A stretch of DNA of 64,000 nt from Alphaproteobacteria bacterium (GCA_015062435.1 SUUR01000001.1:27503-91502); one strand, 5' to 3'. Shown: positions 1 through 64,000, counted from the first letter of the stretch. A program made the numbers and translations. Notes: generated by a model from the sequence alone, not told the origin.

Positions 1-109
1 ATATCCCATTTGCAAATTCTCTTAGTCTTTTTTAACCTTTAGCATTTATAGTGCTTTTGCCTTGACATTTTATAGGCAAAAATGTATTTTGTAAATGGTT
101 TGAAAAGAT

Positions 110-1507
110 ATGTATGAACAACTATTAAATCAAATTTCTTCTTTTAATTTTTCCGATACAATATCTCAATATATTGATATGTTGGCAGGTATTGTTAATG
201 ACTACCTGTCAAGCACAGATAACCTAAGGTTAGTTTCCGTATTTTTGATGATTACGGCGCTTATTATGTTTTTGCTGTTAATCATTTTTATTTATATAAA
301 ATCTGTTATCACATCTTTCAGAAAAAACAAAACAGCTAATAACTATGAAACCGATGACATTTTTGATGAGGAAGATGCTTTAGAACTTAGTAAAATCATT
401 GAAAATCAAGAAAAAGAATTGGAGTTGGAAAAAGAATTGCAGAAAGAGCTAGAATTGGCTCTAGCAGATAGAGATAAAAAAGATAAGCAAAATAAAAAGA
501 ACGAAAAAGAAAAAGAGGAAGAAAAAGAGGAAGAAAATAAGCTGAAACAAATTGAAATCAAAAAAAATGAAGAAAGTAAGAAAAATAAAAAGAAACGTGC
601 TACCGTTGATTTGGATTGGCAAAAAGGAAAAGTCATTACAAAAGAAAATACGGATAGTACTCAAATAAACTCAGAGCTCCTTTCATATCATCAGCAAAAT
701 GTACAACTTAGTGATCTGACTGGATTAGTTGTTGATATGATAGCACGAGGTGTTGATGATCTTAAAATTGCTCAAACAATTATGTATAGAAATAATTATA
801 TAAGTTCAGAAGAAGATGTTTTACACATGGTGGAAGCAATTAAAGAATTTATAGACATGTGCAGAAATAACAAATTTGAGTCTATTATAAAAGAACATAA
901 CCTTCCATCAGAAGAAATTGTTCTATACCATTTAGCAGAAGGAGATTCTTCTTTAGCTTTATTCTTACTTGAAAAAAATATGGATTATACTATTGACGAA
1001 GCAGAAGCTCAAAAAAATGAAACAAAGAAAGTTTTGATATTTGAAAATATCGCAAAATCAGCTATTCTTTTTGGGAATCTGGCAGCAATTAACGATATTC
1101 ATCTGGCAACAGGATCATTTGAACTTGCAGTAGAAACAGAGCCTCATAATGTGGTAGCATGGAGCCGGTTGGCAGATATGTATTCTAAAGCGCAATCTGA
1201 AAACAATGCTATCGGAGCTTATCAAAATGTATTAAATCTGGCTGATGAGAATATTAATCCCAGAGAAGTTGCAAATGCCAACAAAAATCTGTCACAACAT
1301 TTTTATGCTCAAGGCAACAGCTTGCAAGCAGCAAAACTGTATAACAGCAGTAAGCAATTTTATGACTCACTCGGCATAAACAGAAGGCTTGATAAACAAG
1401 AATGTGATATTGTCGATATTATAGAACAAAATCATAAAAATGAAATTGTATTTACGGTTCAAAAACTTTTGTCAAGCGGACAAGGAAAGGGGTTTAGTTT
1501 TGATTAG
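110..1507 (+). CDS. hypothetical membrane-anchored protein with Lys/Glu-rich coiled-coil tract and TPR/Sel1-like C-terminal region
   Basis: Long ORF with N-terminal hydrophobic helix (LVSVFLMITALIMFLLLIIFIYI), low-complexity KEKEEEKEEENK tract, and C-terminal helical repeats resembling TPR; no family recognised by eye. Confidence 0.45.
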   Translation: MYEQLLNQISSFNFSDTISQYIDMLAGIVNDYLSSTDNLRLVSVFLMITALIMFLLLIIFIYIKSVITSFRKNKTANNYETDDIFDEEDALELSKIIENQEKELELEKELQKELELALADRDKKDKQNKKNEKEKEEEKEEENKLKQIEIKKNEESKKNKKKRATVDLDWQKGKVITKENTDSTQINSELLSYHQQNVQLSDLTGLVVDMIARGVDDLKIAQTIMYRNNYISSEEDVLHMVEAIKEFIDMCRNNKFESIIKEHNLPSEEIVLYHLAEGDSSLALFLLEKNMDYTIDEAEAQKNETKKVLIFENIAKSAILFGNLAAINDIHLATGSFELAVETEPHNVVAWSRLADMYSKAQSENNAIGAYQNVLNLADENINPREVANANKNLSQHFYAQGNSLQAAKLYNSSKQFYDSLGINRRLDKQECDIVDIIEQNHKNEIVFTVQKLLSSGQGKGFSFD

Positions 1508-1508
1508 C

Positions 1509-2171
1509 TTATGCCTTGGGGGCGCTGACATCAGGAGCTCTTAAATAAAGCGGTTTGGGATAGTCTAAAAGTTTATTTTGATACTGTTTCATTCCCGCTT
1601 TAATAATATTATTAATATCGGCATAAGCATCCATTTTTATACAATGTATTGATAACCCGCTGGGGCGAGATAAAAATCGTTCAACACCATCTCCGATTAA
1701 AGACACTTTTTTATTACGTAATAATGCAATAATACTATCGTATGTCAAAGCTTGCGGAGGAGTTGTTTTTTGTAAGTCGGCATCGTATAATTGGACATAA
1801 AAATCTTCTCGTTTGGTTTCTACAATAACCGCATTGCATTCTGAAACTTCATCAGGGGACAGCTCTTGAATATAAGCATCAAAAACTGAAACTCCGCCTA
1901 AAGTCAGTTCAGGACTTGCCAAATTAAGTGTTCTGGCCGCAGATATTGAGGATCTTACACCGGTAAAAGATCCCGGACCAACACAAACAAATAAAACTTC
2001 AATATCCGAGAAATTTATAGTTGCTTTTTTTAATAACTCTTGAATTGCCGGCAACAAAACCTCTGATTGCCCATAATCCATAACCTGGAGGTAATCAGCT
2101 ATTAAAACATCATCTTTATATAAAGCAACAGAACACGCTGATGCCGTTGTATCAAATGCTAAAATATACAT
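1509..2171 (-). CDS. tsaB: tRNA threonylcarbamoyladenosine biosynthesis protein TsaB (YeaZ family)
   Basis: 220 aa; N-terminus MYILAFDTTASACSVAL typical of inactive Kae1 paralog YeaZ/TsaB; tsaE also present in the window. Confidence 0.75.
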   Translation of the reverse strand: MYILAFDTTASACSVALYKDDVLIADYLQVMDYGQSEVLLPAIQELLKKATINFSDIEVLFVCVGPGSFTGVRSSISAARTLNLASPELTLGGVSVFDAYIQELSPDEVSECNAVIVETKREDFYVQLYDADLQKTTPPQALTYDSIIALLRNKKVSLIGDGVERFLSRPSGLSIHCIKMDAYADINNIIKAGMKQYQNKLLDYPKPLYLRAPDVSAPKA

Positions 2172-2260
2172 TTTTCACCAACCTGAAAAATTTAAGTTTA
2201 ATTAAGCCAATTTATATAATAAAATCTTTTAATAAACAATATTTTTTATTTAAGGTACAA

Positions 2261-3952
2261 ATGATTGATTGGCTTTTTATTACTGATATGTATTATGCCG
2301 CTCCGGAATTGTGGTATGCGCTCGGGAGTGTGTTTTTGTTTATGTTTGCGGTGGTTGTTTGGCAGTCAATCAACATTTTAAAACTAAAACAAAAAAATTA
2401 CTTTTTAAATCGGGACCGAGAAAGGTATGCTGAAACTTTATATGCATCAAAAGACGGTTATTTTGCATTTATTTATCCGGATTTAAGAATAAACGATCCC
2501 AGACAAGCTGTTATGGAACATTGTTCCAGACGCTTGGCGATAATCATGAATTTACCCGACGGAACAAAAACAACTTTTGATAATATCCTTAAGAACTTTT
2601 ATAAAGATGATGCCAAAAAAATTCAAAAATATGTATCTTTATTACGTGAAGAAGGTGTTTCTTTTGATGATGATTTTGTTTTGAAAACTGCAAATAAGTA
2701 TTTGCATTTATCCGGAACAAGAATCAACGGAACAGATGGAAATATTTATTGCGATATGATATGGTTTAGAGATGTCAGTTTTGAAACAGCTAAAATCTTA
2801 AATTTGGAAACCGCAAAAAAGGATACATCAGCAACATTAACCTTGTTGCAAGATATGTTAGATAATGTTCCTTTCCCGCTATGGCTGAGAAATGATCAGT
2901 TAGATATAATTCAATGCAATAAAAAATATTTGGAATTTTGCGGCAATGTTTCTAAATCTGCCATAACAGAAAAAAATATTGAAATATCTACCCTGCAAGG
3001 AGACAGTGCATCAAAAGATTTGGCCAGAATCGCCATCAATACAAATAAAATAAAAAAAGCTAATGTCAGTATTGTTAAAAATGGTGAAAGAATCGCTATG
3101 GAGGCTTTTGAGAATCCTTTTCATGGTGAAAATTGTCTTGATAAAATATATACTGCCGGTGCTTTAGTAAATATAAACGAATTAGATGAACTTAAAAGAA
3201 ACTTAAAGGCTCATCAGACCGCTCAACTGGAAATATTAGAAACTTTAGGAACTGCGTTTGCAGTTTTCGGACAAGATTTTAAACTGGTGTTTCACAATCA
3301 CGCTTTTGCGAATTTATGGAAACTTGATGATAATTGGTTTGAAAATAATCCTTCTTATACCTCCTTTTTGGATACGATAAGAGATAAAAGATTATTACCG
3401 GAAGTTCCGGATTATATTATGTTTAAAAATGAAGAACAGAAAAAGTTTACCCAAATTATTGAACCCCAAAAAGATATGCTACATCTGCCAAACGGAAGAA
3501 CATTAAGCAGAATGAGAGCCGCCTACCCTACCGGCGGGTTGATCTTTGCATTTGAGGATATTACCGACAGGTTGGCGACTACCAGCGCATATAACTCTTT
3601 ATTGGTAAGACAAAAAGAAATGTTGGAAAATTTATTTGATGCGGTCTTGATTTTTGGAACTAACGGCAGATTGTTGTTTTATAATCAGGCTTATGTAAAG
3701 CTCTGGAATCCTCAAAAATTATTTTTGGACAGTGAACCGAATCTGGATGATATTTTAAATTCTCAAAGAGATTTTTTTGATAAAGATGAAGATTGGGAGA
3801 CTTTAAAAGAAAAAATTGTCGCACATATTTTATCCATGACAACAAAATCTTTTGTCATCAGCAGAAATGAGAGCGAAACAATCATGATATCTTCTTGCAA
3901 CCTGTCTGACGGCTCCATGATGATTACATATAAAAAAGGAACGAATAATTGA
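2261..3952 (+). CDS. multi-PAS-domain sensor protein without recognisable kinase/output domain
   Basis: ORF track starts at 2141 but would overlap tsaB and run through an AT-rich promoter-like stretch; ATG at 2261 preceded by AAGGT. One N-terminal TM helix; three PAS-like segments (e.g. FAVFGQDFKLVFHNHAFANLW, IFGTNGRLLFYNQAYVKLWN); no H-box or ATPase motifs seen. Confidence 0.5.
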   Translation: MIDWLFITDMYYAAPELWYALGSVFLFMFAVVVWQSINILKLKQKNYFLNRDRERYAETLYASKDGYFAFIYPDLRINDPRQAVMEHCSRRLAIIMNLPDGTKTTFDNILKNFYKDDAKKIQKYVSLLREEGVSFDDDFVLKTANKYLHLSGTRINGTDGNIYCDMIWFRDVSFETAKILNLETAKKDTSATLTLLQDMLDNVPFPLWLRNDQLDIIQCNKKYLEFCGNVSKSAITEKNIEISTLQGDSASKDLARIAINTNKIKKANVSIVKNGERIAMEAFENPFHGENCLDKIYTAGALVNINELDELKRNLKAHQTAQLEILETLGTAFAVFGQDFKLVFHNHAFANLWKLDDNWFENNPSYTSFLDTIRDKRLLPEVPDYIMFKNEEQKKFTQIIEPQKDMLHLPNGRTLSRMRAAYPTGGLIFAFEDITDRLATTSAYNSLLVRQKEMLENLFDAVLIFGTNGRLLFYNQAYVKLWNPQKLFLDSEPNLDDILNSQRDFFDKDEDWETLKEKIVAHILSMTTKSFVISRNESETIMISSCNLSDGSMMITYKKGTNN

Positions 3953-4012
3953 CAATATCCCCTAATTATGTAACAATAATAATGGCAGAAGCCTTTAGGA
4001 GTTTTAATATAT

Positions 4013-4858
4013 ATGAGCAAACAATCTTCTAACCCAAATATAGAGTGGAAAAAAGATAAAAAAGGGGTTGGTGAAACAGAAAAATTAACCCGTAAAACGA
4101 ATATAAAAAAAGCTTTGGAATACGAAGCAACAGAGAAAAAACCGGTTAACACAAAAGACATCTTAAAAATAACGGAGTTACCAAAAGGTATAAAAAAACT
4201 TCGTAAAAGAATTAAAGAGGCTTATGAGGAAGATGATGAAGAGGAATATACCGATGTTATACCTCTGAATATGGAAAGCTCTTTATACAACGCCTTATAT
4301 GAAAACGAAAAAAAACATATTCAACAGCAAAATACGATAAAAAATCAAATCATGCAACAAACTGTCGGTAAAATGGAAGCGGTATTACAAGCAGATAAAA
4401 TGATTAAAGAAACCGGATTAAAAGGAATAAATCGTAAAAACGCTAATTTAACGACTCAAGATGTTTCTATACAAGATCAACCTTTAGAAAAAATTATCAG
4501 CAAAGAAGCTGCCGAAAAAACAAAATCTTACAATAAGATTTTATCTACCAAAGAGACCATAAATGTTTTAAGAGGCATTGAAAGAATAAGAAAAATGGCA
4601 TTAGCTGCCGACGAATCTCAAACAAAGATACTTGAAAAAATGAAATTGGAAGAAGTTATTAATGCCGGTGAAAAAAATACTGATGATAAAGAAGTTGCCG
4701 AATTGATACTAAAAAAATCCGGACGAAAAAACAAAAAAGATGTAAAAAAGATTGTTAACAAAAGTAAACAATATAGCAAACCAAAGGTTAAAGATACAAG
4801 AAAAACAAAGGATACTGTTTTAAATGATCTGACAACCAGAGATATTCATCGCAACTAA
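4013..4858 (+). CDS. hypothetical Lys/Glu-rich protein
   Basis: 281-aa ORF with AGGAG RBS 8 nt upstream; highly charged, no TM helix, no recognisable motif. Confidence 0.4.
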   Translation: MSKQSSNPNIEWKKDKKGVGETEKLTRKTNIKKALEYEATEKKPVNTKDILKITELPKGIKKLRKRIKEAYEEDDEEEYTDVIPLNMESSLYNALYENEKKHIQQQNTIKNQIMQQTVGKMEAVLQADKMIKETGLKGINRKNANLTTQDVSIQDQPLEKIISKEAAEKTKSYNKILSTKETINVLRGIERIRKMALAADESQTKILEKMKLEEVINAGEKNTDDKEVAELILKKSGRKNKKDVKKIVNKSKQYSKPKVKDTRKTKDTVLNDLTTRDIHRN

Positions 4859-5430
4859 GTCATTTTTATTTTTGCTAATAAGCTTTTGTATGATGTGCTT
4901 AATATCTTAAAATTTTCTTCTGCCTCTTTATTATCCGGATTTAAATCAGGATGATATTTTTTAACCATCTTTTTATATTGTTTCTTTAGAGTAGTTTCTG
5001 TCAGATTATCAATACTTAACTCCATTATTTGTAAACATTTGTGTTCTTCTTTAGTAAATCTAGATTCTTGAATTATTGAATAATCTGTTGTGTATTCATC
5101 AAAAAACTCAAAATTGCCTTGTGCGTCGAATCCGAAATTATATTTTATGTGGCTTCCGAATCTAAATTTTCTGCGCTTATCCTCTTTTTCCTGATAATCA
5201 TCATCTAAGCCATCAAAATAGTTCCACTTGGAATTATATTCCTGAACATGTTTTAGACAAAACCAATAATACTCCTTAAGAGTTCTATCTTTAGGAGCCC
5301 TATATTCTCCGGCATTGCTACACTCAGGATGATCACATATATGAATATGCGAATCGTTTTGAGGAGCAAAGTATTTGCTTCGACGACGTGTTTTGGGTAT
5401 CATGGTTTTATTTAATGTTAAAACATCCAT
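4855..5430 (-). CDS. J-domain (DnaJ-like) protein with N-terminal Cys/His zinc-finger-like region
   Basis: C-terminal J-domain with HPD motif (KKYHPDLNPD); N-terminal CDHPEC...C..H cluster; 191 aa. Confidence 0.65.
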   Translation of the reverse strand: MDVLTLNKTMIPKTRRRSKYFAPQNDSHIHICDHPECSNAGEYRAPKDRTLKEYYWFCLKHVQEYNSKWNYFDGLDDDYQEKEDKRRKFRFGSHIKYNFGFDAQGNFEFFDEYTTDYSIIQESRFTKEEHKCLQIMELSIDNLTETTLKKQYKKMVKKYHPDLNPDNKEAEENFKILSTSYKSLLAKIKMT

Positions 5431-5552
5431 TCATTATAATGTTTTTATTAAACAAGAGCAACGGTATTTTTTAGACAACTGTTTTTTTATAAATTGTATT
5501 CTCCAAAAAAACATTTATAATAAATTTGTGTGTTGTATTTATTGAGGTTGAA

Positions 5553-6392
5553 ATGCCTGAGCTTCCTGAAGTCGAAACCATTAAAAGAGCGCTGGAAAAA
5601 TCTATAGGACAATGTAAGATTACAGACGTTGTCATAAAAAACCATAAACTCAGACAAGTAATTCCACCTGACACAGAATCTAAAATCAAAGGAGCAAATA
5701 TTGTCAAATATCAGCGTTGGGCTAAATATATTATATTGACACTGGATAATAATATTTCTTTGATTTGGCACATGGGAATGAGTGGAAAAATATCAATTTC
5801 CGATAAAATGCCAAAAGAATCGAATAAGCATGATCATATAATAATAACTACAACTAACGGGGTAATGACATATAATGACCCTCGTCGTTTTGGGCTATTT
5901 ACGTATACAAATACATCTGATTTAAATATGCATGCTTTGTTTAAGGAAAATGGTCCGGAACCGCTTGAAGAAACATTTAATGAATTTTATATGTCTGAGA
6001 AATTAAAAACAATAAGCATTCCCATAAAAGCGGCTATATTGAATCAGCGAATTGTTGTGGGAATCGGTAATATATATGCTTCCGAAGCATTATTTATTGC
6101 CGGTATATCACCTTTAAGACCAGCAAACTCTTTAACTGCTAAAGATTGTAAAAATTTGGTATCTGCCATAAAAGAAGTTTTGTTGAAAGCGATTGCAGCT
6201 GGAGGTTCTACATTACGTGATTATGAAAAACCGGACGGAAGTTTAGGATATTTTCAGCATCAACATTGTGTTTATCAAAAAACAGGTCAAAGATGCCCCA
6301 ATTGTAATTGTGATATCTCAGTAACCGGAGGAATAAAAAAAATTAATATCGCAGGAAGATCAACATTTTATTGTCAACACAAGCAAAAATAA
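5553..6392 (+). CDS. mutM: formamidopyrimidine-DNA glycosylase (Fpg/MutM)
   Basis: Start reset to the ATG giving MPELPEVE (catalytic N-terminal Pro after Met removal); C-terminal zinc finger CPNCNC...C; 279 aa. Confidence 0.85.
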   Translation: MPELPEVETIKRALEKSIGQCKITDVVIKNHKLRQVIPPDTESKIKGANIVKYQRWAKYIILTLDNNISLIWHMGMSGKISISDKMPKESNKHDHIIITTTNGVMTYNDPRRFGLFTYTNTSDLNMHALFKENGPEPLEETFNEFYMSEKLKTISIPIKAAILNQRIVVGIGNIYASEALFIAGISPLRPANSLTAKDCKNLVSAIKEVLLKAIAAGGSTLRDYEKPDGSLGYFQHQHCVYQKTGQRCPNCNCDISVTGGIKKINIAGRSTFYCQHKQK

Positions 6393-6398
6393 GGATAT

Positions 6399-6758
6399 AT
6401 GATGAAAAAAGCTTTTATACTAATTACATTTTTATGTCTTTCCGTTGTAGCAAAAGCTGCTTTTATTGAAGGACTGGAAGATGTTCCAATCATGAGCGGA
6501 ATGAAACAGATTCAAAGTGATAATTTATCTTTCGGAAACGAAGAAAGTCGCTTGGTAGAAACCGTATTAACCGGAGAATCTATAAAATTTTCTGATATAG
6601 TTAAATTTTATAAAACTACCTTGCCACAGATGGGGTGGATATACCAAAAACAAAAAGAATCTTATCTGATGTTTGAAAGGGAAGGAGAAATTATAGAAAT
6701 TTCCAAAGAGCAAACCAAACCGCTAATGGTCAGAATCACCGTAAAAAGTAAATTATAA
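6399..6758 (+). CDS. hypothetical secreted/periplasmic protein
   Basis: 119 aa with signal-peptide-like N-terminus MMKKAFILITFLCLSVVAKA; RBS AAGGATA. Confidence 0.4.
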   Translation: MMKKAFILITFLCLSVVAKAAFIEGLEDVPIMSGMKQIQSDNLSFGNEESRLVETVLTGESIKFSDIVKFYKTTLPQMGWIYQKQKESYLMFEREGEIIEISKEQTKPLMVRITVKSKL

Positions 6759-6769
6759 AAGGATGAAAA

Positions 6770-7528
6770 ATGGAAGAGCAAACCAATAATATAATTGTCG
6801 AAACTCAAGACAATATCGGAATCATCACACTAAACCGTCCAGATACCCTAAATGCAATTAACCTTGAAATGCTAAACGATATTGCCTATCAAATTCAAAC
6901 TTGGGAATATGATGAGCAAATTTTTGCAATAATAATAAAAGGAAATGATAAAGCTTTTGCTGCGGGAATCGACATAGTTTCACTAAGCAACGAAATCGCT
7001 CAACAAGGTTTTGCTCTCAAAGCATGGCAAGATGAATTCCTCAAGATATCAAACTGCTCAAAACCTATTATTGCAGAAGTCGCCGGATACGCATTGGGAA
7101 TCGGGTGTGATTTAGCATTGGCTGCAGATATTATTTTAGCAGCTGATTCCGCACAATTCGGATACCCTGAAACAAGTATCGGAATGATACCGGCCTTTGG
7201 AGGATGCTCAAGACTTTCTCAAATAATCGGAAAAGCTAAAACTATGGATATGATTCTTACCGGAAAAGCATTGTCTGCTCAAGAAGCTGATAATGCCGGA
7301 TTGATAAGCAGAATCGTCCCTCTGGCAGATTTAGATACAGAAGCTTTGCGTGTGGCAAACAGAATCGCCTCTTTGCCGAATCAGGCTGTAATTTTAGCAA
7401 AAGAAACCATCAAGCAAGTAGCTAATATGTCTTTGCAAAACGGATTGGATTTGGAGGCAAAAAGTTGTCGACTAAGTATAAATACGGCTGATTTTAAAGA
7501 AAAATTGGCATCTTTGACACAAAAATGA
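6770..7528 (+). CDS. enoyl-CoA hydratase/isomerase (crotonase) family protein
   Basis: 252 aa; crotonase-fold motifs (AAGIDI, GYALGIGCDLALAADI). Confidence 0.75.
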   Translation: MEEQTNNIIVETQDNIGIITLNRPDTLNAINLEMLNDIAYQIQTWEYDEQIFAIIIKGNDKAFAAGIDIVSLSNEIAQQGFALKAWQDEFLKISNCSKPIIAEVAGYALGIGCDLALAADIILAADSAQFGYPETSIGMIPAFGGCSRLSQIIGKAKTMDMILTGKALSAQEADNAGLISRIVPLADLDTEALRVANRIASLPNQAVILAKETIKQVANMSLQNGLDLEAKSCRLSINTADFKEKLASLTQK

Positions 7529-7641
7529 TCCGATTTACATGGTTTTGGAAAAATTATTGTTGACTTGTAGAGCTCTTAGAGTTTATAAAGCATTACATTT
7601 AAAATTTGTTTTTAACTTTATTTTTGAAATGGAAAAGAAAA

Positions 7642-7902
7642 ATGGCCAACCATAAATCGGCAAAAAGCAGAATCGTTCGTAACAATAAAAGAAGCATCAT
7701 TAACGGTGCTCGTAGAAGCAGAGTTCGTACTTTTGTGAAAAAAGTTGAGGCTGCTATTTTGAGCGGTAATAAGGAACAAGCTGCAGAAGCTTTTAAAGTT
7801 GCAGAATCTGAATTGATGCGTGCTGTTCGTAAAGGCGTATACAAAATGAATACAGCTGCTCGCACAACATCTCGCTTATCTAAAAAGATTAAAGCTCTGT
7901 AA
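7642..7902 (+). CDS. rpsT: 30S ribosomal protein S20
   Basis: [17 protein letters not shown]... canonical S20 N-terminus; the upstream in-frame extension in the ORF track lacks an RBS. Confidence 0.85.
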
Positions 7903-7926
7903 TTTTATTTTTTTAAGAAACCACTT

Positions 7927-7975
7927 AAAACCCAATCAGGCCAATATTTTGGCTTGTTTGGGTTTGTTTTTATTT
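7927..7975 (+). terminator. rho-independent terminator downstream of rpsT
   Basis: Hairpin AAAACCCAATCAGGCCAATATTTTGGCTTGTTTGGGTTT followed by GTTTTTATTT. Confidence 0.6.
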
Positions 7976-8391
7976 ATGCTAAAAATATCGAATCTAAGCG
8001 ACTCTGCAAGGAATCTATGTCAAGGAATTTAATTGCAATGTTCGGATAATGTTCTGTTGTTTTTATGTTGTAAAATAAAAATAATGTGATTAACATTCAA
8101 ATCACTTTTTAAGAGTTTGTATAGTTTTTTTCGTTTAGAAAAAACTCTACAAATAAAGAAAAGAGAATCTGTCGGTTCAGATAGATTGCAAAACAAAAAA
8201 ATTATTCCGCCTCATCTGAGTAATGGGGATTGTTCATAAAAATGGGGCGGAATTCCCTAAAGTGGCAGAATCCACTCTGAAAGAAAGTTGATTACAATTT
8301 TGCTTCAGAGCCAAGAATGGTTAACAGCTAAAAACAAATATTTTAACGAATGTTTTAGCTGATGGTTGTGTTTATCTTATTTTCTGCAAAT

Positions 8392-8765
8392 AGGATAACA
8401 AATCTAAAATGTACGATTACATTATTTGTGTAAGCACGTTTATGTATGAGTGTTTTGAAAGAGATTTGTTTATCTATTACAGGATAAAGGAAACAAATCA
8501 AAAAAGTACAATTACGTTATTTGTGTAAACAGGTTTATGTATGAGTAGTTTGAAAGAGATTTGTTTTCTTATTAAAGGGATAGAGACAACAAACAAAAAT
8601 ATGATTACGCTATTGCGCAAGCATGTTTCTGTATAAGTATTTTGCGAATGATTGTCTTTATTCATGCTCACGATAAAGCAACATATCAAAAGAGTACAAA
8701 TACGTGGCATCAGATGATTTTCGTAAAAGTATTTTAAGTTTTGCAAACAAAGGAATCGATTGGGG
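8392..8765. repeat. four tandem ~90-95-bp degenerate direct repeats immediately upstream of dnaA
   Basis: Units start at 8392, 8481, 8576 and 8671. Copies 1 and 2 are about 90% identical (shared core ...attacgttatttgtgtaaacaggtttatgtatgagtagtttgaaagagatttgtt); copies 3 and 4 are progressively diverged. Each unit begins AGGATAA/AGGGATA/CGATAAAG. Confidence 0.7.
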
Positions 8766-8796
8766 ATTTAATTTTTGATTTAATTGGGGAGTTATA

Positions 8797-10236
8797 ATGG
8801 CTGAAGAAGCAATATTAACAGATACATCTGTTCAGGACCAATGGGGACAAATCTGCAATCAATTAAAAGCAGAAGTCGGTGATACAGCTTTTGAAAGTTG
8901 GTTAAAACCTTTAAGTGTTGGTTCTTTTTCTGATGGAGTTATGAATATTTGTGTGCCAACACGCTTTATGAGAAACTGGGTGATCACTCATTACAGCGAT
9001 AGAATCCACAAAATTTGGGAAAAGAAAAATCCTGCCATTAAAAACATTAATTTTATAGTACAAGCAATTCAAGAAGAAAGTCGCAGTTTATATAATCCTA
9101 CTTGCCGCTCTCTTCTGAAAAAAATAACATCTACTCCTGCTCCGCAGAATATTTATCAGTCAGGCTCAGCAAATATTTTTGCAAACAACAACGAAGGAAC
9201 ATTAAATGACAGTCTGTCTGTTCCTTTAAACCCTCAATATACTTTTGATAATTTTGTTGTTGGTAAAACAAATGAATTTGCTTATGCTGCCGCTCGTAAA
9301 GTTGCAGAATCAAGAAATGTATCTTTTAATCCATTATTCTTGTATTCGGGTGTAGGATTAGGAAAAACTCACTTAATGCACGCTATTGCATGGCATATTA
9401 AACAACAAGATCCAACAAGAAATATTGTTTATTTATCTGCTGAAAAATTTATGTATAAATTTGTTAGAGCTTTACGCTACAAAGATACAACAGCTTTTAA
9501 AGAACAGTTCCGTTCTGTTGATGTCTTGATGGTTGACGATGTTCAGTTCATGGGGGGAAAAGACACCACTCAAGAAGAATTCTTTTATACTTTCAATTCT
9601 CTTATTGAGGAAGGACGGCAAATAATCATATCGGCAGATAAATCTCCTGCTGACTTAGAAGGAATCGAATCTCGCTTAAAATCTCGCTTGGGTTGCGGAT
9701 TAGTTGCTGATATCCACCCGACAGACTTTGATTTGAGAATGGGAATATTAAACAACAAAGCTCAACAACTTGGCGTAGAACTACCTACAAAAGTTGCTGA
9801 ATTTCTGGCCCAAAAAATCACCTCTAATATCAGAGAATTGGAAGGAGCTTTAAGAAGAGTTATAGCTCATTCTCAATTACTTTCAGATAAAGAAATAACT
9901 CTGGATATGACTCAAGATGTCTTAAAAGATATGTTGCGCTCTTATGATAAACGTACAACAATTGATGAAATTCAGAAAAAAGTAGCCGAACATTTCAATA
10001 TCTCAGTAAAAGAAATGCAATCTTCAAGAAGAGCTCGCACAGTTGCTCGCCCTCGTCAGATAGCTATGTATTTGGCAAAACAACTTACTTCTCGTTCTTT
10101 ACCGGAAATCGGTCGCAAGTTTGATCGTGATCATACTACCGTTATGCACGCAGTCAGAAAAGTAGAAGAACTGATTATAGAAGATGCATCTTTAGCTGAA
10201 AGCATTGATTGTTTGCGTCGTGCATTAGATGCCTAA
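8797..10236 (+). CDS. dnaA: chromosomal replication initiator protein DnaA
   Basis: 479 aa; Walker A GVGLGKTHL, AAA+ region, C-terminal DNA-binding helix (HTTVMHAVRKV); GGGGAG RBS. Confidence 0.95.
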   Translation: MAEEAILTDTSVQDQWGQICNQLKAEVGDTAFESWLKPLSVGSFSDGVMNICVPTRFMRNWVITHYSDRIHKIWEKKNPAIKNINFIVQAIQEESRSLYNPTCRSLLKKITSTPAPQNIYQSGSANIFANNNEGTLNDSLSVPLNPQYTFDNFVVGKTNEFAYAAARKVAESRNVSFNPLFLYSGVGLGKTHLMHAIAWHIKQQDPTRNIVYLSAEKFMYKFVRALRYKDTTAFKEQFRSVDVLMVDDVQFMGGKDTTQEEFFYTFNSLIEEGRQIIISADKSPADLEGIESRLKSRLGCGLVADIHPTDFDLRMGILNNKAQQLGVELPTKVAEFLAQKITSNIRELEGALRRVIAHSQLLSDKEITLDMTQDVLKDMLRSYDKRTTIDEIQKKVAEHFNISVKEMQSSRRARTVARPRQIAMYLAKQLTSRSLPEIGRKFDRDHTTVMHAVRKVEELIIEDASLAESIDCLRRALDA

Positions 10237-10257
10237 ATATAAACTAACCAATCATTT

Positions 10258-10288
10258 CAAGAGCTGCTTTTGCAGCTCTTTTTTTTGC
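10258..10288 (+). terminator. rho-independent terminator after dnaA
   Basis: AAGAGCTGC-TTTT-GCAGCTCTT hairpin followed by a T8 run. Confidence 0.65.
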
Positions 10289-10383
10289 AAAAAGTTGTTG
10301 AATACTTATCCTTTTATCTTCTGATTTTTGATGTTTGTGCTATGATTAGAGCCAATATTAAATAACTTTACGGATCCGAAAAA

Positions 10384-11502
10384 ATGAAATTTGTAATTGA
10401 AAGAGCTCATCTATTAAAAACACTCAGCCACGTGCAGAGTATCGTTGAAAAAAGAAACACAATTCCTGTGCTTTCAAATGTTAGAATCGAAGCATTGGAA
10501 GATGGCATAAGCTTTAAAGCTACCGATATGGATACAGAAATAACCGAAATTGCAGATGCCAAGACTGTTGAAACCGGCGCAACTACTGCTCCTGCGCATA
10601 TGTTGTATGATATTGTTCGTAAGCTATCAGACGGTTCTCAAGTTGAATTGACTTTTCCTGATGAAAAAGGACAATTGACTATTGCATCAGGAAGATCAAA
10701 GTTCTCATTATCAACTATCGGTGTTGAAGATTTCCCAGTAATATCCGGTGATAAATTACCGACAAGTTTTGTTATGGCAAAAGATGATCTTAAAGATGTA
10801 ATTGACAGAACACAATTTGCCGTTTCAACAGAAGAAACAAGATATTATCTTAATGGTTTGTATGTACATGCTAAAAAGGAAGGAAGCTCTAGCGTATTAA
10901 GAGTTGTTGCTACTGACGGACACAGATTGGCTTGTGTTGAAACTCCGCTACCACAAGGTGCGGAAGAACTTAAAGGCGTTATTATTCCTCGTAAAACAGT
11001 CTCTGAAATTCGCAAACTTTTAGATGATAATTCCGTAGAAAATGTTACAGTAGAAATCTCAGAAAACAAAGTGCGTTTTACTTTATCTGATATCACCTTA
11101 ACTTCTAAGCTGATTGACGGAACATATCCTGATTATGAAAGAGTGATTCCTACCGACAACGATAAAACGCTTGAATTAAACGTAAAAGCACTTGCTTCTG
11201 CCGTTGATCGTGTTTCTGTTGTTGCAGAAAGAACACGTGCAATCAAAATGATTACTCATAAAGATAAGGTTACTATAATAACATCCAGTCCTGATTTGGG
11301 TAATGCTTCTGAAGATTTAGATGCAAAGTATGAAAATGAATCTTTGGAAATAGGCTATAATTTTCGTTATTTGTTAGATATTTTAGCTGAGATTAAAGGT
11401 GAAACGGTAAGAATATCTTTTGCTGATGGCTCATCTCCTTCTGTTATTCATGATACAAGTGATGCAAGCGCAATTTATGTATTGATGCCTATGCGAGTAT
11501 AA
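10384..11502 (+). CDS. dnaN: DNA polymerase III beta sliding clamp
   Basis: 372 aa; MKFVIERAHLLKTLSHVQ N-terminus; position after dnaA. Confidence 0.9.
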   Translation: MKFVIERAHLLKTLSHVQSIVEKRNTIPVLSNVRIEALEDGISFKATDMDTEITEIADAKTVETGATTAPAHMLYDIVRKLSDGSQVELTFPDEKGQLTIASGRSKFSLSTIGVEDFPVISGDKLPTSFVMAKDDLKDVIDRTQFAVSTEETRYYLNGLYVHAKKEGSSSVLRVVATDGHRLACVETPLPQGAEELKGVIIPRKTVSEIRKLLDDNSVENVTVEISENKVRFTLSDITLTSKLIDGTYPDYERVIPTDNDKTLELNVKALASAVDRVSVVAERTRAIKMITHKDKVTIITSSPDLGNASEDLDAKYENESLEIGYNFRYLLDILAEIKGETVRISFADGSSPSVIHDTSDASAIYVLMPMRV

Positions 11503-12744
11503 ATGAATAATCTGGCGTATGATATTTATAGTGTTAATTCAGAAAAGTCAGGCGTTTCTCGCCTGACTTTAACTGACTTTAGAAACTATCAATTTTTACG
11601 TATTAATGTAAACAAAAATATCATTGTTATTTATGGCGAAAACGGTTCCGGAAAAACCAACATCCTTGAGGCGATTTCATTTTTGACACCGGGAAGGGGA
11701 ATCAGAAATGCCAAACTTGCCGATATTAAAAGAATTTCATTTAATGAAAATAATGAATATGCTCCAGAAAAAATAAGCACGTTTAATTGGGCAATAGCCT
11801 CAGAGGTTTACTTAGGAAATGAAATTTTTAATATCGGGACAGCTGTTGAACAATCATCAAGGGAAGTATTTTGCAACGATGATGTTGAAAACGGAAACAA
11901 ATGTTTTGAAAGGAGAATCGTCAAAATTGACGGCAACAAAGTATCTTCTCAAGCAGAATTAGGAAAATATATATCCGCAATTTGGTTAACACCTCAAATG
12001 GATAGATTGTTTAGAGGCGGAAGCCAACCCAGAAGAAGTTTTTTAGACAGGTTGGTTTATGCTTTTGATATGGAACATGCCAAACGAATCCTTAATTTCG
12101 AGCACTTTTATAAAGAATGGTATCGACTTCTGAAAGACAATATAATTGATGATATTTGGTTATCAGGGTTAGAAGACAATATGGCAACCTTAGGTGTTGC
12201 TATTGCTGCAGCCAGAAGAGAACAAATTGCAAGACTGAATACTTTTATAGAAAATGAACCTGATGGTGTATTCCCCAATGTACGTCTTGAACTTGATGGT
12301 ACAATAGAAAAGTTATTGGACACTCTACCAGCTATTGATGTGGAAGATAAATACAAACAAATTCTAAGGAAACAAAGAAAAAATATACTTAAAAACGAAG
12401 CCGCAGACGGGATTAACCGAACAGATTTTAAGGTTTTTTATAAGAAAAAAAATATGCCGGCGGAATTATGCTCAACAGGAGAGCAAAAGTCTTTATTAAT
12501 CAGTATGATCCTTGCTCAAGTAAAATGCCAAACCCTACATAAAGGATTTGCTCCCGTTTTATTACTAGATGAAGTTGTTGCTCATTTGGATAATGAAAAA
12601 AAAGAAGCTCTGTTAGATAAAATAAAAGAATTGGGAGCGCAAGCCTGGATTACAACGACCAATCCCGAGCTTTTCGCATCTTTGAAAAAAGAGGCTCAGT
12701 TTCTAAAAGTTGAAAACAATCAGGTAATTGAAGCTATAACTTAA
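11503..12744 (+). CDS. recF: DNA replication and repair protein RecF
   Basis: Walker A GENGSGKTN, SMC-like signature, ATG directly abutting dnaN stop. Confidence 0.85.
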   Translation: MNNLAYDIYSVNSEKSGVSRLTLTDFRNYQFLRINVNKNIIVIYGENGSGKTNILEAISFLTPGRGIRNAKLADIKRISFNENNEYAPEKISTFNWAIASEVYLGNEIFNIGTAVEQSSREVFCNDDVENGNKCFERRIVKIDGNKVSSQAELGKYISAIWLTPQMDRLFRGGSQPRRSFLDRLVYAFDMEHAKRILNFEHFYKEWYRLLKDNIIDDIWLSGLEDNMATLGVAIAAARREQIARLNTFIENEPDGVFPNVRLELDGTIEKLLDTLPAIDVEDKYKQILRKQRKNILKNEAADGINRTDFKVFYKKKNMPAELCSTGEQKSLLISMILAQVKCQTLHKGFAPVLLLDEVVAHLDNEKKEALLDKIKELGAQAWITTTNPELFASLKKEAQFLKVENNQVIEAIT

Positions 12745-13540
12745 TTTCGGCAATAACCGGTATGTGGTCTGACGGACGAGATGAAAGTCGCATTTCCTTT
12801 ATAAGCTGAACATCTACGATATTATCTTTCATTTCCGGAGTAACCCAAATATGATCCAAACGCCTACCTTTATTGTTGGTTTGCCAATTAGGATTACGAT
12901 AGCTCCACCATGAATAAATTTTTTGCGGTTCAGGATAAATTTTACGTACGGCATCTACAAAATTCAGAGAATTTAAAAGTCTGGTTATCCTTTCAACTTC
13001 TACCGGCGTGTGTGATACAATTTTAAGCAATTGTTTATGATTCCATACATCATTTTCTGATGGTGCCACATTAAAGTCCCCACACAGCAACATTTTTTTG
13101 TTATGGTAAGCCTCAATATTTTGTTCAAAATATTCAGCAATATCATCAATAAAACAGAGCTTGTGTGCAAACGATAAATTAGCTATCGGATCAGGAATAT
13201 CGCCACCTGCCGGAATATATATATTATTTATTTCGATATCCTCAAAAATTCTGGCAGAAATATATCGGGCATCTTGTTTTCCTACCCAATTTTTTTGTTC
13301 TACCGCAGTTAGCGGATAACGAGAAAGAATCGCAACTCCGTTGTAACCTGCTTGCCCATACAATGCAATATGTTCAAACCCCATATTTTTGATAGCATCA
13401 AACGGAAAATCTTCTGATTTGGCTTTAACTTCTTGCAAACAAATTATATCAGGTGAAGTTAAAGAAGATAATAATTCTAAAGCATCTAATCGAATGCGAA
13501 TCGAATTTATATTCCATGTTACAAGCTTAAATGTTGTCAT
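12734..13540 (-). CDS. xthA: exodeoxyribonuclease III
   Basis: 268 aa; MTTFKLVTWNINSIRIRL, EEP-family motifs (LCLQE, WSYR). Confidence 0.85.
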   Translation of the reverse strand: MTTFKLVTWNINSIRIRLDALELLSSLTSPDIICLQEVKAKSEDFPFDAIKNMGFEHIALYGQAGYNGVAILSRYPLTAVEQKNWVGKQDARYISARIFEDIEINNIYIPAGGDIPDPIANLSFAHKLCFIDDIAEYFEQNIEAYHNKKMLLCGDFNVAPSENDVWNHKQLLKIVSHTPVEVERITRLLNSLNFVDAVRKIYPEPQKIYSWWSYRNPNWQTNNKGRRLDHIWVTPEMKDNIVDVQLIKEMRLSSRPSDHIPVIAEIKL

Positions 13541-13543
13541 TTT

Positions 13544-14155
13544 TTACCTTTTCTTTTTGTATCCTTTAGATGCCTTCTTTTGCTCTTTAAACTTAAATAT
13601 TTTATCATCAAGCGGTTGATCTTTTTGTGCATCATACAAAGATACAGAAACTTCAACACTTTGCGGATCTACAATTTTCCATTGTTTAAGTTCCATAGGG
13701 TTGTTTGAAAAAACTAAAGTTATGGGGCCAAGATCTCCTTTATCGGCATAATCTAAAGTAATTGATGTTGAGCCGCTGTCTTGGTAAAAATCTACAACTT
13801 TTATTTTTTTACCATCAATTTTTATATCATCTCCCAAAATCAAACTAGCAGGAATATCATCATAATCAATATGAGTTACTTGTTCTAATTCGGTATCGTT
13901 ATAAACAATAAAATTACCGTCACCGACAATCAAAACATTAACCGGAGCAGCATATTCCATTCTTATCTTATTGGGTTTTTTTATAAACAATCGTCCTTCT
14001 GCCGTTGCTCCGTTACTTGCCATCTGAACAAAAGTAGCTTGCAGACTCTTAATGTTGTTTAAGTATGTTTCTATCTTACGCAGATTTTCAGAACTTTGTG
14101 CATGTGCATTACTCCAGAACATAACCCCAAGTAAAATTGCAAAAATTTTTTTCAT
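13544..14155 (-). CDS. lolA: outer-membrane lipoprotein carrier protein LolA
   Basis: 203 aa; signal peptide and LolA-like N-terminal region (LQATFVQ...). Confidence 0.65.
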   Translation of the reverse strand: MKKIFAILLGVMFWSNAHAQSSENLRKIETYLNNIKSLQATFVQMASNGATAEGRLFIKKPNKIRMEYAAPVNVLIVGDGNFIVYNDTELEQVTHIDYDDIPASLILGDDIKIDGKKIKVVDFYQDSGSTSITLDYADKGDLGPITLVFSNNPMELKQWKIVDPQSVEVSVSLYDAQKDQPLDDKIFKFKEQKKASKGYKKKR

Positions 14156-14227
14156 TTTTATAGTTCCTTTATCTGTAAAACTTTGATTATTATATAATCA
14201 ATAAATACATTTAGTAAACCAAAGAAT

Positions 14228-14257
14228 GCCCCCTGTCAGCAAATATTGACAGAGGGC
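14228..14257 (-). terminator. hairpin between small ORF and lolA
   Basis: GCCCCCTGTCA..TGACAGAGGGC inverted repeat; U-rich flank on the minus strand and T/A run on the plus strand. Confidence 0.4.
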
Positions 14258-14275
14258 TTTTATAAAAAAATAATC

Positions 14276-14422
14276 TTAATATTTAGAACCGCACCCACAA
14301 CTGCTTTTTGATGAGGCTTTGTTATCATCTTTTGTTGACTTTGATGATGTGTTTTGTGAATTGTTAGAACTTGAAGAAGCAGACATTTTTGATGGCTGAT
14401 CTCTCATATCTTTACATGACAT
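14276..14422 (-). CDS. unannotated small ORF: 48-aa Ser-rich peptide ending CGCGSKY
   Basis: Minus-strand ATG at 14422 with perfect AAGGAG 8 nt upstream; translation MSCKDMRDQPSKMSASSSSNNSQNTSSKSTKDDNKASSKSSCGCGSKY; hairpin immediately downstream; below the 60-aa cutoff of the ORF track. Confidence 0.35.
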   Translation of the reverse strand: MSCKDMRDQPSKMSASSSSNNSQNTSSKSTKDDNKASSKSSCGCGSKY

Positions 14423-14513
14423 AATATTTTCTCCTTATAAATTACAAAAAGTTCAAAAATATATGTAAGAATACTTTTTACTAAAACAACACCCCTATCC
14501 TAAAGGTTAATAT

Positions 14514-15449
14514 TTAAAAACCGCTATTACGACTTTTAAATATTCCGTTTTCAAAACCTTGTATTTGAGGATTAGAATCCGCAATATCCAATCTTTTCAG
14601 AGCCAATGCCGCATATTCTTTTTCTTGTTCTATTCCAAGATATTTGCGTCCTAATTTTTTGGCGACAACAGCAGTAGTTCCGGATCCTAAAAACGGGTCA
14701 AAAACAAAATCGCCTTCATTACTTGATGCTAAAATCAGCTTGGCAATCAATTTTTCCGGTTTCTGAGTCGGGTGATTGGTGTTTTCCGGCATAGACCAAA
14801 AAGGAATGGAGATATCAGTCCAAATATTTGACGGTGATGTGAGTCTAAATTTGTTTCCGGAACTCTCTTGCCAATCTTTGGGATTGCCTTTTTTATCTCG
14901 GTACGGAGCCAACACCGGACGTTGTATTTTTACAGAATCAAGATTAAAAGTATAATTTTTACTTTTGGTAAAAAACCAAATATCTTCTAAACAATTTTTC
15001 CAATTGTTGTTTGCACCTCTTCCTTTCTCACGCTCCCATGAAATGCGATTTTGAAGCAAAAAATATTTGCCTGCAATTTCCGGTATAAATAAAGATGTTT
15101 TCCAATCAGAGCATATATATATTGAAGCATTATCTTTTAATAATCTAACCGTTTTTGATAACCAAGAATCTAACCACGCTAAGTATGATTCCGCTTCCAT
15201 TGCTTTAAAGATGTTTTTTCCAAAGTTTTTCGTAAGATTATAAGGAGGATCAACGATCATCAAATCAACAAAAGAAGACGGAAGATATTCCATTGCTTTA
15301 AAACAATCTTGGCATATTACCTGATTTTGAATATCGGATAAATTTGTTGCTGAATTTAATTTGATTGCCTGTGATATGTATAAAGCCGCCTCTATTCGGG
15401 ACAGCTCTATTGTTTTGTTGCGTGGGGCTTTGTTTTTTTTAGCAACCAA
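14514..15449 (-). CDS. orphan beta-class DNA N6-adenine (or N4-cytosine) methyltransferase, CcrM/M.HinfI-like
   Basis: Catalytic DPPY motif (MIVDPPYNL) precedes the AdoMet motif FDPFLGSGTT, the beta-class order; 311 aa; no restriction enzyme gene adjacent; start lies 2 bp from the HPr stop. Confidence 0.8.
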   Translation of the reverse strand: MVAKKNKAPRNKTIELSRIEAALYISQAIKLNSATNLSDIQNQVICQDCFKAMEYLPSSFVDLMIVDPPYNLTKNFGKNIFKAMEAESYLAWLDSWLSKTVRLLKDNASIYICSDWKTSLFIPEIAGKYFLLQNRISWEREKGRGANNNWKNCLEDIWFFTKSKNYTFNLDSVKIQRPVLAPYRDKKGNPKDWQESSGNKFRLTSPSNIWTDISIPFWSMPENTNHPTQKPEKLIAKLILASSNEGDFVFDPFLGSGTTAVVAKKLGRKYLGIEQEKEYAALALKRLDIADSNPQIQGFENGIFKSRNSGF

Positions 15450-15451
15450 AA

Positions 15452-15727
15452 TTACTCTTCCCCAAATTTGTTGTTTAACAATGCTTCCAAAGCTTCCAAT
15501 GCAGCAACTTTATCTTTGCCTTTGCAAGTAACTTTTATGGTTGTGCCTTTAGAAGCTGCCAGCATCATTAATCCCATTATAGAGCAACCGCTAACGCTTT
15601 GTCCTATACGTTCCACTTCTACTTCAACATCAAATGGTTCTAGTGTTTTAACAAAAGATGCTGCTGCTCTGGCGTGCAACCCTTTTTTGTTTTTTATCTC
15701 AAGCTCTTTTTCTATGCTATCACTCAT
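15452..15727 (-). CDS. ptsH: HPr-family phosphocarrier protein
   Basis: 91 aa; active His in GLHARAA; regulatory Ser region GQSVSGCSIMGLM. Confidence 0.8.
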   Translation of the reverse strand: MSDSIEKELEIKNKKGLHARAAASFVKTLEPFDVEVEVERIGQSVSGCSIMGLMMLAASKGTTIKVTCKGKDKVAALEALEALLNNKFGEE

Positions 15728-15729
15728 AG

Positions 15730-16128
15730 TTACTGTCCCAATAATTGTGATGCGATATTGATGTATTTTTTACCGGCTTCTTGAGCACCTTCAACCGTGC
15801 CTTTGAGGTCTTTTTCTTTTCGTAATGAAGCTATTTTAATGAGCATCGGTAAATTTACTCCGGCAATAATTTCTACCTTAGCTTTATCCATAATGGAAAT
15901 AGCTAAATTGGACGGAGTACCGCCAAACATGTCAGTTAAAACCACAACACCTTTTCCGGAGTTAACATCTTCTACTTTTTTGATTATTTCACTACGGCGT
16001 ACTTCCATATCATCTTCAGGTCCTATACAAACCGTTGCGACGTTTTCCTGTTTACCAACAACATGTTGCATTGCGGATATAAATTCATTTGCCAAATTAC
16101 CATGTGTTACTACTACCAAGCCTATCAT
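15730..16128 (-). CDS. PTS EIIA component, mannose/fructose family (EIIA-Man-like)
   Basis: 132 aa; MIGLVVVTHGNLA with phosphorylatable His near the N-terminus. Confidence 0.7.
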   Translation of the reverse strand: MIGLVVVTHGNLANEFISAMQHVVGKQENVATVCIGPEDDMEVRRSEIIKKVEDVNSGKGVVVLTDMFGGTPSNLAISIMDKAKVEIIAGVNLPMLIKIASLRKEKDLKGTVEGAQEAGKKYINIASQLLGQ

Positions 16129-16144
16129 TTTTACCTCCGAAGCT

Positions 16145-16558
16145 TTAAGAATTGTTGGTCCAGACTTTTACGGCTCCAAACTCTTTGAGTAAGTCTTCTC
16201 TACTTTTAGACTTAACAAGCTCATCAGCTCTGGTAGACTTTCCTTCAAAAACAATTTCTTCCACATTATCTACCGGAACACCATATGTGCGTTCTACCAT
16301 TTTGCCTTTAAGTTCAACTATCAAAACAAATTCTGATTCTGCTAACGGAGCAACCGTTTCTTCATTTATATTATCCAGTCTAACGGCTAAGCGAGAATCC
16401 CTTTTTAACAAGGCAGTTTGCTTGCCATCAAACTCTAACACCGGATTTAAAGGAGCTCCTTCTCGAGCATCTATAAAAATAGCAAGTTCTCCATATTTAT
16501 TTTCAATAATTTCATAAAAATCCTGTTTTTCAATTAATGTATAGTATTGTGTTTCCAT
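16145..16558 (-). CDS. hypothetical protein, first gene of the EIIA-HPr-methyltransferase string
   Basis: 137-aa ORF, 16 bp upstream of EIIA-Man on the same strand; no motif recognised. Confidence 0.4.
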   Translation of the reverse strand: METQYYTLIEKQDFYEIIENKYGELAIFIDAREGAPLNPVLEFDGKQTALLKRDSRLAVRLDNINEETVAPLAESEFVLIVELKGKMVERTYGVPVDNVEEIVFEGKSTRADELVKSKSREDLLKEFGAVKVWTNNS

Positions 16559-16575
16559 AACCTTTACCTCAGCGG

Positions 16576-16604
16576 TTGCATAAAATCTTTATTGATGGTA
16601 TAAT
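16576..16604 (+). promoter_or_regulatory. sigma70-like promoter for the ABC exporter gene
   Basis: TTGCAT (16576-16581), 17 nt spacer, TATAAT (16599-16604); about 24 nt before the first ATG of the ORF. Confidence 0.4.
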
Positions 16605-16627
16605 ATTAATATAAAAGTGTCAATTTA

Positions 16628-18394
16628 GTGTTAAAAAGTAATCGAAATATGGAAAAAAACGCATCTAAATTTATTTGGCATTATGCAAAAATTTTTAAGT
16701 TTGCCCTTATCGCTATGCTTTTTTTACTGATTATAGGACAAATATGCAGACAATTTGTACCTTTTTATTTAGCAAAAATATATGAAACCGTATCTTCAGC
16801 AAATATTGATGATAATGTATGGAATAATTTAATAAACTTTATTTTGCTTGCGTTTATATTACAATTATCAGGTACGGCTATTCCTAATAGCGGATTTATA
16901 ATAACTGCAAAAATTACTCCCCAAATCAGAACCATTGTCATCAGTGATGTTTTTGATTATGTAAACAAACATTCTATTGCTTATTTTTCAGAAGAAATGG
17001 CCGGAAACATATCTAATAAAGTTCAACAATTACAAAGCGGCGTTACGGAACTGTTTCATCATAGTTTAGATAGTGTTTGGAGTATTTGCTATGTCATAAT
17101 CGGGGTCGTTGTATTAAGCTCCGTAAGTATGTGGTTAACACCTGTTTTTATTTTGTGGTCCGTGATAATGATCTCTTTAGGTTTTTTCTTAGGAAAAAAG
17201 CTACACAAACTATCAAAAGATTCCAGTAACAAACAAAGTTTGGCAAACGGAATGATCGTGGATTCAATCGCTAATTATTCCGAAATAAAAAGTTTTTCTA
17301 ATTTTAAATTTGAAAAACTTAACTTGCTTAAGGCCCTGAGAATTTTAAGAAAATCAGAAAGTAAAGAAGAATTGGGTAGGGCTATTATTATCTTTACTCA
17401 ACATACTTCTATCGTTATATCTTTTTTATTGTTTATGATTTATACGGCATGGTTGTTGAAAAACAGTATTTTAACTCCGACAGATTTTATATTTGTAAAC
17501 GGATTGTTTGTAACTATGTCCGGTGTGATTTTTAGCATCACATACGGATACAATCAGTTGTCACGTATTTTGGGAAAAATTAATTCTGCTCTGGAAACTT
17601 TAGCGGTTGAGCCTGAAATAACAGATATGCCTAAGGCTCAAAAACTAAACATCAAAAAAGCAAATATTTGTTTTGAAAATGTTGATTTTTCTTACAAAAA
17701 TAGTCGAAATATTTTCTCAGGACTTAATGTCAAGATTAATGCCGGTGACAAAATCGGATTGGTTGGAGCAAGCGGAGCAGGAAAATCTACCTTCATAAAA
17801 TTATTGGCCAGATACTATGATGTTAAAAAAGGCAAAATATTAATAAACGGAATTGATATTCGGAATATAACTCAAGACTCTTTGCACAAACATATTGCCA
17901 CCATTCCTCAAGATGTGTGCTTGTTTAACCGCTCTTTGGCTGATAATATTCGTTATGGTAAAACAAATGCATCTATGGCAGAAATTATTACTGCCTCCAA
18001 AAAAGCTTCTGCTCATGAATTTATTAAGAATTTAGATGGTAAATATAATGCAAAAGTCGGAGACAGAGGTGTGATTTTGTCCGGTGGTGAAAGGCAAAGA
18101 GTGGCTATTGCCCGTGCCATACTGAAAAATGCACCGATATTAATATTTGATGAAGCAACCTCAGCACTTGATACAGAAAATGAAAAATATATTCAAAAAT
18201 CTTTGGCAAAGCTTATGAAAGGAAAAACGGTTATTGCTGTTGCACATAGATTATCTACTTTATTGGAAATGGATAGAATCTTGGTGTTTGATAATGGTAA
18301 AATTATTGAGGAAGGAACTCATGAGGAGCTTTTACAAAAACAAGGAAAATATGCAAAACTCTTTAAAATGCAAGCCGGAGGATTTTTGAAGTAA
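16628..18394 (+). CDS. ABC exporter, fused permease/ATP-binding protein (MsbA-like)
   Basis: N-terminal six-TM domain; C-terminal nucleotide-binding domain with Walker A GASGAGKST, signature LSGGERQRVAIARA, Walker B ILIFDEATSALD. Confidence 0.8.
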   Translation: MLKSNRNMEKNASKFIWHYAKIFKFALIAMLFLLIIGQICRQFVPFYLAKIYETVSSANIDDNVWNNLINFILLAFILQLSGTAIPNSGFIITAKITPQIRTIVISDVFDYVNKHSIAYFSEEMAGNISNKVQQLQSGVTELFHHSLDSVWSICYVIIGVVVLSSVSMWLTPVFILWSVIMISLGFFLGKKLHKLSKDSSNKQSLANGMIVDSIANYSEIKSFSNFKFEKLNLLKALRILRKSESKEELGRAIIIFTQHTSIVISFLLFMIYTAWLLKNSILTPTDFIFVNGLFVTMSGVIFSITYGYNQLSRILGKINSALETLAVEPEITDMPKAQKLNIKKANICFENVDFSYKNSRNIFSGLNVKINAGDKIGLVGASGAGKSTFIKLLARYYDVKKGKILINGIDIRNITQDSLHKHIATIPQDVCLFNRSLADNIRYGKTNASMAEIITASKKASAHEFIKNLDGKYNAKVGDRGVILSGGERQRVAIARAILKNAPILIFDEATSALDTENEKYIQKSLAKLMKGKTVIAVAHRLSTLLEMDRILVFDNGKIIEEGTHEELLQKQGKYAKLFKMQAGGFLK

Positions 18395-19188
18395 TGGAAG
18401 ATTTGTATGTTTTTGATATTAATGATTTTAATCAGGGATTAAAAGATGAGATAGATATAAATATTGATAATGCTGAATTGTTTGGAGCTACAGAACAAGA
18501 AAAACTTCACATAATAAAAGAAAGCATTAAAAATTATATACTAAAATTCTTGTTTCAAATAAAAAACATTTTGGATAAGCTTTCTTGTATAAGCTTAGCT
18601 AATATTGTATTGATGCTAATAAATATGGGAATTGATTTTGATGATGAAGAATTTCAATATTGGCGAAATATTTTTGAGTTACAGTATTTAAACAGGTTAA
18701 ATAATATCGAATTTTATCAACAAAGTGATTTAGAAAAATTGTTAAATGCGCTTCAAAGACTTAGCCCCGATTTTGCTATACCAAAATTAAGCTCTGATTT
18801 AGATTATAAGGAACGACAAACACCAAAATTTGAAAGTTTTATAAAAAAGCACTCTAAAACAGACTTAAAAAAAGAACAAATACCTAATGATAAAGACATT
18901 CAACTAATAAATATGCTTAGAGGAATAGTGAAAATTAATAATAAAAAACAAAAACTATTTGAAAGCAAAATACAAAAACAAATTATTGAAGAGCTAAATA
19001 AGCAAAACCAAAAGCTATTTGAAAAAAAACGAATTCATCTAAAAAATCAAGAAATTATAAATCGCGAATTTTCAAACAAAAGGAATCGAAAAGTGGCGAT
19101 GAAGGTTATTGAAGATAAAAATAAACCTATTGATGAGAAAGCAATAAAAAAGCTTAAACTAAAGATGATTTCTAAAAAAGGAAGATAA
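18394..19188 (+). CDS. hypothetical charged protein with internal K/Q-rich repeats
   Basis: 264 aa; start overlaps the ABC exporter stop (TAATG); internal repeats NKKQKLFESKIQKQ / NKQNQKLFEKKRIH; no TM helix. Confidence 0.4.
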   Translation: MEDLYVFDINDFNQGLKDEIDINIDNAELFGATEQEKLHIIKESIKNYILKFLFQIKNILDKLSCISLANIVLMLINMGIDFDDEEFQYWRNIFELQYLNRLNNIEFYQQSDLEKLLNALQRLSPDFAIPKLSSDLDYKERQTPKFESFIKKHSKTDLKKEQIPNDKDIQLINMLRGIVKINNKKQKLFESKIQKQIIEELNKQNQKLFEKKRIHLKNQEIINREFSNKRNRKVAMKVIEDKNKPIDEKAIKKLKLKMISKKGR

Positions 19189-19190
19189 CC

Positions 19191-19808
19191 TCAAACTTTT
19201 AATCGGTATCCGCCTTCTACGGTCAATATTAACTGATCATCGGGACTATCATGTTCAACCTTTTGGCGCAATCTATAAATATGTGTTTCTATTGTATGAG
19301 TGCTTACATCAGGAGAATACTCCCAAACTTCTTGCAATAAGTCATTTTTACTCACCAGTCTGTCTTGATTTTTATAAAGATACTTGATGATGGCAACTTC
19401 TTTTTCCGTCAGTTTCGTTACTTCTTGGTTCCGCAAATTTATAATTTCTTTTGCTATGGGGCGAACTTCGTATCGATTAAAATAAATATATCCTTCGGAT
19501 TTGTTTTCAAAACGATTTATACAGGAGTGCAACTCATCTAAAAAATATGATAGTTTTGCCGGTTTTGAGATAATATGTATGTTTTGACGGATATCGGAAA
19601 TGTTTTCTGTTGCTGATGAAAAAAGAAAAATCGGCAAATTTAGTTCTTTCTGTGCAAACAACGAAATGTCTTCATCAATAATTACAATATCTGCTTTTTC
19701 TGCAGTATTATCTTCAATAATATTATAATCGGCAGAGTGATAAATTATTTGATTGCTTAAATCATTTTTAAACACATCGTCTTGTGATAAAAATAAAATA
19801 TTCGGCAT
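19191..19808 (-). CDS. OmpR-family winged-helix transcriptional regulator with atypical receiver-like N-terminal domain
   Basis: C-terminal trans_reg_C-like segment (VWEYSPDVSTHTIETHIYRLRQKV...LTVEGGYRL); N-terminal ~110 aa receiver-like but degenerate; no kinase gene nearby. Confidence 0.5.
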   Translation of the reverse strand: MPNILFLSQDDVFKNDLSNQIIYHSADYNIIEDNTAEKADIVIIDEDISLFAQKELNLPIFLFSSATENISDIRQNIHIISKPAKLSYFLDELHSCINRFENKSEGYIYFNRYEVRPIAKEIINLRNQEVTKLTEKEVAIIKYLYKNQDRLVSKNDLLQEVWEYSPDVSTHTIETHIYRLRQKVEHDSPDDQLILTVEGGYRLKV

Positions 19809-19818
19809 TGCTATCCCC

Positions 19819-20943
19819 CTAAAAATTGAAACCTACACCTGTGACAAAAGCCCAGCCTTGTTTATTGTTTGAAGAATATTTATCTTCTTCAAAATCAACA
19901 TGTGCAACTGCTAAATATATATCTGCATTTTGATTTACCTGATACCGGTTAGATAAGCTCCAAATCTTATCTTGATGGTTGGAGTTGTTTGATTTTGATT
20001 CAAAATAACTTAATGTTGTTTGTAATGGACCTATCTTGTAACCTATACCAATATCCCAAGCCTGACCTTCTCTATAACCATCAAAAAACTCCGGCATTTC
20101 GTAATCTTGCGAATATGTTCTTTTTCCATTAACATCTGTTTTACGCCAACCTCCACCAATATTCCAATTGCCATAACTTAATCGGACAGATGCCGAATAT
20201 TCATTATCATCATCATGAAACTTTGCCGTTGCCAATGATGCATCTATATACAATCCTGATATTTCTTGAGAAGTATAGATGGCTCCGATGTAACCGGATT
20301 TATTTTTATATGGTGCATGAGAATTTATCAAACCTCGACGATTATATGATTTGGGTGTATAAGAAAAGCCAATGCCTGTACCATAAAATTCCGGCGAAAC
20401 GTAACTGATTTTCGGAGCAACTCCATCTGTGTTAATATAAGTAGCATTTAGAGTTACAAATTTGGTTTGTTTGGTATTGCGTTGCCAATTGGGATTGGAG
20501 ATAAAATCAACTATATCTGAAGTATTTGTAAATACTCCTGTTGTCGGTACTCCATCAGAAAATTGATATGCTACATTAAACATTTGACCAACCATCAATT
20601 GTCCATATGGTGTGTTTAATATAGAATAAATCTCCTCTCCCCATTTGCCTTGATTGTAGTTTTGGAGTTCTTTATCCGCTCCAACCATAAAATCAATATG
20701 AAAAGAGATTCCATAGTCCTCGTTAAAATCATAAAATAATGTACTGTTTAATTCACCGTCACCAACAATATGATTATCTTTTTGTTTACGAGAATCCGTA
20801 TAGCCATAAAAACCTCGTACTTCACCGGAAATTTCAGTATTCCACTCTCCAGCTTTGACAAGTGACGGAACTAATAAAAACAATAAGATTAAAGATCGTA
20901 AATTCATTAAAACCTCTGATTTCGATTGTTTTATCCTAAACAA
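19819..20943 (-). CDS. outer-membrane beta-barrel porin
   Basis: 374 aa; signal peptide; alternating amphipathic strands; C-terminal aromatic residue (…GVGFNF). Confidence 0.55.
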   Translation of the reverse strand: MFRIKQSKSEVLMNLRSLILLFLLVPSLVKAGEWNTEISGEVRGFYGYTDSRKQKDNHIVGDGELNSTLFYDFNEDYGISFHIDFMVGADKELQNYNQGKWGEEIYSILNTPYGQLMVGQMFNVAYQFSDGVPTTGVFTNTSDIVDFISNPNWQRNTKQTKFVTLNATYINTDGVAPKISYVSPEFYGTGIGFSYTPKSYNRRGLINSHAPYKNKSGYIGAIYTSQEISGLYIDASLATAKFHDDDNEYSASVRLSYGNWNIGGGWRKTDVNGKRTYSQDYEMPEFFDGYREGQAWDIGIGYKIGPLQTTLSYFESKSNNSNHQDKIWSLSNRYQVNQNADIYLAVAHVDFEEDKYSSNNKQGWAFVTGVGFNF

Positions 20944-20985
20944 TGTTTGGCAACAGTCAATATAATTATAGATAATTACTTTTCC

Positions 20986-21025
20986 AGATAAAATTCTCCC
21001 CTCAATTTATATCTTGAGGGGAGAA
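20986..21025 (-). terminator. rho-independent terminator downstream of gyrB
   Basis: Perfect inverted repeat TTCTCCCCTCAA / TTGAGGGGAGAA with 8-nt loop; on the minus strand it is followed by TTTTAT. Confidence 0.65.
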
Positions 21026-21029
21026 TGTA

Positions 21030-23507
<2,478 letters not shown>

Positions 23508-23660
23508 TTATATGAAATATACAACTAATTAAAAAAATTACCAAGCAAAAATCGCTATTTTTCCAAGCTTTTGTGCATAAAACACTACATTTTTAGAAGT
23601 AGACAACATTCTTAAAATATTATAAAATTAACTTAAGAATAAACCTAAAAGGAAGATAGC

Positions 23661-25943
23661 ATGAAATACAGTATAATGATTGATGTTGCTAAAGATGTTG
23701 ATACAGAATATGCAGTTTGTGCAAATAACGCATGCAACGAATTTTTAAAATTATTTCCCGAGCATAAAAACAAATTTGATATCTATATGCGCTATGGTAA
23801 CACTGTTTATAATTGCAAAACAGGTGAAACAAAACCATATAATCCGACAATTTCCGAACAACAATTACAAAACATAGCAGATAAAAATCAGTATATTAAA
23901 CAAGCTGACGGCAGGTATCTTATACCTAAGGAATCAATGGAATGGTATGAACAGTTCGGAAAACGCTCTGACGAACAACTTAATTATGGTAAAATCAGCA
24001 AACCTCAAGTTGATTGGATCAACACCAATATTAACCATATGGACAGCAGATATTTTCATTTAGGTGTTACCAATAAAAAATTGTATAATGAAGAAGGATT
24101 ATTCGGATACGGAATAAGCTGCCCTCAAGTAGGAACTTTTGTTTCTACCAGCGGTTTTAGCCAAGAACAATTCAAAAGGCTTATTTGGCATGAGTTCGGA
24201 CACGTTTTTGGCGCAGTTCACAGTGAACGTGATGACATTACCAACACTCAATATGGAGAACACTGCGCTCACAACGGTTGTGTTATGAGAGATGTTGTTT
24301 ATGCCGGCCTTATGGAAGCAAATAAGCCTAAATTATTCTGTGATGATTGTATAGAATCTATGAATAGATACCTACAAACACTTACAAAACCTCGCACCAA
24401 TGAAAACTCTTTAGAAATAGAAGATAACACCCAAGAACTTCCAGATAACAGAGAAAAAGACGACAACTTCAAGCTTAAATGGAGAGAATTTGCAAAAGAA
24501 TTAGCCATTAAAACAAAAACCTCTTTAAGTGAAGATAAAAAAGATACAAACTTTAATGCTAAACTGGTTTCTCAAGATGGAGCTTATATCAGAATCACGG
24601 CATCTTCAGCTAACAACGTTGCACTAATGGCCCGAGATAGCAAAGGAAACAAAAAAGTTCCTGATATGGAAGTATTTACGGCTTTGGCTCAAAAAGCTAG
24701 CAAATCCGGACAAGCAATTAATTTTGGCGATATAAAATCAGCGGAATTTAAAGCCAGATTACTTATCGCTTGCATAGAAAACAATCCTCCAATTACAACT
24801 CGTAATACTCCTAAAATTGATGATGATTTTCTTGCAAGTATAGATACTGCCAGCGCTAATAAATTAAAAACACTACAAAGTAAGAATACCGAAAAGCAGG
24901 AAAATAAAAAAACATTTTTTGAAAAAACTAAAGATGCCAGAAAATATCTTCTGGAGGTTAAAGCGAAAAAGAACATTATAACTCCAATAGAAAAAGCCGA
25001 ACTAACCTATATTTTAACGGAAGAAAAACGTAAACAGGAAAAAGAAGATGCTATAAAAAGAACCGGTAATGAAATAGATCCTCGTACAGCAGAACACATT
25101 GTAAACTCAGGTTTGCCGGTAGAAAATTATGTTTATTCTTCAAAATCAAATAGAACTTGGCGCGGTTGGAAGATGCATTTAGACGTTGTTCCAAATAGAA
25201 ATGACCCCACTACAAAAGCTATATCGGAGTTTTTAGAAGAACTTGATATTGACCATAAAATTGCAAAGGGCGGTGAGAACGGCAAAGGTATGACTATCTA
25301 CGTGGGTGGACATGCCGATGCATCTCGGTTAGCTAATGAATTAAACTCACGTTTTGGGAAAGATATTACTGAACCACCTATTTATACAGATCAAAAAGGC
25401 GAAGAAATTGATTTTAACAAAACAGTTACCGGAAGATTTTATTTGCAAGATATTTTTCAAATTCAGTATCCTAAATCCGCTATAAAAGGCATCTGTCCGA
25501 CTGATTATGGTTCTCTTTGTGACAACAATATGTCAAACCTTGTAACCGCTATCGCAATCCAAGAGAATTTAATCAGCAACAACTATGTTCAAGGTAAAAA
25601 TTTAATAAATCAAGATTTTTATGATTGGTACATTGTGAATAATTTAGAAACATATTGTGCTCATAAATTTTATCAAAAGCATCTTGGTGATTTTTATTGC
25701 GGAAAAGATGCTGATAAATTTGAAGAAATTGTTTTTGAAAACAAACTTCCGCCAATCGATTCTGCTGAAAGAAAAAAATGGAACAAAATCGCAACCCAAT
25801 ATAACAACATACTAGAGCAAGAAAACTCTGAAGCTATAAAAAAGATGAAGATATTAAAAAACACCTATACTCCCATAGACTTTTCAAAAGCAAAACCTAT
25901 ACATAGCTTAAATCCAAACAGTATAGGCAAACAGTTATCTTAA
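23661..25943 (+). CDS. orphan 760-aa protein with N-terminal archaemetzincin (M54)-like metzincin zinc-protease signature and a ~500-aa uncharacterised C-terminal extension
   Basis: Residues 177-230 (nt 24189-24350): HEFGHVFGAVH = HExxHxxGxxH, then C-AHNG-C-V-M, exactly 17 residues, CDDC = Cx4CxM-x17-CxxC; no signal peptide; only plus-strand gene between gyrB and polA. Confidence 0.6.
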   Translation: MKYSIMIDVAKDVDTEYAVCANNACNEFLKLFPEHKNKFDIYMRYGNTVYNCKTGETKPYNPTISEQQLQNIADKNQYIKQADGRYLIPKESMEWYEQFGKRSDEQLNYGKISKPQVDWINTNINHMDSRYFHLGVTNKKLYNEEGLFGYGISCPQVGTFVSTSGFSQEQFKRLIWHEFGHVFGAVHSERDDITNTQYGEHCAHNGCVMRDVVYAGLMEANKPKLFCDDCIESMNRYLQTLTKPRTNENSLEIEDNTQELPDNREKDDNFKLKWREFAKELAIKTKTSLSEDKKDTNFNAKLVSQDGAYIRITASSANNVALMARDSKGNKKVPDMEVFTALAQKASKSGQAINFGDIKSAEFKARLLIACIENNPPITTRNTPKIDDDFLASIDTASANKLKTLQSKNTEKQENKKTFFEKTKDARKYLLEVKAKKNIITPIEKAELTYILTEEKRKQEKEDAIKRTGNEIDPRTAEHIVNSGLPVENYVYSSKSNRTWRGWKMHLDVVPNRNDPTTKAISEFLEELDIDHKIAKGGENGKGMTIYVGGHADASRLANELNSRFGKDITEPPIYTDQKGEEIDFNKTVTGRFYLQDIFQIQYPKSAIKGICPTDYGSLCDNNMSNLVTAIAIQENLISNNYVQGKNLINQDFYDWYIVNNLETYCAHKFYQKHLGDFYCGKDADKFEEIVFENKLPPIDSAERKKWNKIATQYNNILEQENSEAIKKMKILKNTYTPIDFSKAKPIHSLNPNSIGKQLS

Positions 25944-25948
25944 GAACA

Positions 25949-28687
25949 TCAATGCGCTTCTGTCCAGTTTTGACCGACCCCGACTTCTGCGATAAACGGA
26001 ACATCCAGTTGCACTATACTTTCCATTGTTTGCTTGATAATTTGTGATGCTTGCTCAACTTCAGAATCCGGAGCCTCAAAAACCAACTCATCATGCACTT
26101 GCAAAAGCATTTTGGTTTTTAAACCAGCATTTTTGAGATATTCAACAACTCTATTCATGGCTAATTTGATAATATCGGCAGCCCCACCTTGTATCGGTGC
26201 ATTGATAGCTGCTCGTTCAGCATTGGCAACAATTTTTTTATTAGAATCGTTGATTCCGAAAACTGAACATTTACGTCCAAACGGGGTTTGCACATATTCA
26301 TGCTTATGAGCAAAATCGATAGTATCTTCCATATATTTTTTTATTTCCGGCATTTGTTTAAAATATGCATCAATATAAGCCTTAGCATCAGCGACTTCTA
26401 CTCCGATATTTTTAGCCAAGCCATAAGCTGAAATACCATAAACAATACCAAAATTAATAGCTTTTGCCTGACGACGTAAATTTGCATCAACCTTATCCGG
26501 AGCGACACCAAATACATGTGATGCTGTGGCAGTATGAACATCTATACCATCGGAAAATGCCTTTTTCAGAGCCTTTACATTTGCAACATTGGCCAATAAA
26601 CGTAACTCCACCTGAGAATAATCAGACGAAATTAACTTATGTCCGGATTTTGCAATAAAGCAAGAACGAATTTTTTTGCCTTCTTCAGATCGAATTGGAA
26701 TGTTTTGCAAATTAGGATTAACAGAACTTAAGCGACCTGTATTGGCAACTGTTTGCAAATATGTGGTGTGAATACGTGAATTTTTATCAATTAACGAGAA
26801 CAAAGAATCGGTATAAGTGGACTTTAACTTACTTAACTCTCTCCAATCTAATATTTTTTGAGCTAAAACATTGCCTTCAGCAGCTAAATCTTCCAACACA
26901 TCAGCGCCTGTTGCCCATGCGCCTGTTGCTGTTTTTTTACCTTTTATTCCTTGTTTGGTAAACAATATCTCTCCAACTTGCTTTGGAGATCCTAAATTAA
27001 AATCTTCTCCGGCAATGTTAAAAGCCTCCTGTTCTAATAACTTTAACTTATCCTCCAAATAACGGCTAAGTTTTTGTAACATTATAGCATCAATCATTAC
27101 CCCTGATTTTTCCATGTCATAAAGAGTGGCTAATAACGGACGGTCGTAATTTTCATAAATATTCGCTTTACGCTCGCTTACCAAGCGTGACCTCAAAAGA
27201 TGGTGTATGCGTAAACAATAGTCAACCCTTTTGCAACAAAACTCTTTAACTGTATTAATTTCTGCATCTGCATACGAAATTTTACTTTTACCACTGCCGA
27301 CAATACTATCTTCTTCCGGTAAATCTTTTTCTAAAAAAAGCGGTATCAGATCTTTAAGAGTATGTCCATGCTCAGAACTATCAAGAACATATGACAAAAC
27401 AGCAACATCATCATAAGGGAAAAACTCTAAATCCATACCATTTTCAGATAAAAAATGAAAAATGTTTTTCAATCCGCAGCCGACTTTTAAGATTGAACGA
27501 CTACGGAAAATAGGACGTAAAGCCTCCATAACATCTTTTATATCTACGGTTGATTTTTTAGGCGCTGATGAAAATAAGTCAAAATCGTCATTGTTTTTTA
27601 CAGCTATGGGAATATAGCAAGCTCTGCCAAAATCAGAACATAAAGATAATCCACAAACATTATCAAAAAACGGATTATTTCCATCACTTACACAATCAAT
27701 AGAAACAACTCCTGAAATATCCTTCAACCACTCTTTTAATGAGGCTTGCGAATCAATCAGTTCGTACTGTTCTTTTACACTTTTAAATACACCGCTCACT
27801 CCTTTATCCGCAATATCAGAACACCGTTCACATATCCACTTTTCCACACGTGATTTTAGTGTTTTAAAATCATAATCTGATATAAATTTATATACCCGCT
27901 CTTTATCGGGAGCTTTGCATATATATTCCTCTAAAGAGTGTTCAACCGGCACATCTTTTTTCAATGTTACGAGTTGGAGAGATATTCTGGCATTCTCAGC
28001 ATTCTCAATCAACATGCGACGTCTTTTTTCCTGTTTGATTTCAGTTGCATGTATCAACACATTTTCCAAAGAACCATATTCATTAATCAATTGAGATGCA
28101 GTTTTCGGACCAATACCAGGTACTCCGGGTACATTATCAATGCTATCTCCGGACAAAGCCTGAACATCAACAACTTTATCAGGATATACTCCAAACTTTT
28201 CTTTTACGTCTTCAGGCGAAAAAAACTTATCTTTCATAGGATCATAAAGCTCTACATGCGGACGAATCAACTGCATAAGATCTTTATCGGCAGAAACTAC
28301 AACAACATCCATTCCCTTAGCAAGAGCTTTTTCAGTATAGGTCGCTATCAAATCATCTGCTTCAAATCCTTCCATTTCCAAATAATTGAGATTTAATGCC
28401 TCTACCGCCTCTCTGATTATAGGGAACTGAGGTATCAAATCTTCCGGAATTTCTTTTCTGGTTCCTTTGTAATCCGGAAAAATATCATTACGATAATTTT
28501 TTCTTTTGGCATCAAACAAAACCAAGCAATAATCACATTTGATTTTGGTAGTGAGCTTCAAAAACATATTGGTAAAACCATACACCGCATTTACAGGCGT
28601 GTTGTCTGGAGCTGTTAGCGGAGGAAGTCCGTAAAACGCTCTAAAAATGTAACCTGACCCATCTATCAGACATATTTTTTTTGACAT
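25949..28687 (-). CDS. polA: DNA polymerase I
   Basis: 912 aa; 5'-3' exonuclease N-terminus, polymerase motifs (DYSQIELR, QVHDELV). Confidence 0.95.
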   Translation of the reverse strand: MSKKICLIDGSGYIFRAFYGLPPLTAPDNTPVNAVYGFTNMFLKLTTKIKCDYCLVLFDAKRKNYRNDIFPDYKGTRKEIPEDLIPQFPIIREAVEALNLNYLEMEGFEADDLIATYTEKALAKGMDVVVVSADKDLMQLIRPHVELYDPMKDKFFSPEDVKEKFGVYPDKVVDVQALSGDSIDNVPGVPGIGPKTASQLINEYGSLENVLIHATEIKQEKRRRMLIENAENARISLQLVTLKKDVPVEHSLEEYICKAPDKERVYKFISDYDFKTLKSRVEKWICERCSDIADKGVSGVFKSVKEQYELIDSQASLKEWLKDISGVVSIDCVSDGNNPFFDNVCGLSLCSDFGRACYIPIAVKNNDDFDLFSSAPKKSTVDIKDVMEALRPIFRSRSILKVGCGLKNIFHFLSENGMDLEFFPYDDVAVLSYVLDSSEHGHTLKDLIPLFLEKDLPEEDSIVGSGKSKISYADAEINTVKEFCCKRVDYCLRIHHLLRSRLVSERKANIYENYDRPLLATLYDMEKSGVMIDAIMLQKLSRYLEDKLKLLEQEAFNIAGEDFNLGSPKQVGEILFTKQGIKGKKTATGAWATGADVLEDLAAEGNVLAQKILDWRELSKLKSTYTDSLFSLIDKNSRIHTTYLQTVANTGRLSSVNPNLQNIPIRSEEGKKIRSCFIAKSGHKLISSDYSQVELRLLANVANVKALKKAFSDGIDVHTATASHVFGVAPDKVDANLRRQAKAINFGIVYGISAYGLAKNIGVEVADAKAYIDAYFKQMPEIKKYMEDTIDFAHKHEYVQTPFGRKCSVFGINDSNKKIVANAERAAINAPIQGGAADIIKLAMNRVVEYLKNAGLKTKMLLQVHDELVFEAPDSEVEQASQIIKQTMESIVQLDVPFIAEVGVGQNWTEAH

Positions 28688-28800
28688 AAAATCTCCTAAC
28701 TTTTAATTGATTTTAATATAAACAACAAATCATTTTTAGCCAATAGCTAATCAACCTCTGCGGATAAATATTCTTTAACTTTCTTTATGATAAAGTATGA

Positions 28801-30591
28801 ATGAAAGGATTTAGAATCGTGGCTAAAAAAACTAAAAAGAGAAAAACATCAAAGAAAAAGAAACAAAACTCAAAACTTATAAAGTTCATCAAAATATGTG
28901 CTTTGGCGATAGTCTTGTTGTTGATATACATCGGATATTGCTTGTTAACGCTGCCAAATATAAATGCTGCTGTTAACCGAACCAGATTACCGTCAACAAC
29001 CATTATTGCAAATAACGGCAACGAGGTTCAAACTTTTGGAACAGTTTACTCGGAAGTTATCAGATCAGAAGAGTTACCTCAATATGTGGTCGATGCCATT
29101 GTATATACCGAAGATAAGAGATTTTACAGTCATTTCGGTTTTGATATTATTTCTTTTACCAGAGCAATGATTACCAATTTGTTTGCAGGAAGATATGCTC
29201 AAGGAGGAAGCACAATAACTCAGCAAGTCGCAAAAAATCTGTTTTTAACTTCAGAAAAAAGTATTCGAAGAAAAGCTCAAGAATTATTGCTAGCTTTTTG
29301 GCTTGAGCATAAATTCTCAAAAGAGCAAATTCTTACATTGTATTTGAATCGAGTTTATCTCGGTTCCGGTGCTTACGGAATCGAAGCTGCCAGTCAAAAA
29401 TACTTTCAAAAAACATCTCGAGATATTAATATCATGGAAGCAGCAATTATTGCAGGAATGCTAAAAGCACCTTCAAAATACAATCCTATTGCATCTAAAG
29501 ATAAGTCTATTGAAAGAGCTAAAGTCGTTTTAAAAATTATGCAGGAAAACAAGCTCATTTCTTCAGAAAATTTGGAACAAATTTTAACCATGCCCATCGG
29601 ACGAGTAAAAAACGCAAAAGTTCAAGGAGCTGCTTATTTTGCTGATTGGGTATATAATGAAATAAACGCATATCTCGGAGAAAGAGACAGAGATATTTAT
29701 GCTTTAACCACACTTGATCAAAGCCTTCAAGAAAAGGCTTCAGACCTTTTAGAAAAAGCCTTAACAAATAACAAAGATAAAAATGTTAAACAAGGAGCTA
29801 TCGTGGTGATGGACTTTGAAGGCAGAGTGAAAGCAATGGTCGGGGGAGCTAATTACAATAAAAGCCAATATAACCGAGCAGTTTCCGCATTGCGGCAACC
29901 CGGGTCAGCTTTTAAACCGTTTGTATATATTACGGCCTTACAAAAAGGTTGGGAACCGGAAGACATTATTTCTGACAAACCTATTATTGTAAAAGACTGG
30001 AAACCGGAAAATAATGATAAAAAAATTTACGGAAATGTTTCTTTGGATTTTGCTTTGCAAAAATCATTGAATCTGGCAACAATAAATCTTGCTCAAAAAA
30101 TCGGAGGATCAAGCATTATTAAAACCGCTAAAAAAATGGGAATCACATCTTCTATCGAAAATACACCGGCTTTGGCTTTGGGAACTTTTGAAGTATCGGT
30201 TTTGGAAATGGCAACAGCTTATACAACCATTGCAAACGGCGGTTTTGCCATATGGCCACATGCCGTGGAAGAAATATACAGTAAAGACGGTTTTCAGCTT
30301 TATCAACGAGAAAAAAATGAAAAAATCAGAATCTTAGATAAGAAAACCGTAAAAGATATATCAAAAATGTTGGAAAATGCCATAACTTACGGTACAGGGA
30401 AAAAAGCAAAAATAAACGGATTTGCGGCAGGGAAAACAGGCACAAGTCAAGATAATAGAGATGCTTGGTTTGTCGGCTTTAGTAATAATTTGGTTGCCGC
30501 CGTGTGGGTTGGTAATGATGACAACTCCCCGATGAGCGAAGTTTACGGTTCGGGAATACCTGCTCAGATTTGGAAAAATTTAATGGAGTAA
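28801..30591 (+). CDS. bifunctional class A penicillin-binding protein (PBP1A family, short form)
   Basis: GT51 motifs (EDKRFYSHFGFD, RKAQE) and transpeptidase motifs SAFKP, SLN, KTGT; N-terminal TM anchor. Confidence 0.8.
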   Translation: MKGFRIVAKKTKKRKTSKKKKQNSKLIKFIKICALAIVLLLIYIGYCLLTLPNINAAVNRTRLPSTTIIANNGNEVQTFGTVYSEVIRSEELPQYVVDAIVYTEDKRFYSHFGFDIISFTRAMITNLFAGRYAQGGSTITQQVAKNLFLTSEKSIRRKAQELLLAFWLEHKFSKEQILTLYLNRVYLGSGAYGIEAASQKYFQKTSRDINIMEAAIIAGMLKAPSKYNPIASKDKSIERAKVVLKIMQENKLISSENLEQILTMPIGRVKNAKVQGAAYFADWVYNEINAYLGERDRDIYALTTLDQSLQEKASDLLEKALTNNKDKNVKQGAIVVMDFEGRVKAMVGGANYNKSQYNRAVSALRQPGSAFKPFVYITALQKGWEPEDIISDKPIIVKDWKPENNDKKIYGNVSLDFALQKSLNLATINLAQKIGGSSIIKTAKKMGITSSIENTPALALGTFEVSVLEMATAYTTIANGGFAIWPHAVEEIYSKDGFQLYQREKNEKIRILDKKTVKDISKMLENAITYGTGKKAKINGFAAGKTGTSQDNRDAWFVGFSNNLVAAVWVGNDDNSPMSEVYGSGIPAQIWKNLME

Positions 30592-30679
30592 AATAACTGG
30601 AAAATAGTGCTTTTATAATAAGTTTTATTATATATAATGAAACTAATTTATTTTTTAACATTCTCAGAAAGAAACGAAA

Positions 30680-32212
30680 ATGAAACAAAAACCTGTATTA
30701 CTTATGATCTTGGACGGTTGGGGTTATAGAGAACCTAAAACTGATGATAACGCTATTGAAGTCGGTGAAACACCTAATTGGCACAGAATGTACGCAGATA
30801 ATCCTCATTGTCTGGTGGAAACACACGGACTTGACGTGGGATTGCCGGAAGGTCAAATGGGAAATTCTGAAGTAGGACACACAAATCTCGGTGCCGGTAG
30901 AGTTGTTATGCAAGATCTGCCCAAAATAGATATGGCTGTAAAAGACGGCTCTTTAAATAAAAATCCTACATTAGTTAATATGATTAATAATTTAAAGAAA
31001 AACGGAAAAAATGCTCATGTTATGGGATTAATGTCTGATGGCGGTGTACATTCTTCTCAAAAACATATTGTTGCATTGTGTAAAATACTAAATGAAAACG
31101 GTATAAAAACTTGGGTTCATGCATTTTTAGACGGACGTGATACTCCACCTTCTTCTGCCGTTGATTATCTGGCAGAATTCGAATCTGCAATTTCCGACAT
31201 GGAAAATATAAAAATAGCAACTATCGAAGGACGCTTCTATGCCATGGACAGAGATAAACGTTGGGATAGAATCGAGTTGGCCTATAACAATATGATGTCT
31301 GCTGAGGGCAAACGCTATAAAACAGCAAATGAAGCTATTAAGGAATCGTATAGCAATAAGATTACCGACGAGTTTGTTGTTCCTGCTGTTATCGGCGATT
31401 ATGACGGAATGCATGATGGTGACGCTATTCTGATGGCTAACTTCCGAGCAGATAGAGCCAGAGAAATCCTTTATGCCTTAGCTGATACAGACTTTAACGG
31501 ATTTAACAGAAAAAAAATTGTTAAGTTCATTGATCATGTTGGTATGACAGAATATTCAACAGATCATAACAGGTTTATGAACACAATGTTCCCTCCTGAA
31601 GCCTTAACAAATATCTTAGGTGAAATTATTGCAAAAAATAATATGACACAGCTAAGAATAGCCGAAACAGAAAAATATGCACACGTTACATTTTTCTTTA
31701 ACGGCGGTGAAGAAAAAGAGTTTGATGGTGAAGAACGAATCCTGATAGCCAGTCCTAAAGTTGCCACTTATGACTTAAAACCTGAAATGAGTGTATATGA
31801 GGTTACAGATAATTTGGTAGAAGCTATCGAATCGAAAAAATTTGATGTTATTATTTGTAATTTTGCTAATGGGGATATGGTCGGACATACCGGAATTATG
31901 GAGGCTGCATTGAAAGCCGTTGCTGCTGTCGATGTTTGTTTGGGAAAAGTAGAACAAGCTATCAAAAATGTTGGCGGAGTTATGATTGTTACTGCCGATC
32001 ATGGTAATGCTGAAAAAATGATTGATGAAGCTACCGGTCAACCATACACAGCTCATACCGCAGGAAAAGTTGCTGCTATATTGGTAAATGACAATAGTGG
32101 TGTGAAATGTATGAAAGACGGAAGATTGGCTGATATTGCCCCAACAATGTTAGAGCTTCTAAACATTAAAAAACCGTCTGAAATGACAGGAAAATCTTTA
32201 TTGATAAAGTAA
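30680..32212 (+). CDS. gpmI: 2,3-bisphosphoglycerate-independent phosphoglycerate mutase
   Basis: 510 aa; MKQKPVLLMILDGWGYRE N-terminus; Mn-binding motifs. Confidence 0.9.
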   Translation: MKQKPVLLMILDGWGYREPKTDDNAIEVGETPNWHRMYADNPHCLVETHGLDVGLPEGQMGNSEVGHTNLGAGRVVMQDLPKIDMAVKDGSLNKNPTLVNMINNLKKNGKNAHVMGLMSDGGVHSSQKHIVALCKILNENGIKTWVHAFLDGRDTPPSSAVDYLAEFESAISDMENIKIATIEGRFYAMDRDKRWDRIELAYNNMMSAEGKRYKTANEAIKESYSNKITDEFVVPAVIGDYDGMHDGDAILMANFRADRAREILYALADTDFNGFNRKKIVKFIDHVGMTEYSTDHNRFMNTMFPPEALTNILGEIIAKNNMTQLRIAETEKYAHVTFFFNGGEEKEFDGEERILIASPKVATYDLKPEMSVYEVTDNLVEAIESKKFDVIICNFANGDMVGHTGIMEAALKAVAAVDVCLGKVEQAIKNVGGVMIVTADHGNAEKMIDEATGQPYTAHTAGKVAAILVNDNSGVKCMKDGRLADIAPTMLELLNIKKPSEMTGKSLLIK

Positions 32213-32217
32213 ACAAT

Positions 32218-33453
32218 ATGGAACTGAGAATCGCCTTTAAACATATAATCTCTATTGCAATTTTATTTAATTTTGCAGTAGAAAATGTTTGGGCGATTTC
32301 TTCTTCCGACTTGCAGAAAATGGAAGAAAAGGTTCAACTTCAAAGCATTGAGCATAAAAAATTACAGGCTCAAGCAACCCAAATTAATCTAGAACTGTCT
32401 TCCGTTAATCGAGATATGATTAATGCTGCAAAAAAAATTCAAAATAGTGAAGAAAAACTTTCTCAGATGGAATTACAACTGGAAACTCTGAAAAAAGAAT
32501 TAGTTAAAGCTGAAGAAGGCTTTTCTCAAGAAGATGATAATCTGATAAAAACTTTAGCAGCACTGCAAAATTTGGCTCTTAAACCCACAGAAGCTTTATT
32601 TGTACAACCGCTGACACCGGTAGAAATTATTAGAAGTGCAATATTATTGAGAGAAACCGTGCCTTTTTTGGAGGAGAATGCTGCAAGAATCCGAAAAGAA
32701 CTCGAGGTTATTGCCCAAAAAAAAGAACTCATAGAAAAGCAAATCAGCCAAATATCTAAACAAAAAAAAGTTTTGGAACAAGAACATAACAGAATGAAAA
32801 TTTTAGTTCAGAAAAAATCTAAAATGAGTAATGCTGTTGCGATTAAAAGTGAAAAAGCAAAGAAAAATGTTGAAAAGCTGGCTAATCAAGCCAATGACTT
32901 AAGAGACTTATTAAGAAAATTAGAAAACCAGAAGAAAGCCGAAGAAGCTAAAAAGTTAGCAGAAAAAAAGAAAGAGGAAGAGCGTCAACGCAAATTGGCT
33001 GAAGCTCAAAAAAAAGAATATCAAACAACAAGCTTGATAAAATCTTCTTCTACGGATAAGATAATTGCAGATTTTGCAAAAGCAAAAGGTTCTTTACCTT
33101 TGCCTGCCAGAGGAAAAATAATAACCGCATATGGCGAGCAAATGAATAAAGGCGTGTCTTCTAAAGGGATTACTATCAGAACAAGAAATCAGGCTCAAGT
33201 AATTGCTCCTTTTGATGGTTCTGTAATATTTTCCGGTCCTTTCAGAGGATATGGAAACCTAATTATTATAGAGCATGGTAACGGATATTTATCTTTACTG
33301 GCAGGATTACATACTATGGATATTGAAGTAGGACAATTATTGTTAGCAGGAGAGCCTATCGGACAAATGCCAACAGAAGGAGATGCCAAATTGTATATGG
33401 AAATTCGTAAAGATAATCAACCAATTGATCCAATGGCTTGGATAAAAATATAA
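32218..33453 (+). CDS. M23/LytM-domain murein hydrolase activator (EnvC-like)
   Basis: Signal peptide, long coiled-coil region, C-terminal LytM domain (…NLIIIEHGNGYLSLLAGL…). Confidence 0.75.
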   Translation: MELRIAFKHIISIAILFNFAVENVWAISSSDLQKMEEKVQLQSIEHKKLQAQATQINLELSSVNRDMINAAKKIQNSEEKLSQMELQLETLKKELVKAEEGFSQEDDNLIKTLAALQNLALKPTEALFVQPLTPVEIIRSAILLRETVPFLEENAARIRKELEVIAQKKELIEKQISQISKQKKVLEQEHNRMKILVQKKSKMSNAVAIKSEKAKKNVEKLANQANDLRDLLRKLENQKKAEEAKKLAEKKKEEERQRKLAEAQKKEYQTTSLIKSSSTDKIIADFAKAKGSLPLPARGKIITAYGEQMNKGVSSKGITIRTRNQAQVIAPFDGSVIFSGPFRGYGNLIIIEHGNGYLSLLAGLHTMDIEVGQLLLAGEPIGQMPTEGDAKLYMEIRKDNQPIDPMAWIKI

Positions 33454-33477
33454 AACTTCGTCAGTTAGGAAATTAAA

Positions 33478-34761
33478 ATGCTAAAAAAATCATCTATTTT
33501 TTCCGTTTTGTTTTGTTTGGGAATTGTTGTTTTTTCATCAAACATAGCTGAAGCAAAGAAAAATCAAAAAAATGAAACTACACCAAACACTTATGAGTTA
33601 TTGAATCTGTTTGGCGAAGTTATGGAAAGAGCTAAGTCATCTTATGTCGAAGATGTTGAAGACAAAAAATTGATAGAAGCTGCTATCAATGGTATGTTAG
33701 TATCTTTAGATCCTCACTCAAGTTACCTAGATGAGCAAAGTTTTAAATACATGAACGAGCAAACTCAAGGAAAATTCGGAGGCTTGGGAATTGAGGTAAC
33801 AATGGAACAAGGATTGGTAAAAATCGTTTCTCCAATTGATGATACTCCTGCATCTGAGGCTGGGCTTAAACCGGGTGATTACATAACTAATATTGACGGT
33901 GAAACAGTTATCGGAATGAGCCTTAATGATGCTGTCGATAAAATGAGAGGTAAAGTCGGATCTAAAATTAAATTGACAATCAGAAGAATAAACGAAAAGC
34001 CTTTTGATGTTACACTAAAAAGAGAAGAAATAAAGATACAATCTGTTAAAAGTGAAATAAAAAATGATGATGTTATATATATCAGAATTTCATCTTTTAG
34101 CGAAGAAGTTGATAAAAATATTGAAAAATCGATAAAAAAACTATCTAAAAATAAAAAAATTAAAGGTGTGGTCTTAGATGTAAGAAACAATCCCGGCGGA
34201 TTGCTTGATCAGGCGGTGGCTGTTTCTGATCTATTTTTAAATCAAGGAGAAATTGTTTCTACAAGATCTAGAAATCCTGAAGATACCGTGAGATACACAG
34301 CTAAAGACGGTGACATTATCAATGGTATGCCTATTGTGGTGATTATAAATGATGGTTCAGCATCTGCATCAGAAATTGTTGCAGGAGCATTGCAAGATCA
34401 TAAAAGAGCCGTAGTTTTAGGTGAAAAATCTTTTGGAAAAGGATCTGTACAAACAGTTGTCCCCTTAGGAAACGATTCTGCGATGAGGTTAACAACTGCA
34501 AGATATTATACTCCTTCCGGACGCTCAATTCAGGCTAAAGGAATCGAGCCGGATATTGTAGTTCATCCGGCAAAAATAGAAGAATTCAAAAATGAATATA
34601 ATTTCAGTGAAGCGGAATACGCAAATGCGTTAAAAAATGAAAAAGATGATAGTAATCCCAAAAAAACAAAATCATCCGCAGATGATGATTGGCGCAAAGA
34701 TTATCAGCTTTCACGGGCGGTAGATCTGGTAAAAGCTCTTGATATTTATAACAAAAAGTAA
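33478..34761 (+). CDS. ctpA: carboxy-terminal processing protease (S41)
   Basis: PDZ domain plus S41 catalytic region (GSASASEI, GEKSFGKGSVQ). Confidence 0.85.
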   Translation: MLKKSSIFSVLFCLGIVVFSSNIAEAKKNQKNETTPNTYELLNLFGEVMERAKSSYVEDVEDKKLIEAAINGMLVSLDPHSSYLDEQSFKYMNEQTQGKFGGLGIEVTMEQGLVKIVSPIDDTPASEAGLKPGDYITNIDGETVIGMSLNDAVDKMRGKVGSKIKLTIRRINEKPFDVTLKREEIKIQSVKSEIKNDDVIYIRISSFSEEVDKNIEKSIKKLSKNKKIKGVVLDVRNNPGGLLDQAVAVSDLFLNQGEIVSTRSRNPEDTVRYTAKDGDIINGMPIVVIINDGSASASEIVAGALQDHKRAVVLGEKSFGKGSVQTVVPLGNDSAMRLTTARYYTPSGRSIQAKGIEPDIVVHPAKIEEFKNEYNFSEAEYANALKNEKDDSNPKKTKSSADDDWRKDYQLSRAVDLVKALDIYNKK

Positions 34762-35950
34762 GGATATATATGTGATTAAAAAAGTTACATCTTATAAAAT
34801 TCTTATTTCCTCAGTTGTTTTAGCAATTCTGATAATTGCAGTTATCGGATTTTGGTTTGCTGATGAAAAAAGTGCTCCGGTTTATTTAAATAAAATTGAT
34901 AAACTAATGTTTGATACCAATAATAAAGCTCCTAAGTTTGTGCTAACATTGCCGGACGCAGACCAAATGCAATCTCAACAAAATTCTCAGATTTCTACTG
35001 AAGCAGCATTTGAAGCAAAGACAGAAAAACCCGTGGAATCAGTGAAAAAAACAGAGACACTCGAAGACATTATTATGCAAATACCTAATCTGGTATTACT
35101 TTTGCCAAAACCTGCCACTCAACAATTAAAACATATCACTCTGGCAGATGATCTTACGGAATCTTTTGAAAAAAAATTACTACCGAAAGTATCCGAAGAT
35201 GGGCGCAAACCTTGGAACGAATATGGTAAAAGCGTAAACATAAAGCCAAATTTCAAAAAAGTGGCTATTGTTATAAAAGGTTTGGGGCTTGATGCCGTTT
35301 CTTTGGATAAAATCGTTAAAGGACTGGATTCTGAAATATCTGTTTCACTTTCTCCGTATGCATCTGATGCAGGTACAAAACTGATATCTGCCAGACAATA
35401 TGGCCATGAAACATACATAGACTTGCTGCTTTCCTCCAAAAACTTTCTTAAATCAGATAACGGCCCTATGTCTATGAGTATAACAATCAGTATTGAAGAA
35501 GCTCTAAACAGATTGAGAACAAGCTTGGATGCCGGAGCCCCTATCGGTGGTGTTGTGGTGAATGACGGAATCGCTGATGATGATAATAAAGAACTCTTAT
35601 TTAGCATCTTAAAAGAATTAAAAAATAGAGGATTATTATTGATTGATGCCACTCATGGAGACGGATTGAATAAAATAAAAGTTGAAGGGTTGCCCAGAAG
35701 AAAAGCAGATATCGTTATTGATAATGATTTTAACAGAGATGTTATTAGAAAACAACTACAACAAGCAGAAGATATCGCTTTCAAAAAAGGGCATGTATTG
35801 GTTGTGATAGACCCTAAACCGGTGGCTATTATTGAAGTTTATAACTGGATAAAAGAGTTTTCTCCTCAAGTTGAATATGAAGACGCAAAAAATATGGAAC
35901 TAAAAAAACCTTTTGCCGTTGTACCTGTTTCTAATTTGGTTATAGATTAA
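34739..35950 (+). CDS. divergent polysaccharide deacetylase family protein (YibQ-like)
   Basis: N-terminal TM helix; C-terminal region resembling the YibQ/divergent polysaccharide deacetylase fold. Start uncertain: a GTG at 34772 with AAGGA upstream would remove the overlap with ctpA. Confidence 0.5.
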   Translation: MIFITKSKDIYVIKKVTSYKILISSVVLAILIIAVIGFWFADEKSAPVYLNKIDKLMFDTNNKAPKFVLTLPDADQMQSQQNSQISTEAAFEAKTEKPVESVKKTETLEDIIMQIPNLVLLLPKPATQQLKHITLADDLTESFEKKLLPKVSEDGRKPWNEYGKSVNIKPNFKKVAIVIKGLGLDAVSLDKIVKGLDSEISVSLSPYASDAGTKLISARQYGHETYIDLLLSSKNFLKSDNGPMSMSITISIEEALNRLRTSLDAGAPIGGVVVNDGIADDDNKELLFSILKELKNRGLLLIDATHGDGLNKIKVEGLPRRKADIVIDNDFNRDVIRKQLQQAEDIAFKKGHVLVVIDPKPVAIIEVYNWIKEFSPQVEYEDAKNMELKKPFAVVPVSNLVID

Positions 35951-35951
35951 A

Positions 35952-36446
35952 ATGACTGAAAAATATCGTAAAAATGTCGGCATAATAATTTTTGATATCA
36001 GAGGTAAGGTTTTAATGTGTGCCAGAGCTGATAAACCGGATATGCAATGGCAATTTCCTCAAGGAGGAATCGAGCCGAATGAAGATATAATCGAAGCCGC
36101 TAAAAGAGAGCTTAAGGAAGAAACAGGAATCACGTCTGTCAAATATGTGAATCAACTGCCGTTTACGGTTAAATATAAGTTTCCGGATAGTGTAAAAAAC
36201 TTTTTTAAGCAACAAGGATGCGATTATGTCGGACAAGAACAATCATGGGTTTTGTTTTTGTTTGAGGGTAACGATTGTGAAATAAATTTTCTTACAAATC
36301 CCGAAGAAATAGAATTTAAGGATTTTGAATGGGTAAATCCGCTTGAAGCTCCTCAAAGAATTGTTTATTTCAAAAAAGATGTATATCAAACTGTTGTTAA
36401 TTACTTTTTGCCGATAATCATCTCTGAGGTACAACATGGCAAATAA
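35952..36446 (+). CDS. rppH: RNA pyrophosphohydrolase (Nudix)
   Basis: Nudix box GGIEPNEDIIEAAKRELKEETG. Confidence 0.8.
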   Translation: MTEKYRKNVGIIIFDIRGKVLMCARADKPDMQWQFPQGGIEPNEDIIEAAKRELKEETGITSVKYVNQLPFTVKYKFPDSVKNFFKQQGCDYVGQEQSWVLFLFEGNDCEINFLTNPEEIEFKDFEWVNPLEAPQRIVYFKKDVYQTVVNYFLPIIISEVQHGK

Positions 36447-36993
36447 GTTTGATAAAGAACGATTTCAAGTGTTGAAAGCGGCTAAAGCCGGAATAAAAGG
36501 AAATATAAAATTATCTTCCCGTCAAAAAAAATATGTAAAAAATTTATTATTGTTTGCATTGATGAATGCCTCTGCAAATGATACCGTTACTAATAAAAAT
36601 TTTATAAAATTGGTAAATAAACTTTTTAAAGGTTTTTTGATAAAAATTATTAAAGAATGCCTAGATGATGACGACGATACAGATTTTGACGAAGCTTTAG
36701 AAGTAGAATTAAACAAAATCATTGCTGATACAAAACTTTTAGACACTAAAAATATAGAAGATGTTTTAACGCCTGAAAATATAATGTTGTTTTTGAAAGG
36801 AAAAACCAGCGGATTATCTCAAAAACAATTGTTGAATAAGCTTTTATCACTTAGAGAAGCCAAAGCTAATCATAGAGAAACACCTCAGGAAAAAAGAGAA
36901 CGTGAACAACGTCAAAAAGAAAGAGAAATGCAAAGACATCGGGAGCTTATGATGGAAGAAAGAGTTCTTACCAGAGGTCAGAGAACCAGATAA
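36436..36993 (+). CDS. hypothetical protein
   Basis: 185-aa ORF overlapping rppH stop by 11 bp; Arg/Glu-rich C-terminus; no recognised motif. Confidence 0.4.
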   Translation: MANKFDKERFQVLKAAKAGIKGNIKLSSRQKKYVKNLLLFALMNASANDTVTNKNFIKLVNKLFKGFLIKIIKECLDDDDDTDFDEALEVELNKIIADTKLLDTKNIEDVLTPENIMLFLKGKTSGLSQKQLLNKLLSLREAKANHRETPQEKREREQRQKEREMQRHRELMMEERVLTRGQRTR

Positions 36994-36999
36994 AAAGCA

Positions 37000-38079
37000 T
37001 TAATTATCTTTTTTTGATTTTAGTTGTCCGCAAGCAGCAAGAATATCTTGCCCTCTGGCAACTCTTATCGGTGCCTCATATCCGGCAGCCTCCAAAATTG
37101 CAGAAAAAGCCTTTACTTTATTGTTGGAGCTGGGTTGATAATCACATCCTGGCCACGAATTAAACGGTATAAGATTAAACTTGGCTCCAAGCTTAAATTT
37201 TTTCATTAAAGCAATCAACTCTTTTGCATCCTCCGGAGAATCATTAAAATCTTTGAGCATAAGATACTCGAAAGTTATATATCTTCCGGGACTCATCTGG
37301 CGTTGATAATCCAAACACCCTTTCATTACTTCTTCTATCGGATATTTATTATTTATAGGCATAATTTGAGAGCGTTTTTCATTATTAGGAGCATGTAAAC
37401 TTATTGCAAGTTTACAACCCAATTCACTCGCAACCATCCCTATTTTGGGCGCAATTCCCGAACTGGAGAGAGTTATTTTTCTTTTGGATATGGCAATTCC
37501 ATCACCATCAGAAAGTATTTTTAAAGCTTTGAACACATTATCAGGGTTATGTAAAGGCTCTCCCATCCCCATGACAACAATATTGGATAAATATCTTGTT
37601 TCATTGGTTGGAGATGGCCATTCACCATAAGCATCTCTGGCAACCATAAATTGAGAAACAATCTCTCCTGCTGTCAAATTGCGAGTAATTTTTTGACTGC
37701 CGGTATGACAAAATTTGCACCCGACAGCACAACCTACTTGTGTAGAAATACAAACTGCACCTCTATCATCTTCAGGAATGTATACGGTTTCTATACGCTG
37801 CCCGTCTGCAAATTCTAAAAGCCATTTATGTGTTTTATCTTTAGATATTTGTTCGGTTATGATTTTTGGGCGAGTAATAGTAAAATTATTAGCAAGTTTT
37901 GTACGTAAATCTTTAGAGAGGTTGGTCATTTTATCAAAATCTGTTTCACCTCTAAAGTAAATCCATTGCCACAATTGTTTTGCTCTAAAAGGTTTCTCCC
38001 CAATTTGAGCAATACAGTCAGCAAGTTCCTCTTTTGATAAGCCTATGAGCTCTGTTTTTGTCATTATCTTACCTTGCAT
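37000..38079 (-). CDS. rlmN: 23S rRNA/tRNA adenine-C2 methyltransferase, radical SAM
   Basis: CxxxCxxC radical-SAM motif in VGCAVGCKFCHTG; 359 aa. Confidence 0.85.
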   Translation of the reverse strand: MQGKIMTKTELIGLSKEELADCIAQIGEKPFRAKQLWQWIYFRGETDFDKMTNLSKDLRTKLANNFTITRPKIITEQISKDKTHKWLLEFADGQRIETVYIPEDDRGAVCISTQVGCAVGCKFCHTGSQKITRNLTAGEIVSQFMVARDAYGEWPSPTNETRYLSNIVVMGMGEPLHNPDNVFKALKILSDGDGIAISKRKITLSSSGIAPKIGMVASELGCKLAISLHAPNNEKRSQIMPINNKYPIEEVMKGCLDYQRQMSPGRYITFEYLMLKDFNDSPEDAKELIALMKKFKLGAKFNLIPFNSWPGCDYQPSSNNKVKAFSAILEAAGYEAPIRVARGQDILAACGQLKSKKDN

Positions 38080-38576
38080 TTATTTGAAATTGTGCGATAT
38101 GCACTTGAAAAACCGCTTAATGAGTATGTGTCTTTGGTTTTGGTTCCTCTTGAAGATGTGCCGTGCACAACCATTCTGGAACCTCTTTTCATGGCTTCAA
38201 CCATTTCTTTATCTGTTTTTTCATTAGTTGCCCATGCTTTATCTTCACTGGTAAATAACTTATCAAAAGTTCTAGCTCCAATCTTTACTTCTACTTTAGA
38301 ACCTCTTTTAAAATTATAACCAGCATTGAAATTTACTACATTAAAACTTTTTTCTGCCGGACGATGAGTTATAACTGCATAAATATCTCCTCTTTGAGTA
38401 TATTTACCTTCATCTTTTTTAGGAGTTGAGGCCATATAACAAACAGATCCTGATGCATCTTTATAATAATATGCAACCCAATCTCCATATTCTCCTAAAA
38501 CCTCAGGGGCTGATGCTTTAGAATATGAAACATTAACAAAAAAAGATAACACTATAAAAAATAAAATTTTTTTCAT
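38064..38576 (-). CDS. invasion-associated locus B (IalB) family protein
   Basis: 170 aa; signal peptide; GDWVAYYY-type region characteristic of IalB homologs. Confidence 0.55.
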   Translation of the reverse strand: MKKILFFIVLSFFVNVSYSKASAPEVLGEYGDWVAYYYKDASGSVCYMASTPKKDEGKYTQRGDIYAVITHRPAEKSFNVVNFNAGYNFKRGSKVEVKIGARTFDKLFTSEDKAWATNEKTDKEMVEAMKRGSRMVVHGTSSRGTKTKDTYSLSGFSSAYRTISNKCKVR

Positions 38577-38673
38577 TTTAAGATACTCACAATTTTAGTT
38601 AAATTTATAATAATAATAATTGAAAAATATATAAAAACTGTTAACTTCAAAAAAAATTTTTGAAAGTCTTCTT

Positions 38674-39906
38674 ATGATACGTGATAATTATCTCAATATA
38701 AAAACACTGGTTAAAAACAGAAAAATCTTTCGCCTTTTTAAAGTCGTTGCCAAACACGGAGGCGTTTTGAGGTTTGTCGGTGGTGCCGTACGAGATGCAT
38801 TAAAAGGTATTGAAGGTTCCGATATTGATTTTGCAACAGATCTTTCTCCCGATGAATTAGTTGAGGCGTGTAATGAAGAAGGACTAAAAACTGTTGCTAT
38901 CGGTATAAAATTCGGTACAGTAGGAGTTATTATAGATGATAAACTTCTGGAAGTGACTTCTTTGCGAAAAGATATAAAAACAGATGGGCGACATGCAGAA
39001 GTTGAGTTTACTGATAATTGGGAAGAAGACGCCTCCAGACGAGATCTTACAATCAATGCGGTTTATGCTGATGAAAAAGGAAACGTATTTGATTATTATA
39101 ACGGAATTGAAGATTTAGAAAAAGGGCGAGTCAGATTTATCGGCTCTGCCGATAAGCGTGTAAAAGAAGATTTTTTAAGAATTTTACGCTTTTTCAGGTT
39201 TTATTCAATGTACGGAAGCGGTGAGCCGGATAAAAAAGCTTTGACGGCATGTTGTGCAAATAGTGAAAGCTTAAAAAAACTACCTATGGAACGAATCCGT
39301 GAAGAATTACTTAAACTTCTTCTTACACCTAAAGCTGTACAAACATTAAAAATCATGCAAGAAAATAACATTCTCAGCTATGTATTACCTGATGGAAAAT
39401 ATTTTGATAACTTGGATTTTTTAAAGAAATTGTTTAATGGCAGATTGTTGGAATCTAAAGCACTGTTATATTTGTTTATTTTGTATCAACCCAATCTCTC
39501 CTTAGCAGAAAGTTTGGCTTCAAGACTAAAGTTCAGCAAAAAAGAAAAACAAAAATTTATAAATTGGACTACGGTAAATGTTGAATTAAAAGATTTAACA
39601 AACAAAACTTATGTTAAGCACCTGATGTATGAATACGGAAAAGAGTTTTGTTTGGAAGAACTCCTCATTTCTGCTGCAAAAAAACAAGAATTGCTACCCG
39701 ATTTTTGGAATATTTATGAACAAATAACCAATATTGTTCCTCCTGTCTTTCCAATAAGAGGAAAAGATTTGTTAGAATTTGGTTTAGAAAACAGCCAAAT
39801 TGGAAAAATGCTTAAAATATTAGAGAAAAAATGGGTGGATAGTGATTTCTTATTGACTAAAGAAGAACTCTTACAACCTCAATTCAGCAAGGTATCCGGA
39901 GAGTAA
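38674..39906 (+). CDS. cca: CCA tRNA nucleotidyltransferase / poly(A) polymerase family protein
   Basis: GGAVRDAL motif and nucleotidyltransferase head domain. Confidence 0.75.
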   Translation: MIRDNYLNIKTLVKNRKIFRLFKVVAKHGGVLRFVGGAVRDALKGIEGSDIDFATDLSPDELVEACNEEGLKTVAIGIKFGTVGVIIDDKLLEVTSLRKDIKTDGRHAEVEFTDNWEEDASRRDLTINAVYADEKGNVFDYYNGIEDLEKGRVRFIGSADKRVKEDFLRILRFFRFYSMYGSGEPDKKALTACCANSESLKKLPMERIREELLKLLLTPKAVQTLKIMQENNILSYVLPDGKYFDNLDFLKKLFNGRLLESKALLYLFILYQPNLSLAESLASRLKFSKKEKQKFINWTTVNVELKDLTNKTYVKHLMYEYGKEFCLEELLISAAKKQELLPDFWNIYEQITNIVPPVFPIRGKDLLEFGLENSQIGKMLKILEKKWVDSDFLLTKEELLQPQFSKVSGE

Positions 39907-39908
39907 AC

Positions 39909-40259
39909 TTAAAAAGCATTTTTTATATGCATAATACAAAACGGAAACTTGATTAACACAACATCGAATCTGATATCGTAATTCATGTAATGCTTGTTTT
40001 GCTTAATAAATACTTCTGCTGCACGACGAATCCGTTTTTGTTGTGCAGGAAAAATACTGTATGATGCCTGAGCAATCGTTTGTCTTTGCTTTACTTCAAC
40101 AAAAATTAATGTTTGCTTATGTTTAAATATCAAATCTATTTCACCAACACCGCTTCCTCGTTTAAAAGTATGATTAACAGCTATTTGATGGTATCCTTTT
40201 AAACGTAAATAAAGTCCTGCGATAAACTCAGCAAAATGTCCTCTATTATAATTATTCAT
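39909..40259 (-). CDS. YraN-family (UPF0102) predicted endonuclease
   Basis: 116 aa; conserved GE.DLI...VEVK pattern; neighbours rsmI/lpoA-like as in the rsmI-lpoA-yraN arrangement known from E. coli. Confidence 0.6.
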   Translation of the reverse strand: MNNYNRGHFAEFIAGLYLRLKGYHQIAVNHTFKRGSGVGEIDLIFKHKQTLIFVEVKQRQTIAQASYSIFPAQQKRIRRAAEVFIKQNKHYMNYDIRFDVVLIKFPFCIMHIKNAF

Positions 40260-41109
40260 CTTTAAGCTTCAGTGCCATATTATAAAGTTCTTTTTTATTC
40301 AGACCATATCTGTCAGAAAGCTCTTTTACCGCTGTTTTTAAGCTACCTTCAGATAGTTTGGTGCGTAGCATTTCTTCAACATTTATATTTATTTTTTTAT
40401 CTTCTTTCGATGGTGGAGAAATCATTAAAACAAACTCTCCCTTAGGTTCTCGAAGTGAAAAATGTTGAATAACGTCATCTATACCACCACAAATACACTC
40501 TTCATACATTTTTGTTATTTCTCTTGCTACTGCAATTTCTCGATTATTAAAAATATCTGTTGCTGCTTTTAGAGTTTTTAAAATACGATTAGCTGTTTCA
40601 TAAAAAACCAACGTTGTATCTATTTCCGCAAGTTTTAAAAATAAGTCTTTTCTTGCTTTTTCTTTGTTGGGTATGAAACCTGCAAACATAAAACTATTGG
40701 TTGGTAGCCCGGATAACTGTAAAGCACAAATAACAGCACATGGTCCAGGTATTGTGTATATGTCTATATTTTCTTGACGGCATCTGCGGATGATTTTGTA
40801 TCCGGGATCTGAAATCAGAGGACTTCCGGCATCACTGACAAGAGCAACTGATTTCCCGCTTCGGATCAACGATATAAGCTGGTCACTATGCTTATTTTCC
40901 GTATTATCATCACAACGGATAAACTCTTTATTTGAAGGAAGCCCTAATAATCCAAAAAGTTTTTTGGTTACTCTGGTATCTTCGCAAGCAATTATATCGA
41001 CGTTTTTCAAAACCTCAATCGCTCTAAACGATATATCTTGTAAGTTACCAATAGGTGTTGCAACAATGTAAATACCGTTTTTCAAAAACCCTCTCTTTAC
41101 AATAAACAA
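40252..41109 (-). CDS. rsmI: 16S rRNA (cytidine1402-2'-O)-methyltransferase
   Basis: Tetrapyrrole-methylase fold motifs (YIVATPIGNLQDIS, DAGSPLISDPG). Confidence 0.8.
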   Translation of the reverse strand: MFIVKRGFLKNGIYIVATPIGNLQDISFRAIEVLKNVDIIACEDTRVTKKLFGLLGLPSNKEFIRCDDNTENKHSDQLISLIRSGKSVALVSDAGSPLISDPGYKIIRRCRQENIDIYTIPGPCAVICALQLSGLPTNSFMFAGFIPNKEKARKDLFLKLAEIDTTLVFYETANRILKTLKAATDIFNNREIAVAREITKMYEECICGGIDDVIQHFSLREPKGEFVLMISPPSKEDKKININVEEMLRTKLSEGSLKTAVKELSDRYGLNKKELYNMALKLKDE

Positions 41110-41155
41110 AAATTAAATTATTTTATTTGATGATTGTTTTATATTTTAGGATAAA

Positions 41156-42571
41156 ATGCAAGTGTTTAAAAAATTTAGTTTGTTTTTTTGTTTAATGTGC
41201 CTCACAGCATGTTCTTCTTCTAAAGTCATTTCCGATAAAGGCGGTGTTACAGATTTTAATACCGATATCAGTGAAATTAATATATCCGAAAAATCAAGTT
41301 TCAGAGTTGGCGTTTTATTGCCACTTACAGGAGCAGCATCTAAACACGGTGCCGGCCTGAAAAATGCCTCAATGCTCGCTGTTGAAGATATTAATAATCC
41401 TAATATCGTTTTGCAATATTATGATACTCAAAGTACTCCAAGCGGTGCACGAATCGCTGCTGAAAACGCAATCAGACAAGGAGCTAAAGTTATTATAGGT
41501 CCTTTAATGAGTACAGAAGTGCAAGCCATTGCCAACGAAACAATTTATCAAGGCGTGCCTGTTGTTGCATTCTCCACATCTCAAGAAGTATTACAACCAA
41601 CCGTTTATACTTTGGGTTTGTTGATTGAAGAACAAGTAGACAGAATCGTATCGTATGCAGTAGCTCAAAACAGAAACAGGTTGGCTTTGCTTTTGCCGGA
41701 TAATTCAACAGGAAATGCTGTTGCTAAAGCAGCTGTAAAATCTGCAAAGAAAAATAATATCTCAATTACGGTTATCGGATATTATCCTCCTGCATCTTCT
41801 GATTTTTCTACAATAATTAAACAGATGACTAACTATGAGCAAAGACATGCAGAAGTTTTGCGAATTAAGGCAGAGCTTGAAAGTAAAGTGCAAAATGGTG
41901 ATACAAATGCAGCAGCTGAATTAAAACAAATAGAAACCAAAGAAGGTATAGGTGATGTGGGATTTGATATGATTCTCATACCGGAAAGCGGTGCAAAACT
42001 CACATCGGCAATATCTATGTTTGCATACTATGATGCCGGTTTTCCTGATGTTTTGTTCTTAGGAACATCTGTCTGGGAAACAGGAAAGTTTAATAACGAA
42101 TCGGTTATGCATCAAAGCCTGTTTCCGACAATATCCAGATCATACAGTGGATATTTTGCAGGAAAATACTATCAAATCTTTGGTGAAAAACCTAGCAGTT
42201 TGTATTCTTTTGCATATGATGCAATCGCCTTATCTAATGAACTATCTAAAAAACAAGATGAAGATTTAAATCCGGTAATTACTAATCCTGACGGATATGT
42301 CGGAATTAATGGTGCATTCAGATTTTTTGAAGATGGAACAAATCAGCATAGTCTTGATGTAATTGAAATACGTTCAAGCGGAAATATTGTCGCAGATGCA
42401 GCATCAAAAAGGTTTGAAGACAATGGCGAAACGATAAAACTTCCCAGTATCTCAGCTACCGATATAGACGTTGCACCTAAAATTTTCGGCAAAGATGAAA
42501 AATCTGCACAAATAGCAATTTATGGTGAAATAATTCCTGATAAAAATTCAGAAAACGAGAACTTAGAATAA
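41156..42571 (+). CDS. lpoA: LpoA-like penicillin-binding-protein activator / type I periplasmic binding protein
   Basis: Lipoprotein-like signal (LTACSSS), periplasmic binding protein type I fold (Leu/Ile/Val-binding-like); divergent from rsmI as in the rsmI-lpoA-yraN arrangement known from E. coli. Confidence 0.55.
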   Translation: MQVFKKFSLFFCLMCLTACSSSKVISDKGGVTDFNTDISEINISEKSSFRVGVLLPLTGAASKHGAGLKNASMLAVEDINNPNIVLQYYDTQSTPSGARIAAENAIRQGAKVIIGPLMSTEVQAIANETIYQGVPVVAFSTSQEVLQPTVYTLGLLIEEQVDRIVSYAVAQNRNRLALLLPDNSTGNAVAKAAVKSAKKNNISITVIGYYPPASSDFSTIIKQMTNYEQRHAEVLRIKAELESKVQNGDTNAAAELKQIETKEGIGDVGFDMILIPESGAKLTSAISMFAYYDAGFPDVLFLGTSVWETGKFNNESVMHQSLFPTISRSYSGYFAGKYYQIFGEKPSSLYSFAYDAIALSNELSKKQDEDLNPVITNPDGYVGINGAFRFFEDGTNQHSLDVIEIRSSGNIVADAASKRFEDNGETIKLPSISATDIDVAPKIFGKDEKSAQIAIYGEIIPDKNSENENLE

Positions 42572-42619
42572 ACCTAAATTGTGCTTGAAAATTATAGGAA
42601 ATCTGTTATGTATACTAAT

Positions 42620-42706
42620 GGAGAGCGATGGGTTATTCCCTCGCCAATCCGGTCAGGTTCGGAAGAAAGCAGCCGTAACGAGTAAGAATAAGGTCATCGT
42701 TTCTCC
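42620..42706 (+). ncRNA. ffs: signal recognition particle RNA (4.5S RNA, ffs)
   Basis: Domain IV core GGTCAGGTTCGGAAGAAAGCAGCC matches the bacterial consensus (E. coli GGUCAGGUCCGGAAGGAAGCAGCC); 5' GGAGAGCGATG pairs with 3' CATCGTTTCTCC; the position upstream of dnaX-ybaB-recR is a conserved arrangement. Confidence 0.65.
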
Positions 42707-42732
42707 TCCAAAATTTCTATTGCGAATGTAAT

Positions 42733-44397
42733 ATGACTGAAGAAAATAAATATGTAGTTTTAGCTAGAAAATATCGTCCTCAAAGTTTTAATGAGCTTTT
42801 AGGACAAGATGCTTTAGTTCAAACACTCAGTAATGCAATAAAAAATAATAGATTGCATCATGCTTATATTCTAACAGGGATTAGAGGTGTTGGTAAAACA
42901 ACAACGGCAAGAATTATTGCAAAAGCTCTTAATTGTATTGGAAAAGATGCTCATGAAGGGCCGACAATTAACCCTTGCGGAATTTGCGAAAACTGCAAAG
43001 CAATTTCAGAATCCAGGCATATTGACGTTTTGGAGCTTGATGCCGCATCTCGAACAGGCGTTGATGATATGAGAGAAATTTTGGATGGTGTGCGATATAA
43101 ACCAACTAACGGTCGTTATAAAATATACATAATCGATGAAGTACACATGCTTTCTAAAAGCGCTTTTAATGCTCTTTTAAAAACATTAGAAGAACCCCCT
43201 TCTCATGTGATATTTATTTTTGCAACAACTGAAATAAGAAAAGTTCCTATAACGGTATTATCCAGATGCCAGCGCTTTGATTTACAACGTTTGTCCATAG
43301 AAACTTTAATCAATCATTTTAAAAATATTATCAATAATGAAAATTTATCTGCAGAAGATGAAGCTTTGCACCTAATCGCTAAAGCAGCTGACGGCTCTTG
43401 TCGAGACGGATTATCTTTGCTTGATCAGGCAATATCATTGGGTGGGGGAATCGTTAAAAATGATGTTGTAAAAGATATGATTGGCTTGGCTGATAAAGGA
43501 CAAGTTTTTGATTTGTTTGAAACGCTTGTAAGCGGGAAAGTAACAGAAACAATAGAAATTTTATCTACAATGTATAAAAATGGAGCAACACCTTTAGTTA
43601 CTCTACAAGATCTTATCAGTTTGACACATTTGGTTGCAAAAGTAAAAATGGTACCAAACTTTGCGGATAGTTCTTCTTTATCTGAAGCTGAAAAAGATTT
43701 TTGCAAGAAGTTAGCACCTCAGACACCTATCGCAATTCTTTCAAAAATATGGCAGATGATGATAAAAGGTGTATCTGAGCTTTCTTTGGCTCCGGTGCAA
43801 ATAGATGCTTTAGAAATGATCTTAATCAGAATTGCTTATTCCGCAACACTCCCTACTCCGTTAGAAGTTTTAAATGACGTAAAAAAAAACTCTAATTTAA
43901 GCAATTTTGCTTCTCCAAATCAGATATTATCTATCAAAAAAGCAGAACATAACTCCTCAAACGGCATTGTATTTTCTTCTCCAATTGATTTGGTTCATTA
44001 TCTGGAAGAAACAAAAAAAATTCTTATGGCATATAGTTTGAAAAACGATGTTTCTTTTAATGATTTTGCAGATGGTAAAATGAAAATTACCGTGTCTGAA
44101 AAAATAAATAATGATTTTTTAATCAATCTTCAAAATATCCTTACTGATGCTACCGGAAAAAAATGGGATATTGAAATTCAAAGAGGACATCTGGGAGAAA
44201 CAATTGCCGATAAAGAACAAGCTTTGGATAATGCTAATAAAAAAAATGTTTCTGACTTACCTTTGGTTAAAGCTATTTTAGCTGAATTTAAAGGAGCAAA
44301 AATTGAAACTCTAGTCAGAAAAATGATGGAGCAACAAGATAACATTACAGCGTCTGATTTTGAAGAAAACTATAACTATTTGGAAGAGGAAAACTAG
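42733..44397 (+). CDS. dnaX: DNA polymerase III subunit gamma/tau
   Basis: Walker A GIRGVGKTT, zinc module CGICENC, SRC motif (LSRCQRF). Confidence 0.9.
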   Translation: MTEENKYVVLARKYRPQSFNELLGQDALVQTLSNAIKNNRLHHAYILTGIRGVGKTTTARIIAKALNCIGKDAHEGPTINPCGICENCKAISESRHIDVLELDAASRTGVDDMREILDGVRYKPTNGRYKIYIIDEVHMLSKSAFNALLKTLEEPPSHVIFIFATTEIRKVPITVLSRCQRFDLQRLSIETLINHFKNIINNENLSAEDEALHLIAKAADGSCRDGLSLLDQAISLGGGIVKNDVVKDMIGLADKGQVFDLFETLVSGKVTETIEILSTMYKNGATPLVTLQDLISLTHLVAKVKMVPNFADSSSLSEAEKDFCKKLAPQTPIAILSKIWQMMIKGVSELSLAPVQIDALEMILIRIAYSATLPTPLEVLNDVKKNSNLSNFASPNQILSIKKAEHNSSNGIVFSSPIDLVHYLEETKKILMAYSLKNDVSFNDFADGKMKITVSEKINNDFLINLQNILTDATGKKWDIEIQRGHLGETIADKEQALDNANKKNVSDLPLVKAILAEFKGAKIETLVRKMMEQQDNITASDFEENYNYLEEEN

Positions 44398-44399
44398 AA

Positions 44400-44720
44400 A
44401 TGATGAATATTCAAGGAATCATGAAACAAGCTCAACTAATGCAAAAAAAAATGGAAGAAGAGCAAGCTAAATTAGCCCAAGAAGAAGTTGAAGGAAATTC
44501 CGGTGGAGGAATGGTCAAAGTCGTACTTAACGGCAAATTTGAAATGAAAAAATTGACCGTAGATAAAAGTTTGGTAAATGCTGACGATATTGAAATATTG
44601 GAAGATTTGATTGCGGCTGCTTATAATGATGCAAAAAATAAAGTAGATGCAAAAATGCACGACAGTATGTCTGCTATGACCGGCGGTCTTAATTTGGGTG
44701 GATTGAAACTTCCTTTTTAA
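44400..44720 (+). CDS. ybaB: nucleoid-associated protein YbaB/EbfC
   Basis: 106 aa; conserved dnaX-ybaB-recR order. Confidence 0.85.
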   Translation: MMNIQGIMKQAQLMQKKMEEEQAKLAQEEVEGNSGGGMVKVVLNGKFEMKKLTVDKSLVNADDIEILEDLIAAAYNDAKNKVDAKMHDSMSAMTGGLNLGGLKLPF

Positions 44721-44730
44721 CGAGTAAAAC

Positions 44731-45324
44731 ATGGCCGGTAGTGATATTGAAAATTTAATAAAACAAATTGCAAAATTACCTTCTTTGGGAACACGATCTG
44801 CAAGAAGAATCGTTTTACAAATGATTAAAAAGAAAGAAAATGCATTGGTGCCACTGATTGAATGTATGCAAAAAGTTGCAACCAATGTTACAACATGTGA
44901 AATTTGCGGTAATTTTGATACATCATCTCCTTGTGAGATATGCAAATCATCTGTCAGAGATACCTCTGTGATTTGTGTTGTACAAGATGTAGGCGATTTA
45001 TGGGCAATGGAAAGAGTTTCTTTGTTTAAAGGAAAATACCATGTTTTAGGCGGTGTTTTATCGGCTCTTGAAGGGGTTGTTCCTGAAGACTTAAACATTG
45101 ATAGCCTAATAAACAGAATCGAGCCTGAAGGTATCAAAGAAGTTGTTTTGGCATTACCGGCCACCGTAGATGGCCAAATAACATCTCATTATATATCCTC
45201 TAAGCTCAAAAACTCTGGAGTTATGGTTTCAACCCTTGCTCAAGGTATTCCTATGGGAGCTGAATTGGATTATATGGACGAAGGAACTTTACAATTGGCT
45301 CTAAATTCCAGAAAAACCATATAG
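44731..45324 (+). CDS. recR: recombination protein RecR
   Basis: C4 zinc finger (CEICGNF...CEIC), Toprim domain. Confidence 0.9.
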   Translation: MAGSDIENLIKQIAKLPSLGTRSARRIVLQMIKKKENALVPLIECMQKVATNVTTCEICGNFDTSSPCEICKSSVRDTSVICVVQDVGDLWAMERVSLFKGKYHVLGGVLSALEGVVPEDLNIDSLINRIEPEGIKEVVLALPATVDGQITSHYISSKLKNSGVMVSTLAQGIPMGAELDYMDEGTLQLALNSRKTI

Positions 45325-46026
45325 TTATTCAACATTTTCTATCAATCTATCCAAATTATCTCGCTCAGATTCTCTATAACCTTTTTCTTCTTGTTTTGAG
45401 TTGACTTTATCTGTATTTATTTTCTTTATTTGTGGCTGAGTTAATTTTTCAAAAAGAATATCTGTATCTGAATTTTGTTCTTCTGTTTCTTCTTTTTCTT
45501 CAGCGTGCTCATGTGCGATTGTTTTGCTCTTGATAAGCTCTATCGTTTCTTCTGGTATTAAATCTTCTATCGGCTTAGCAAAACTTCCAGCCAATTGAAA
45601 ATATTTTGATTCTGTTAATGATGATGATTGTTTATCGGCAGGAATCATCCAATTTATAAGAATATTAAACAAAATAATCAGTAAAAATGCTCTCGCTATC
45701 CCAAAAAATAAACCTAAAAATCTATCCATACCATTGAGTTTGCTGGTTCTGATTTTGCTAACAATGCCGGAAGTAGTATAAATCCAAATTATAAAAAACA
45801 AGATTAATATACAAACAGATGTTACTGCTCCGGCAACATATCCGTTTGAAATATGTTGTTTGGCAAAGGGCATTAATTCCGGTAGTAAATATATTACGGC
45901 ACAAGTTCCTAACACCCAACCGATTATTGATAAGACCTCTTTAACAAGTCCTCTTGATAGCGCTATCAATGCTGATATTCCGACAATAATCAAAATTATA
46001 ATATCTAAGTTATTTAGGTTTTGCAT
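45325..46026 (-). CDS. cvpA: CvpA-family membrane protein
   Basis: Four N-terminal TM helices followed by an acidic tail; 233 aa. Confidence 0.55.
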   Translation of the reverse strand: MQNLNNLDIIILIIVGISALIALSRGLVKEVLSIIGWVLGTCAVIYLLPELMPFAKQHISNGYVAGAVTSVCILILFFIIWIYTTSGIVSKIRTSKLNGMDRFLGLFFGIARAFLLIILFNILINWMIPADKQSSSLTESKYFQLAGSFAKPIEDLIPEETIELIKSKTIAHEHAEEKEETEEQNSDTDILFEKLTQPQIKKINTDKVNSKQEEKGYRESERDNLDRLIENVE

Positions 46027-46038
46027 GACGCACCTCTT

Positions 46039-47412
46039 TTAATTAAACCAGTTTATAAGGCGTTGAACATTGCCTGTTTCATATATATTCATATCCACCT
46101 TGGTTTTCTTTTCTTTAGTGTGTGTAGGAGGAGTGATAGAACTGTTAAAACCAAGCTTTTGAGCTTCTTTTAATCGTAATGACGGTTGAGATACGGCTCT
46201 GATTTCTCCGGATAATCCTATCTCTCCAAAAATTACCATATCTGCCGGTAAAGGTTTATTGTTTAAAGAAGACATCACAGCCATCGCTACGGCTAAATCT
46301 GCAGCTGGTTCTGTAATTTTAAGACCTCCGGCAATATTCAAATATATATCTTGAGAACTTAAATTTACGCCACAACGAGCCTCCAAAACAGCCAAAACCA
46401 TAGATAATCTGTTTGCATCCCAACCAACAACGGCTCGTTTGGGACTAGCATAACTTGTCGGACTAACCAATGCTTGAATTTCCACCAACAATGGGCGAGA
46501 ACCTTCAATACCGGCAAAAACACATGAACCTGAAATATTTCCCTGTCTTTCAGCTAAAAACAGTGCCGAGGGGTTATCAACCTCTACAAGTCCTTGATCT
46601 TGCATTTCAAAGACGCCTATTTCATCTGTGGCTCCATAGCGGTTTTTAACAGCTCGTAAAATACGAAAATGATGACCTCTTTCCCCTTCAAAATAAAGAA
46701 CAGTATCAACCATATGCTCCAGAACTCTTGGACCGGCTAAAGAGCCTTGTTTGGTAACGTGACCAACCAAAAATAGAGTGAAGCCTTTCTTTTTTGCCAA
46801 TTTAATCAGTTCATAACTGCATGCTCTAACCTGAGAAACACTTCCCGGCGTGGCTTCAACTTCATCTAAATACATAGTTTGGATAGAATCGATAACAACG
46901 ACAGATGCATTCGCTTTATCTAAAGTTGTAACAATATCTTTAATTTCTGTTGAACTGGCTAACTTCACAGGAGATTTATCCAATCCGAGCCTTTTTGCTC
47001 TCAATCTTACCTGATCAATAGCTTCTTCACCTGATATATAAAAAACATCTTTATTTGCATATTTATTTGCTATTTGCGCACAAGCTTGCAGTAATAAAGT
47101 AGATTTTCCTATACCGGGATCACCGCCAACTAAAATTACAGAACCAGATACCAATCCTCCTCCGGAAACTCTATCTAGCTCTTTTATTCCCGTGCTCATT
47201 CGATTAAGATGTTCTTCAGCTCCGCTTAGAGGTACAAATTCTATAATGTTGCCTTTTGACCGCTTGGGATTAAAATTTGAGAATCCATCTCCGGTGCTAC
47301 TTTCTTCTACTATGGTGTTCCATTCTTCGCAAGCATCGCATTTTCCTTGCCATTTTGGAAAAACAGCACCACAACTTTGGCAAACATATTGTTTTGTACT
47401 TTTTTTAGGCAA
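46039..47412 (-). CDS. radA: DNA repair protein RadA
   Basis: N-terminal zinc finger CQSCG...CDAC, RecA-like ATPase GDPGIGKST, C-terminal Lon-like domain. Confidence 0.9.
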   Translation of the reverse strand: MPKKSTKQYVCQSCGAVFPKWQGKCDACEEWNTIVEESSTGDGFSNFNPKRSKGNIIEFVPLSGAEEHLNRMSTGIKELDRVSGGGLVSGSVILVGGDPGIGKSTLLLQACAQIANKYANKDVFYISGEEAIDQVRLRAKRLGLDKSPVKLASSTEIKDIVTTLDKANASVVVIDSIQTMYLDEVEATPGSVSQVRACSYELIKLAKKKGFTLFLVGHVTKQGSLAGPRVLEHMVDTVLYFEGERGHHFRILRAVKNRYGATDEIGVFEMQDQGLVEVDNPSALFLAERQGNISGSCVFAGIEGSRPLLVEIQALVSPTSYASPKRAVVGWDANRLSMVLAVLEARCGVNLSSQDIYLNIAGGLKITEPAADLAVAMAVMSSLNNKPLPADMVIFGEIGLSGEIRAVSQPSLRLKEAQKLGFNSSITPPTHTKEKKTKVDMNIYETGNVQRLINWFN

Positions 47413-48189
47413 TTAAACCTCCACTTTTATTGGTCCTTGAGAACAACCGTTTATAAACTGGCATACATACGGGTTATCTGTTTTATCCATTTCTTTAACA
47501 GTTCCTTGCCATACAATTTTTCCCTTATAAAGCATAGCAACTCTATCCGCAATTTTTCGAGCAGATGCCATATCGTGAGTAATGGTTAGAGCCGTTGCTC
47601 CTAATCCCTTAACCGATTCAATAATCAAATCATTAATAACATCAGACATTATGGGATCTAAACCGGTTGTCGGTTCGTCAAAAAATATTATTTCAGGTTT
47701 TGAAGCAATCGCTCTGGCTAAACCTACACGTTTTTGCATACCTCCGGAAAGCTCTGATGGAGATAAATCTGCAACATCAGGAGCTAATCCCACAGAACGC
47801 AAGACTCTAACAGCCTCATTTTTGGCATCTTTTTTGTTCATTCCTCGATTTTCTATCAAATCAAAGGCAACATTCTCCCATACTGAAAGACTATCAAACA
47901 AAGCCCCTCCTTGAAATAACATTCCCATTTTAGAGTGTAGTGTTTCTTTTTCTTCTTCGTTTATTCCCACTACCTCTTTATCATCAACCAAAATTGAACC
48001 GTTATCTGGATGCAAAAGACCTTGTATGCACTTAATAAGAACAGACTTTCCCGTTCCTGAACCTCCGATCACAACCAGAGATTCTCCTTTTTCTATTTCC
48101 AAATCTACGCCATCTAAAACTATTTTTCTGCCAAAAGATTTATGAAGATTTGATATTTTTATTTTAGTTTCACTCATTTTTTGCTCCAT
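47413..48189 (-). CDS. mlaF: phospholipid ABC transporter ATP-binding protein (MlaF-like)
   Basis: Walker A GGSGTGKS, signature LSGGMQKRVGLARA; paired with the MlaE-like permease. Confidence 0.7.
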   Translation of the reverse strand: MEQKMSETKIKISNLHKSFGRKIVLDGVDLEIEKGESLVVIGGSGTGKSVLIKCIQGLLHPDNGSILVDDKEVVGINEEEKETLHSKMGMLFQGGALFDSLSVWENVAFDLIENRGMNKKDAKNEAVRVLRSVGLAPDVADLSPSELSGGMQKRVGLARAIASKPEIIFFDEPTTGLDPIMSDVINDLIIESVKGLGATALTITHDMASARKIADRVAMLYKGKIVWQGTVKEMDKTDNPYVCQFINGCSQGPIKVEV

Positions 48190-48194
48190 AAAAT

Positions 48195-48986
48195 TTATTT
48201 AGAGAAGAACAGTTCCGTAATTACATAGTTGAAAATCAAAATCAAAATAGATGCTGAAACAACAGCATTGGTAGTGGCCGTACCAACTCCTTGTGCTCCG
48301 CCTTTTGATTTATATCCGTTATAGCAACCCATTATTGAAATAATAAAACCAAAAACAGCTGCTTTTACAAGTCCGGTAGTTATATCTATGGCTTGTAAGT
48401 TTTGCAAAGTTGAATTGATGTAGTTGGCAGGATTGAAACCTAACTTATAAACGCCAACAACATATCCTCCGAAAATACCAATAACATCTCCCAATAAAAC
48501 CAATAAAGGCATTACTATCAGTCCGGCCCAAACTCTTGGTGTTACAAGGTATTTAAAGGGGTTGGTTGATAAAGTGACCAACGCATCTATTTGCTCTGTA
48601 ACTCTCATTGTTCCTATTTCTGCAGCCATAGCGGCTCCTATTCTGCCTGCAACCATAAGAGCAGACAACACCGGAGCCAATTCTCTGGTTACGGAAATCA
48701 AAACAACTGATGCAACAGCACCCTCTGCCCCAAAACGCATAAATCCAGAATAACTTTGCAGAGCAATAACCATACCGGCAAATATAGTGGTCAAACCTAC
48801 AACGGGTAGAGAATAAAAACCCATATCAACAATTTGACGCCATAAATTACGCCAATATACAGGCGGAGTAAAGCAATTGTAGACAGATTGAGCAACAAAC
48901 AAAGAAAATTCTCCTAAACCGGAGAAAAAATTAACTAAAGGCTTTCCTTGTCGACGTAAAAAATTTTCAATGTTTCTTAAAATCAT
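48195..48986 (-). CDS. mlaE: phospholipid ABC transporter permease (MlaE-like)
   Basis: 263-aa multi-TM permease directly upstream of mlaF. Confidence 0.7.
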   Translation of the reverse strand: MILRNIENFLRRQGKPLVNFFSGLGEFSLFVAQSVYNCFTPPVYWRNLWRQIVDMGFYSLPVVGLTTIFAGMVIALQSYSGFMRFGAEGAVASVVLISVTRELAPVLSALMVAGRIGAAMAAEIGTMRVTEQIDALVTLSTNPFKYLVTPRVWAGLIVMPLLVLLGDVIGIFGGYVVGVYKLGFNPANYINSTLQNLQAIDITTGLVKAAVFGFIISIMGCYNGYKSKGGAQGVGTATTNAVVSASILILIFNYVITELFFSK

Positions 48987-49065
48987 TTAATTCTCTCTTT
49001 TTTATTAATATTTATGATATTTTATATTTAAGATTTTAAATAATCAACTCTCAAAAATTATATCC

Positions 49066-49485
49066 TCAAACCAAAGTTAATGCTGCCAACACTTTCGATA
49101 CTATTGATGAATCTTTTCCATATAAATCAAAACAACGAATTTTTTTTCCTCGAAATTCAAAATATTTTTCTTCCGGCATTCTTTCTATTTTATCAAAGTC
49201 ATTAATTAGATTAATTGCCAATTTAATCGACGTTTGTGGGCAATATTGAATATTTATTATTCCAACTCCTCTAACCTCCAATAATCCTTGCAAAATTGTT
49301 GGAGCCGTTGCAATGATATTATCTTGAAAAAGAGTCAAATTAACTCTGTCATCTGCAACTAATTTAGCTCCTTGTTCCATAATTAATCTCAGGCATAAAT
49401 CCGATTTACCGCTACCGGATATTCCGGTTATCAGTATCCCCTGCCCTAAAAAATCTACACAAGAAGCGTGAATATTAGTTCCCAT
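49066..49485 (-). CDS. hprK: HPr kinase/phosphorylase, C-terminal catalytic domain only (alphaproteobacterial short form)
   Basis: P-loop GISGSGKSD, VADDRV, LEVRGVGIIN motifs; 139 aa, lacking the N-terminal domain of firmicute HprK. Confidence 0.75.
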   Translation of the reverse strand: MGTNIHASCVDFLGQGILITGISGSGKSDLCLRLIMEQGAKLVADDRVNLTLFQDNIIATAPTILQGLLEVRGVGIINIQYCPQTSIKLAINLINDFDKIERMPEEKYFEFRGKKIRCFDLYGKDSSIVSKVLAALTLV

Positions 49486-49488
49486 ATC

Positions 49489-49947
49489 TTACTCCTTTAA
49501 AGATAATAAGCGGGTATGTTTATCCGATGAACTTGTTGTTATTTTTAATTTTCTGCTATTCTTAAAAGGAGTTATCTCTATCTTAAAAATGTCCGATGGC
49601 AGATATGATCCCATTTGCTGAGGCCATTCGATTAGAGATATTCCGGTGTAAAAAGCATCCTCAATTCCCAATTCAAAAACATCTTCCGGTGATTTTATGC
49701 GATATAAATCAAAATGGTAGATGTCATAATCTTGTGAACCATAGGTTTGTAATAATGTAAATGTGGGGCTTGGAACATCTATGTCTCCGCACAATTCTTG
49801 AATAAAAGCTCTGGCCAAAACACTTTTACCCATTCCTAATGTGCCGTATAAGGCAAAAACATCTCCTTTTTTAGCGATTTTTGCAAGTCGTTTACCTAAA
49901 ATTACGGTATCTGCTTCTGTCGGCAACTCAAATTCAATTTCATGCAT
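49489..49947 (-). CDS. tsaE: tRNA threonylcarbamoyladenosine biosynthesis ATPase TsaE
   Basis: YjeE-type P-loop GTLGMGKS; 152 aa. Confidence 0.75.
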   Translation of the reverse strand: MHEIEFELPTEADTVILGKRLAKIAKKGDVFALYGTLGMGKSVLARAFIQELCGDIDVPSPTFTLLQTYGSQDYDIYHFDLYRIKSPEDVFELGIEDAFYTGISLIEWPQQMGSYLPSDIFKIEITPFKNSRKLKITTSSSDKHTRLLSLKE

Positions 49948-49951
49948 GATG

Positions 49952-50926
49952 CTATCCTAATGGATTCATAAATGTACGTTTTCTTTTGGGTTTATTATTA
50001 ATTATTTTTATTTGAGGTTTGCGAGCTTGAATCTTTCGCCAGTCCCATGGCATATAAAAATTTCCTTGCCACAATCCATTACCATTGCGCTGAGCTTGAT
50101 ATTGATAAGGCATATAAATATTTGTATGCTTACCATACGCAACTGCCCACCCCGCATTAACTAAAGCAGCTCCAATATCATATTCACCCAAAAAGCAAAT
50201 CCCCATCATGTTTCCTTTATCATCTTGCTGTACTATTCGGCATTCAACCTCATTATCTTGTAACCAGCTTCTCAGCCATTTGGTTGCTTCTTTACCACAA
50301 TGATAAGGGCGTCCATGATAATCTGAGCACGTTTGGTTGCTTTCAGGTGCATCTACTCCAAATAATCTTAAATATTTACCGCCAATGATTAAAGTATCTG
50401 CACCGGAGACTTTTACGGCAGAATAAATTACCGGAAGTTCTTTCGGGTTTAGTTGCTGTTGCTCAGTATCTTCTCCAAATATCTGTTTTAAGATACTGTC
50501 ATTTGTATCTGTTTTTTGCTCTGCTTGAGGTGTTTGATGATCTAAAGGTGAAAAATTTTCAGAAATATGAATATCAAATTCTTCTTCATTAATAAGGCTT
50601 AATTGCTGAGATTTTTCTTTTTGAAGTGAATGATTATACCCCATAAAGCTTTTAATGTTCGGCACAAAATTTCTTAAGCCTCCTCGAAACGATCCTATTG
50701 CATATAAAATAAAAATTATAATAGCAAAAATTACTAAAATTGAAGGTAAACACCCCATTGCACGCCATACCATTTTTGCAAAAACATACAATACTATCAA
50801 ACCGACAATTAAACCTAAGAATCCACCTCCCTGAAGCAGAGTACTATCAGTTTGTGTACCGGCTCCCCCCAACAAAATTAAAAAAAGGGCTCCTAATCCA
50901 AGTAAAGACTTTTTAAGAAATATCAT
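49952..50926 (-). CDS. membrane-anchored staphylococcal-nuclease (SNase/thermonuclease)-like protein
   Basis: Two N-terminal TM helices, Gln/Glu-rich linker, C-terminal SNase-like domain (DGDTLIIGGKYLRLFGVDAPES...GRPYH). Confidence 0.55.
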   Translation of the reverse strand: MIFLKKSLLGLGALFLILLGGAGTQTDSTLLQGGGFLGLIVGLIVLYVFAKMVWRAMGCLPSILVIFAIIIFILYAIGSFRGGLRNFVPNIKSFMGYNHSLQKEKSQQLSLINEEEFDIHISENFSPLDHQTPQAEQKTDTNDSILKQIFGEDTEQQQLNPKELPVIYSAVKVSGADTLIIGGKYLRLFGVDAPESNQTCSDYHGRPYHCGKEATKWLRSWLQDNEVECRIVQQDDKGNMMGICFLGEYDIGAALVNAGWAVAYGKHTNIYMPYQYQAQRNGNGLWQGNFYMPWDWRKIQARKPQIKIINNKPKRKRTFMNPLG

Positions 50927-51011
50927 ACCATATCCCCATTTTATTGATTTGTTTTAAAATAACGGGTTTTAGTAAATTTAAAATTAATTTATTGATGTTT
51001 TTTGTTTTATT

Positions 51012-51043
51012 TAATGAAAAAGAGCCGTTAAACGGCTCTTTAT
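51012..51043 (-). terminator. rho-independent terminator downstream of kdsB
   Basis: Perfect hairpin AAAGAGCCGTT-AA-ACGGCTCTTT followed on the minus strand by TTTTCATT. Confidence 0.6.
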
Positions 51044-51045
51044 GA

Positions 51046-51834
51046 CTATCTTATGTGTTGTTTGCAAATTTCATAATCTTCCGGAGTATTTATGTCTGCC
51101 GGAGCATTTTTATTCAAACGAATATCTCCAACAAGTTTTGCTCTAATTTGCATACCATTCTCCAGCGCTCTTAACTGCTCTAAAGACTCTCTTTGCTCTA
51201 GTACGCCAGGCTCAAGAGAAACCATTTTTTGCAAGGATTTTGCTTTGAAAACATAAATTCCGATATGATGATATAAATCCTGATTAGGACATTTTTCAGG
51301 ATTGCGGGTATATGGAGCTGTTGCTCTGGTAAAATATAAACAACGCCCTTCTTCTTCTCCTTCTTTAAGTCCCATGACTATTTTTACGACAGCAGGATTG
51401 GTTTTATCTTCTTCATTTTTAATAATCATTCCACAAGTGGCAATATCACAATCCGTACGTTCTATCATCTCTATCAGTGGAATATTTACTTTAGGATCAA
51501 CATTCAAATTATCGCCTTGAAAATCAACCACAATATCATATTTTGTTCCATCAGGATCAAGAACTTTGAGTGCTGCAGCAATTCTGTCTGTTCCGCTAGG
51601 TAAATTCGGATCGGTCAAAACAGCTGTTGCACCGAATCTTTGGCACTCATCAACAATAACCTGATCTCCGGCAGCAATAGCAATATCTCCATCAATAGCG
51701 TTTTTTACATTTTCATAAACACGTTGAATGATGCTTTTTCCATTAACATCCAAAAGTGGCTTATTGGGTAATCTAGTTGCAGCCATTCTTACCGGCATCA
51801 AAGTAATAATTCTACTCATTTGTAAATCCTTCAT
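51046..51834 (-). CDS. kdsB: 3-deoxy-manno-octulosonate cytidylyltransferase
   Basis: MSRIITLMPVRMAATRLPNKPL N-terminus typical of CMP-KDO synthetase. Confidence 0.85.
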   Translation of the reverse strand: MKDLQMSRIITLMPVRMAATRLPNKPLLDVNGKSIIQRVYENVKNAIDGDIAIAAGDQVIVDECQRFGATAVLTDPNLPSGTDRIAAALKVLDPDGTKYDIVVDFQGDNLNVDPKVNIPLIEMIERTDCDIATCGMIIKNEEDKTNPAVVKIVMGLKEGEEEGRCLYFTRATAPYTRNPEKCPNQDLYHHIGIYVFKAKSLQKMVSLEPGVLEQRESLEQLRALENGMQIRAKLVGDIRLNKNAPADINTPEDYEICKQHIR

Positions 51835-51951
51835 GTTAATGTTAAAATTTAAATAAATAAAATCATAATATCTGTGTTAAGTCAAATCATTAATAAAATT
51901 TTAATTAGAAAAAAGCAATAATCCAATAAAAATAAATTTATAAGGTTTAAA

Positions 51952-52812
51952 ATGTCTATTTTTCATATTGCCGTAGGTATTGTTCTTCTGATTTTTTGGG
52001 CAGTCAGACCTCTTATTTATAAGCCGGCAGCACAATATTTTCCTTTAAAATTATCCGCAGCATTTACTGCATCATGGTTAGTATTTTCTTTGATTGTGAC
52101 CTTTCCGATCTTAGGACATCTGATATTTTTTGATGGAAAAAATCCATTTTGTTCGCCATATATGCTATTGGCAATATATAAAGGGGTGTCTTTATTTTAT
52201 TTAATTTCTTTACAGCAATCCATCAATAAAACTTCTACATCTTCTTCGGTTTTTTTAAGTTTTATAGCATTAGCCATCGGTGCTGTTGCAAATAATTTAT
52301 TCTTTAATGAAAATCTCGGACTTATAAAGGTTGTTTGTATTATGGGGTTTGGAATTTTGGGGTATTTATTCTTGCAAAAAGGTGATGCTAAAAGGCTTTC
52401 TTCCAAAAAAAAGAGATTTTTTGCCATAACTACTTTAATTATGGCGTCTTATACTGTCTGCGACCACTTGGCGATACCACAAATCGGTTGGTATTCATAT
52501 TTATCAGTTTCTTCAATTGTAATGTTTTTTGTTTGCCTAATAAACGGAATCTCAAAAAACAACTTAAAAACTATTTTTACAAATAAATTTATCATATTCG
52601 CCGGTGTTTTCTATTCAATATCTGAATTTTTTGTAATTTATGTATCTATAAATATTTTGCCGGTTTCTGTTGTTGCCGTGTTTTTAAGGCTGTCTGTACC
52701 TGTGGTTATGGTTATATCTGCCATCAAATACAAAGAACAAAGCCTTAAAAGTCAACTTGCATTTGGTATTGTTGCCATTATTCTTGCTTTACCAATAATT
52801 TTAATAAAATAA
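51952..52812 (+). CDS. integral membrane protein (about 9-10 TM helices, DMT/EamA-like topology)
   Basis: Uniformly hydrophobic 286-aa ORF; family not recognisable by eye. Confidence 0.4.
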   Translation: MSIFHIAVGIVLLIFWAVRPLIYKPAAQYFPLKLSAAFTASWLVFSLIVTFPILGHLIFFDGKNPFCSPYMLLAIYKGVSLFYLISLQQSINKTSTSSSVFLSFIALAIGAVANNLFFNENLGLIKVVCIMGFGILGYLFLQKGDAKRLSSKKKRFFAITTLIMASYTVCDHLAIPQIGWYSYLSVSSIVMFFVCLINGISKNNLKTIFTNKFIIFAGVFYSISEFFVIYVSINILPVSVVAVFLRLSVPVVMVISAIKYKEQSLKSQLAFGIVAIILALPIILIK

Positions 52813-52893
52813 AAACCGAGTTTTGATTGACTGTATCTGAAAAACATAATAAATAAACTCAAAATCTTAACCTTAGATATGTGAGCTAAAACC

Positions 52894-53316
52894 ATGAATA
52901 TAGATGATAAACTAACCAAGCAGATAAAAGATAAAGTACAGGATCTAATGAATAATTTCAAAGAAGGACGTTATGATTTTGATGGTGGAGCATTTTTAAA
53001 TGCAGAATCATACTTAACAAAACCTTCAGATCAAAAAGATTTTGAAGCTCACAGAAAATTTATTGATGTACAAATAGTGGTGTCCGGTCAAGAAATTATA
53101 GAAGTTGCTGATATTAATAATCCAAATTTCAAAATTACAAAACCTTATGTTCCTGATATTATGTTTATGAATGGTGAAGTTGAAAAGAAAATTATAGAAC
53201 TAAGAGCTGGCGAATCTTGTGTATTATACCCATCTGATGCACATAAACCGTGTATCAATCTTGATGGGGAACATAGGGTGCAAAAAATAGTTATAAAATT
53301 ACCGACAAACATTTAA
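52894..53316 (+). CDS. YhcH/YjgK/YiaL (DUF386) family protein
   Basis: 140 aa; HRKFIDVQIVVSGQEII pattern typical of the family. Confidence 0.6.
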   Translation: MNIDDKLTKQIKDKVQDLMNNFKEGRYDFDGGAFLNAESYLTKPSDQKDFEAHRKFIDVQIVVSGQEIIEVADINNPNFKITKPYVPDIMFMNGEVEKKIIELRAGESCVLYPSDAHKPCINLDGEHRVQKIVIKLPTNI

Positions 53317-53543
53317 TAAGCGAGTGGGTTAATGAATAAGATTAATCTATATTCATTACTGTTCAATACAGGTTAATACATTTTAAATTAGCCTGTATTT
53401 CATTATAGTGGTATAGATTTTATTTCATAAAATTAGAGTATTCTACATTTCAACCACCGAATAATTACCAGTGCAATATTTCACAATAGCGAAGTTTTGT
53501 TATTAAGTGAAGGAGGATTAAAAAAGTAACACCTGTGTAGCAC

Positions 53544-53582
53544 CAAAAAAATAAGGGTTTTTGCAAATTGCTAAAACCCTTT
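53544..53582 (-). terminator. rho-independent terminator 3' of tRNA-Ala (possibly bidirectional)
   Basis: AAGGGTTTT-TGCAAATTGC-AAAACCCTT hairpin; T7 run on the minus strand, TTGTTTATT on the plus strand. Confidence 0.55.
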
Positions 53583-53589
53583 TGTTTAT

Positions 53590-53665
<76 letters not shown>

Positions 53666-53714
53666 AACGTTGTGGCAAATATATGCAAAGAAATTTTTGT
53701 TGTCAATCTTTTTA

Positions 53715-54185
53715 TTAAGAATCACTTCTATATCTTTTTATAAAACCGCTTTTACAACCTAAACTCCAGCACATTTTTAATTCTTTTTCACGAGTTGATA
53801 CTTCAACTTGTTCGTTGACTATTTTGAAATCATTTTGCATATAAAATTCGATGGCTTTTGAGTTTTTAGCAAAAACATTTAATGACAATAAAGAATAATA
53901 CCTTTGGGCCGTTTTAAGCAACTTTCTGCCAATCTTTTTGTTTTGCCATTTTGGTGCTACAAATAAAGCTCCAATGTGTTTTTCATCTGTTATTGAAATA
54001 AAACCTTTGATTTGGTGCTTATCTTCAAAAACTAAAGTTTTTGCATATGGTAAGTAATGATTCTTTACTGATGAAAGCATATTTTGCCAATAATCTTTAT
54101 CAATAAAATAGTGTGCCTGATTAGAGGTTTCTAACCAAATTTTCAAAATCTTATCAATATCATCAGCTTTTGCTCGGCGAATCAT
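53715..54185 (-). CDS. GNAT-family N-acetyltransferase
   Basis: Motif A region GALFVAPKWQNKKIGRKLL; 156 aa. Confidence 0.65.
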   Translation of the reverse strand: MIRRAKADDIDKILKIWLETSNQAHYFIDKDYWQNMLSSVKNHYLPYAKTLVFEDKHQIKGFISITDEKHIGALFVAPKWQNKKIGRKLLKTAQRYYSLLSLNVFAKNSKAIEFYMQNDFKIVNEQVEVSTREKELKMCWSLGCKSGFIKRYRSDS

Positions 54186-56176
54186 CAGATATCCAAATCA
54201 TCTACAAATTTTGCTCTTTCAATTATAAACTTAAATCTGGTTTCAGGATTTTTACCCATTAATCGCTCAACCATTCTTCTGGTTTCAAAAGCTTCTTCTT
54301 TACCTTCTTCCGTATTGGTAGAGGGAATTGTAACCTTTAAAAGTAATCTATTTTTCTTATCCATAGTGGTTTCTTTGAGTTGTTGGGCACTCATCTCTCC
54401 CAAACCTTTAAAGCGACTTATATCTGGTTTTTGGTTTCCTTTAACGACTTTTGCTAAAATCCTATCCTTATCCGCATCGTCTTGGGCATAATAATTCTTG
54501 CCACCAACCGCAATTTTATAAAGCGGAGGAGTTGCTATATAGACATGTCCGTTTTCCATCAATTTTGGCATTTGTTGATAGAAAAAAGTCATTAATAAAG
54601 ATGCAATATGTGCGCCGTCAACATCAGCATCTGTCATAATGATGATTTTTTCATAACGTAGATTTTCTTCTTTATAATTTTCTTTTACACCACAACCAAG
54701 TGCTTCACACATATCTTTAATCTCTTGATTTTGCATAATTTTATCAAGACTTGCACTTGCTACGTTTAATATTTTTCCTCGTAATGGAAGAATTGCCTGT
54801 GTAAATCTGTCTCGTCCTTGTTTGGCCGATCCTCCGGCAGAATCTCCCTCAACAATAAATATTTCCGTACCTTCTGCTGCTGCTTGAGAGCAATCTGCTA
54901 ATTTTCCGGGTAATCGTAAACGTTTAGTAGGAGTTTTTCTGTTTTGAATTTTTTCTTCTTTCTTCTTTTTTCTGGCTTCCGCTCTTTCTATAACATATTC
55001 CAGTAAAGCCGAAGCATTTTCTAAATCTGAAGAAAGCCAATGGTCAAAAGAATCTTTAACTGCAGATTCTACCAATCTAATTGCTTTATTTGATGTGAGT
55101 TTATCTTTGGTTTGACCTTGAAATTGCGGATCTCTGATAAAAACAGAAAGCATTATACTGGCATCACTAAGAAAATCTTCGGCTGTTATGGAAGCTGCTT
55201 TTTTTATATTTGCCATTTCTCCATATTCTTTAAGGCCTCTAACCAGTGCGGATTTAAATCCCATTTCGTGTGTTCCGCCTTGAGGAGTAATAACGGTATT
55301 ACAATAGGAATTGCAGAAACCGTTTTCATCTTCAGGCCAAGTGATTGCCCACTCCACTTTACCTTCATCATTCGCAAGCTCTGCCTCACCAGAAAAAGGT
55401 TTACGATTAATTGTCCCTTTAGAGCCTACCTGATAATTTAAAAAATCTAACACACCATTAGGAAAACACAATTCCGCTTCTTGCGGTGTGGTTTCTCCCT
55501 CACCTAAAATTTCCGAACTACACTTCCAGTTTATCTTTATTCCTTTAAATAAAAACGCCTTTGAACGAGCCATTCGGTATATACGATTTGGTTGCAAATT
55601 TGAACTGGCTCCAAAAATTTCAGGATCAGGTTTGAATGTTATTGATGTGCCTCTACGGTTGGGTGCATTTCCGATAAGCTCTAGTGCTCCCATCGGGTAA
55701 CCTCTGGAATATTCTTGCTTATAAAGTTTTTTATCTCTGGCAATCTCTATGGTTAATTTCTCGGATAAGGCATTCACCACAGATAGACCTACACCGTGCA
55801 AACCTCCGGAAACTTTATATGCGTTTCCACCAAATTTTCCACCGGAGTGAAGTTTAGTCATAATAACTTCCAAGGCCGATTTATCAGGATATCTGGGATG
55901 AGGGTCAACCGGTATACCTCTGCCATTATCGGTTATGGTAATGGAAAAATCAGCGTTCATAGTCACTTCTATTCGGTTTGCAAAACCTGCAACAGCTTCA
56001 TCCATAGAGTTGTCTAAAATTTCTGCCACCAAATGGTGTAGAGCTGTTTCATCGGTACCACCGATATACATACCGGGACGATGTCTAACCGGCTCAAGCC
56101 CCTCAAGAACTTCAATACTTTCGGCACTATATTCACTATTGACTGAAGTCGTTGTTGATTCAAACAAATCTGCCAT
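54185..56176 (-). CDS. parE: DNA topoisomerase IV subunit B
   Basis: 663 aa; GHKL ATPase and Toprim (EGDSAGGS) motifs; shorter than gyrB and lacks the GyrB insertion. Confidence 0.9.
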   Translation of the reverse strand: MADLFESTTTSVNSEYSAESIEVLEGLEPVRHRPGMYIGGTDETALHHLVAEILDNSMDEAVAGFANRIEVTMNADFSITITDNGRGIPVDPHPRYPDKSALEVIMTKLHSGGKFGGNAYKVSGGLHGVGLSVVNALSEKLTIEIARDKKLYKQEYSRGYPMGALELIGNAPNRRGTSITFKPDPEIFGASSNLQPNRIYRMARSKAFLFKGIKINWKCSSEILGEGETTPQEAELCFPNGVLDFLNYQVGSKGTINRKPFSGEAELANDEGKVEWAITWPEDENGFCNSYCNTVITPQGGTHEMGFKSALVRGLKEYGEMANIKKAASITAEDFLSDASIMLSVFIRDPQFQGQTKDKLTSNKAIRLVESAVKDSFDHWLSSDLENASALLEYVIERAEARKKKKEEKIQNRKTPTKRLRLPGKLADCSQAAAEGTEIFIVEGDSAGGSAKQGRDRFTQAILPLRGKILNVASASLDKIMQNQEIKDMCEALGCGVKENYKEENLRYEKIIIMTDADVDGAHIASLLMTFFYQQMPKLMENGHVYIATPPLYKIAVGGKNYYAQDDADKDRILAKVVKGNQKPDISRFKGLGEMSAQQLKETTMDKKNRLLLKVTIPSTNTEEGKEEAFETRRMVERLMGKNPETRFKFIIERAKFVDDLDI

Positions 56177-56329
56177 AATATCCTCTGTAAAACTTTATAA
56201 ATTTAGCTTAAAATAGTACATTTAAACTTTCAAAACAAGCACAATTTCCCGCAGATTAACAAAAAATCACAAAAAATAAACCTATTTAATGATAAAAACT
56301 CTTGATTTTTTAATTGTTTATGTATAAAA

Positions 56330-56465
56330 AGAGGAGCGAACCGGTAATAGTGCCGGTTTATAATTTCACACGCAGATTTTATCGGGATATTTGATATCTC
56401 GCTCCGGTGCCAACAGGCTCAAGAGAATCTGCGGAGGTTTAACCGGAAAATAAGGATATTTTAAT
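56330..56465 (+). promoter_or_regulatory. structured 5' leader of rpsB-tsf (putative S2 autoregulatory element)
   Basis: Long-range complementarity AGGAGCGAACCGG / CTCGCTCCGGTG and CGCAGATTTT / GAATCTGCGG within the 289-bp untranslated region. Confidence 0.3.
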
Positions 56466-57269
56466 ATGACACTTCCTAATTTTACAATTCGTCAGATGAT
56501 AGAAGCTGGCGTTCACTTTGGTCACCACGCTCGTCGTTGGAACCCCAAAATGGCTCCGTATATCTATGGCAAAAAAGACAATGTTCATATCATTGACTTG
56601 CAAAAAACTTATCCTATGCTTTATACAGCTTTGGCAACAACTCGTGAAATCGCTGCCAATGGCGGTAAAGTTTTGTTTGTTGCTACAAAACGCCAAGCTC
56701 AGGATATTATTAAAGAAAATGCCGAAAGATGTGGTCAGTACTATGTTAACCAACGTTGGTTGGGTGGTATGCTCACTAACTGGAAAACTGTACACAAATC
56801 TATTTCTCGTCTTGTTAAGTTAAATGAGATGGCTGAAAAGAATGAGTACGAAGGCTACACTAAAAAAGAAATGCTGAACCTCAAAAAAGAACAAGAAAAG
56901 CTTAACAAAGAGCTCGGTGGTATCATGAATATGGGCGGACAACCTGATTTGGTTTTCGTTATTGATACCGGTAAAGAGGCTTTGGCTATCAAAGAAGCTA
57001 AGAAATTAGGTATTCCCGTTATCGGTATTTGTGATACAAATGCAGATCCGGAAACTGTTGATTTACCTGTTCCTGGCAATGACGATGCTATTCGTGCCAT
57101 CCAGTTTTATGCTGAAATGGTTTCTGCCGCTGTTTTGGACGGTATGTCTGCTCAGATTGCCGCTCAAGGTGTTAAGGTAGAAGAAATGGTTGAAAAAGAA
57201 GAAGCTAAAAAACCTACTCGCAAAAAAGCTACAAAAAAAGCTGTTGCTGAAGAGGCTGTTGCTGAATAA
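56466..57269 (+). CDS. rpsB: 30S ribosomal protein S2
   Basis: [19 protein letters not shown] canonical S2 N-terminus. Confidence 0.95.
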
Positions 57270-57372
57270 GTCTAAACCATTTTAGGAATATTATCTTAAT
57301 TTTGCGGCGGTATCACTCTTTTTTTAAGATTTGAATATCGCCGCATTCTAATTATAAAAGGATTAAAATCAA

Positions 57373-58299
57373 ATGACAGAAATTACTGCCGCTCAAGTAA
57401 AAGAATTAAGAGAAACTACCGGTGCCGGTATGTTGGACTGTAAAAAAGCGTTGGTTGAAGCTAACGGTAATATGAATGATGCCGTAGACTGGTTGCGCAA
57501 AAAAGGTTTGGCTACTGCTGCAAAAAAAGCAAGCCGTATAGCAGCAGAAGGTTTGGTATCTGTTTATGTTGAAGGAAATTGCGGTGCTATTGCCGAAGTT
57601 AACTCAGAAACAGACTTTGTTGCTAAAAATGACATTTTCCAAGAATATGTTGCTGATGCAGCTATTGTAGCTCTTAAAACAGCCGGTGAAGTTTGCGATA
57701 TGAAGACTTTCCAATGCCCTAAGTGTGGAAAATCTTTTGAAGAACGATTGACAGACATGATTGCAAAAATCGGCGAAAATATGAATTTACGTCGCGCTGC
57801 AACACTGAGTGTTAATAATGGAGTTGTTGCATCTTATATTCATAGTGCTGCTGGAGCCAATATCGGTAAAATCGGCGTATTGGTTGCTCTTGAATCAAAT
57901 GCAGATAAGACAAAATTGCAAGAATTAGGTAAGCATATTGCTATGCATGTTGCCGCTTCATCTCCTTTATTCTTGAATGTTGATAGTGTTGATCCTGAAG
58001 CAGTAGCTCATGAAAAATCTATTTTTGCTGAACAAGCTAAAGCCTCTGGAAAACCAGAAAATATCATTGAAAAAATGGTAGAAGGCAGAATTCGTAAATA
58101 TTACGAAGAAGTTGTTTTGGAAGAACAAGCCTTTATTATGGATCCGGATAAGAAGATTAAACAAATCATTGCTGATGCAGCTAAAGAATGCGGTAACGAC
58201 ATCAAATTGGCAGGATATGTTCGCTTTAAATTGGGTGAAGGTTTGCAGAAAAAAGAAGAAGACTTTGCTGCAGAAGTTGCTTCTCAATTAAATAAATAG
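57373..58299 (+). CDS. tsf: elongation factor Ts
   Basis: ITAAQVKELRETTGAGMLDCKKAL UBA-like N-terminus; rpsB-tsf operon. Confidence 0.95.
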   Translation: MTEITAAQVKELRETTGAGMLDCKKALVEANGNMNDAVDWLRKKGLATAAKKASRIAAEGLVSVYVEGNCGAIAEVNSETDFVAKNDIFQEYVADAAIVALKTAGEVCDMKTFQCPKCGKSFEERLTDMIAKIGENMNLRRAATLSVNNGVVASYIHSAAGANIGKIGVLVALESNADKTKLQELGKHIAMHVAASSPLFLNVDSVDPEAVAHEKSIFAEQAKASGKPENIIEKMVEGRIRKYYEEVVLEEQAFIMDPDKKIKQIIADAAKECGNDIKLAGYVRFKLGEGLQKKEEDFAAEVASQLNK

Positions 58300-58313
58300 A
58301 GTTCATTGAAAAA

Positions 58314-58347
58314 TAAAAAAGAGAGCTAATTAGCTCTCTTTTTTTGT
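58314..58347. terminator. bidirectional rho-independent terminator between tsf and the convergent Cys-rich gene
   Basis: Perfect palindrome AGAGAGCTAA/TTAGCTCTCT flanked by A6 and T7. Confidence 0.65.
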
Positions 58348-58349
58348 TT

Positions 58350-58586
58350 TTATGCAATGTCTTTTTTGCAATAACAATGACAATGGCATTCACCGTCTCG
58401 TTCAATATCCTGTCTGCATGTTTCTGAAATGCAATAACGAGCTGGATTGTTTCCATCGCAAGGGCATCTATGCCATTCGCTCTCTCCAAACATCATTTGT
58501 TTTGCGTTTGCTATTTTTTGAACGTTTTTAGTCGTTGCATATCCGGCTTTTTCACAGTTTTCGAGCATTTTTTCTAATATTGACAT
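58350..58586 (-). CDS. small Cys/His-rich protein with CPC and CHC motifs (ferredoxin-thioredoxin-reductase catalytic-chain-like)
   Basis: 78 aa; WHRCPCDG...C..C...CHCHCYC; upstream segment loosely resembles the FTR-B region preceding its first CPC. Confidence 0.4.
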   Translation of the reverse strand: MSILEKMLENCEKAGYATTKNVQKIANAKQMMFGESEWHRCPCDGNNPARYCISETCRQDIERDGECHCHCYCKKDIA

Positions 58587-58601
58587 TTTTACTTTCCTTT
58601 T

Positions 58602-59594
58602 CTAATCAACTAGTTTTATTGAGAATTTTTCATTTGAAGAATGTTCTTCAGTGGATTTAAATACAGCGTTCTGAGATGTTTCATTACGCTTTTTTTGCTC
58701 TAATGTATCAATAATCATATCAAGTTCTGCTATGGAAGAATATTGTAAAACAATCTTTCCTCCACCTTGTTTGTTTGGATTTATTTTTATCCTAAATCCA
58801 AGTTTTTTTATCAGATTTTCCTCAATGTCTTTTAAATCTGAACTCTTTTCAACTTTTTCTGCTTTGGAAGAAATATCTTTTTTCTTGGAGACCAGATCTT
58901 CTACCTGACGCACGCTTAAATCTTTGGAAATGATCTGATGAGCCAATTCAACAGCGTTTTCATTACCAACCAATGCTCTGGCATGTCCAGCAGATAATTT
59001 TCCACAAGAAATCAAATCTTTTACTTCTTGAGGAAGATTCAAAAGTCGTAAAGTATTGCTTATGTGACTTCTTGATTTACCTACAATTTTTGCTAAAGCA
59101 TCTTGTGTGTGAGAAAATTCATCAATCAATCTTTGAAAACCTTCAGCCTCTTCAATTGCTGATAAGTTTTCTCTCAGAATATTCTCAACTAAAGCGGCTT
59201 CAAGAACATCTTTATCGCTCAACTCTTTTATTACAACAGGAACTTCTGACAGTCCAGCCATTTTAGCGGCTCTCCAACGACGTTCCCCTGCAATAATTTC
59301 AAATTTATCGCCTTGCTTTCTAACCAAAAGAGGTTGTAACACTCCTTTTTCCTTAATAGAATCGGATAAGTTTTTTAATGCTTCATCATCAAAATCAGAA
59401 CGAGGTTGATATTTTCCGGCAACCAAATCAGAAACGTTTATATTATCAATATTTTTAACCTCTGATGTAGGAGCATCTTCATTTAAGAAATCATCTCCCA
59501 ATAAAGCCCCTAACCCTCTTCCGAGACTTTTTCTTTTTTGACCGCCAACCGGAGCTGTATCATTTAACAATTCGTCTAATTCATTATCTAGCAT
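58602..59594 (-). CDS. parB: chromosome partitioning protein ParB
   Basis: ParB box GERRWRAA, HTH region; parA-parB order. Confidence 0.9.
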   Translation of the reverse strand: MLDNELDELLNDTAPVGGQKRKSLGRGLGALLGDDFLNEDAPTSEVKNIDNINVSDLVAGKYQPRSDFDDEALKNLSDSIKEKGVLQPLLVRKQGDKFEIIAGERRWRAAKMAGLSEVPVVIKELSDKDVLEAALVENILRENLSAIEEAEGFQRLIDEFSHTQDALAKIVGKSRSHISNTLRLLNLPQEVKDLISCGKLSAGHARALVGNENAVELAHQIISKDLSVRQVEDLVSKKKDISSKAEKVEKSSDLKDIEENLIKKLGFRIKINPNKQGGGKIVLQYSSIAELDMIIDTLEQKKRNETSQNAVFKSTEEHSSNEKFSIKLVD

Positions 59595-60367
59595 GCAATT
59601 AACTCCTTCTCTCTTTTTAAGACTTCTCCGGTCAAACTAATATATGCTTGAGAACCAGGACATCTGAAATCATACAACAAAACAGGTTTACCATGTGATG
59701 GCGCCTCAGATATTCTGACGTTTCTGGGAATAACGGTGTTATAAACCTTTTTTCCGAAGAAGTTTCTGACGTCATCTTCAACCATTTGGCTAAGATTGTT
59801 ACGTTTATCATACATAGTAAGTACTACTCCGTGTAATGCTAATTTGGGATTAAAATTCTTTTTTATAAGATTAATATTGCGAATCAAATCAGTCACCCCT
59901 TCAAGAGCCAAAAATTCGCATTGCAACGGTACAATAACGGCATCAGCTGCAACAAGTGCATTTATTGTAACCAAGCTAAGTGAAGGCGGACAGTCTATCA
60001 GAATATAGTCATAGTTTACGGCATCTTTAGAAAGCGCTTTTTTTAGGACAAACTCTCGATTAGGTATATCTACCAACTCAACTTCAGCACCGGCTAAATC
60101 CGGAGAAGACGGCACTAAGGAAAAATTAGGAATCTCTGTCCAAACAACAGCATCAGTAATTTTTTTATCTCCTAAAAGGACATCATAACTTGAAGACATT
60201 CTGCCTTTCTTATTAATCCCCATTGATGTTGATGCATTACCCTGAGGATCCAGATCTATCACCAGAACCTTCTTTCCTGCTGCGGCCATTGCTGTTGCAA
60301 CATTTACTGTTGTGGTAGTTTTTCCAACACCGCCTTTTCGGTTAGCAATAGCTAATATTCTTGGCAT
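59588..60367 (-). CDS. parA: chromosome partitioning ATPase ParA
   Basis: Deviant Walker A KGGVGKTT; 259 aa. Confidence 0.9.
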   Translation of the reverse strand: MPRILAIANRKGGVGKTTTTVNVATAMAAAGKKVLVIDLDPQGNASTSMGINKKGRMSSSYDVLLGDKKITDAVVWTEIPNFSLVPSSPDLAGAEVELVDIPNREFVLKKALSKDAVNYDYILIDCPPSLSLVTINALVAADAVIVPLQCEFLALEGVTDLIRNINLIKKNFNPKLALHGVVLTMYDKRNNLSQMVEDDVRNFFGKKVYNTVIPRNVRISEAPSHGKPVLLYDFRCPGSQAYISLTGEVLKREKELIAC

Positions 60368-60994
60368 TTAACGACCTCCTTTGATTTTTTTTATATTTGA
60401 TATGATTAATATTTTACCTTCTTCACTTTGTTCGCTAGAATAAATATCACATTTAAACTTCCAATGTTTGTGAGCCTCAGCAAGCTCTTCTGCATATTTT
60501 TTACCTTTAGGAAAGATACAAACTGTATTTTTACTAACAAAAGGATATGAATAAGCTAATAAGTCTGATAAAGATGTTAAAGCTCTTGATGTAATAACAT
60601 CAACCGGTAATGGCTCAATGCTTTCAATCCGATTATTAACTATGCTGACATCAACACCTAATTGTTCTTTTACAGCGTTTAAATACACCGTTTTCTTCAA
60701 AATACTTTCAACAAGAGTTACTTTTAAATACGGCGTTTTTTCATTTAACATTATTGCAAGAACCATACCCGGAAAACCGGCACCAGAGCCAAAATCAACA
60801 AGCGTTTTTGCACTATCAGGTATAAACCTCAACAACTGAGCAGAGTCTAGAAAATGCCTTTCCCATGCATTCTCTATTGTATTTTTACTTACCAAATTGA
60901 GTTTATGCTGCCAATCCTCAAGCATCGATTGGTAGCTTTTTAATTTTAGATATGTTTCACGTGAAACATTATATTTTTCACAAAAGTTTTTCAT
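60368..60994 (-). CDS. rsmG: 16S rRNA m7G527 methyltransferase
   Basis: AdoMet motif DFGSGAGFPG; position between mnmG and parA. Confidence 0.85.
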   Translation of the reverse strand: MKNFCEKYNVSRETYLKLKSYQSMLEDWQHKLNLVSKNTIENAWERHFLDSAQLLRFIPDSAKTLVDFGSGAGFPGMVLAIMLNEKTPYLKVTLVESILKKTVYLNAVKEQLGVDVSIVNNRIESIEPLPVDVITSRALTSLSDLLAYSYPFVSKNTVCIFPKGKKYAEELAEAHKHWKFKCDIYSSEQSEEGKILIISNIKKIKGGR

Positions 60995-61119
60995 AACTCT
61001 TTTTTATATTTTTTATGAAAAATTTAAAACACAAAAAAACAAGTTATAAACACATATTTTATATCAAATATTTTATTATTTTAAATCAAACACTTAAACA
61101 CTGTATGTTGAATCAAAAA

Positions 61120-61929
61120 CTAAATTTTATATCTAATACAATCATATTTATTCAAATAATCTTCTGCTATATCAAAACCACACCCTAAAATATCAGTACT
61201 ATGAGCATCATCACTAATTAAAACCGGCACTTTTGATTTAATCAAATCATCAATAATCCACCTATCAGGAAAAGGTCTCCCGATTCTTCTAATACCACTG
61301 GTATTTATTTCGAAAGCTTGGTTGTATTCTTTTAAGGTATCTATAAGCTTATATTTTATATCATTCCATTTTTCATCAATACACAAATCAAATTGAGTAC
61401 AATAATCCATATGAGCAATAAAATTAAAATAACCACTTTTTACAGATTCTATTATATTGTTCCAGTAGTTTAACAAAAGCTCATTAAGATCCTCTTTTGT
61501 TATATTAGCAGGTAAAGAATCTAAATGATAAATATTATACATGTTATGCTCGTACTTATCTCGGATAAAATGAGTTGAACCTATCAAATAATCAGGTTTT
61601 AGTTCTTTTATAAATATCTCAAAACTATTACGCCACTCTTTTGATGGAAAAAAATCAACCTCAAATCCTTTTAAAACATTTATATTATATAAAGATGACA
61701 CTCTTTCTATTTCATCATAGCTACGCTTATATACATCAAGAGCTCTCTTAAAATCATTAAAAAACATTCTATGCCCTAAAGGTACATTTTGATGATATAC
61801 CAGATGATTACTAACTCCTATTTGTTCAAAACCTAGTTCACAAGCTTTTGAAATCATCTCCTCGCATGTTGATCTCCCATCAAATACCCCATCAAAATTA
61901 TTATGTGTATGATATGTATATTTTTGCAT
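61120..61929 (-). CDS. PHP-domain (histidinol-phosphatase-like) metal-dependent phosphoesterase
   Basis: Start reset to MQKYTYHTHNNFDG (HxH motif; AAGGAA RBS); later His/Asp motifs (GVSNHL, DDAHS); the ORF-track start at 61968 would overlap mnmG. Confidence 0.5.
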   Translation of the reverse strand: MQKYTYHTHNNFDGVFDGRSTCEEMISKACELGFEQIGVSNHLVYHQNVPLGHRMFFNDFKRALDVYKRSYDEIERVSSLYNINVLKGFEVDFFPSKEWRNSFEIFIKELKPDYLIGSTHFIRDKYEHNMYNIYHLDSLPANITKEDLNELLLNYWNNIIESVKSGYFNFIAHMDYCTQFDLCIDEKWNDIKYKLIDTLKEYNQAFEINTSGIRRIGRPFPDRWIIDDLIKSKVPVLISDDAHSTDILGCGFDIAEDYLNKYDCIRYKI

Positions 61930-61958
61930 ATTAATTCCTTTTTTAATACAGTCAAACT

Positions 61959-63821
61959 TTAAATACACTGTTTATTTTTAAGGTATCCCAAAATAGCAGC
62001 GATTGCGGCCGGAGTCACACCAGGTATACGAGAAGCCTCTCCAATTGTTGATGGTCTGACTTTTGATAATTTTGCAACCATTTCCCTTGATAAGCCACCT
62101 ATTGAAGAATAATCTATATTATCACTTAGCCGTAAGTTTTCATCTTTTTTAAATGTTTCAATATCTGCTAATTGTCTTTTAATATATCCGGAGTAACGAG
62201 ATTCTATTTCAATTTGTTCGTATATATTTTCCGGAATATTTTTAATTTGTGGCCAAATTGAAAATAAAGTTTCACGTGAAACATCATGATAAGACATAAG
62301 ATTAAAAAGTGTTCTTTTAGTACCATCTTTTTTGATATTTAATCCCAATTCTGAAACATCAGAATATGATACTTCCAGCTTATCAGATAAGCTTCTAAAA
62401 TCAGAAACAGCTGCCTTTTTAGCTTTAAATACAGTGTATCTTTCATTACTTACACATCCTATTTTGTAGCCTTTTTCAGTTAATCTGAAATCAGCATTAT
62501 CAGCTCGTAAAAACAATCTGTATTCTGAACGAGATGTAAACATTCTATAAGGCTCATCCACTCCTTTGGTTATCAAATCATCAATCATAACACCAATATA
62601 AGCCTCTGAACGATTAACTATAAATTTATCTTCACTACCTTTACTGTGCAAAGCCGCATTTATACCAGCAACTAAACCTTGTGCAGCTGCTTCCTCATAT
62701 CCGGTAGTACCATTTATCTGTCCAGCCAGAAAAAGTCCTGATATTTTTTTTACTTCCAAACAACTATTAAGCTCTTGAGGATCAACATAATCATATTCTA
62801 TGGCGTAGGCAGGGCGCAATATTTCTACATTTTCAAGACCTCTCATTGTATGTACAAACTCATCTTGAACATCTGCCGGTAAAGATGTAGAGATCCCATT
62901 AGGATAAACAACATTGGTATCTAAACCCTCAGGCTCAAGAAATATCTGATGACTTGTTCTATCCGCAAATTTAACCAATTTATCTTCAATACTTGGACAA
63001 TAACGAGGTCCTAAACCAGAAATGAGACCGGAAAAAAGAGCGCATTTAGAAAAATTATCTCTAATAATTTTATGAGTATTCTCATTTGTATGGGTTATAT
63101 AACAACTTATTTGCGGAGTTGTTATTTTATTATTCATAAAAGAAAAAGGTGAGGGGATAGTATCTCCTTCTTGTTTTTCGAGAATACTCCAATCAATTGT
63201 TTCACCATTTAATCGAGGAGGTGTTCCTGTTTTTAGGCGTCCGATTGTCAACCCTTTACTCTTTAAATACGGTGTTATTCCGCAACAAGATATATCATCA
63301 ACCCTTCCACCAACATATGTTTTATGACCTATAAACATTATACCATTTAAAAATGTTCCAGAGGTGATTATGGTACTATTTGATTTAATCTGTTGTCCAT
63401 CTGATAATATAATACCTTTCACAGTATCTTCTTCAAAAATAAGTCCCTCAACTGCTCCTTCTATTAGTGTTAAATTAGGTTGTTGTTGAAGCATCTCAAG
63501 CATGTATTGCTTATATAAACTTCTATCTGCTTGCGCTCTAGGACCTCTTACGGCAGGACCCTTTGATGCATTAAGCATTCTGAATTGTATTCCTGCTTTA
63601 TCTATAACTCTACCCATTAATCCATCAAGAGCATCTATTTCTCTTACCAAATGTCCTTTTCCAAGCCCTCCTATTGCAGGATTACATGACATTTCACCAA
63701 TCGATGATATCTTGTGAGTTATAAGTGCTGTTTTTACACCCATACGAGCGGCTGCTGCACAAGCCTCACATCCAGCATGCCCACCACCAACAACAATTAC
63801 ATCAAAAAATTTATCTTCCAT
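61959..63821 (-). CDS. mnmG: tRNA uridine 5-carboxymethylaminomethyl modification enzyme MnmG (GidA)
   Basis: FAD-binding N-terminus [14 protein letters not shown]; 620 aa. Confidence 0.95.
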
Positions 63822-63832
63822 TGAATATACCT

Positions 63833-64000
63833 TATTTACCTATACAAAAAGATCCGAAAATTTTATCAAGTATTTCATCAACTTCAACTCTACCTGTTAT
63901 TTTTCCAAGTTCTCTTGAAGCTAATCTTATATCCTCTGCACTAAGTTCTATATCTTTGTCAAAGCTGAACATATTTAAATTTATTAATGCATTTTTTAAT
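63833..64000 (-). CDS. mnmE: tRNA modification GTPase MnmE, C-terminal fragment (gene continues beyond the window)
   Basis: Minus-strand translation ends ...GSFCIGK*, the conserved MnmE C-terminal CIGK motif; upstream of mnmG. Confidence 0.8.

Follow-up and report, generated by a model that had tools for sequence, protein, structure and literature searches.

Archaemetzincin-like and phospho-lyase-like domains joined by a new module in a rapidly diverging protein encoded beside gyrB in gut Alphaproteobacteria

To our knowledge, archaemetzincins (M54) have no established physiological substrate, and OspF-type phospho-lyases are known to us from only a few T3SS effectors of pathogens and from lanthipeptide synthetases. 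With OspF-type enzymes, pathogens irreversibly remove phosphate from signalling proteins of the host; in SpvC the phosphate pocket and catalytic Asp comprise R148, D201, R213 and R220. Relaxases are substrates of T4SSs, and the BID domain also occurs among them. Archaeal archaemetzincins have shown no proteolysis in vitro and possess occluded active sites, while the bacterial M54 homologue CarG carries HQxxH, is not a protease and plays an intracellular regulatory role as a transcription-factor subunit (PMC3427221). Residues K65, H67 and K94 of ThurKC, the counterparts of K104, H106 and K136 of SpvC, are essential by mutagenesis (PMC10604976), and the roles of such residues in lyase catalysis have been described (PMC10604976, PMC9486802). 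In the X-Tfes of Xanthomonas (XVIPCD) and the Beps of Bartonella (BID), a globular domain is accompanied by a tail that is disordered and positively charged (PMC8740702).

The protein described here, E7012_00275, is encoded in a 64-kb window, the whole stretch of DNA that was analysed, and combines an archaemetzincin-like domain with a phospho-lyase-like domain. The features of the gene and its product are as follows:

23600..23628, plus strand: promoter-like TAGACA-17-TAAAAT (10/12 matches), the top site of a scanned region in which such sites are no more numerous than in shuffled sequence
23650..23655, plus strand: Shine-Dalgarno-like AGGAAG, read from the sequence, 5 nt before the ATG
23661..25943, plus strand: complete ORF, 100% identical to NCBI E7012_00275, 'MAG: hypothetical protein' (P0001)
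23661..24395, plus strand: N domain (aa 1-245), predicted archaemetzincin-like zinc metallopeptidase
24189..24350, plus strand: zinc-site motif H177ExxH181, (H187), 14-aa beta-hairpin insertion, H201-C202-x4-C207-x-M209-x17-C227-xx-C230
24444..24860, plus strand: M module (aa 262-400), a new alpha/beta domain of ~140 aa
24861..25097, plus strand: Lys/Glu-rich helical linker (aa 401-479), whose helices open the C-terminal model and whose length differs among homologues
25098..25460, plus strand: phospho-Ser/Thr lyase-like domain (aa 480-600)
25170-25172, 25176-25178 and 25257-25259, plus strand: predicted catalytic residues K504, H506 and K533
25461..25895, plus strand: helical C-terminal domain (aa 601-745), the usual companion of the lyase-like domain, ending in a conserved Y-x-P-I-D-F
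25896..25943, plus strand: C-terminal tail (aa 746-760, KAKPIHSLNPNSIGKQLS) and stop codon

The ORF has an ATG start, encodes 760 aa and ends with a TAA stop codon (25941-25943), separated by 5 bp from the polA stop codon on the reverse strand (25949-25951). Its upstream region, shared with the divergent gyrB, is 186 bp long, with a GC content of 22% versus 34% for the gene. Both the 5-bp spacing and the AT-rich upstream region had been reported in the initial annotation, as had the length of the ORF, the zinc motif at nt 24189-24350 and the lack of a signal peptide, and all of these hold; residues 2-9 are confidently modelled as a beta-strand of the catalytic domain. The annotated neighbours are a porin, gyrB, polA, PBP1A, iPGM, an EnvC-like protein and CtpA. 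The GC content of the gene is native, and on this and conserved synteny recent horizontal transfer was rejected.

The assignment of the N domain as archaemetzincin-like is well supported. Its motif reads H177-E-F-G-H181-V-F-G-A-V-H187, then C202-AHNG-C207-V-M209, exactly 17 residues and C227-D-D-C230. In the model, HExxH sits in helix 168-182 and the insertion contributes strands 193-196 and 199-202. Among 75 non-identical N-domain homologues, H177, H181, C207 and C230 are kept in 75/75, E178, H201 and C227 in 74/75 and C202 in 73/75, and this near-universal conservation of the ligands argues that the zinc motif is no chance match. The Met-turn residue M209 is retained in 64/75, and some relatives have a spacer longer than x17 by several residues. 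Two positions are less well conserved, namely H187 (50/75) and G184 (14/75), the latter usually being Asn or another residue. H187 had been taken as the third zinc-binding His, with a 13-aa insertion before the first Cys; because it is kept far less often than H201-C202, the conserved motif is instead HExxH-x19-HC. H201 is thus the conserved His directly preceding the first Cys, as in the 'HC' of archaemetzincins, and by these comparisons an insertion of ~14 residues most likely separates HExxH from the HC pair. A contiguous HEXXHXXGXXHC is absent from E7012_00275, its Cys lying 14 residues past HEFGHVFGAVH187, after H201.

The fold of the N domain is nearer to that of archaemetzincins than to any other metzincin family, and its weak profile matches point to archaemetzincins only. 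The NCBIfam archmetzin model (NF033823) is matched by 13 of 16 relatives and by E7012_00275 itself at E = 2.9e-4, with 20.8 bits where the cut-off is 145, and four archaemetzincins rank first in a PDB profile search with the N domain. A single-sequence PDB search gave marginal metzincin HExxH matches only, and a single-sequence PADLOC search returned nothing. PF07998 showed no match to the protein at E <= 10 and matched only one of the 16 relatives (E = 0.83). The M54 motif given in the initial annotation agrees with the published fingerprint (PMC3427221), the C-x4-C-x-M-x17-C-xx-C spacing being identical. The archaemetzincin likeness proposed with it stands through the profile matches and PDB ranking, while by the curated thresholds, all of which are missed, the protein is no member of M54. 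On this likeness, the N domain is predicted to bind zinc and to act as a divergent archaemetzincin-type endopeptidase. The catalytic zinc would be held by H177, H181 and most likely H201, E178 would be the general base, and C202, C207, C227 and C230 may bind a structural zinc (Cys4) below the active site.

The remaining ~500 aa, previously described as lacking a recognisable motif, contain two such regions, a widespread new module at aa 262-400 and a lyase domain of OspF/SpvC/LanKC type at aa 480-600. The M module has a predicted alpha-beta4-alpha-beta-alpha topology (pLDDT > 90 in the model) and is kept in all sixteen close homologues (16/16). It is also found in most of 162 mapped representatives, frequently lying 20-150 aa before the end of proteins that otherwise share no relationship, and stays constant across a large family whose enzymatic heads are swapped. 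No match was obtained for it in Pfam or by sequence in the PDB, and a profile search of proteins returned a single protein. No polar residue is conserved within the module, so it is probably not catalytic, and it is interpreted as an adaptor domain.

The second region is well supported as a phospho-Ser/Thr lyase domain, having the OspF/SpvC/LanKC fold. E7012_00275 scores 16.1 bits with Pfam RamC_N, below the gathering threshold of 27, as do its relatives P0141 (24.2) and P0135 (22.3), while P0147 passes it at 31.0; membership of the protein in the lyase family is therefore transitive. Weak matches to the NCBIfam LanL/LanKC models fall in the same region, and a profile of 29 diverse lyase-like domains matches the class III lanthipeptide synthetase LanKC 9wop (E = 3.2e-4). 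In the latter alignment, K504-M-H506 and K533 align with GWKIHIS...FK, the second Lys lying 27 residues after GWK-x-H, the same spacing as in ThurKC K65/H67/K94. W503, K504, H506, K533, Y547, R592 and F593 are nearly invariant among the 29 domains, with K504, H506, K533, R592 and F593 at least 90% conserved. Within the close family D577 and R592 do not vary, their equivalence to SpvC D201/R213 being suggested by order and spacing only. If the domain works as SpvC and ThurKC do, K533 would take up the alpha-proton, while stabilisation of the enolate and protonation of the departing phosphate would fall to K504 and H506. Lyase activity on phospho-Ser/Thr targets may thus be proposed, by which these residues of a target protein would be converted irreversibly to dehydro-amino acids.

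A profile search of proteins with the lyase-like domain returned five proteins. The helical domain that follows it (aa 601-745) matched no known family. Profile matches of the whole C-terminal region to Tad2/AcrIIA7 in the PDB were at chance level, covered only a GKGM stretch and were set aside. Extra lyase-like repeats picked out by eye (HRFILNVNP...YKF...VVIY) in L023, L011, P0023 and P0047 were not significant (HMM iE 0.05-4), and an alternative C-terminal domain of P0012/P0015, read by eye as a His/Cys protease (GHNIAL...NRMDC), had no Pfam or PDB match.

Lyase-like domains of this type are also fused to proteins of conjugation. They were identified in the TrwC/AAA_30/Toprim_3 relaxase-helicase-primase proteins P0122, P0135 and P0147, inside a protein of 6105 aa (P0152) and in a MOBP-type relaxase of Skermanella plasmid pSR-1, encoded directly upstream of traG and trb. 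The Skermanella copy is without the Lys, Lys and Arg residues (GWQLHL, YQ, GAF), and the lyase fold can therefore persist without catalysis. A weak structural match to the phage 'large polyvalent protein associated domain' was also obtained (E = 0.015). Searches of 50,697 phage records gave no match and those of 72,556 plasmid records only one, and no integrase, relaxase or transfer gene was identified within about 8-10 kb of the gene or in the same range around the loci of its relatives.

E7012_00275 had been described as an orphan, but its relatives form 426 clusters at 50% identity. In ~20/23 gut Alphaproteobacteria species represented by MAGs, a family member occupies this position, transcribed away from gyrB and in most cases towards polA, with one family copy per locus. 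This shared slot and the native GC content suggest vertical inheritance as a core gene. All bacteria in which the family was detected are uncultured and known through metagenomes, with ruminants, rabbit, chicken, mouse and human as gut hosts. Flagellin is encoded near some relatives, and an intracellular, reduced-genome lifestyle is hence not assumed. The proteins diverge far more than the products of adjacent genes: identity among family proteins is 27-75% in the gyrB slot (gyrB, 81-96%), 35% in the fmt-hslVU slot (hslU, 94%) and 46% in the dnaJ-dnaK slot (dnaK, 96%). Even close relatives differ by the gain or loss of domains, the lyase module being wholly absent from the closest one (gyrB 96% identical). 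The architectures comprise N-M, N-M-lyase, M-lyase, lyase-M, unknown-M and Ppx/GppA-M, Ppx/GppA being an enzyme that bacteria use in the metabolism of polyphosphate and (p)ppGpp.

A positively charged C-terminus of GGR type is common to family proteins with different last domains. G-x?-R occurs within the last few residues of 41/99 family proteins versus 2/297 background ORFs, and the last twenty residues carry a net charge of +2.8 versus +0.1, with Gln, Arg and Pro enriched. One variant from the human gut ends in ...RQSGGRS. The tail of E7012_00275 (...NPNSIGKQLS) is a degenerate form of this Q/R/P-rich tail, without the GGR end seen in relatives and with a charge of ~+2, and its M module is internal.

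The positively charged family tail, the rapid divergence, the domain shuffling and the lyase-like domain in relaxases together lead us to favour, tentatively, a role for E7012_00275 as an effector exported without the Sec pathway, a three-module protein with a predicted protease and a predicted phospho-lyase. It may possibly be a T4SS substrate. The M module and the positively charged tail would together act as a C-terminal signal, and the site of action would be another cell, eukaryotic or bacterial. There, target proteins would be cut by the protease and permanently stripped of phospho-sites by the lyase, disabling phosphorylation-dependent signalling. No small ORF able to encode an immunity protein adjoins the gene, and this was counted for the effector reading. 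Against it, the strict gyrB-adjacent slot points to vertical inheritance and perhaps to a function within the cell. Neither the window nor 40 related loci yielded a T1SS or T4SS gene, tblastn with TraG, TrbB, TrbE, TrbL and TrbF of Skermanella having no match there; type I secretion through the MsbA-like ABC exporter at 16628-18394 was discarded, as the exporter reaches no curated cut-off, those of type I secretion families among them. Also weighing against an effector are the weak tail of the protein itself, the curated HMM thresholds, all of which are missed, the in vitro inactivity of archaeal archaemetzincins and the lack of detectable similarity of M to XVIPCD or BID. That M with the Gln/Arg-rich GGR tail constitutes an undescribed export signal, serving a fast-evolving effector repertoire of commensal gut Alphaproteobacteria, is a bolder proposal and appears rather doubtful.

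The absence of a signal peptide and of nearby secretion genes would also suit a cytoplasmic, lineage-specific regulatory enzyme acting on the cell's own proteins, for instance undoing or erasing Ser/Thr phosphorylation, or processing a partner, with M as an internal docking module. A vertically inherited core gene, as suggested by the single copy per locus in the gyrB slot of ~20/23 species and by native GC, is in keeping with such a role, as are the fusion of M to Ppx/GppA and the intracellular regulatory function of the bacterial M54 homologue CarG (PMC3427221). This explanation deserves serious weight but is rather unlikely: divergence far above that of neighbouring genes and the gain or loss of whole domains in close relatives would be unusual for a core regulator, the conserved GGR-type positively charged C-terminus has no obvious cytoplasmic role, and the lyase-like domain recurs in T4SS-translocated relaxases. 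Those same relaxases (P0122, P0135, P0147 and the MOBP-type protein of pSR-1), with the 6105-aa P0152 and the weak match to the phage polyvalent domain, could instead indicate descent from a 'polyvalent' protein of conjugative elements, delivered with DNA via a conjugative T4SS to neutralise the defences of recipient bacteria (kinase-based abortive-infection systems, for example) rather than a eukaryotic host. The position of the gene and its relatives among housekeeping genes, with no mobility gene within about 8-10 kb, the native GC and the near absence of matches in the phage and plasmid records make this origin improbable.

Slightly less probable again is a pseudo-enzyme or scaffold in which one or both catalytic domains are inactive and only bind, like CarG and archaeal AmzA. 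The inactivity of archaeal archaemetzincins in vitro and the HQxxH of CarG (PMC3427221) offer precedents for the N domain, and the degenerate Skermanella copy offers one for the lyase; yet the predicted catalytic residues of E7012_00275 are intact and nearly invariant in the close family (E178, K504, H506, K533 and R592), and their retention despite rapid divergence argues for selection on catalysis. Lanthipeptide-like (RiPP) maturation, in which the lyase would dehydrate phospho-Ser/Thr of a precursor and the metalloprotease would remove its leader peptide, fits the pairing of the two enzymes but is highly improbable. No kinase or LanC-type/cyclase match was obtained in the protein or in 16 relatives, and among the annotated neighbours, here and in related loci, there is neither a kinase nor a precursor peptide, a cyclase or a dedicated exporter; a lanthipeptide gene cluster was rejected for lack of a kinase, cyclase or precursor peptide.

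What appears to be new here, judging from sequence, is the M module, which has no Pfam family, and the presence of an archaemetzincin-like domain, M and a phospho-lyase domain in one protein. A bacterial archaemetzincin branch fused to an effector-type lyase would provide a testable biological context for archaemetzincins, and lyase copies with intact catalytic residues in gut commensals and conjugative relaxases would widen the use of irreversible dephosphorylation. M marks hundreds of 'hypothetical' proteins wedged among housekeeping genes and diverging many times faster than their neighbours, and may thus be a practical handle with which to trace interaction proteins in an uncultured lineage from the gut. 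If the proposed export signal were real, the repertoire would include human-gut species and comprise OspF-type phospho-lyases, archaemetzincin-type proteases, Ppx/GppA phosphatases and many unknown heads, which would enter host, protist or bacterial cells. Irreversible phosphoprotein 'eliminylation' would then be used by gut commensals and conjugative elements, beyond pathogen T3SS effectors and lanthipeptide synthetases.

Among known systems, the closest kin of the N domain are the archaemetzincins, namely AmzA of Methanopyrus kandleri and Archaeoglobus fulgidus, human AMZ1/AMZ2 and Myxococcus CarG. The HExxH, the His-Cys pair and the spacing of the Cys4 motif are common to E7012_00275 and these proteins, as is the lack of a signal peptide and of a disulfide-type Cys pattern. 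Unlike them, it carries the ~14-residue beta-hairpin between HExxH and the His-Cys pair and an extra ~60-70 residues before the core, and its N domain is joined in one chain with M and a lyase domain; the archaeal AmzA proteins of solved structure have a single domain of ~160-210 residues. The lyase domain has the OspF/SpvC/LanKC fold, and its G-W-K-x-H-[LI] motif and the Lys 27 residues downstream align with the catalytic residues of ThurKC; a conserved Asp and an Arg-Phe follow later in the domain. Unlike in LanKC and LanL, no kinase or cyclase domain comes after it. In contrast to OspF/SpvC, the protein lacks a T3SS-type N-terminus, and a MAPK-docking motif was not recognised in it; its lyase domain is followed by a helical domain of its own and is found in gut commensal Alphaproteobacteria and conjugative relaxases.

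The resemblance to XVIPCD and BID effectors is one of working principle only: at the level of the family, a conserved globular module of ~120-140 aa bears enzymatic heads that vary and is followed by a disordered, Gln-rich, positively charged tail. [quoted passage not shown] Unlike those effectors, E7012_00275 lacks adjacent immunity genes and nearby T4SS genes, and its M module is internal and not C-terminal. The occurrence of one module in both effector-like proteins and relaxases parallels BID, the shared module here being the lyase-like domain and not M.

The query gene, encoding a 760-aa protein, is flanked by gyrB and polA on the opposite strand. Two RNA genes only were detected in the window.

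21030..23474, minus strand, gyrB, flanking the query ORF
23661..25943, plus strand, query ORF, 760 aa
25949..28687, minus strand, polA, flanking the query ORF
42617-42712, plus strand, bacterial small SRP RNA (67 bits)
53590-53665, minus strand, tRNA-Ala(GGC)

The stop codons of the query gene and polA are convergent and lie 5 bp apart, while the 186-bp intergenic region towards gyrB (GC 22%) contains a promoter-like TAGACA-17-TAAAAT sequence and an AGGAAG ribosome-binding site. The GC content of the gene matches the window average (33.9% vs 34.3%), which rules out recent import. Next to gyrB, a 374-aa ORF (19819-20943, minus strand) with a signal-peptide-like N-terminus is the positional counterpart of the Porin_4 gene adjoining gyrB at L001, a locus of a relative. 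This ORF and those of 264 aa (18394-19188, plus strand) and 403 aa (34739-35950, plus strand) had no NCBIfam match at E <= 1e-5. A 205-aa protein (19191-19808, minus strand) adjoining the porin gene matches the C-terminal winged-helix (OmpR/PhoB-type) of response regulators over residues ~80-203 only, with no receiver domain match; a winged-helix protein of this type is also paired with the Porin_4 gene in L001. An adenine-specific DNA methyltransferase (14514-15449, minus strand) shows a CcrM-type relation (E = 3e-50), under equivalog cut-offs.

Alignment of relatives resolved four modules in the query protein, the domain identities of which we regard with high confidence as well supported.

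Residues 1-245, N, archaemetzincin-like peptidase
Residues 262-400, M, conserved new module
Residues 480-600, lyase-like core, phospho-Ser/Thr lyase fold
Residues 601-745, helical tail domain, without known family

The zinc motif of N lies where the initial annotation placed it (H177EFGH181VFGAVH187, C202AHNGC207VM209, x17, C227DDC230). Single-sequence HMM matches of the query were weak, both to Reprolysin_2 (E = 2.8e-4), pointing to metzincins generally, and to the archaemetzincin model NF033823 (E = 2.9e-4; model positions 62-168 of 170), the latter being matched by 13 of 16 relatives. The top four PDB hits of the family profile were archaemetzincin structures, at marginal E values (0.02-0.07). 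The published archaemetzincin fingerprint is HEXXHXXGXXHCX4CXMX17CXXC, its four Cys holding a structural zinc under the active site (PMC3427221). Among 75 non-identical N domains, conservation is 97-100% at H177, E178, H181, H201, C202, C207, C227 and C230 and 85% at M209, with G184 (19%) and H187 (67%) poorly conserved. On our reading, this pattern of conservation gives the family motif HExxH-x19-HC-x4-C-x-M-x17+-C-xx-C, which retains the canonical His-Cys pair with a beta-hairpin of ~14 residues inserted ahead of it (strands 193-196 and 199-202, predicted structure). H187 of the query may be either a relic or an alternative ligand. N is related to M54 in fold and motif logic, but is no member judged by curated thresholds or the contiguous fingerprint.

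The C-terminal extension had been described as lacking any recognisable motif; residues 480-600 in fact correspond to a phospho-Ser/Thr lyase-like core. Pfam RamC_N (E = 0.008) and NCBIfam LanL (E = 0.12) reach residues 491-579, and a profile of 29 diverse domain copies matches the LanKC structure 9wop (E = 3.2e-4), sharing G-W-K-x-H and, 27 residues further downstream, a Lys. Three homologues (P0147, P0141 and P0135) connect the domain with RamC_N, P0147 exceeding the gathering threshold. K504, H506 and K533 of the query correspond to ThurKC K65, H67 and K94 and to SpvC K104, H106 and K136, residues found essential by mutagenesis (PMC10604976, PMC9486802). Across the 29 domains, W503, K504, H506, K533, Y547, R592 and F593 are >= 90% conserved. 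On all this evidence the region is probably an active phospho-Ser/Thr beta-eliminase.

The M module is predicted with pLDDT > 90 as an alpha-beta4-alpha-beta-alpha fold, and had no match in Pfam and PDB sequence searches. Its near-invariant residues are exclusively hydrophobic, Pro or Cys, and our reading is that of an adaptor domain without catalytic function. In dozens of 'dark' proteins that have nothing else in common, its distance from the C-terminus is ~20-150 residues. A common C-terminal tail, rich in Gln, Arg, Pro, Lys and Asn, is found across the family independent of the last domain. The net charge of the last 20 residues is +2.8, vs +0.1 for 297 neighbouring ORFs; G-x?-R within the last few residues occurs in 41/99 family proteins (2/297 background ORFs) and GGR itself in 23/99 (0/297). 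A human-gut variant ends in ...RPNRPPHRPGSGNRRYTPGRQSGGRS, and the query tail (...NPNSIGKQLS) is a degenerate case.

The protein is not the orphan it was first taken for: an HMM scan of 1.84 billion cluster representatives gave 426 clusters at E <= 1e-3, and a word-indexed search 16 relatives. The identical NCBI entry, from a gut-derived 'MAG: Alphaproteobacteria bacterium', is annotated as a hypothetical protein. Scanning one genome per GTDB species yielded 23 loci, all from Alphaproteobacteria gut MAGs, the hosts being ruminants, rabbit, chicken (Candidatus Scatocola), mouse and human. At about 20 of these 23 loci the family gene sits in the gyrB slot, transcribed away from gyrB and usually towards polA, a layout recurring on metagenome contigs. 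The family was detected in uncultured, metagenome-derived bacteria only. A flagellin-like ORF, named by eye from its N-terminal sequence, is present in a relative with an M-module protein (L038 9594-10436, plus strand), an indication that some, at least, of these gut Alphaproteobacteria are motile and not obligately intracellular.

Architectures differ by shuffled modules, as mapped in 162 proteins.

M with unrelated N-terminal regions, 55 proteins
N-M, 25 proteins
N-M-lyase-tail, 16 proteins
M-lyase-tail, 9 proteins
lyase-tail-M, 3 proteins
Lyase core alone, embedded in proteins as long as 6105 aa

At the gyrB slot, members range from 403 to 1165 aa, and N is sometimes absent or substituted; in some species a Ppx/GppA phosphatase domain (Pfam E 1e-15 to 1e-17) stands in its place upstream of M (L009 2986-6462; L024 7005-8558; protein P0028). 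The closest relative (gyrB 96% identical) is N-M alone, without the lyase. In P0012 and P0015 (aa ~415-732) and at L010 8001-10199, another C-terminal domain of ~300 aa replaces lyase and tail; it had no match in Pfam and PDB sequence searches, and its conserved His...Cys pair (GHNIAL...NRMDC) appears cysteine-protease-like by eye. Inserts of 400-700 aa between N and M (L023 7944-11432, L011 6024-9542, P0023, P0047) contain one or two repeats resembling a degenerate lyase core by eye (HRFILNVNP...YKF...VVIY), with non-significant HMM scores (iE 0.05-4).

At each locus, the family gene is the one that evolves fastest.

gyrB slot: family protein 27-75% identity; gyrB 81-96%, polA 55-82%, porin 40-56%
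fmt-hslVU slot: family protein 35%; fmt 88%, hslU 94%
dnaJ-dnaK slot: family protein 46%; dnaK 96%

At least three further chromosomal slots hold M-module proteins antisense between highly conserved housekeeping genes. Such proteins are found at fmt/hslVU (L038 3231-5369; L042 5049-7097) and at dnaJ/dnaK (L041 8732-10441; L040 9-881), and one adjoins aspS and phage terminase/portal-like genes (L029 9068-10600). The dnaJ/dnaK slot of L041 also holds a 1372-aa ORF (4577-8728).

The evidence on the query family is entirely computational. The best-supported model, offered tentatively, is that of a modular effector exported by a non-Sec route; we infer both export and the nature of the target. Protease and phospho-lyase would together disable phosphorylation-dependent signalling in a target cell, and M with the tail would serve for export or as an adaptor. 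In the main rival reading the protein would be a cytoplasmic regulator specific to the lineage; strict conservation of the chromosomal slot and the lack of visible secretion genes favour this. At the loci compared, the family gene is in every case set among housekeeping genes, and transposase, integrase, candidate immunity and secretion genes were all absent alongside it.

A RiPP enzyme is less likely, and a lanthipeptide synthetase is ruled out because kinase and cyclase domains are missing from the protein and no gene for a precursor peptide lies nearby. Less likely, too, are a pseudo-enzyme and a relic of a conjugative-element 'polyvalent' protein. 

The lyase-like domain occurs fused to TrwC/AAA_30 relaxase-helicases (P0122, P0135 and P0147, one also with Toprim_3). 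Skermanella rosea plasmid pSR-1 encodes a further fusion, to a MOBP-type relaxase. This 406-aa 'hypothetical protein' (L026 11293-12513 = NZ_CP086112.1 325146-326366) has a relaxase-like N-terminus with an HxDxxxPHxH motif, and its gene lies directly upstream of traG and of the trb T4SS operon. Substitutions in this copy remove the catalytic Lys, Lys and Arg (GWQLHL, YQ, GAF), so the lyase fold can be of use without being catalytic. Since relaxases are substrates of T4SSs, this links the family to type IV secretion, if only indirectly. No description of the protease-lyase fusion, the M module or the GGR-type tail turned up in the searchable libraries and literature, and the distribution of the family (gut commensal Alphaproteobacteria, relaxases) appears unreported. 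Each of the two enzymatic domains is a divergent variant of a known superfamily. In T4SS effectors of the XVIPCD and BID types a globular module is joined to a tail that is disordered and either Gln-rich or positively charged, and BID occurs in relaxases too (PMC8740702); the likeness of the query family to these effectors is one of protein construction, not evidence of homology.
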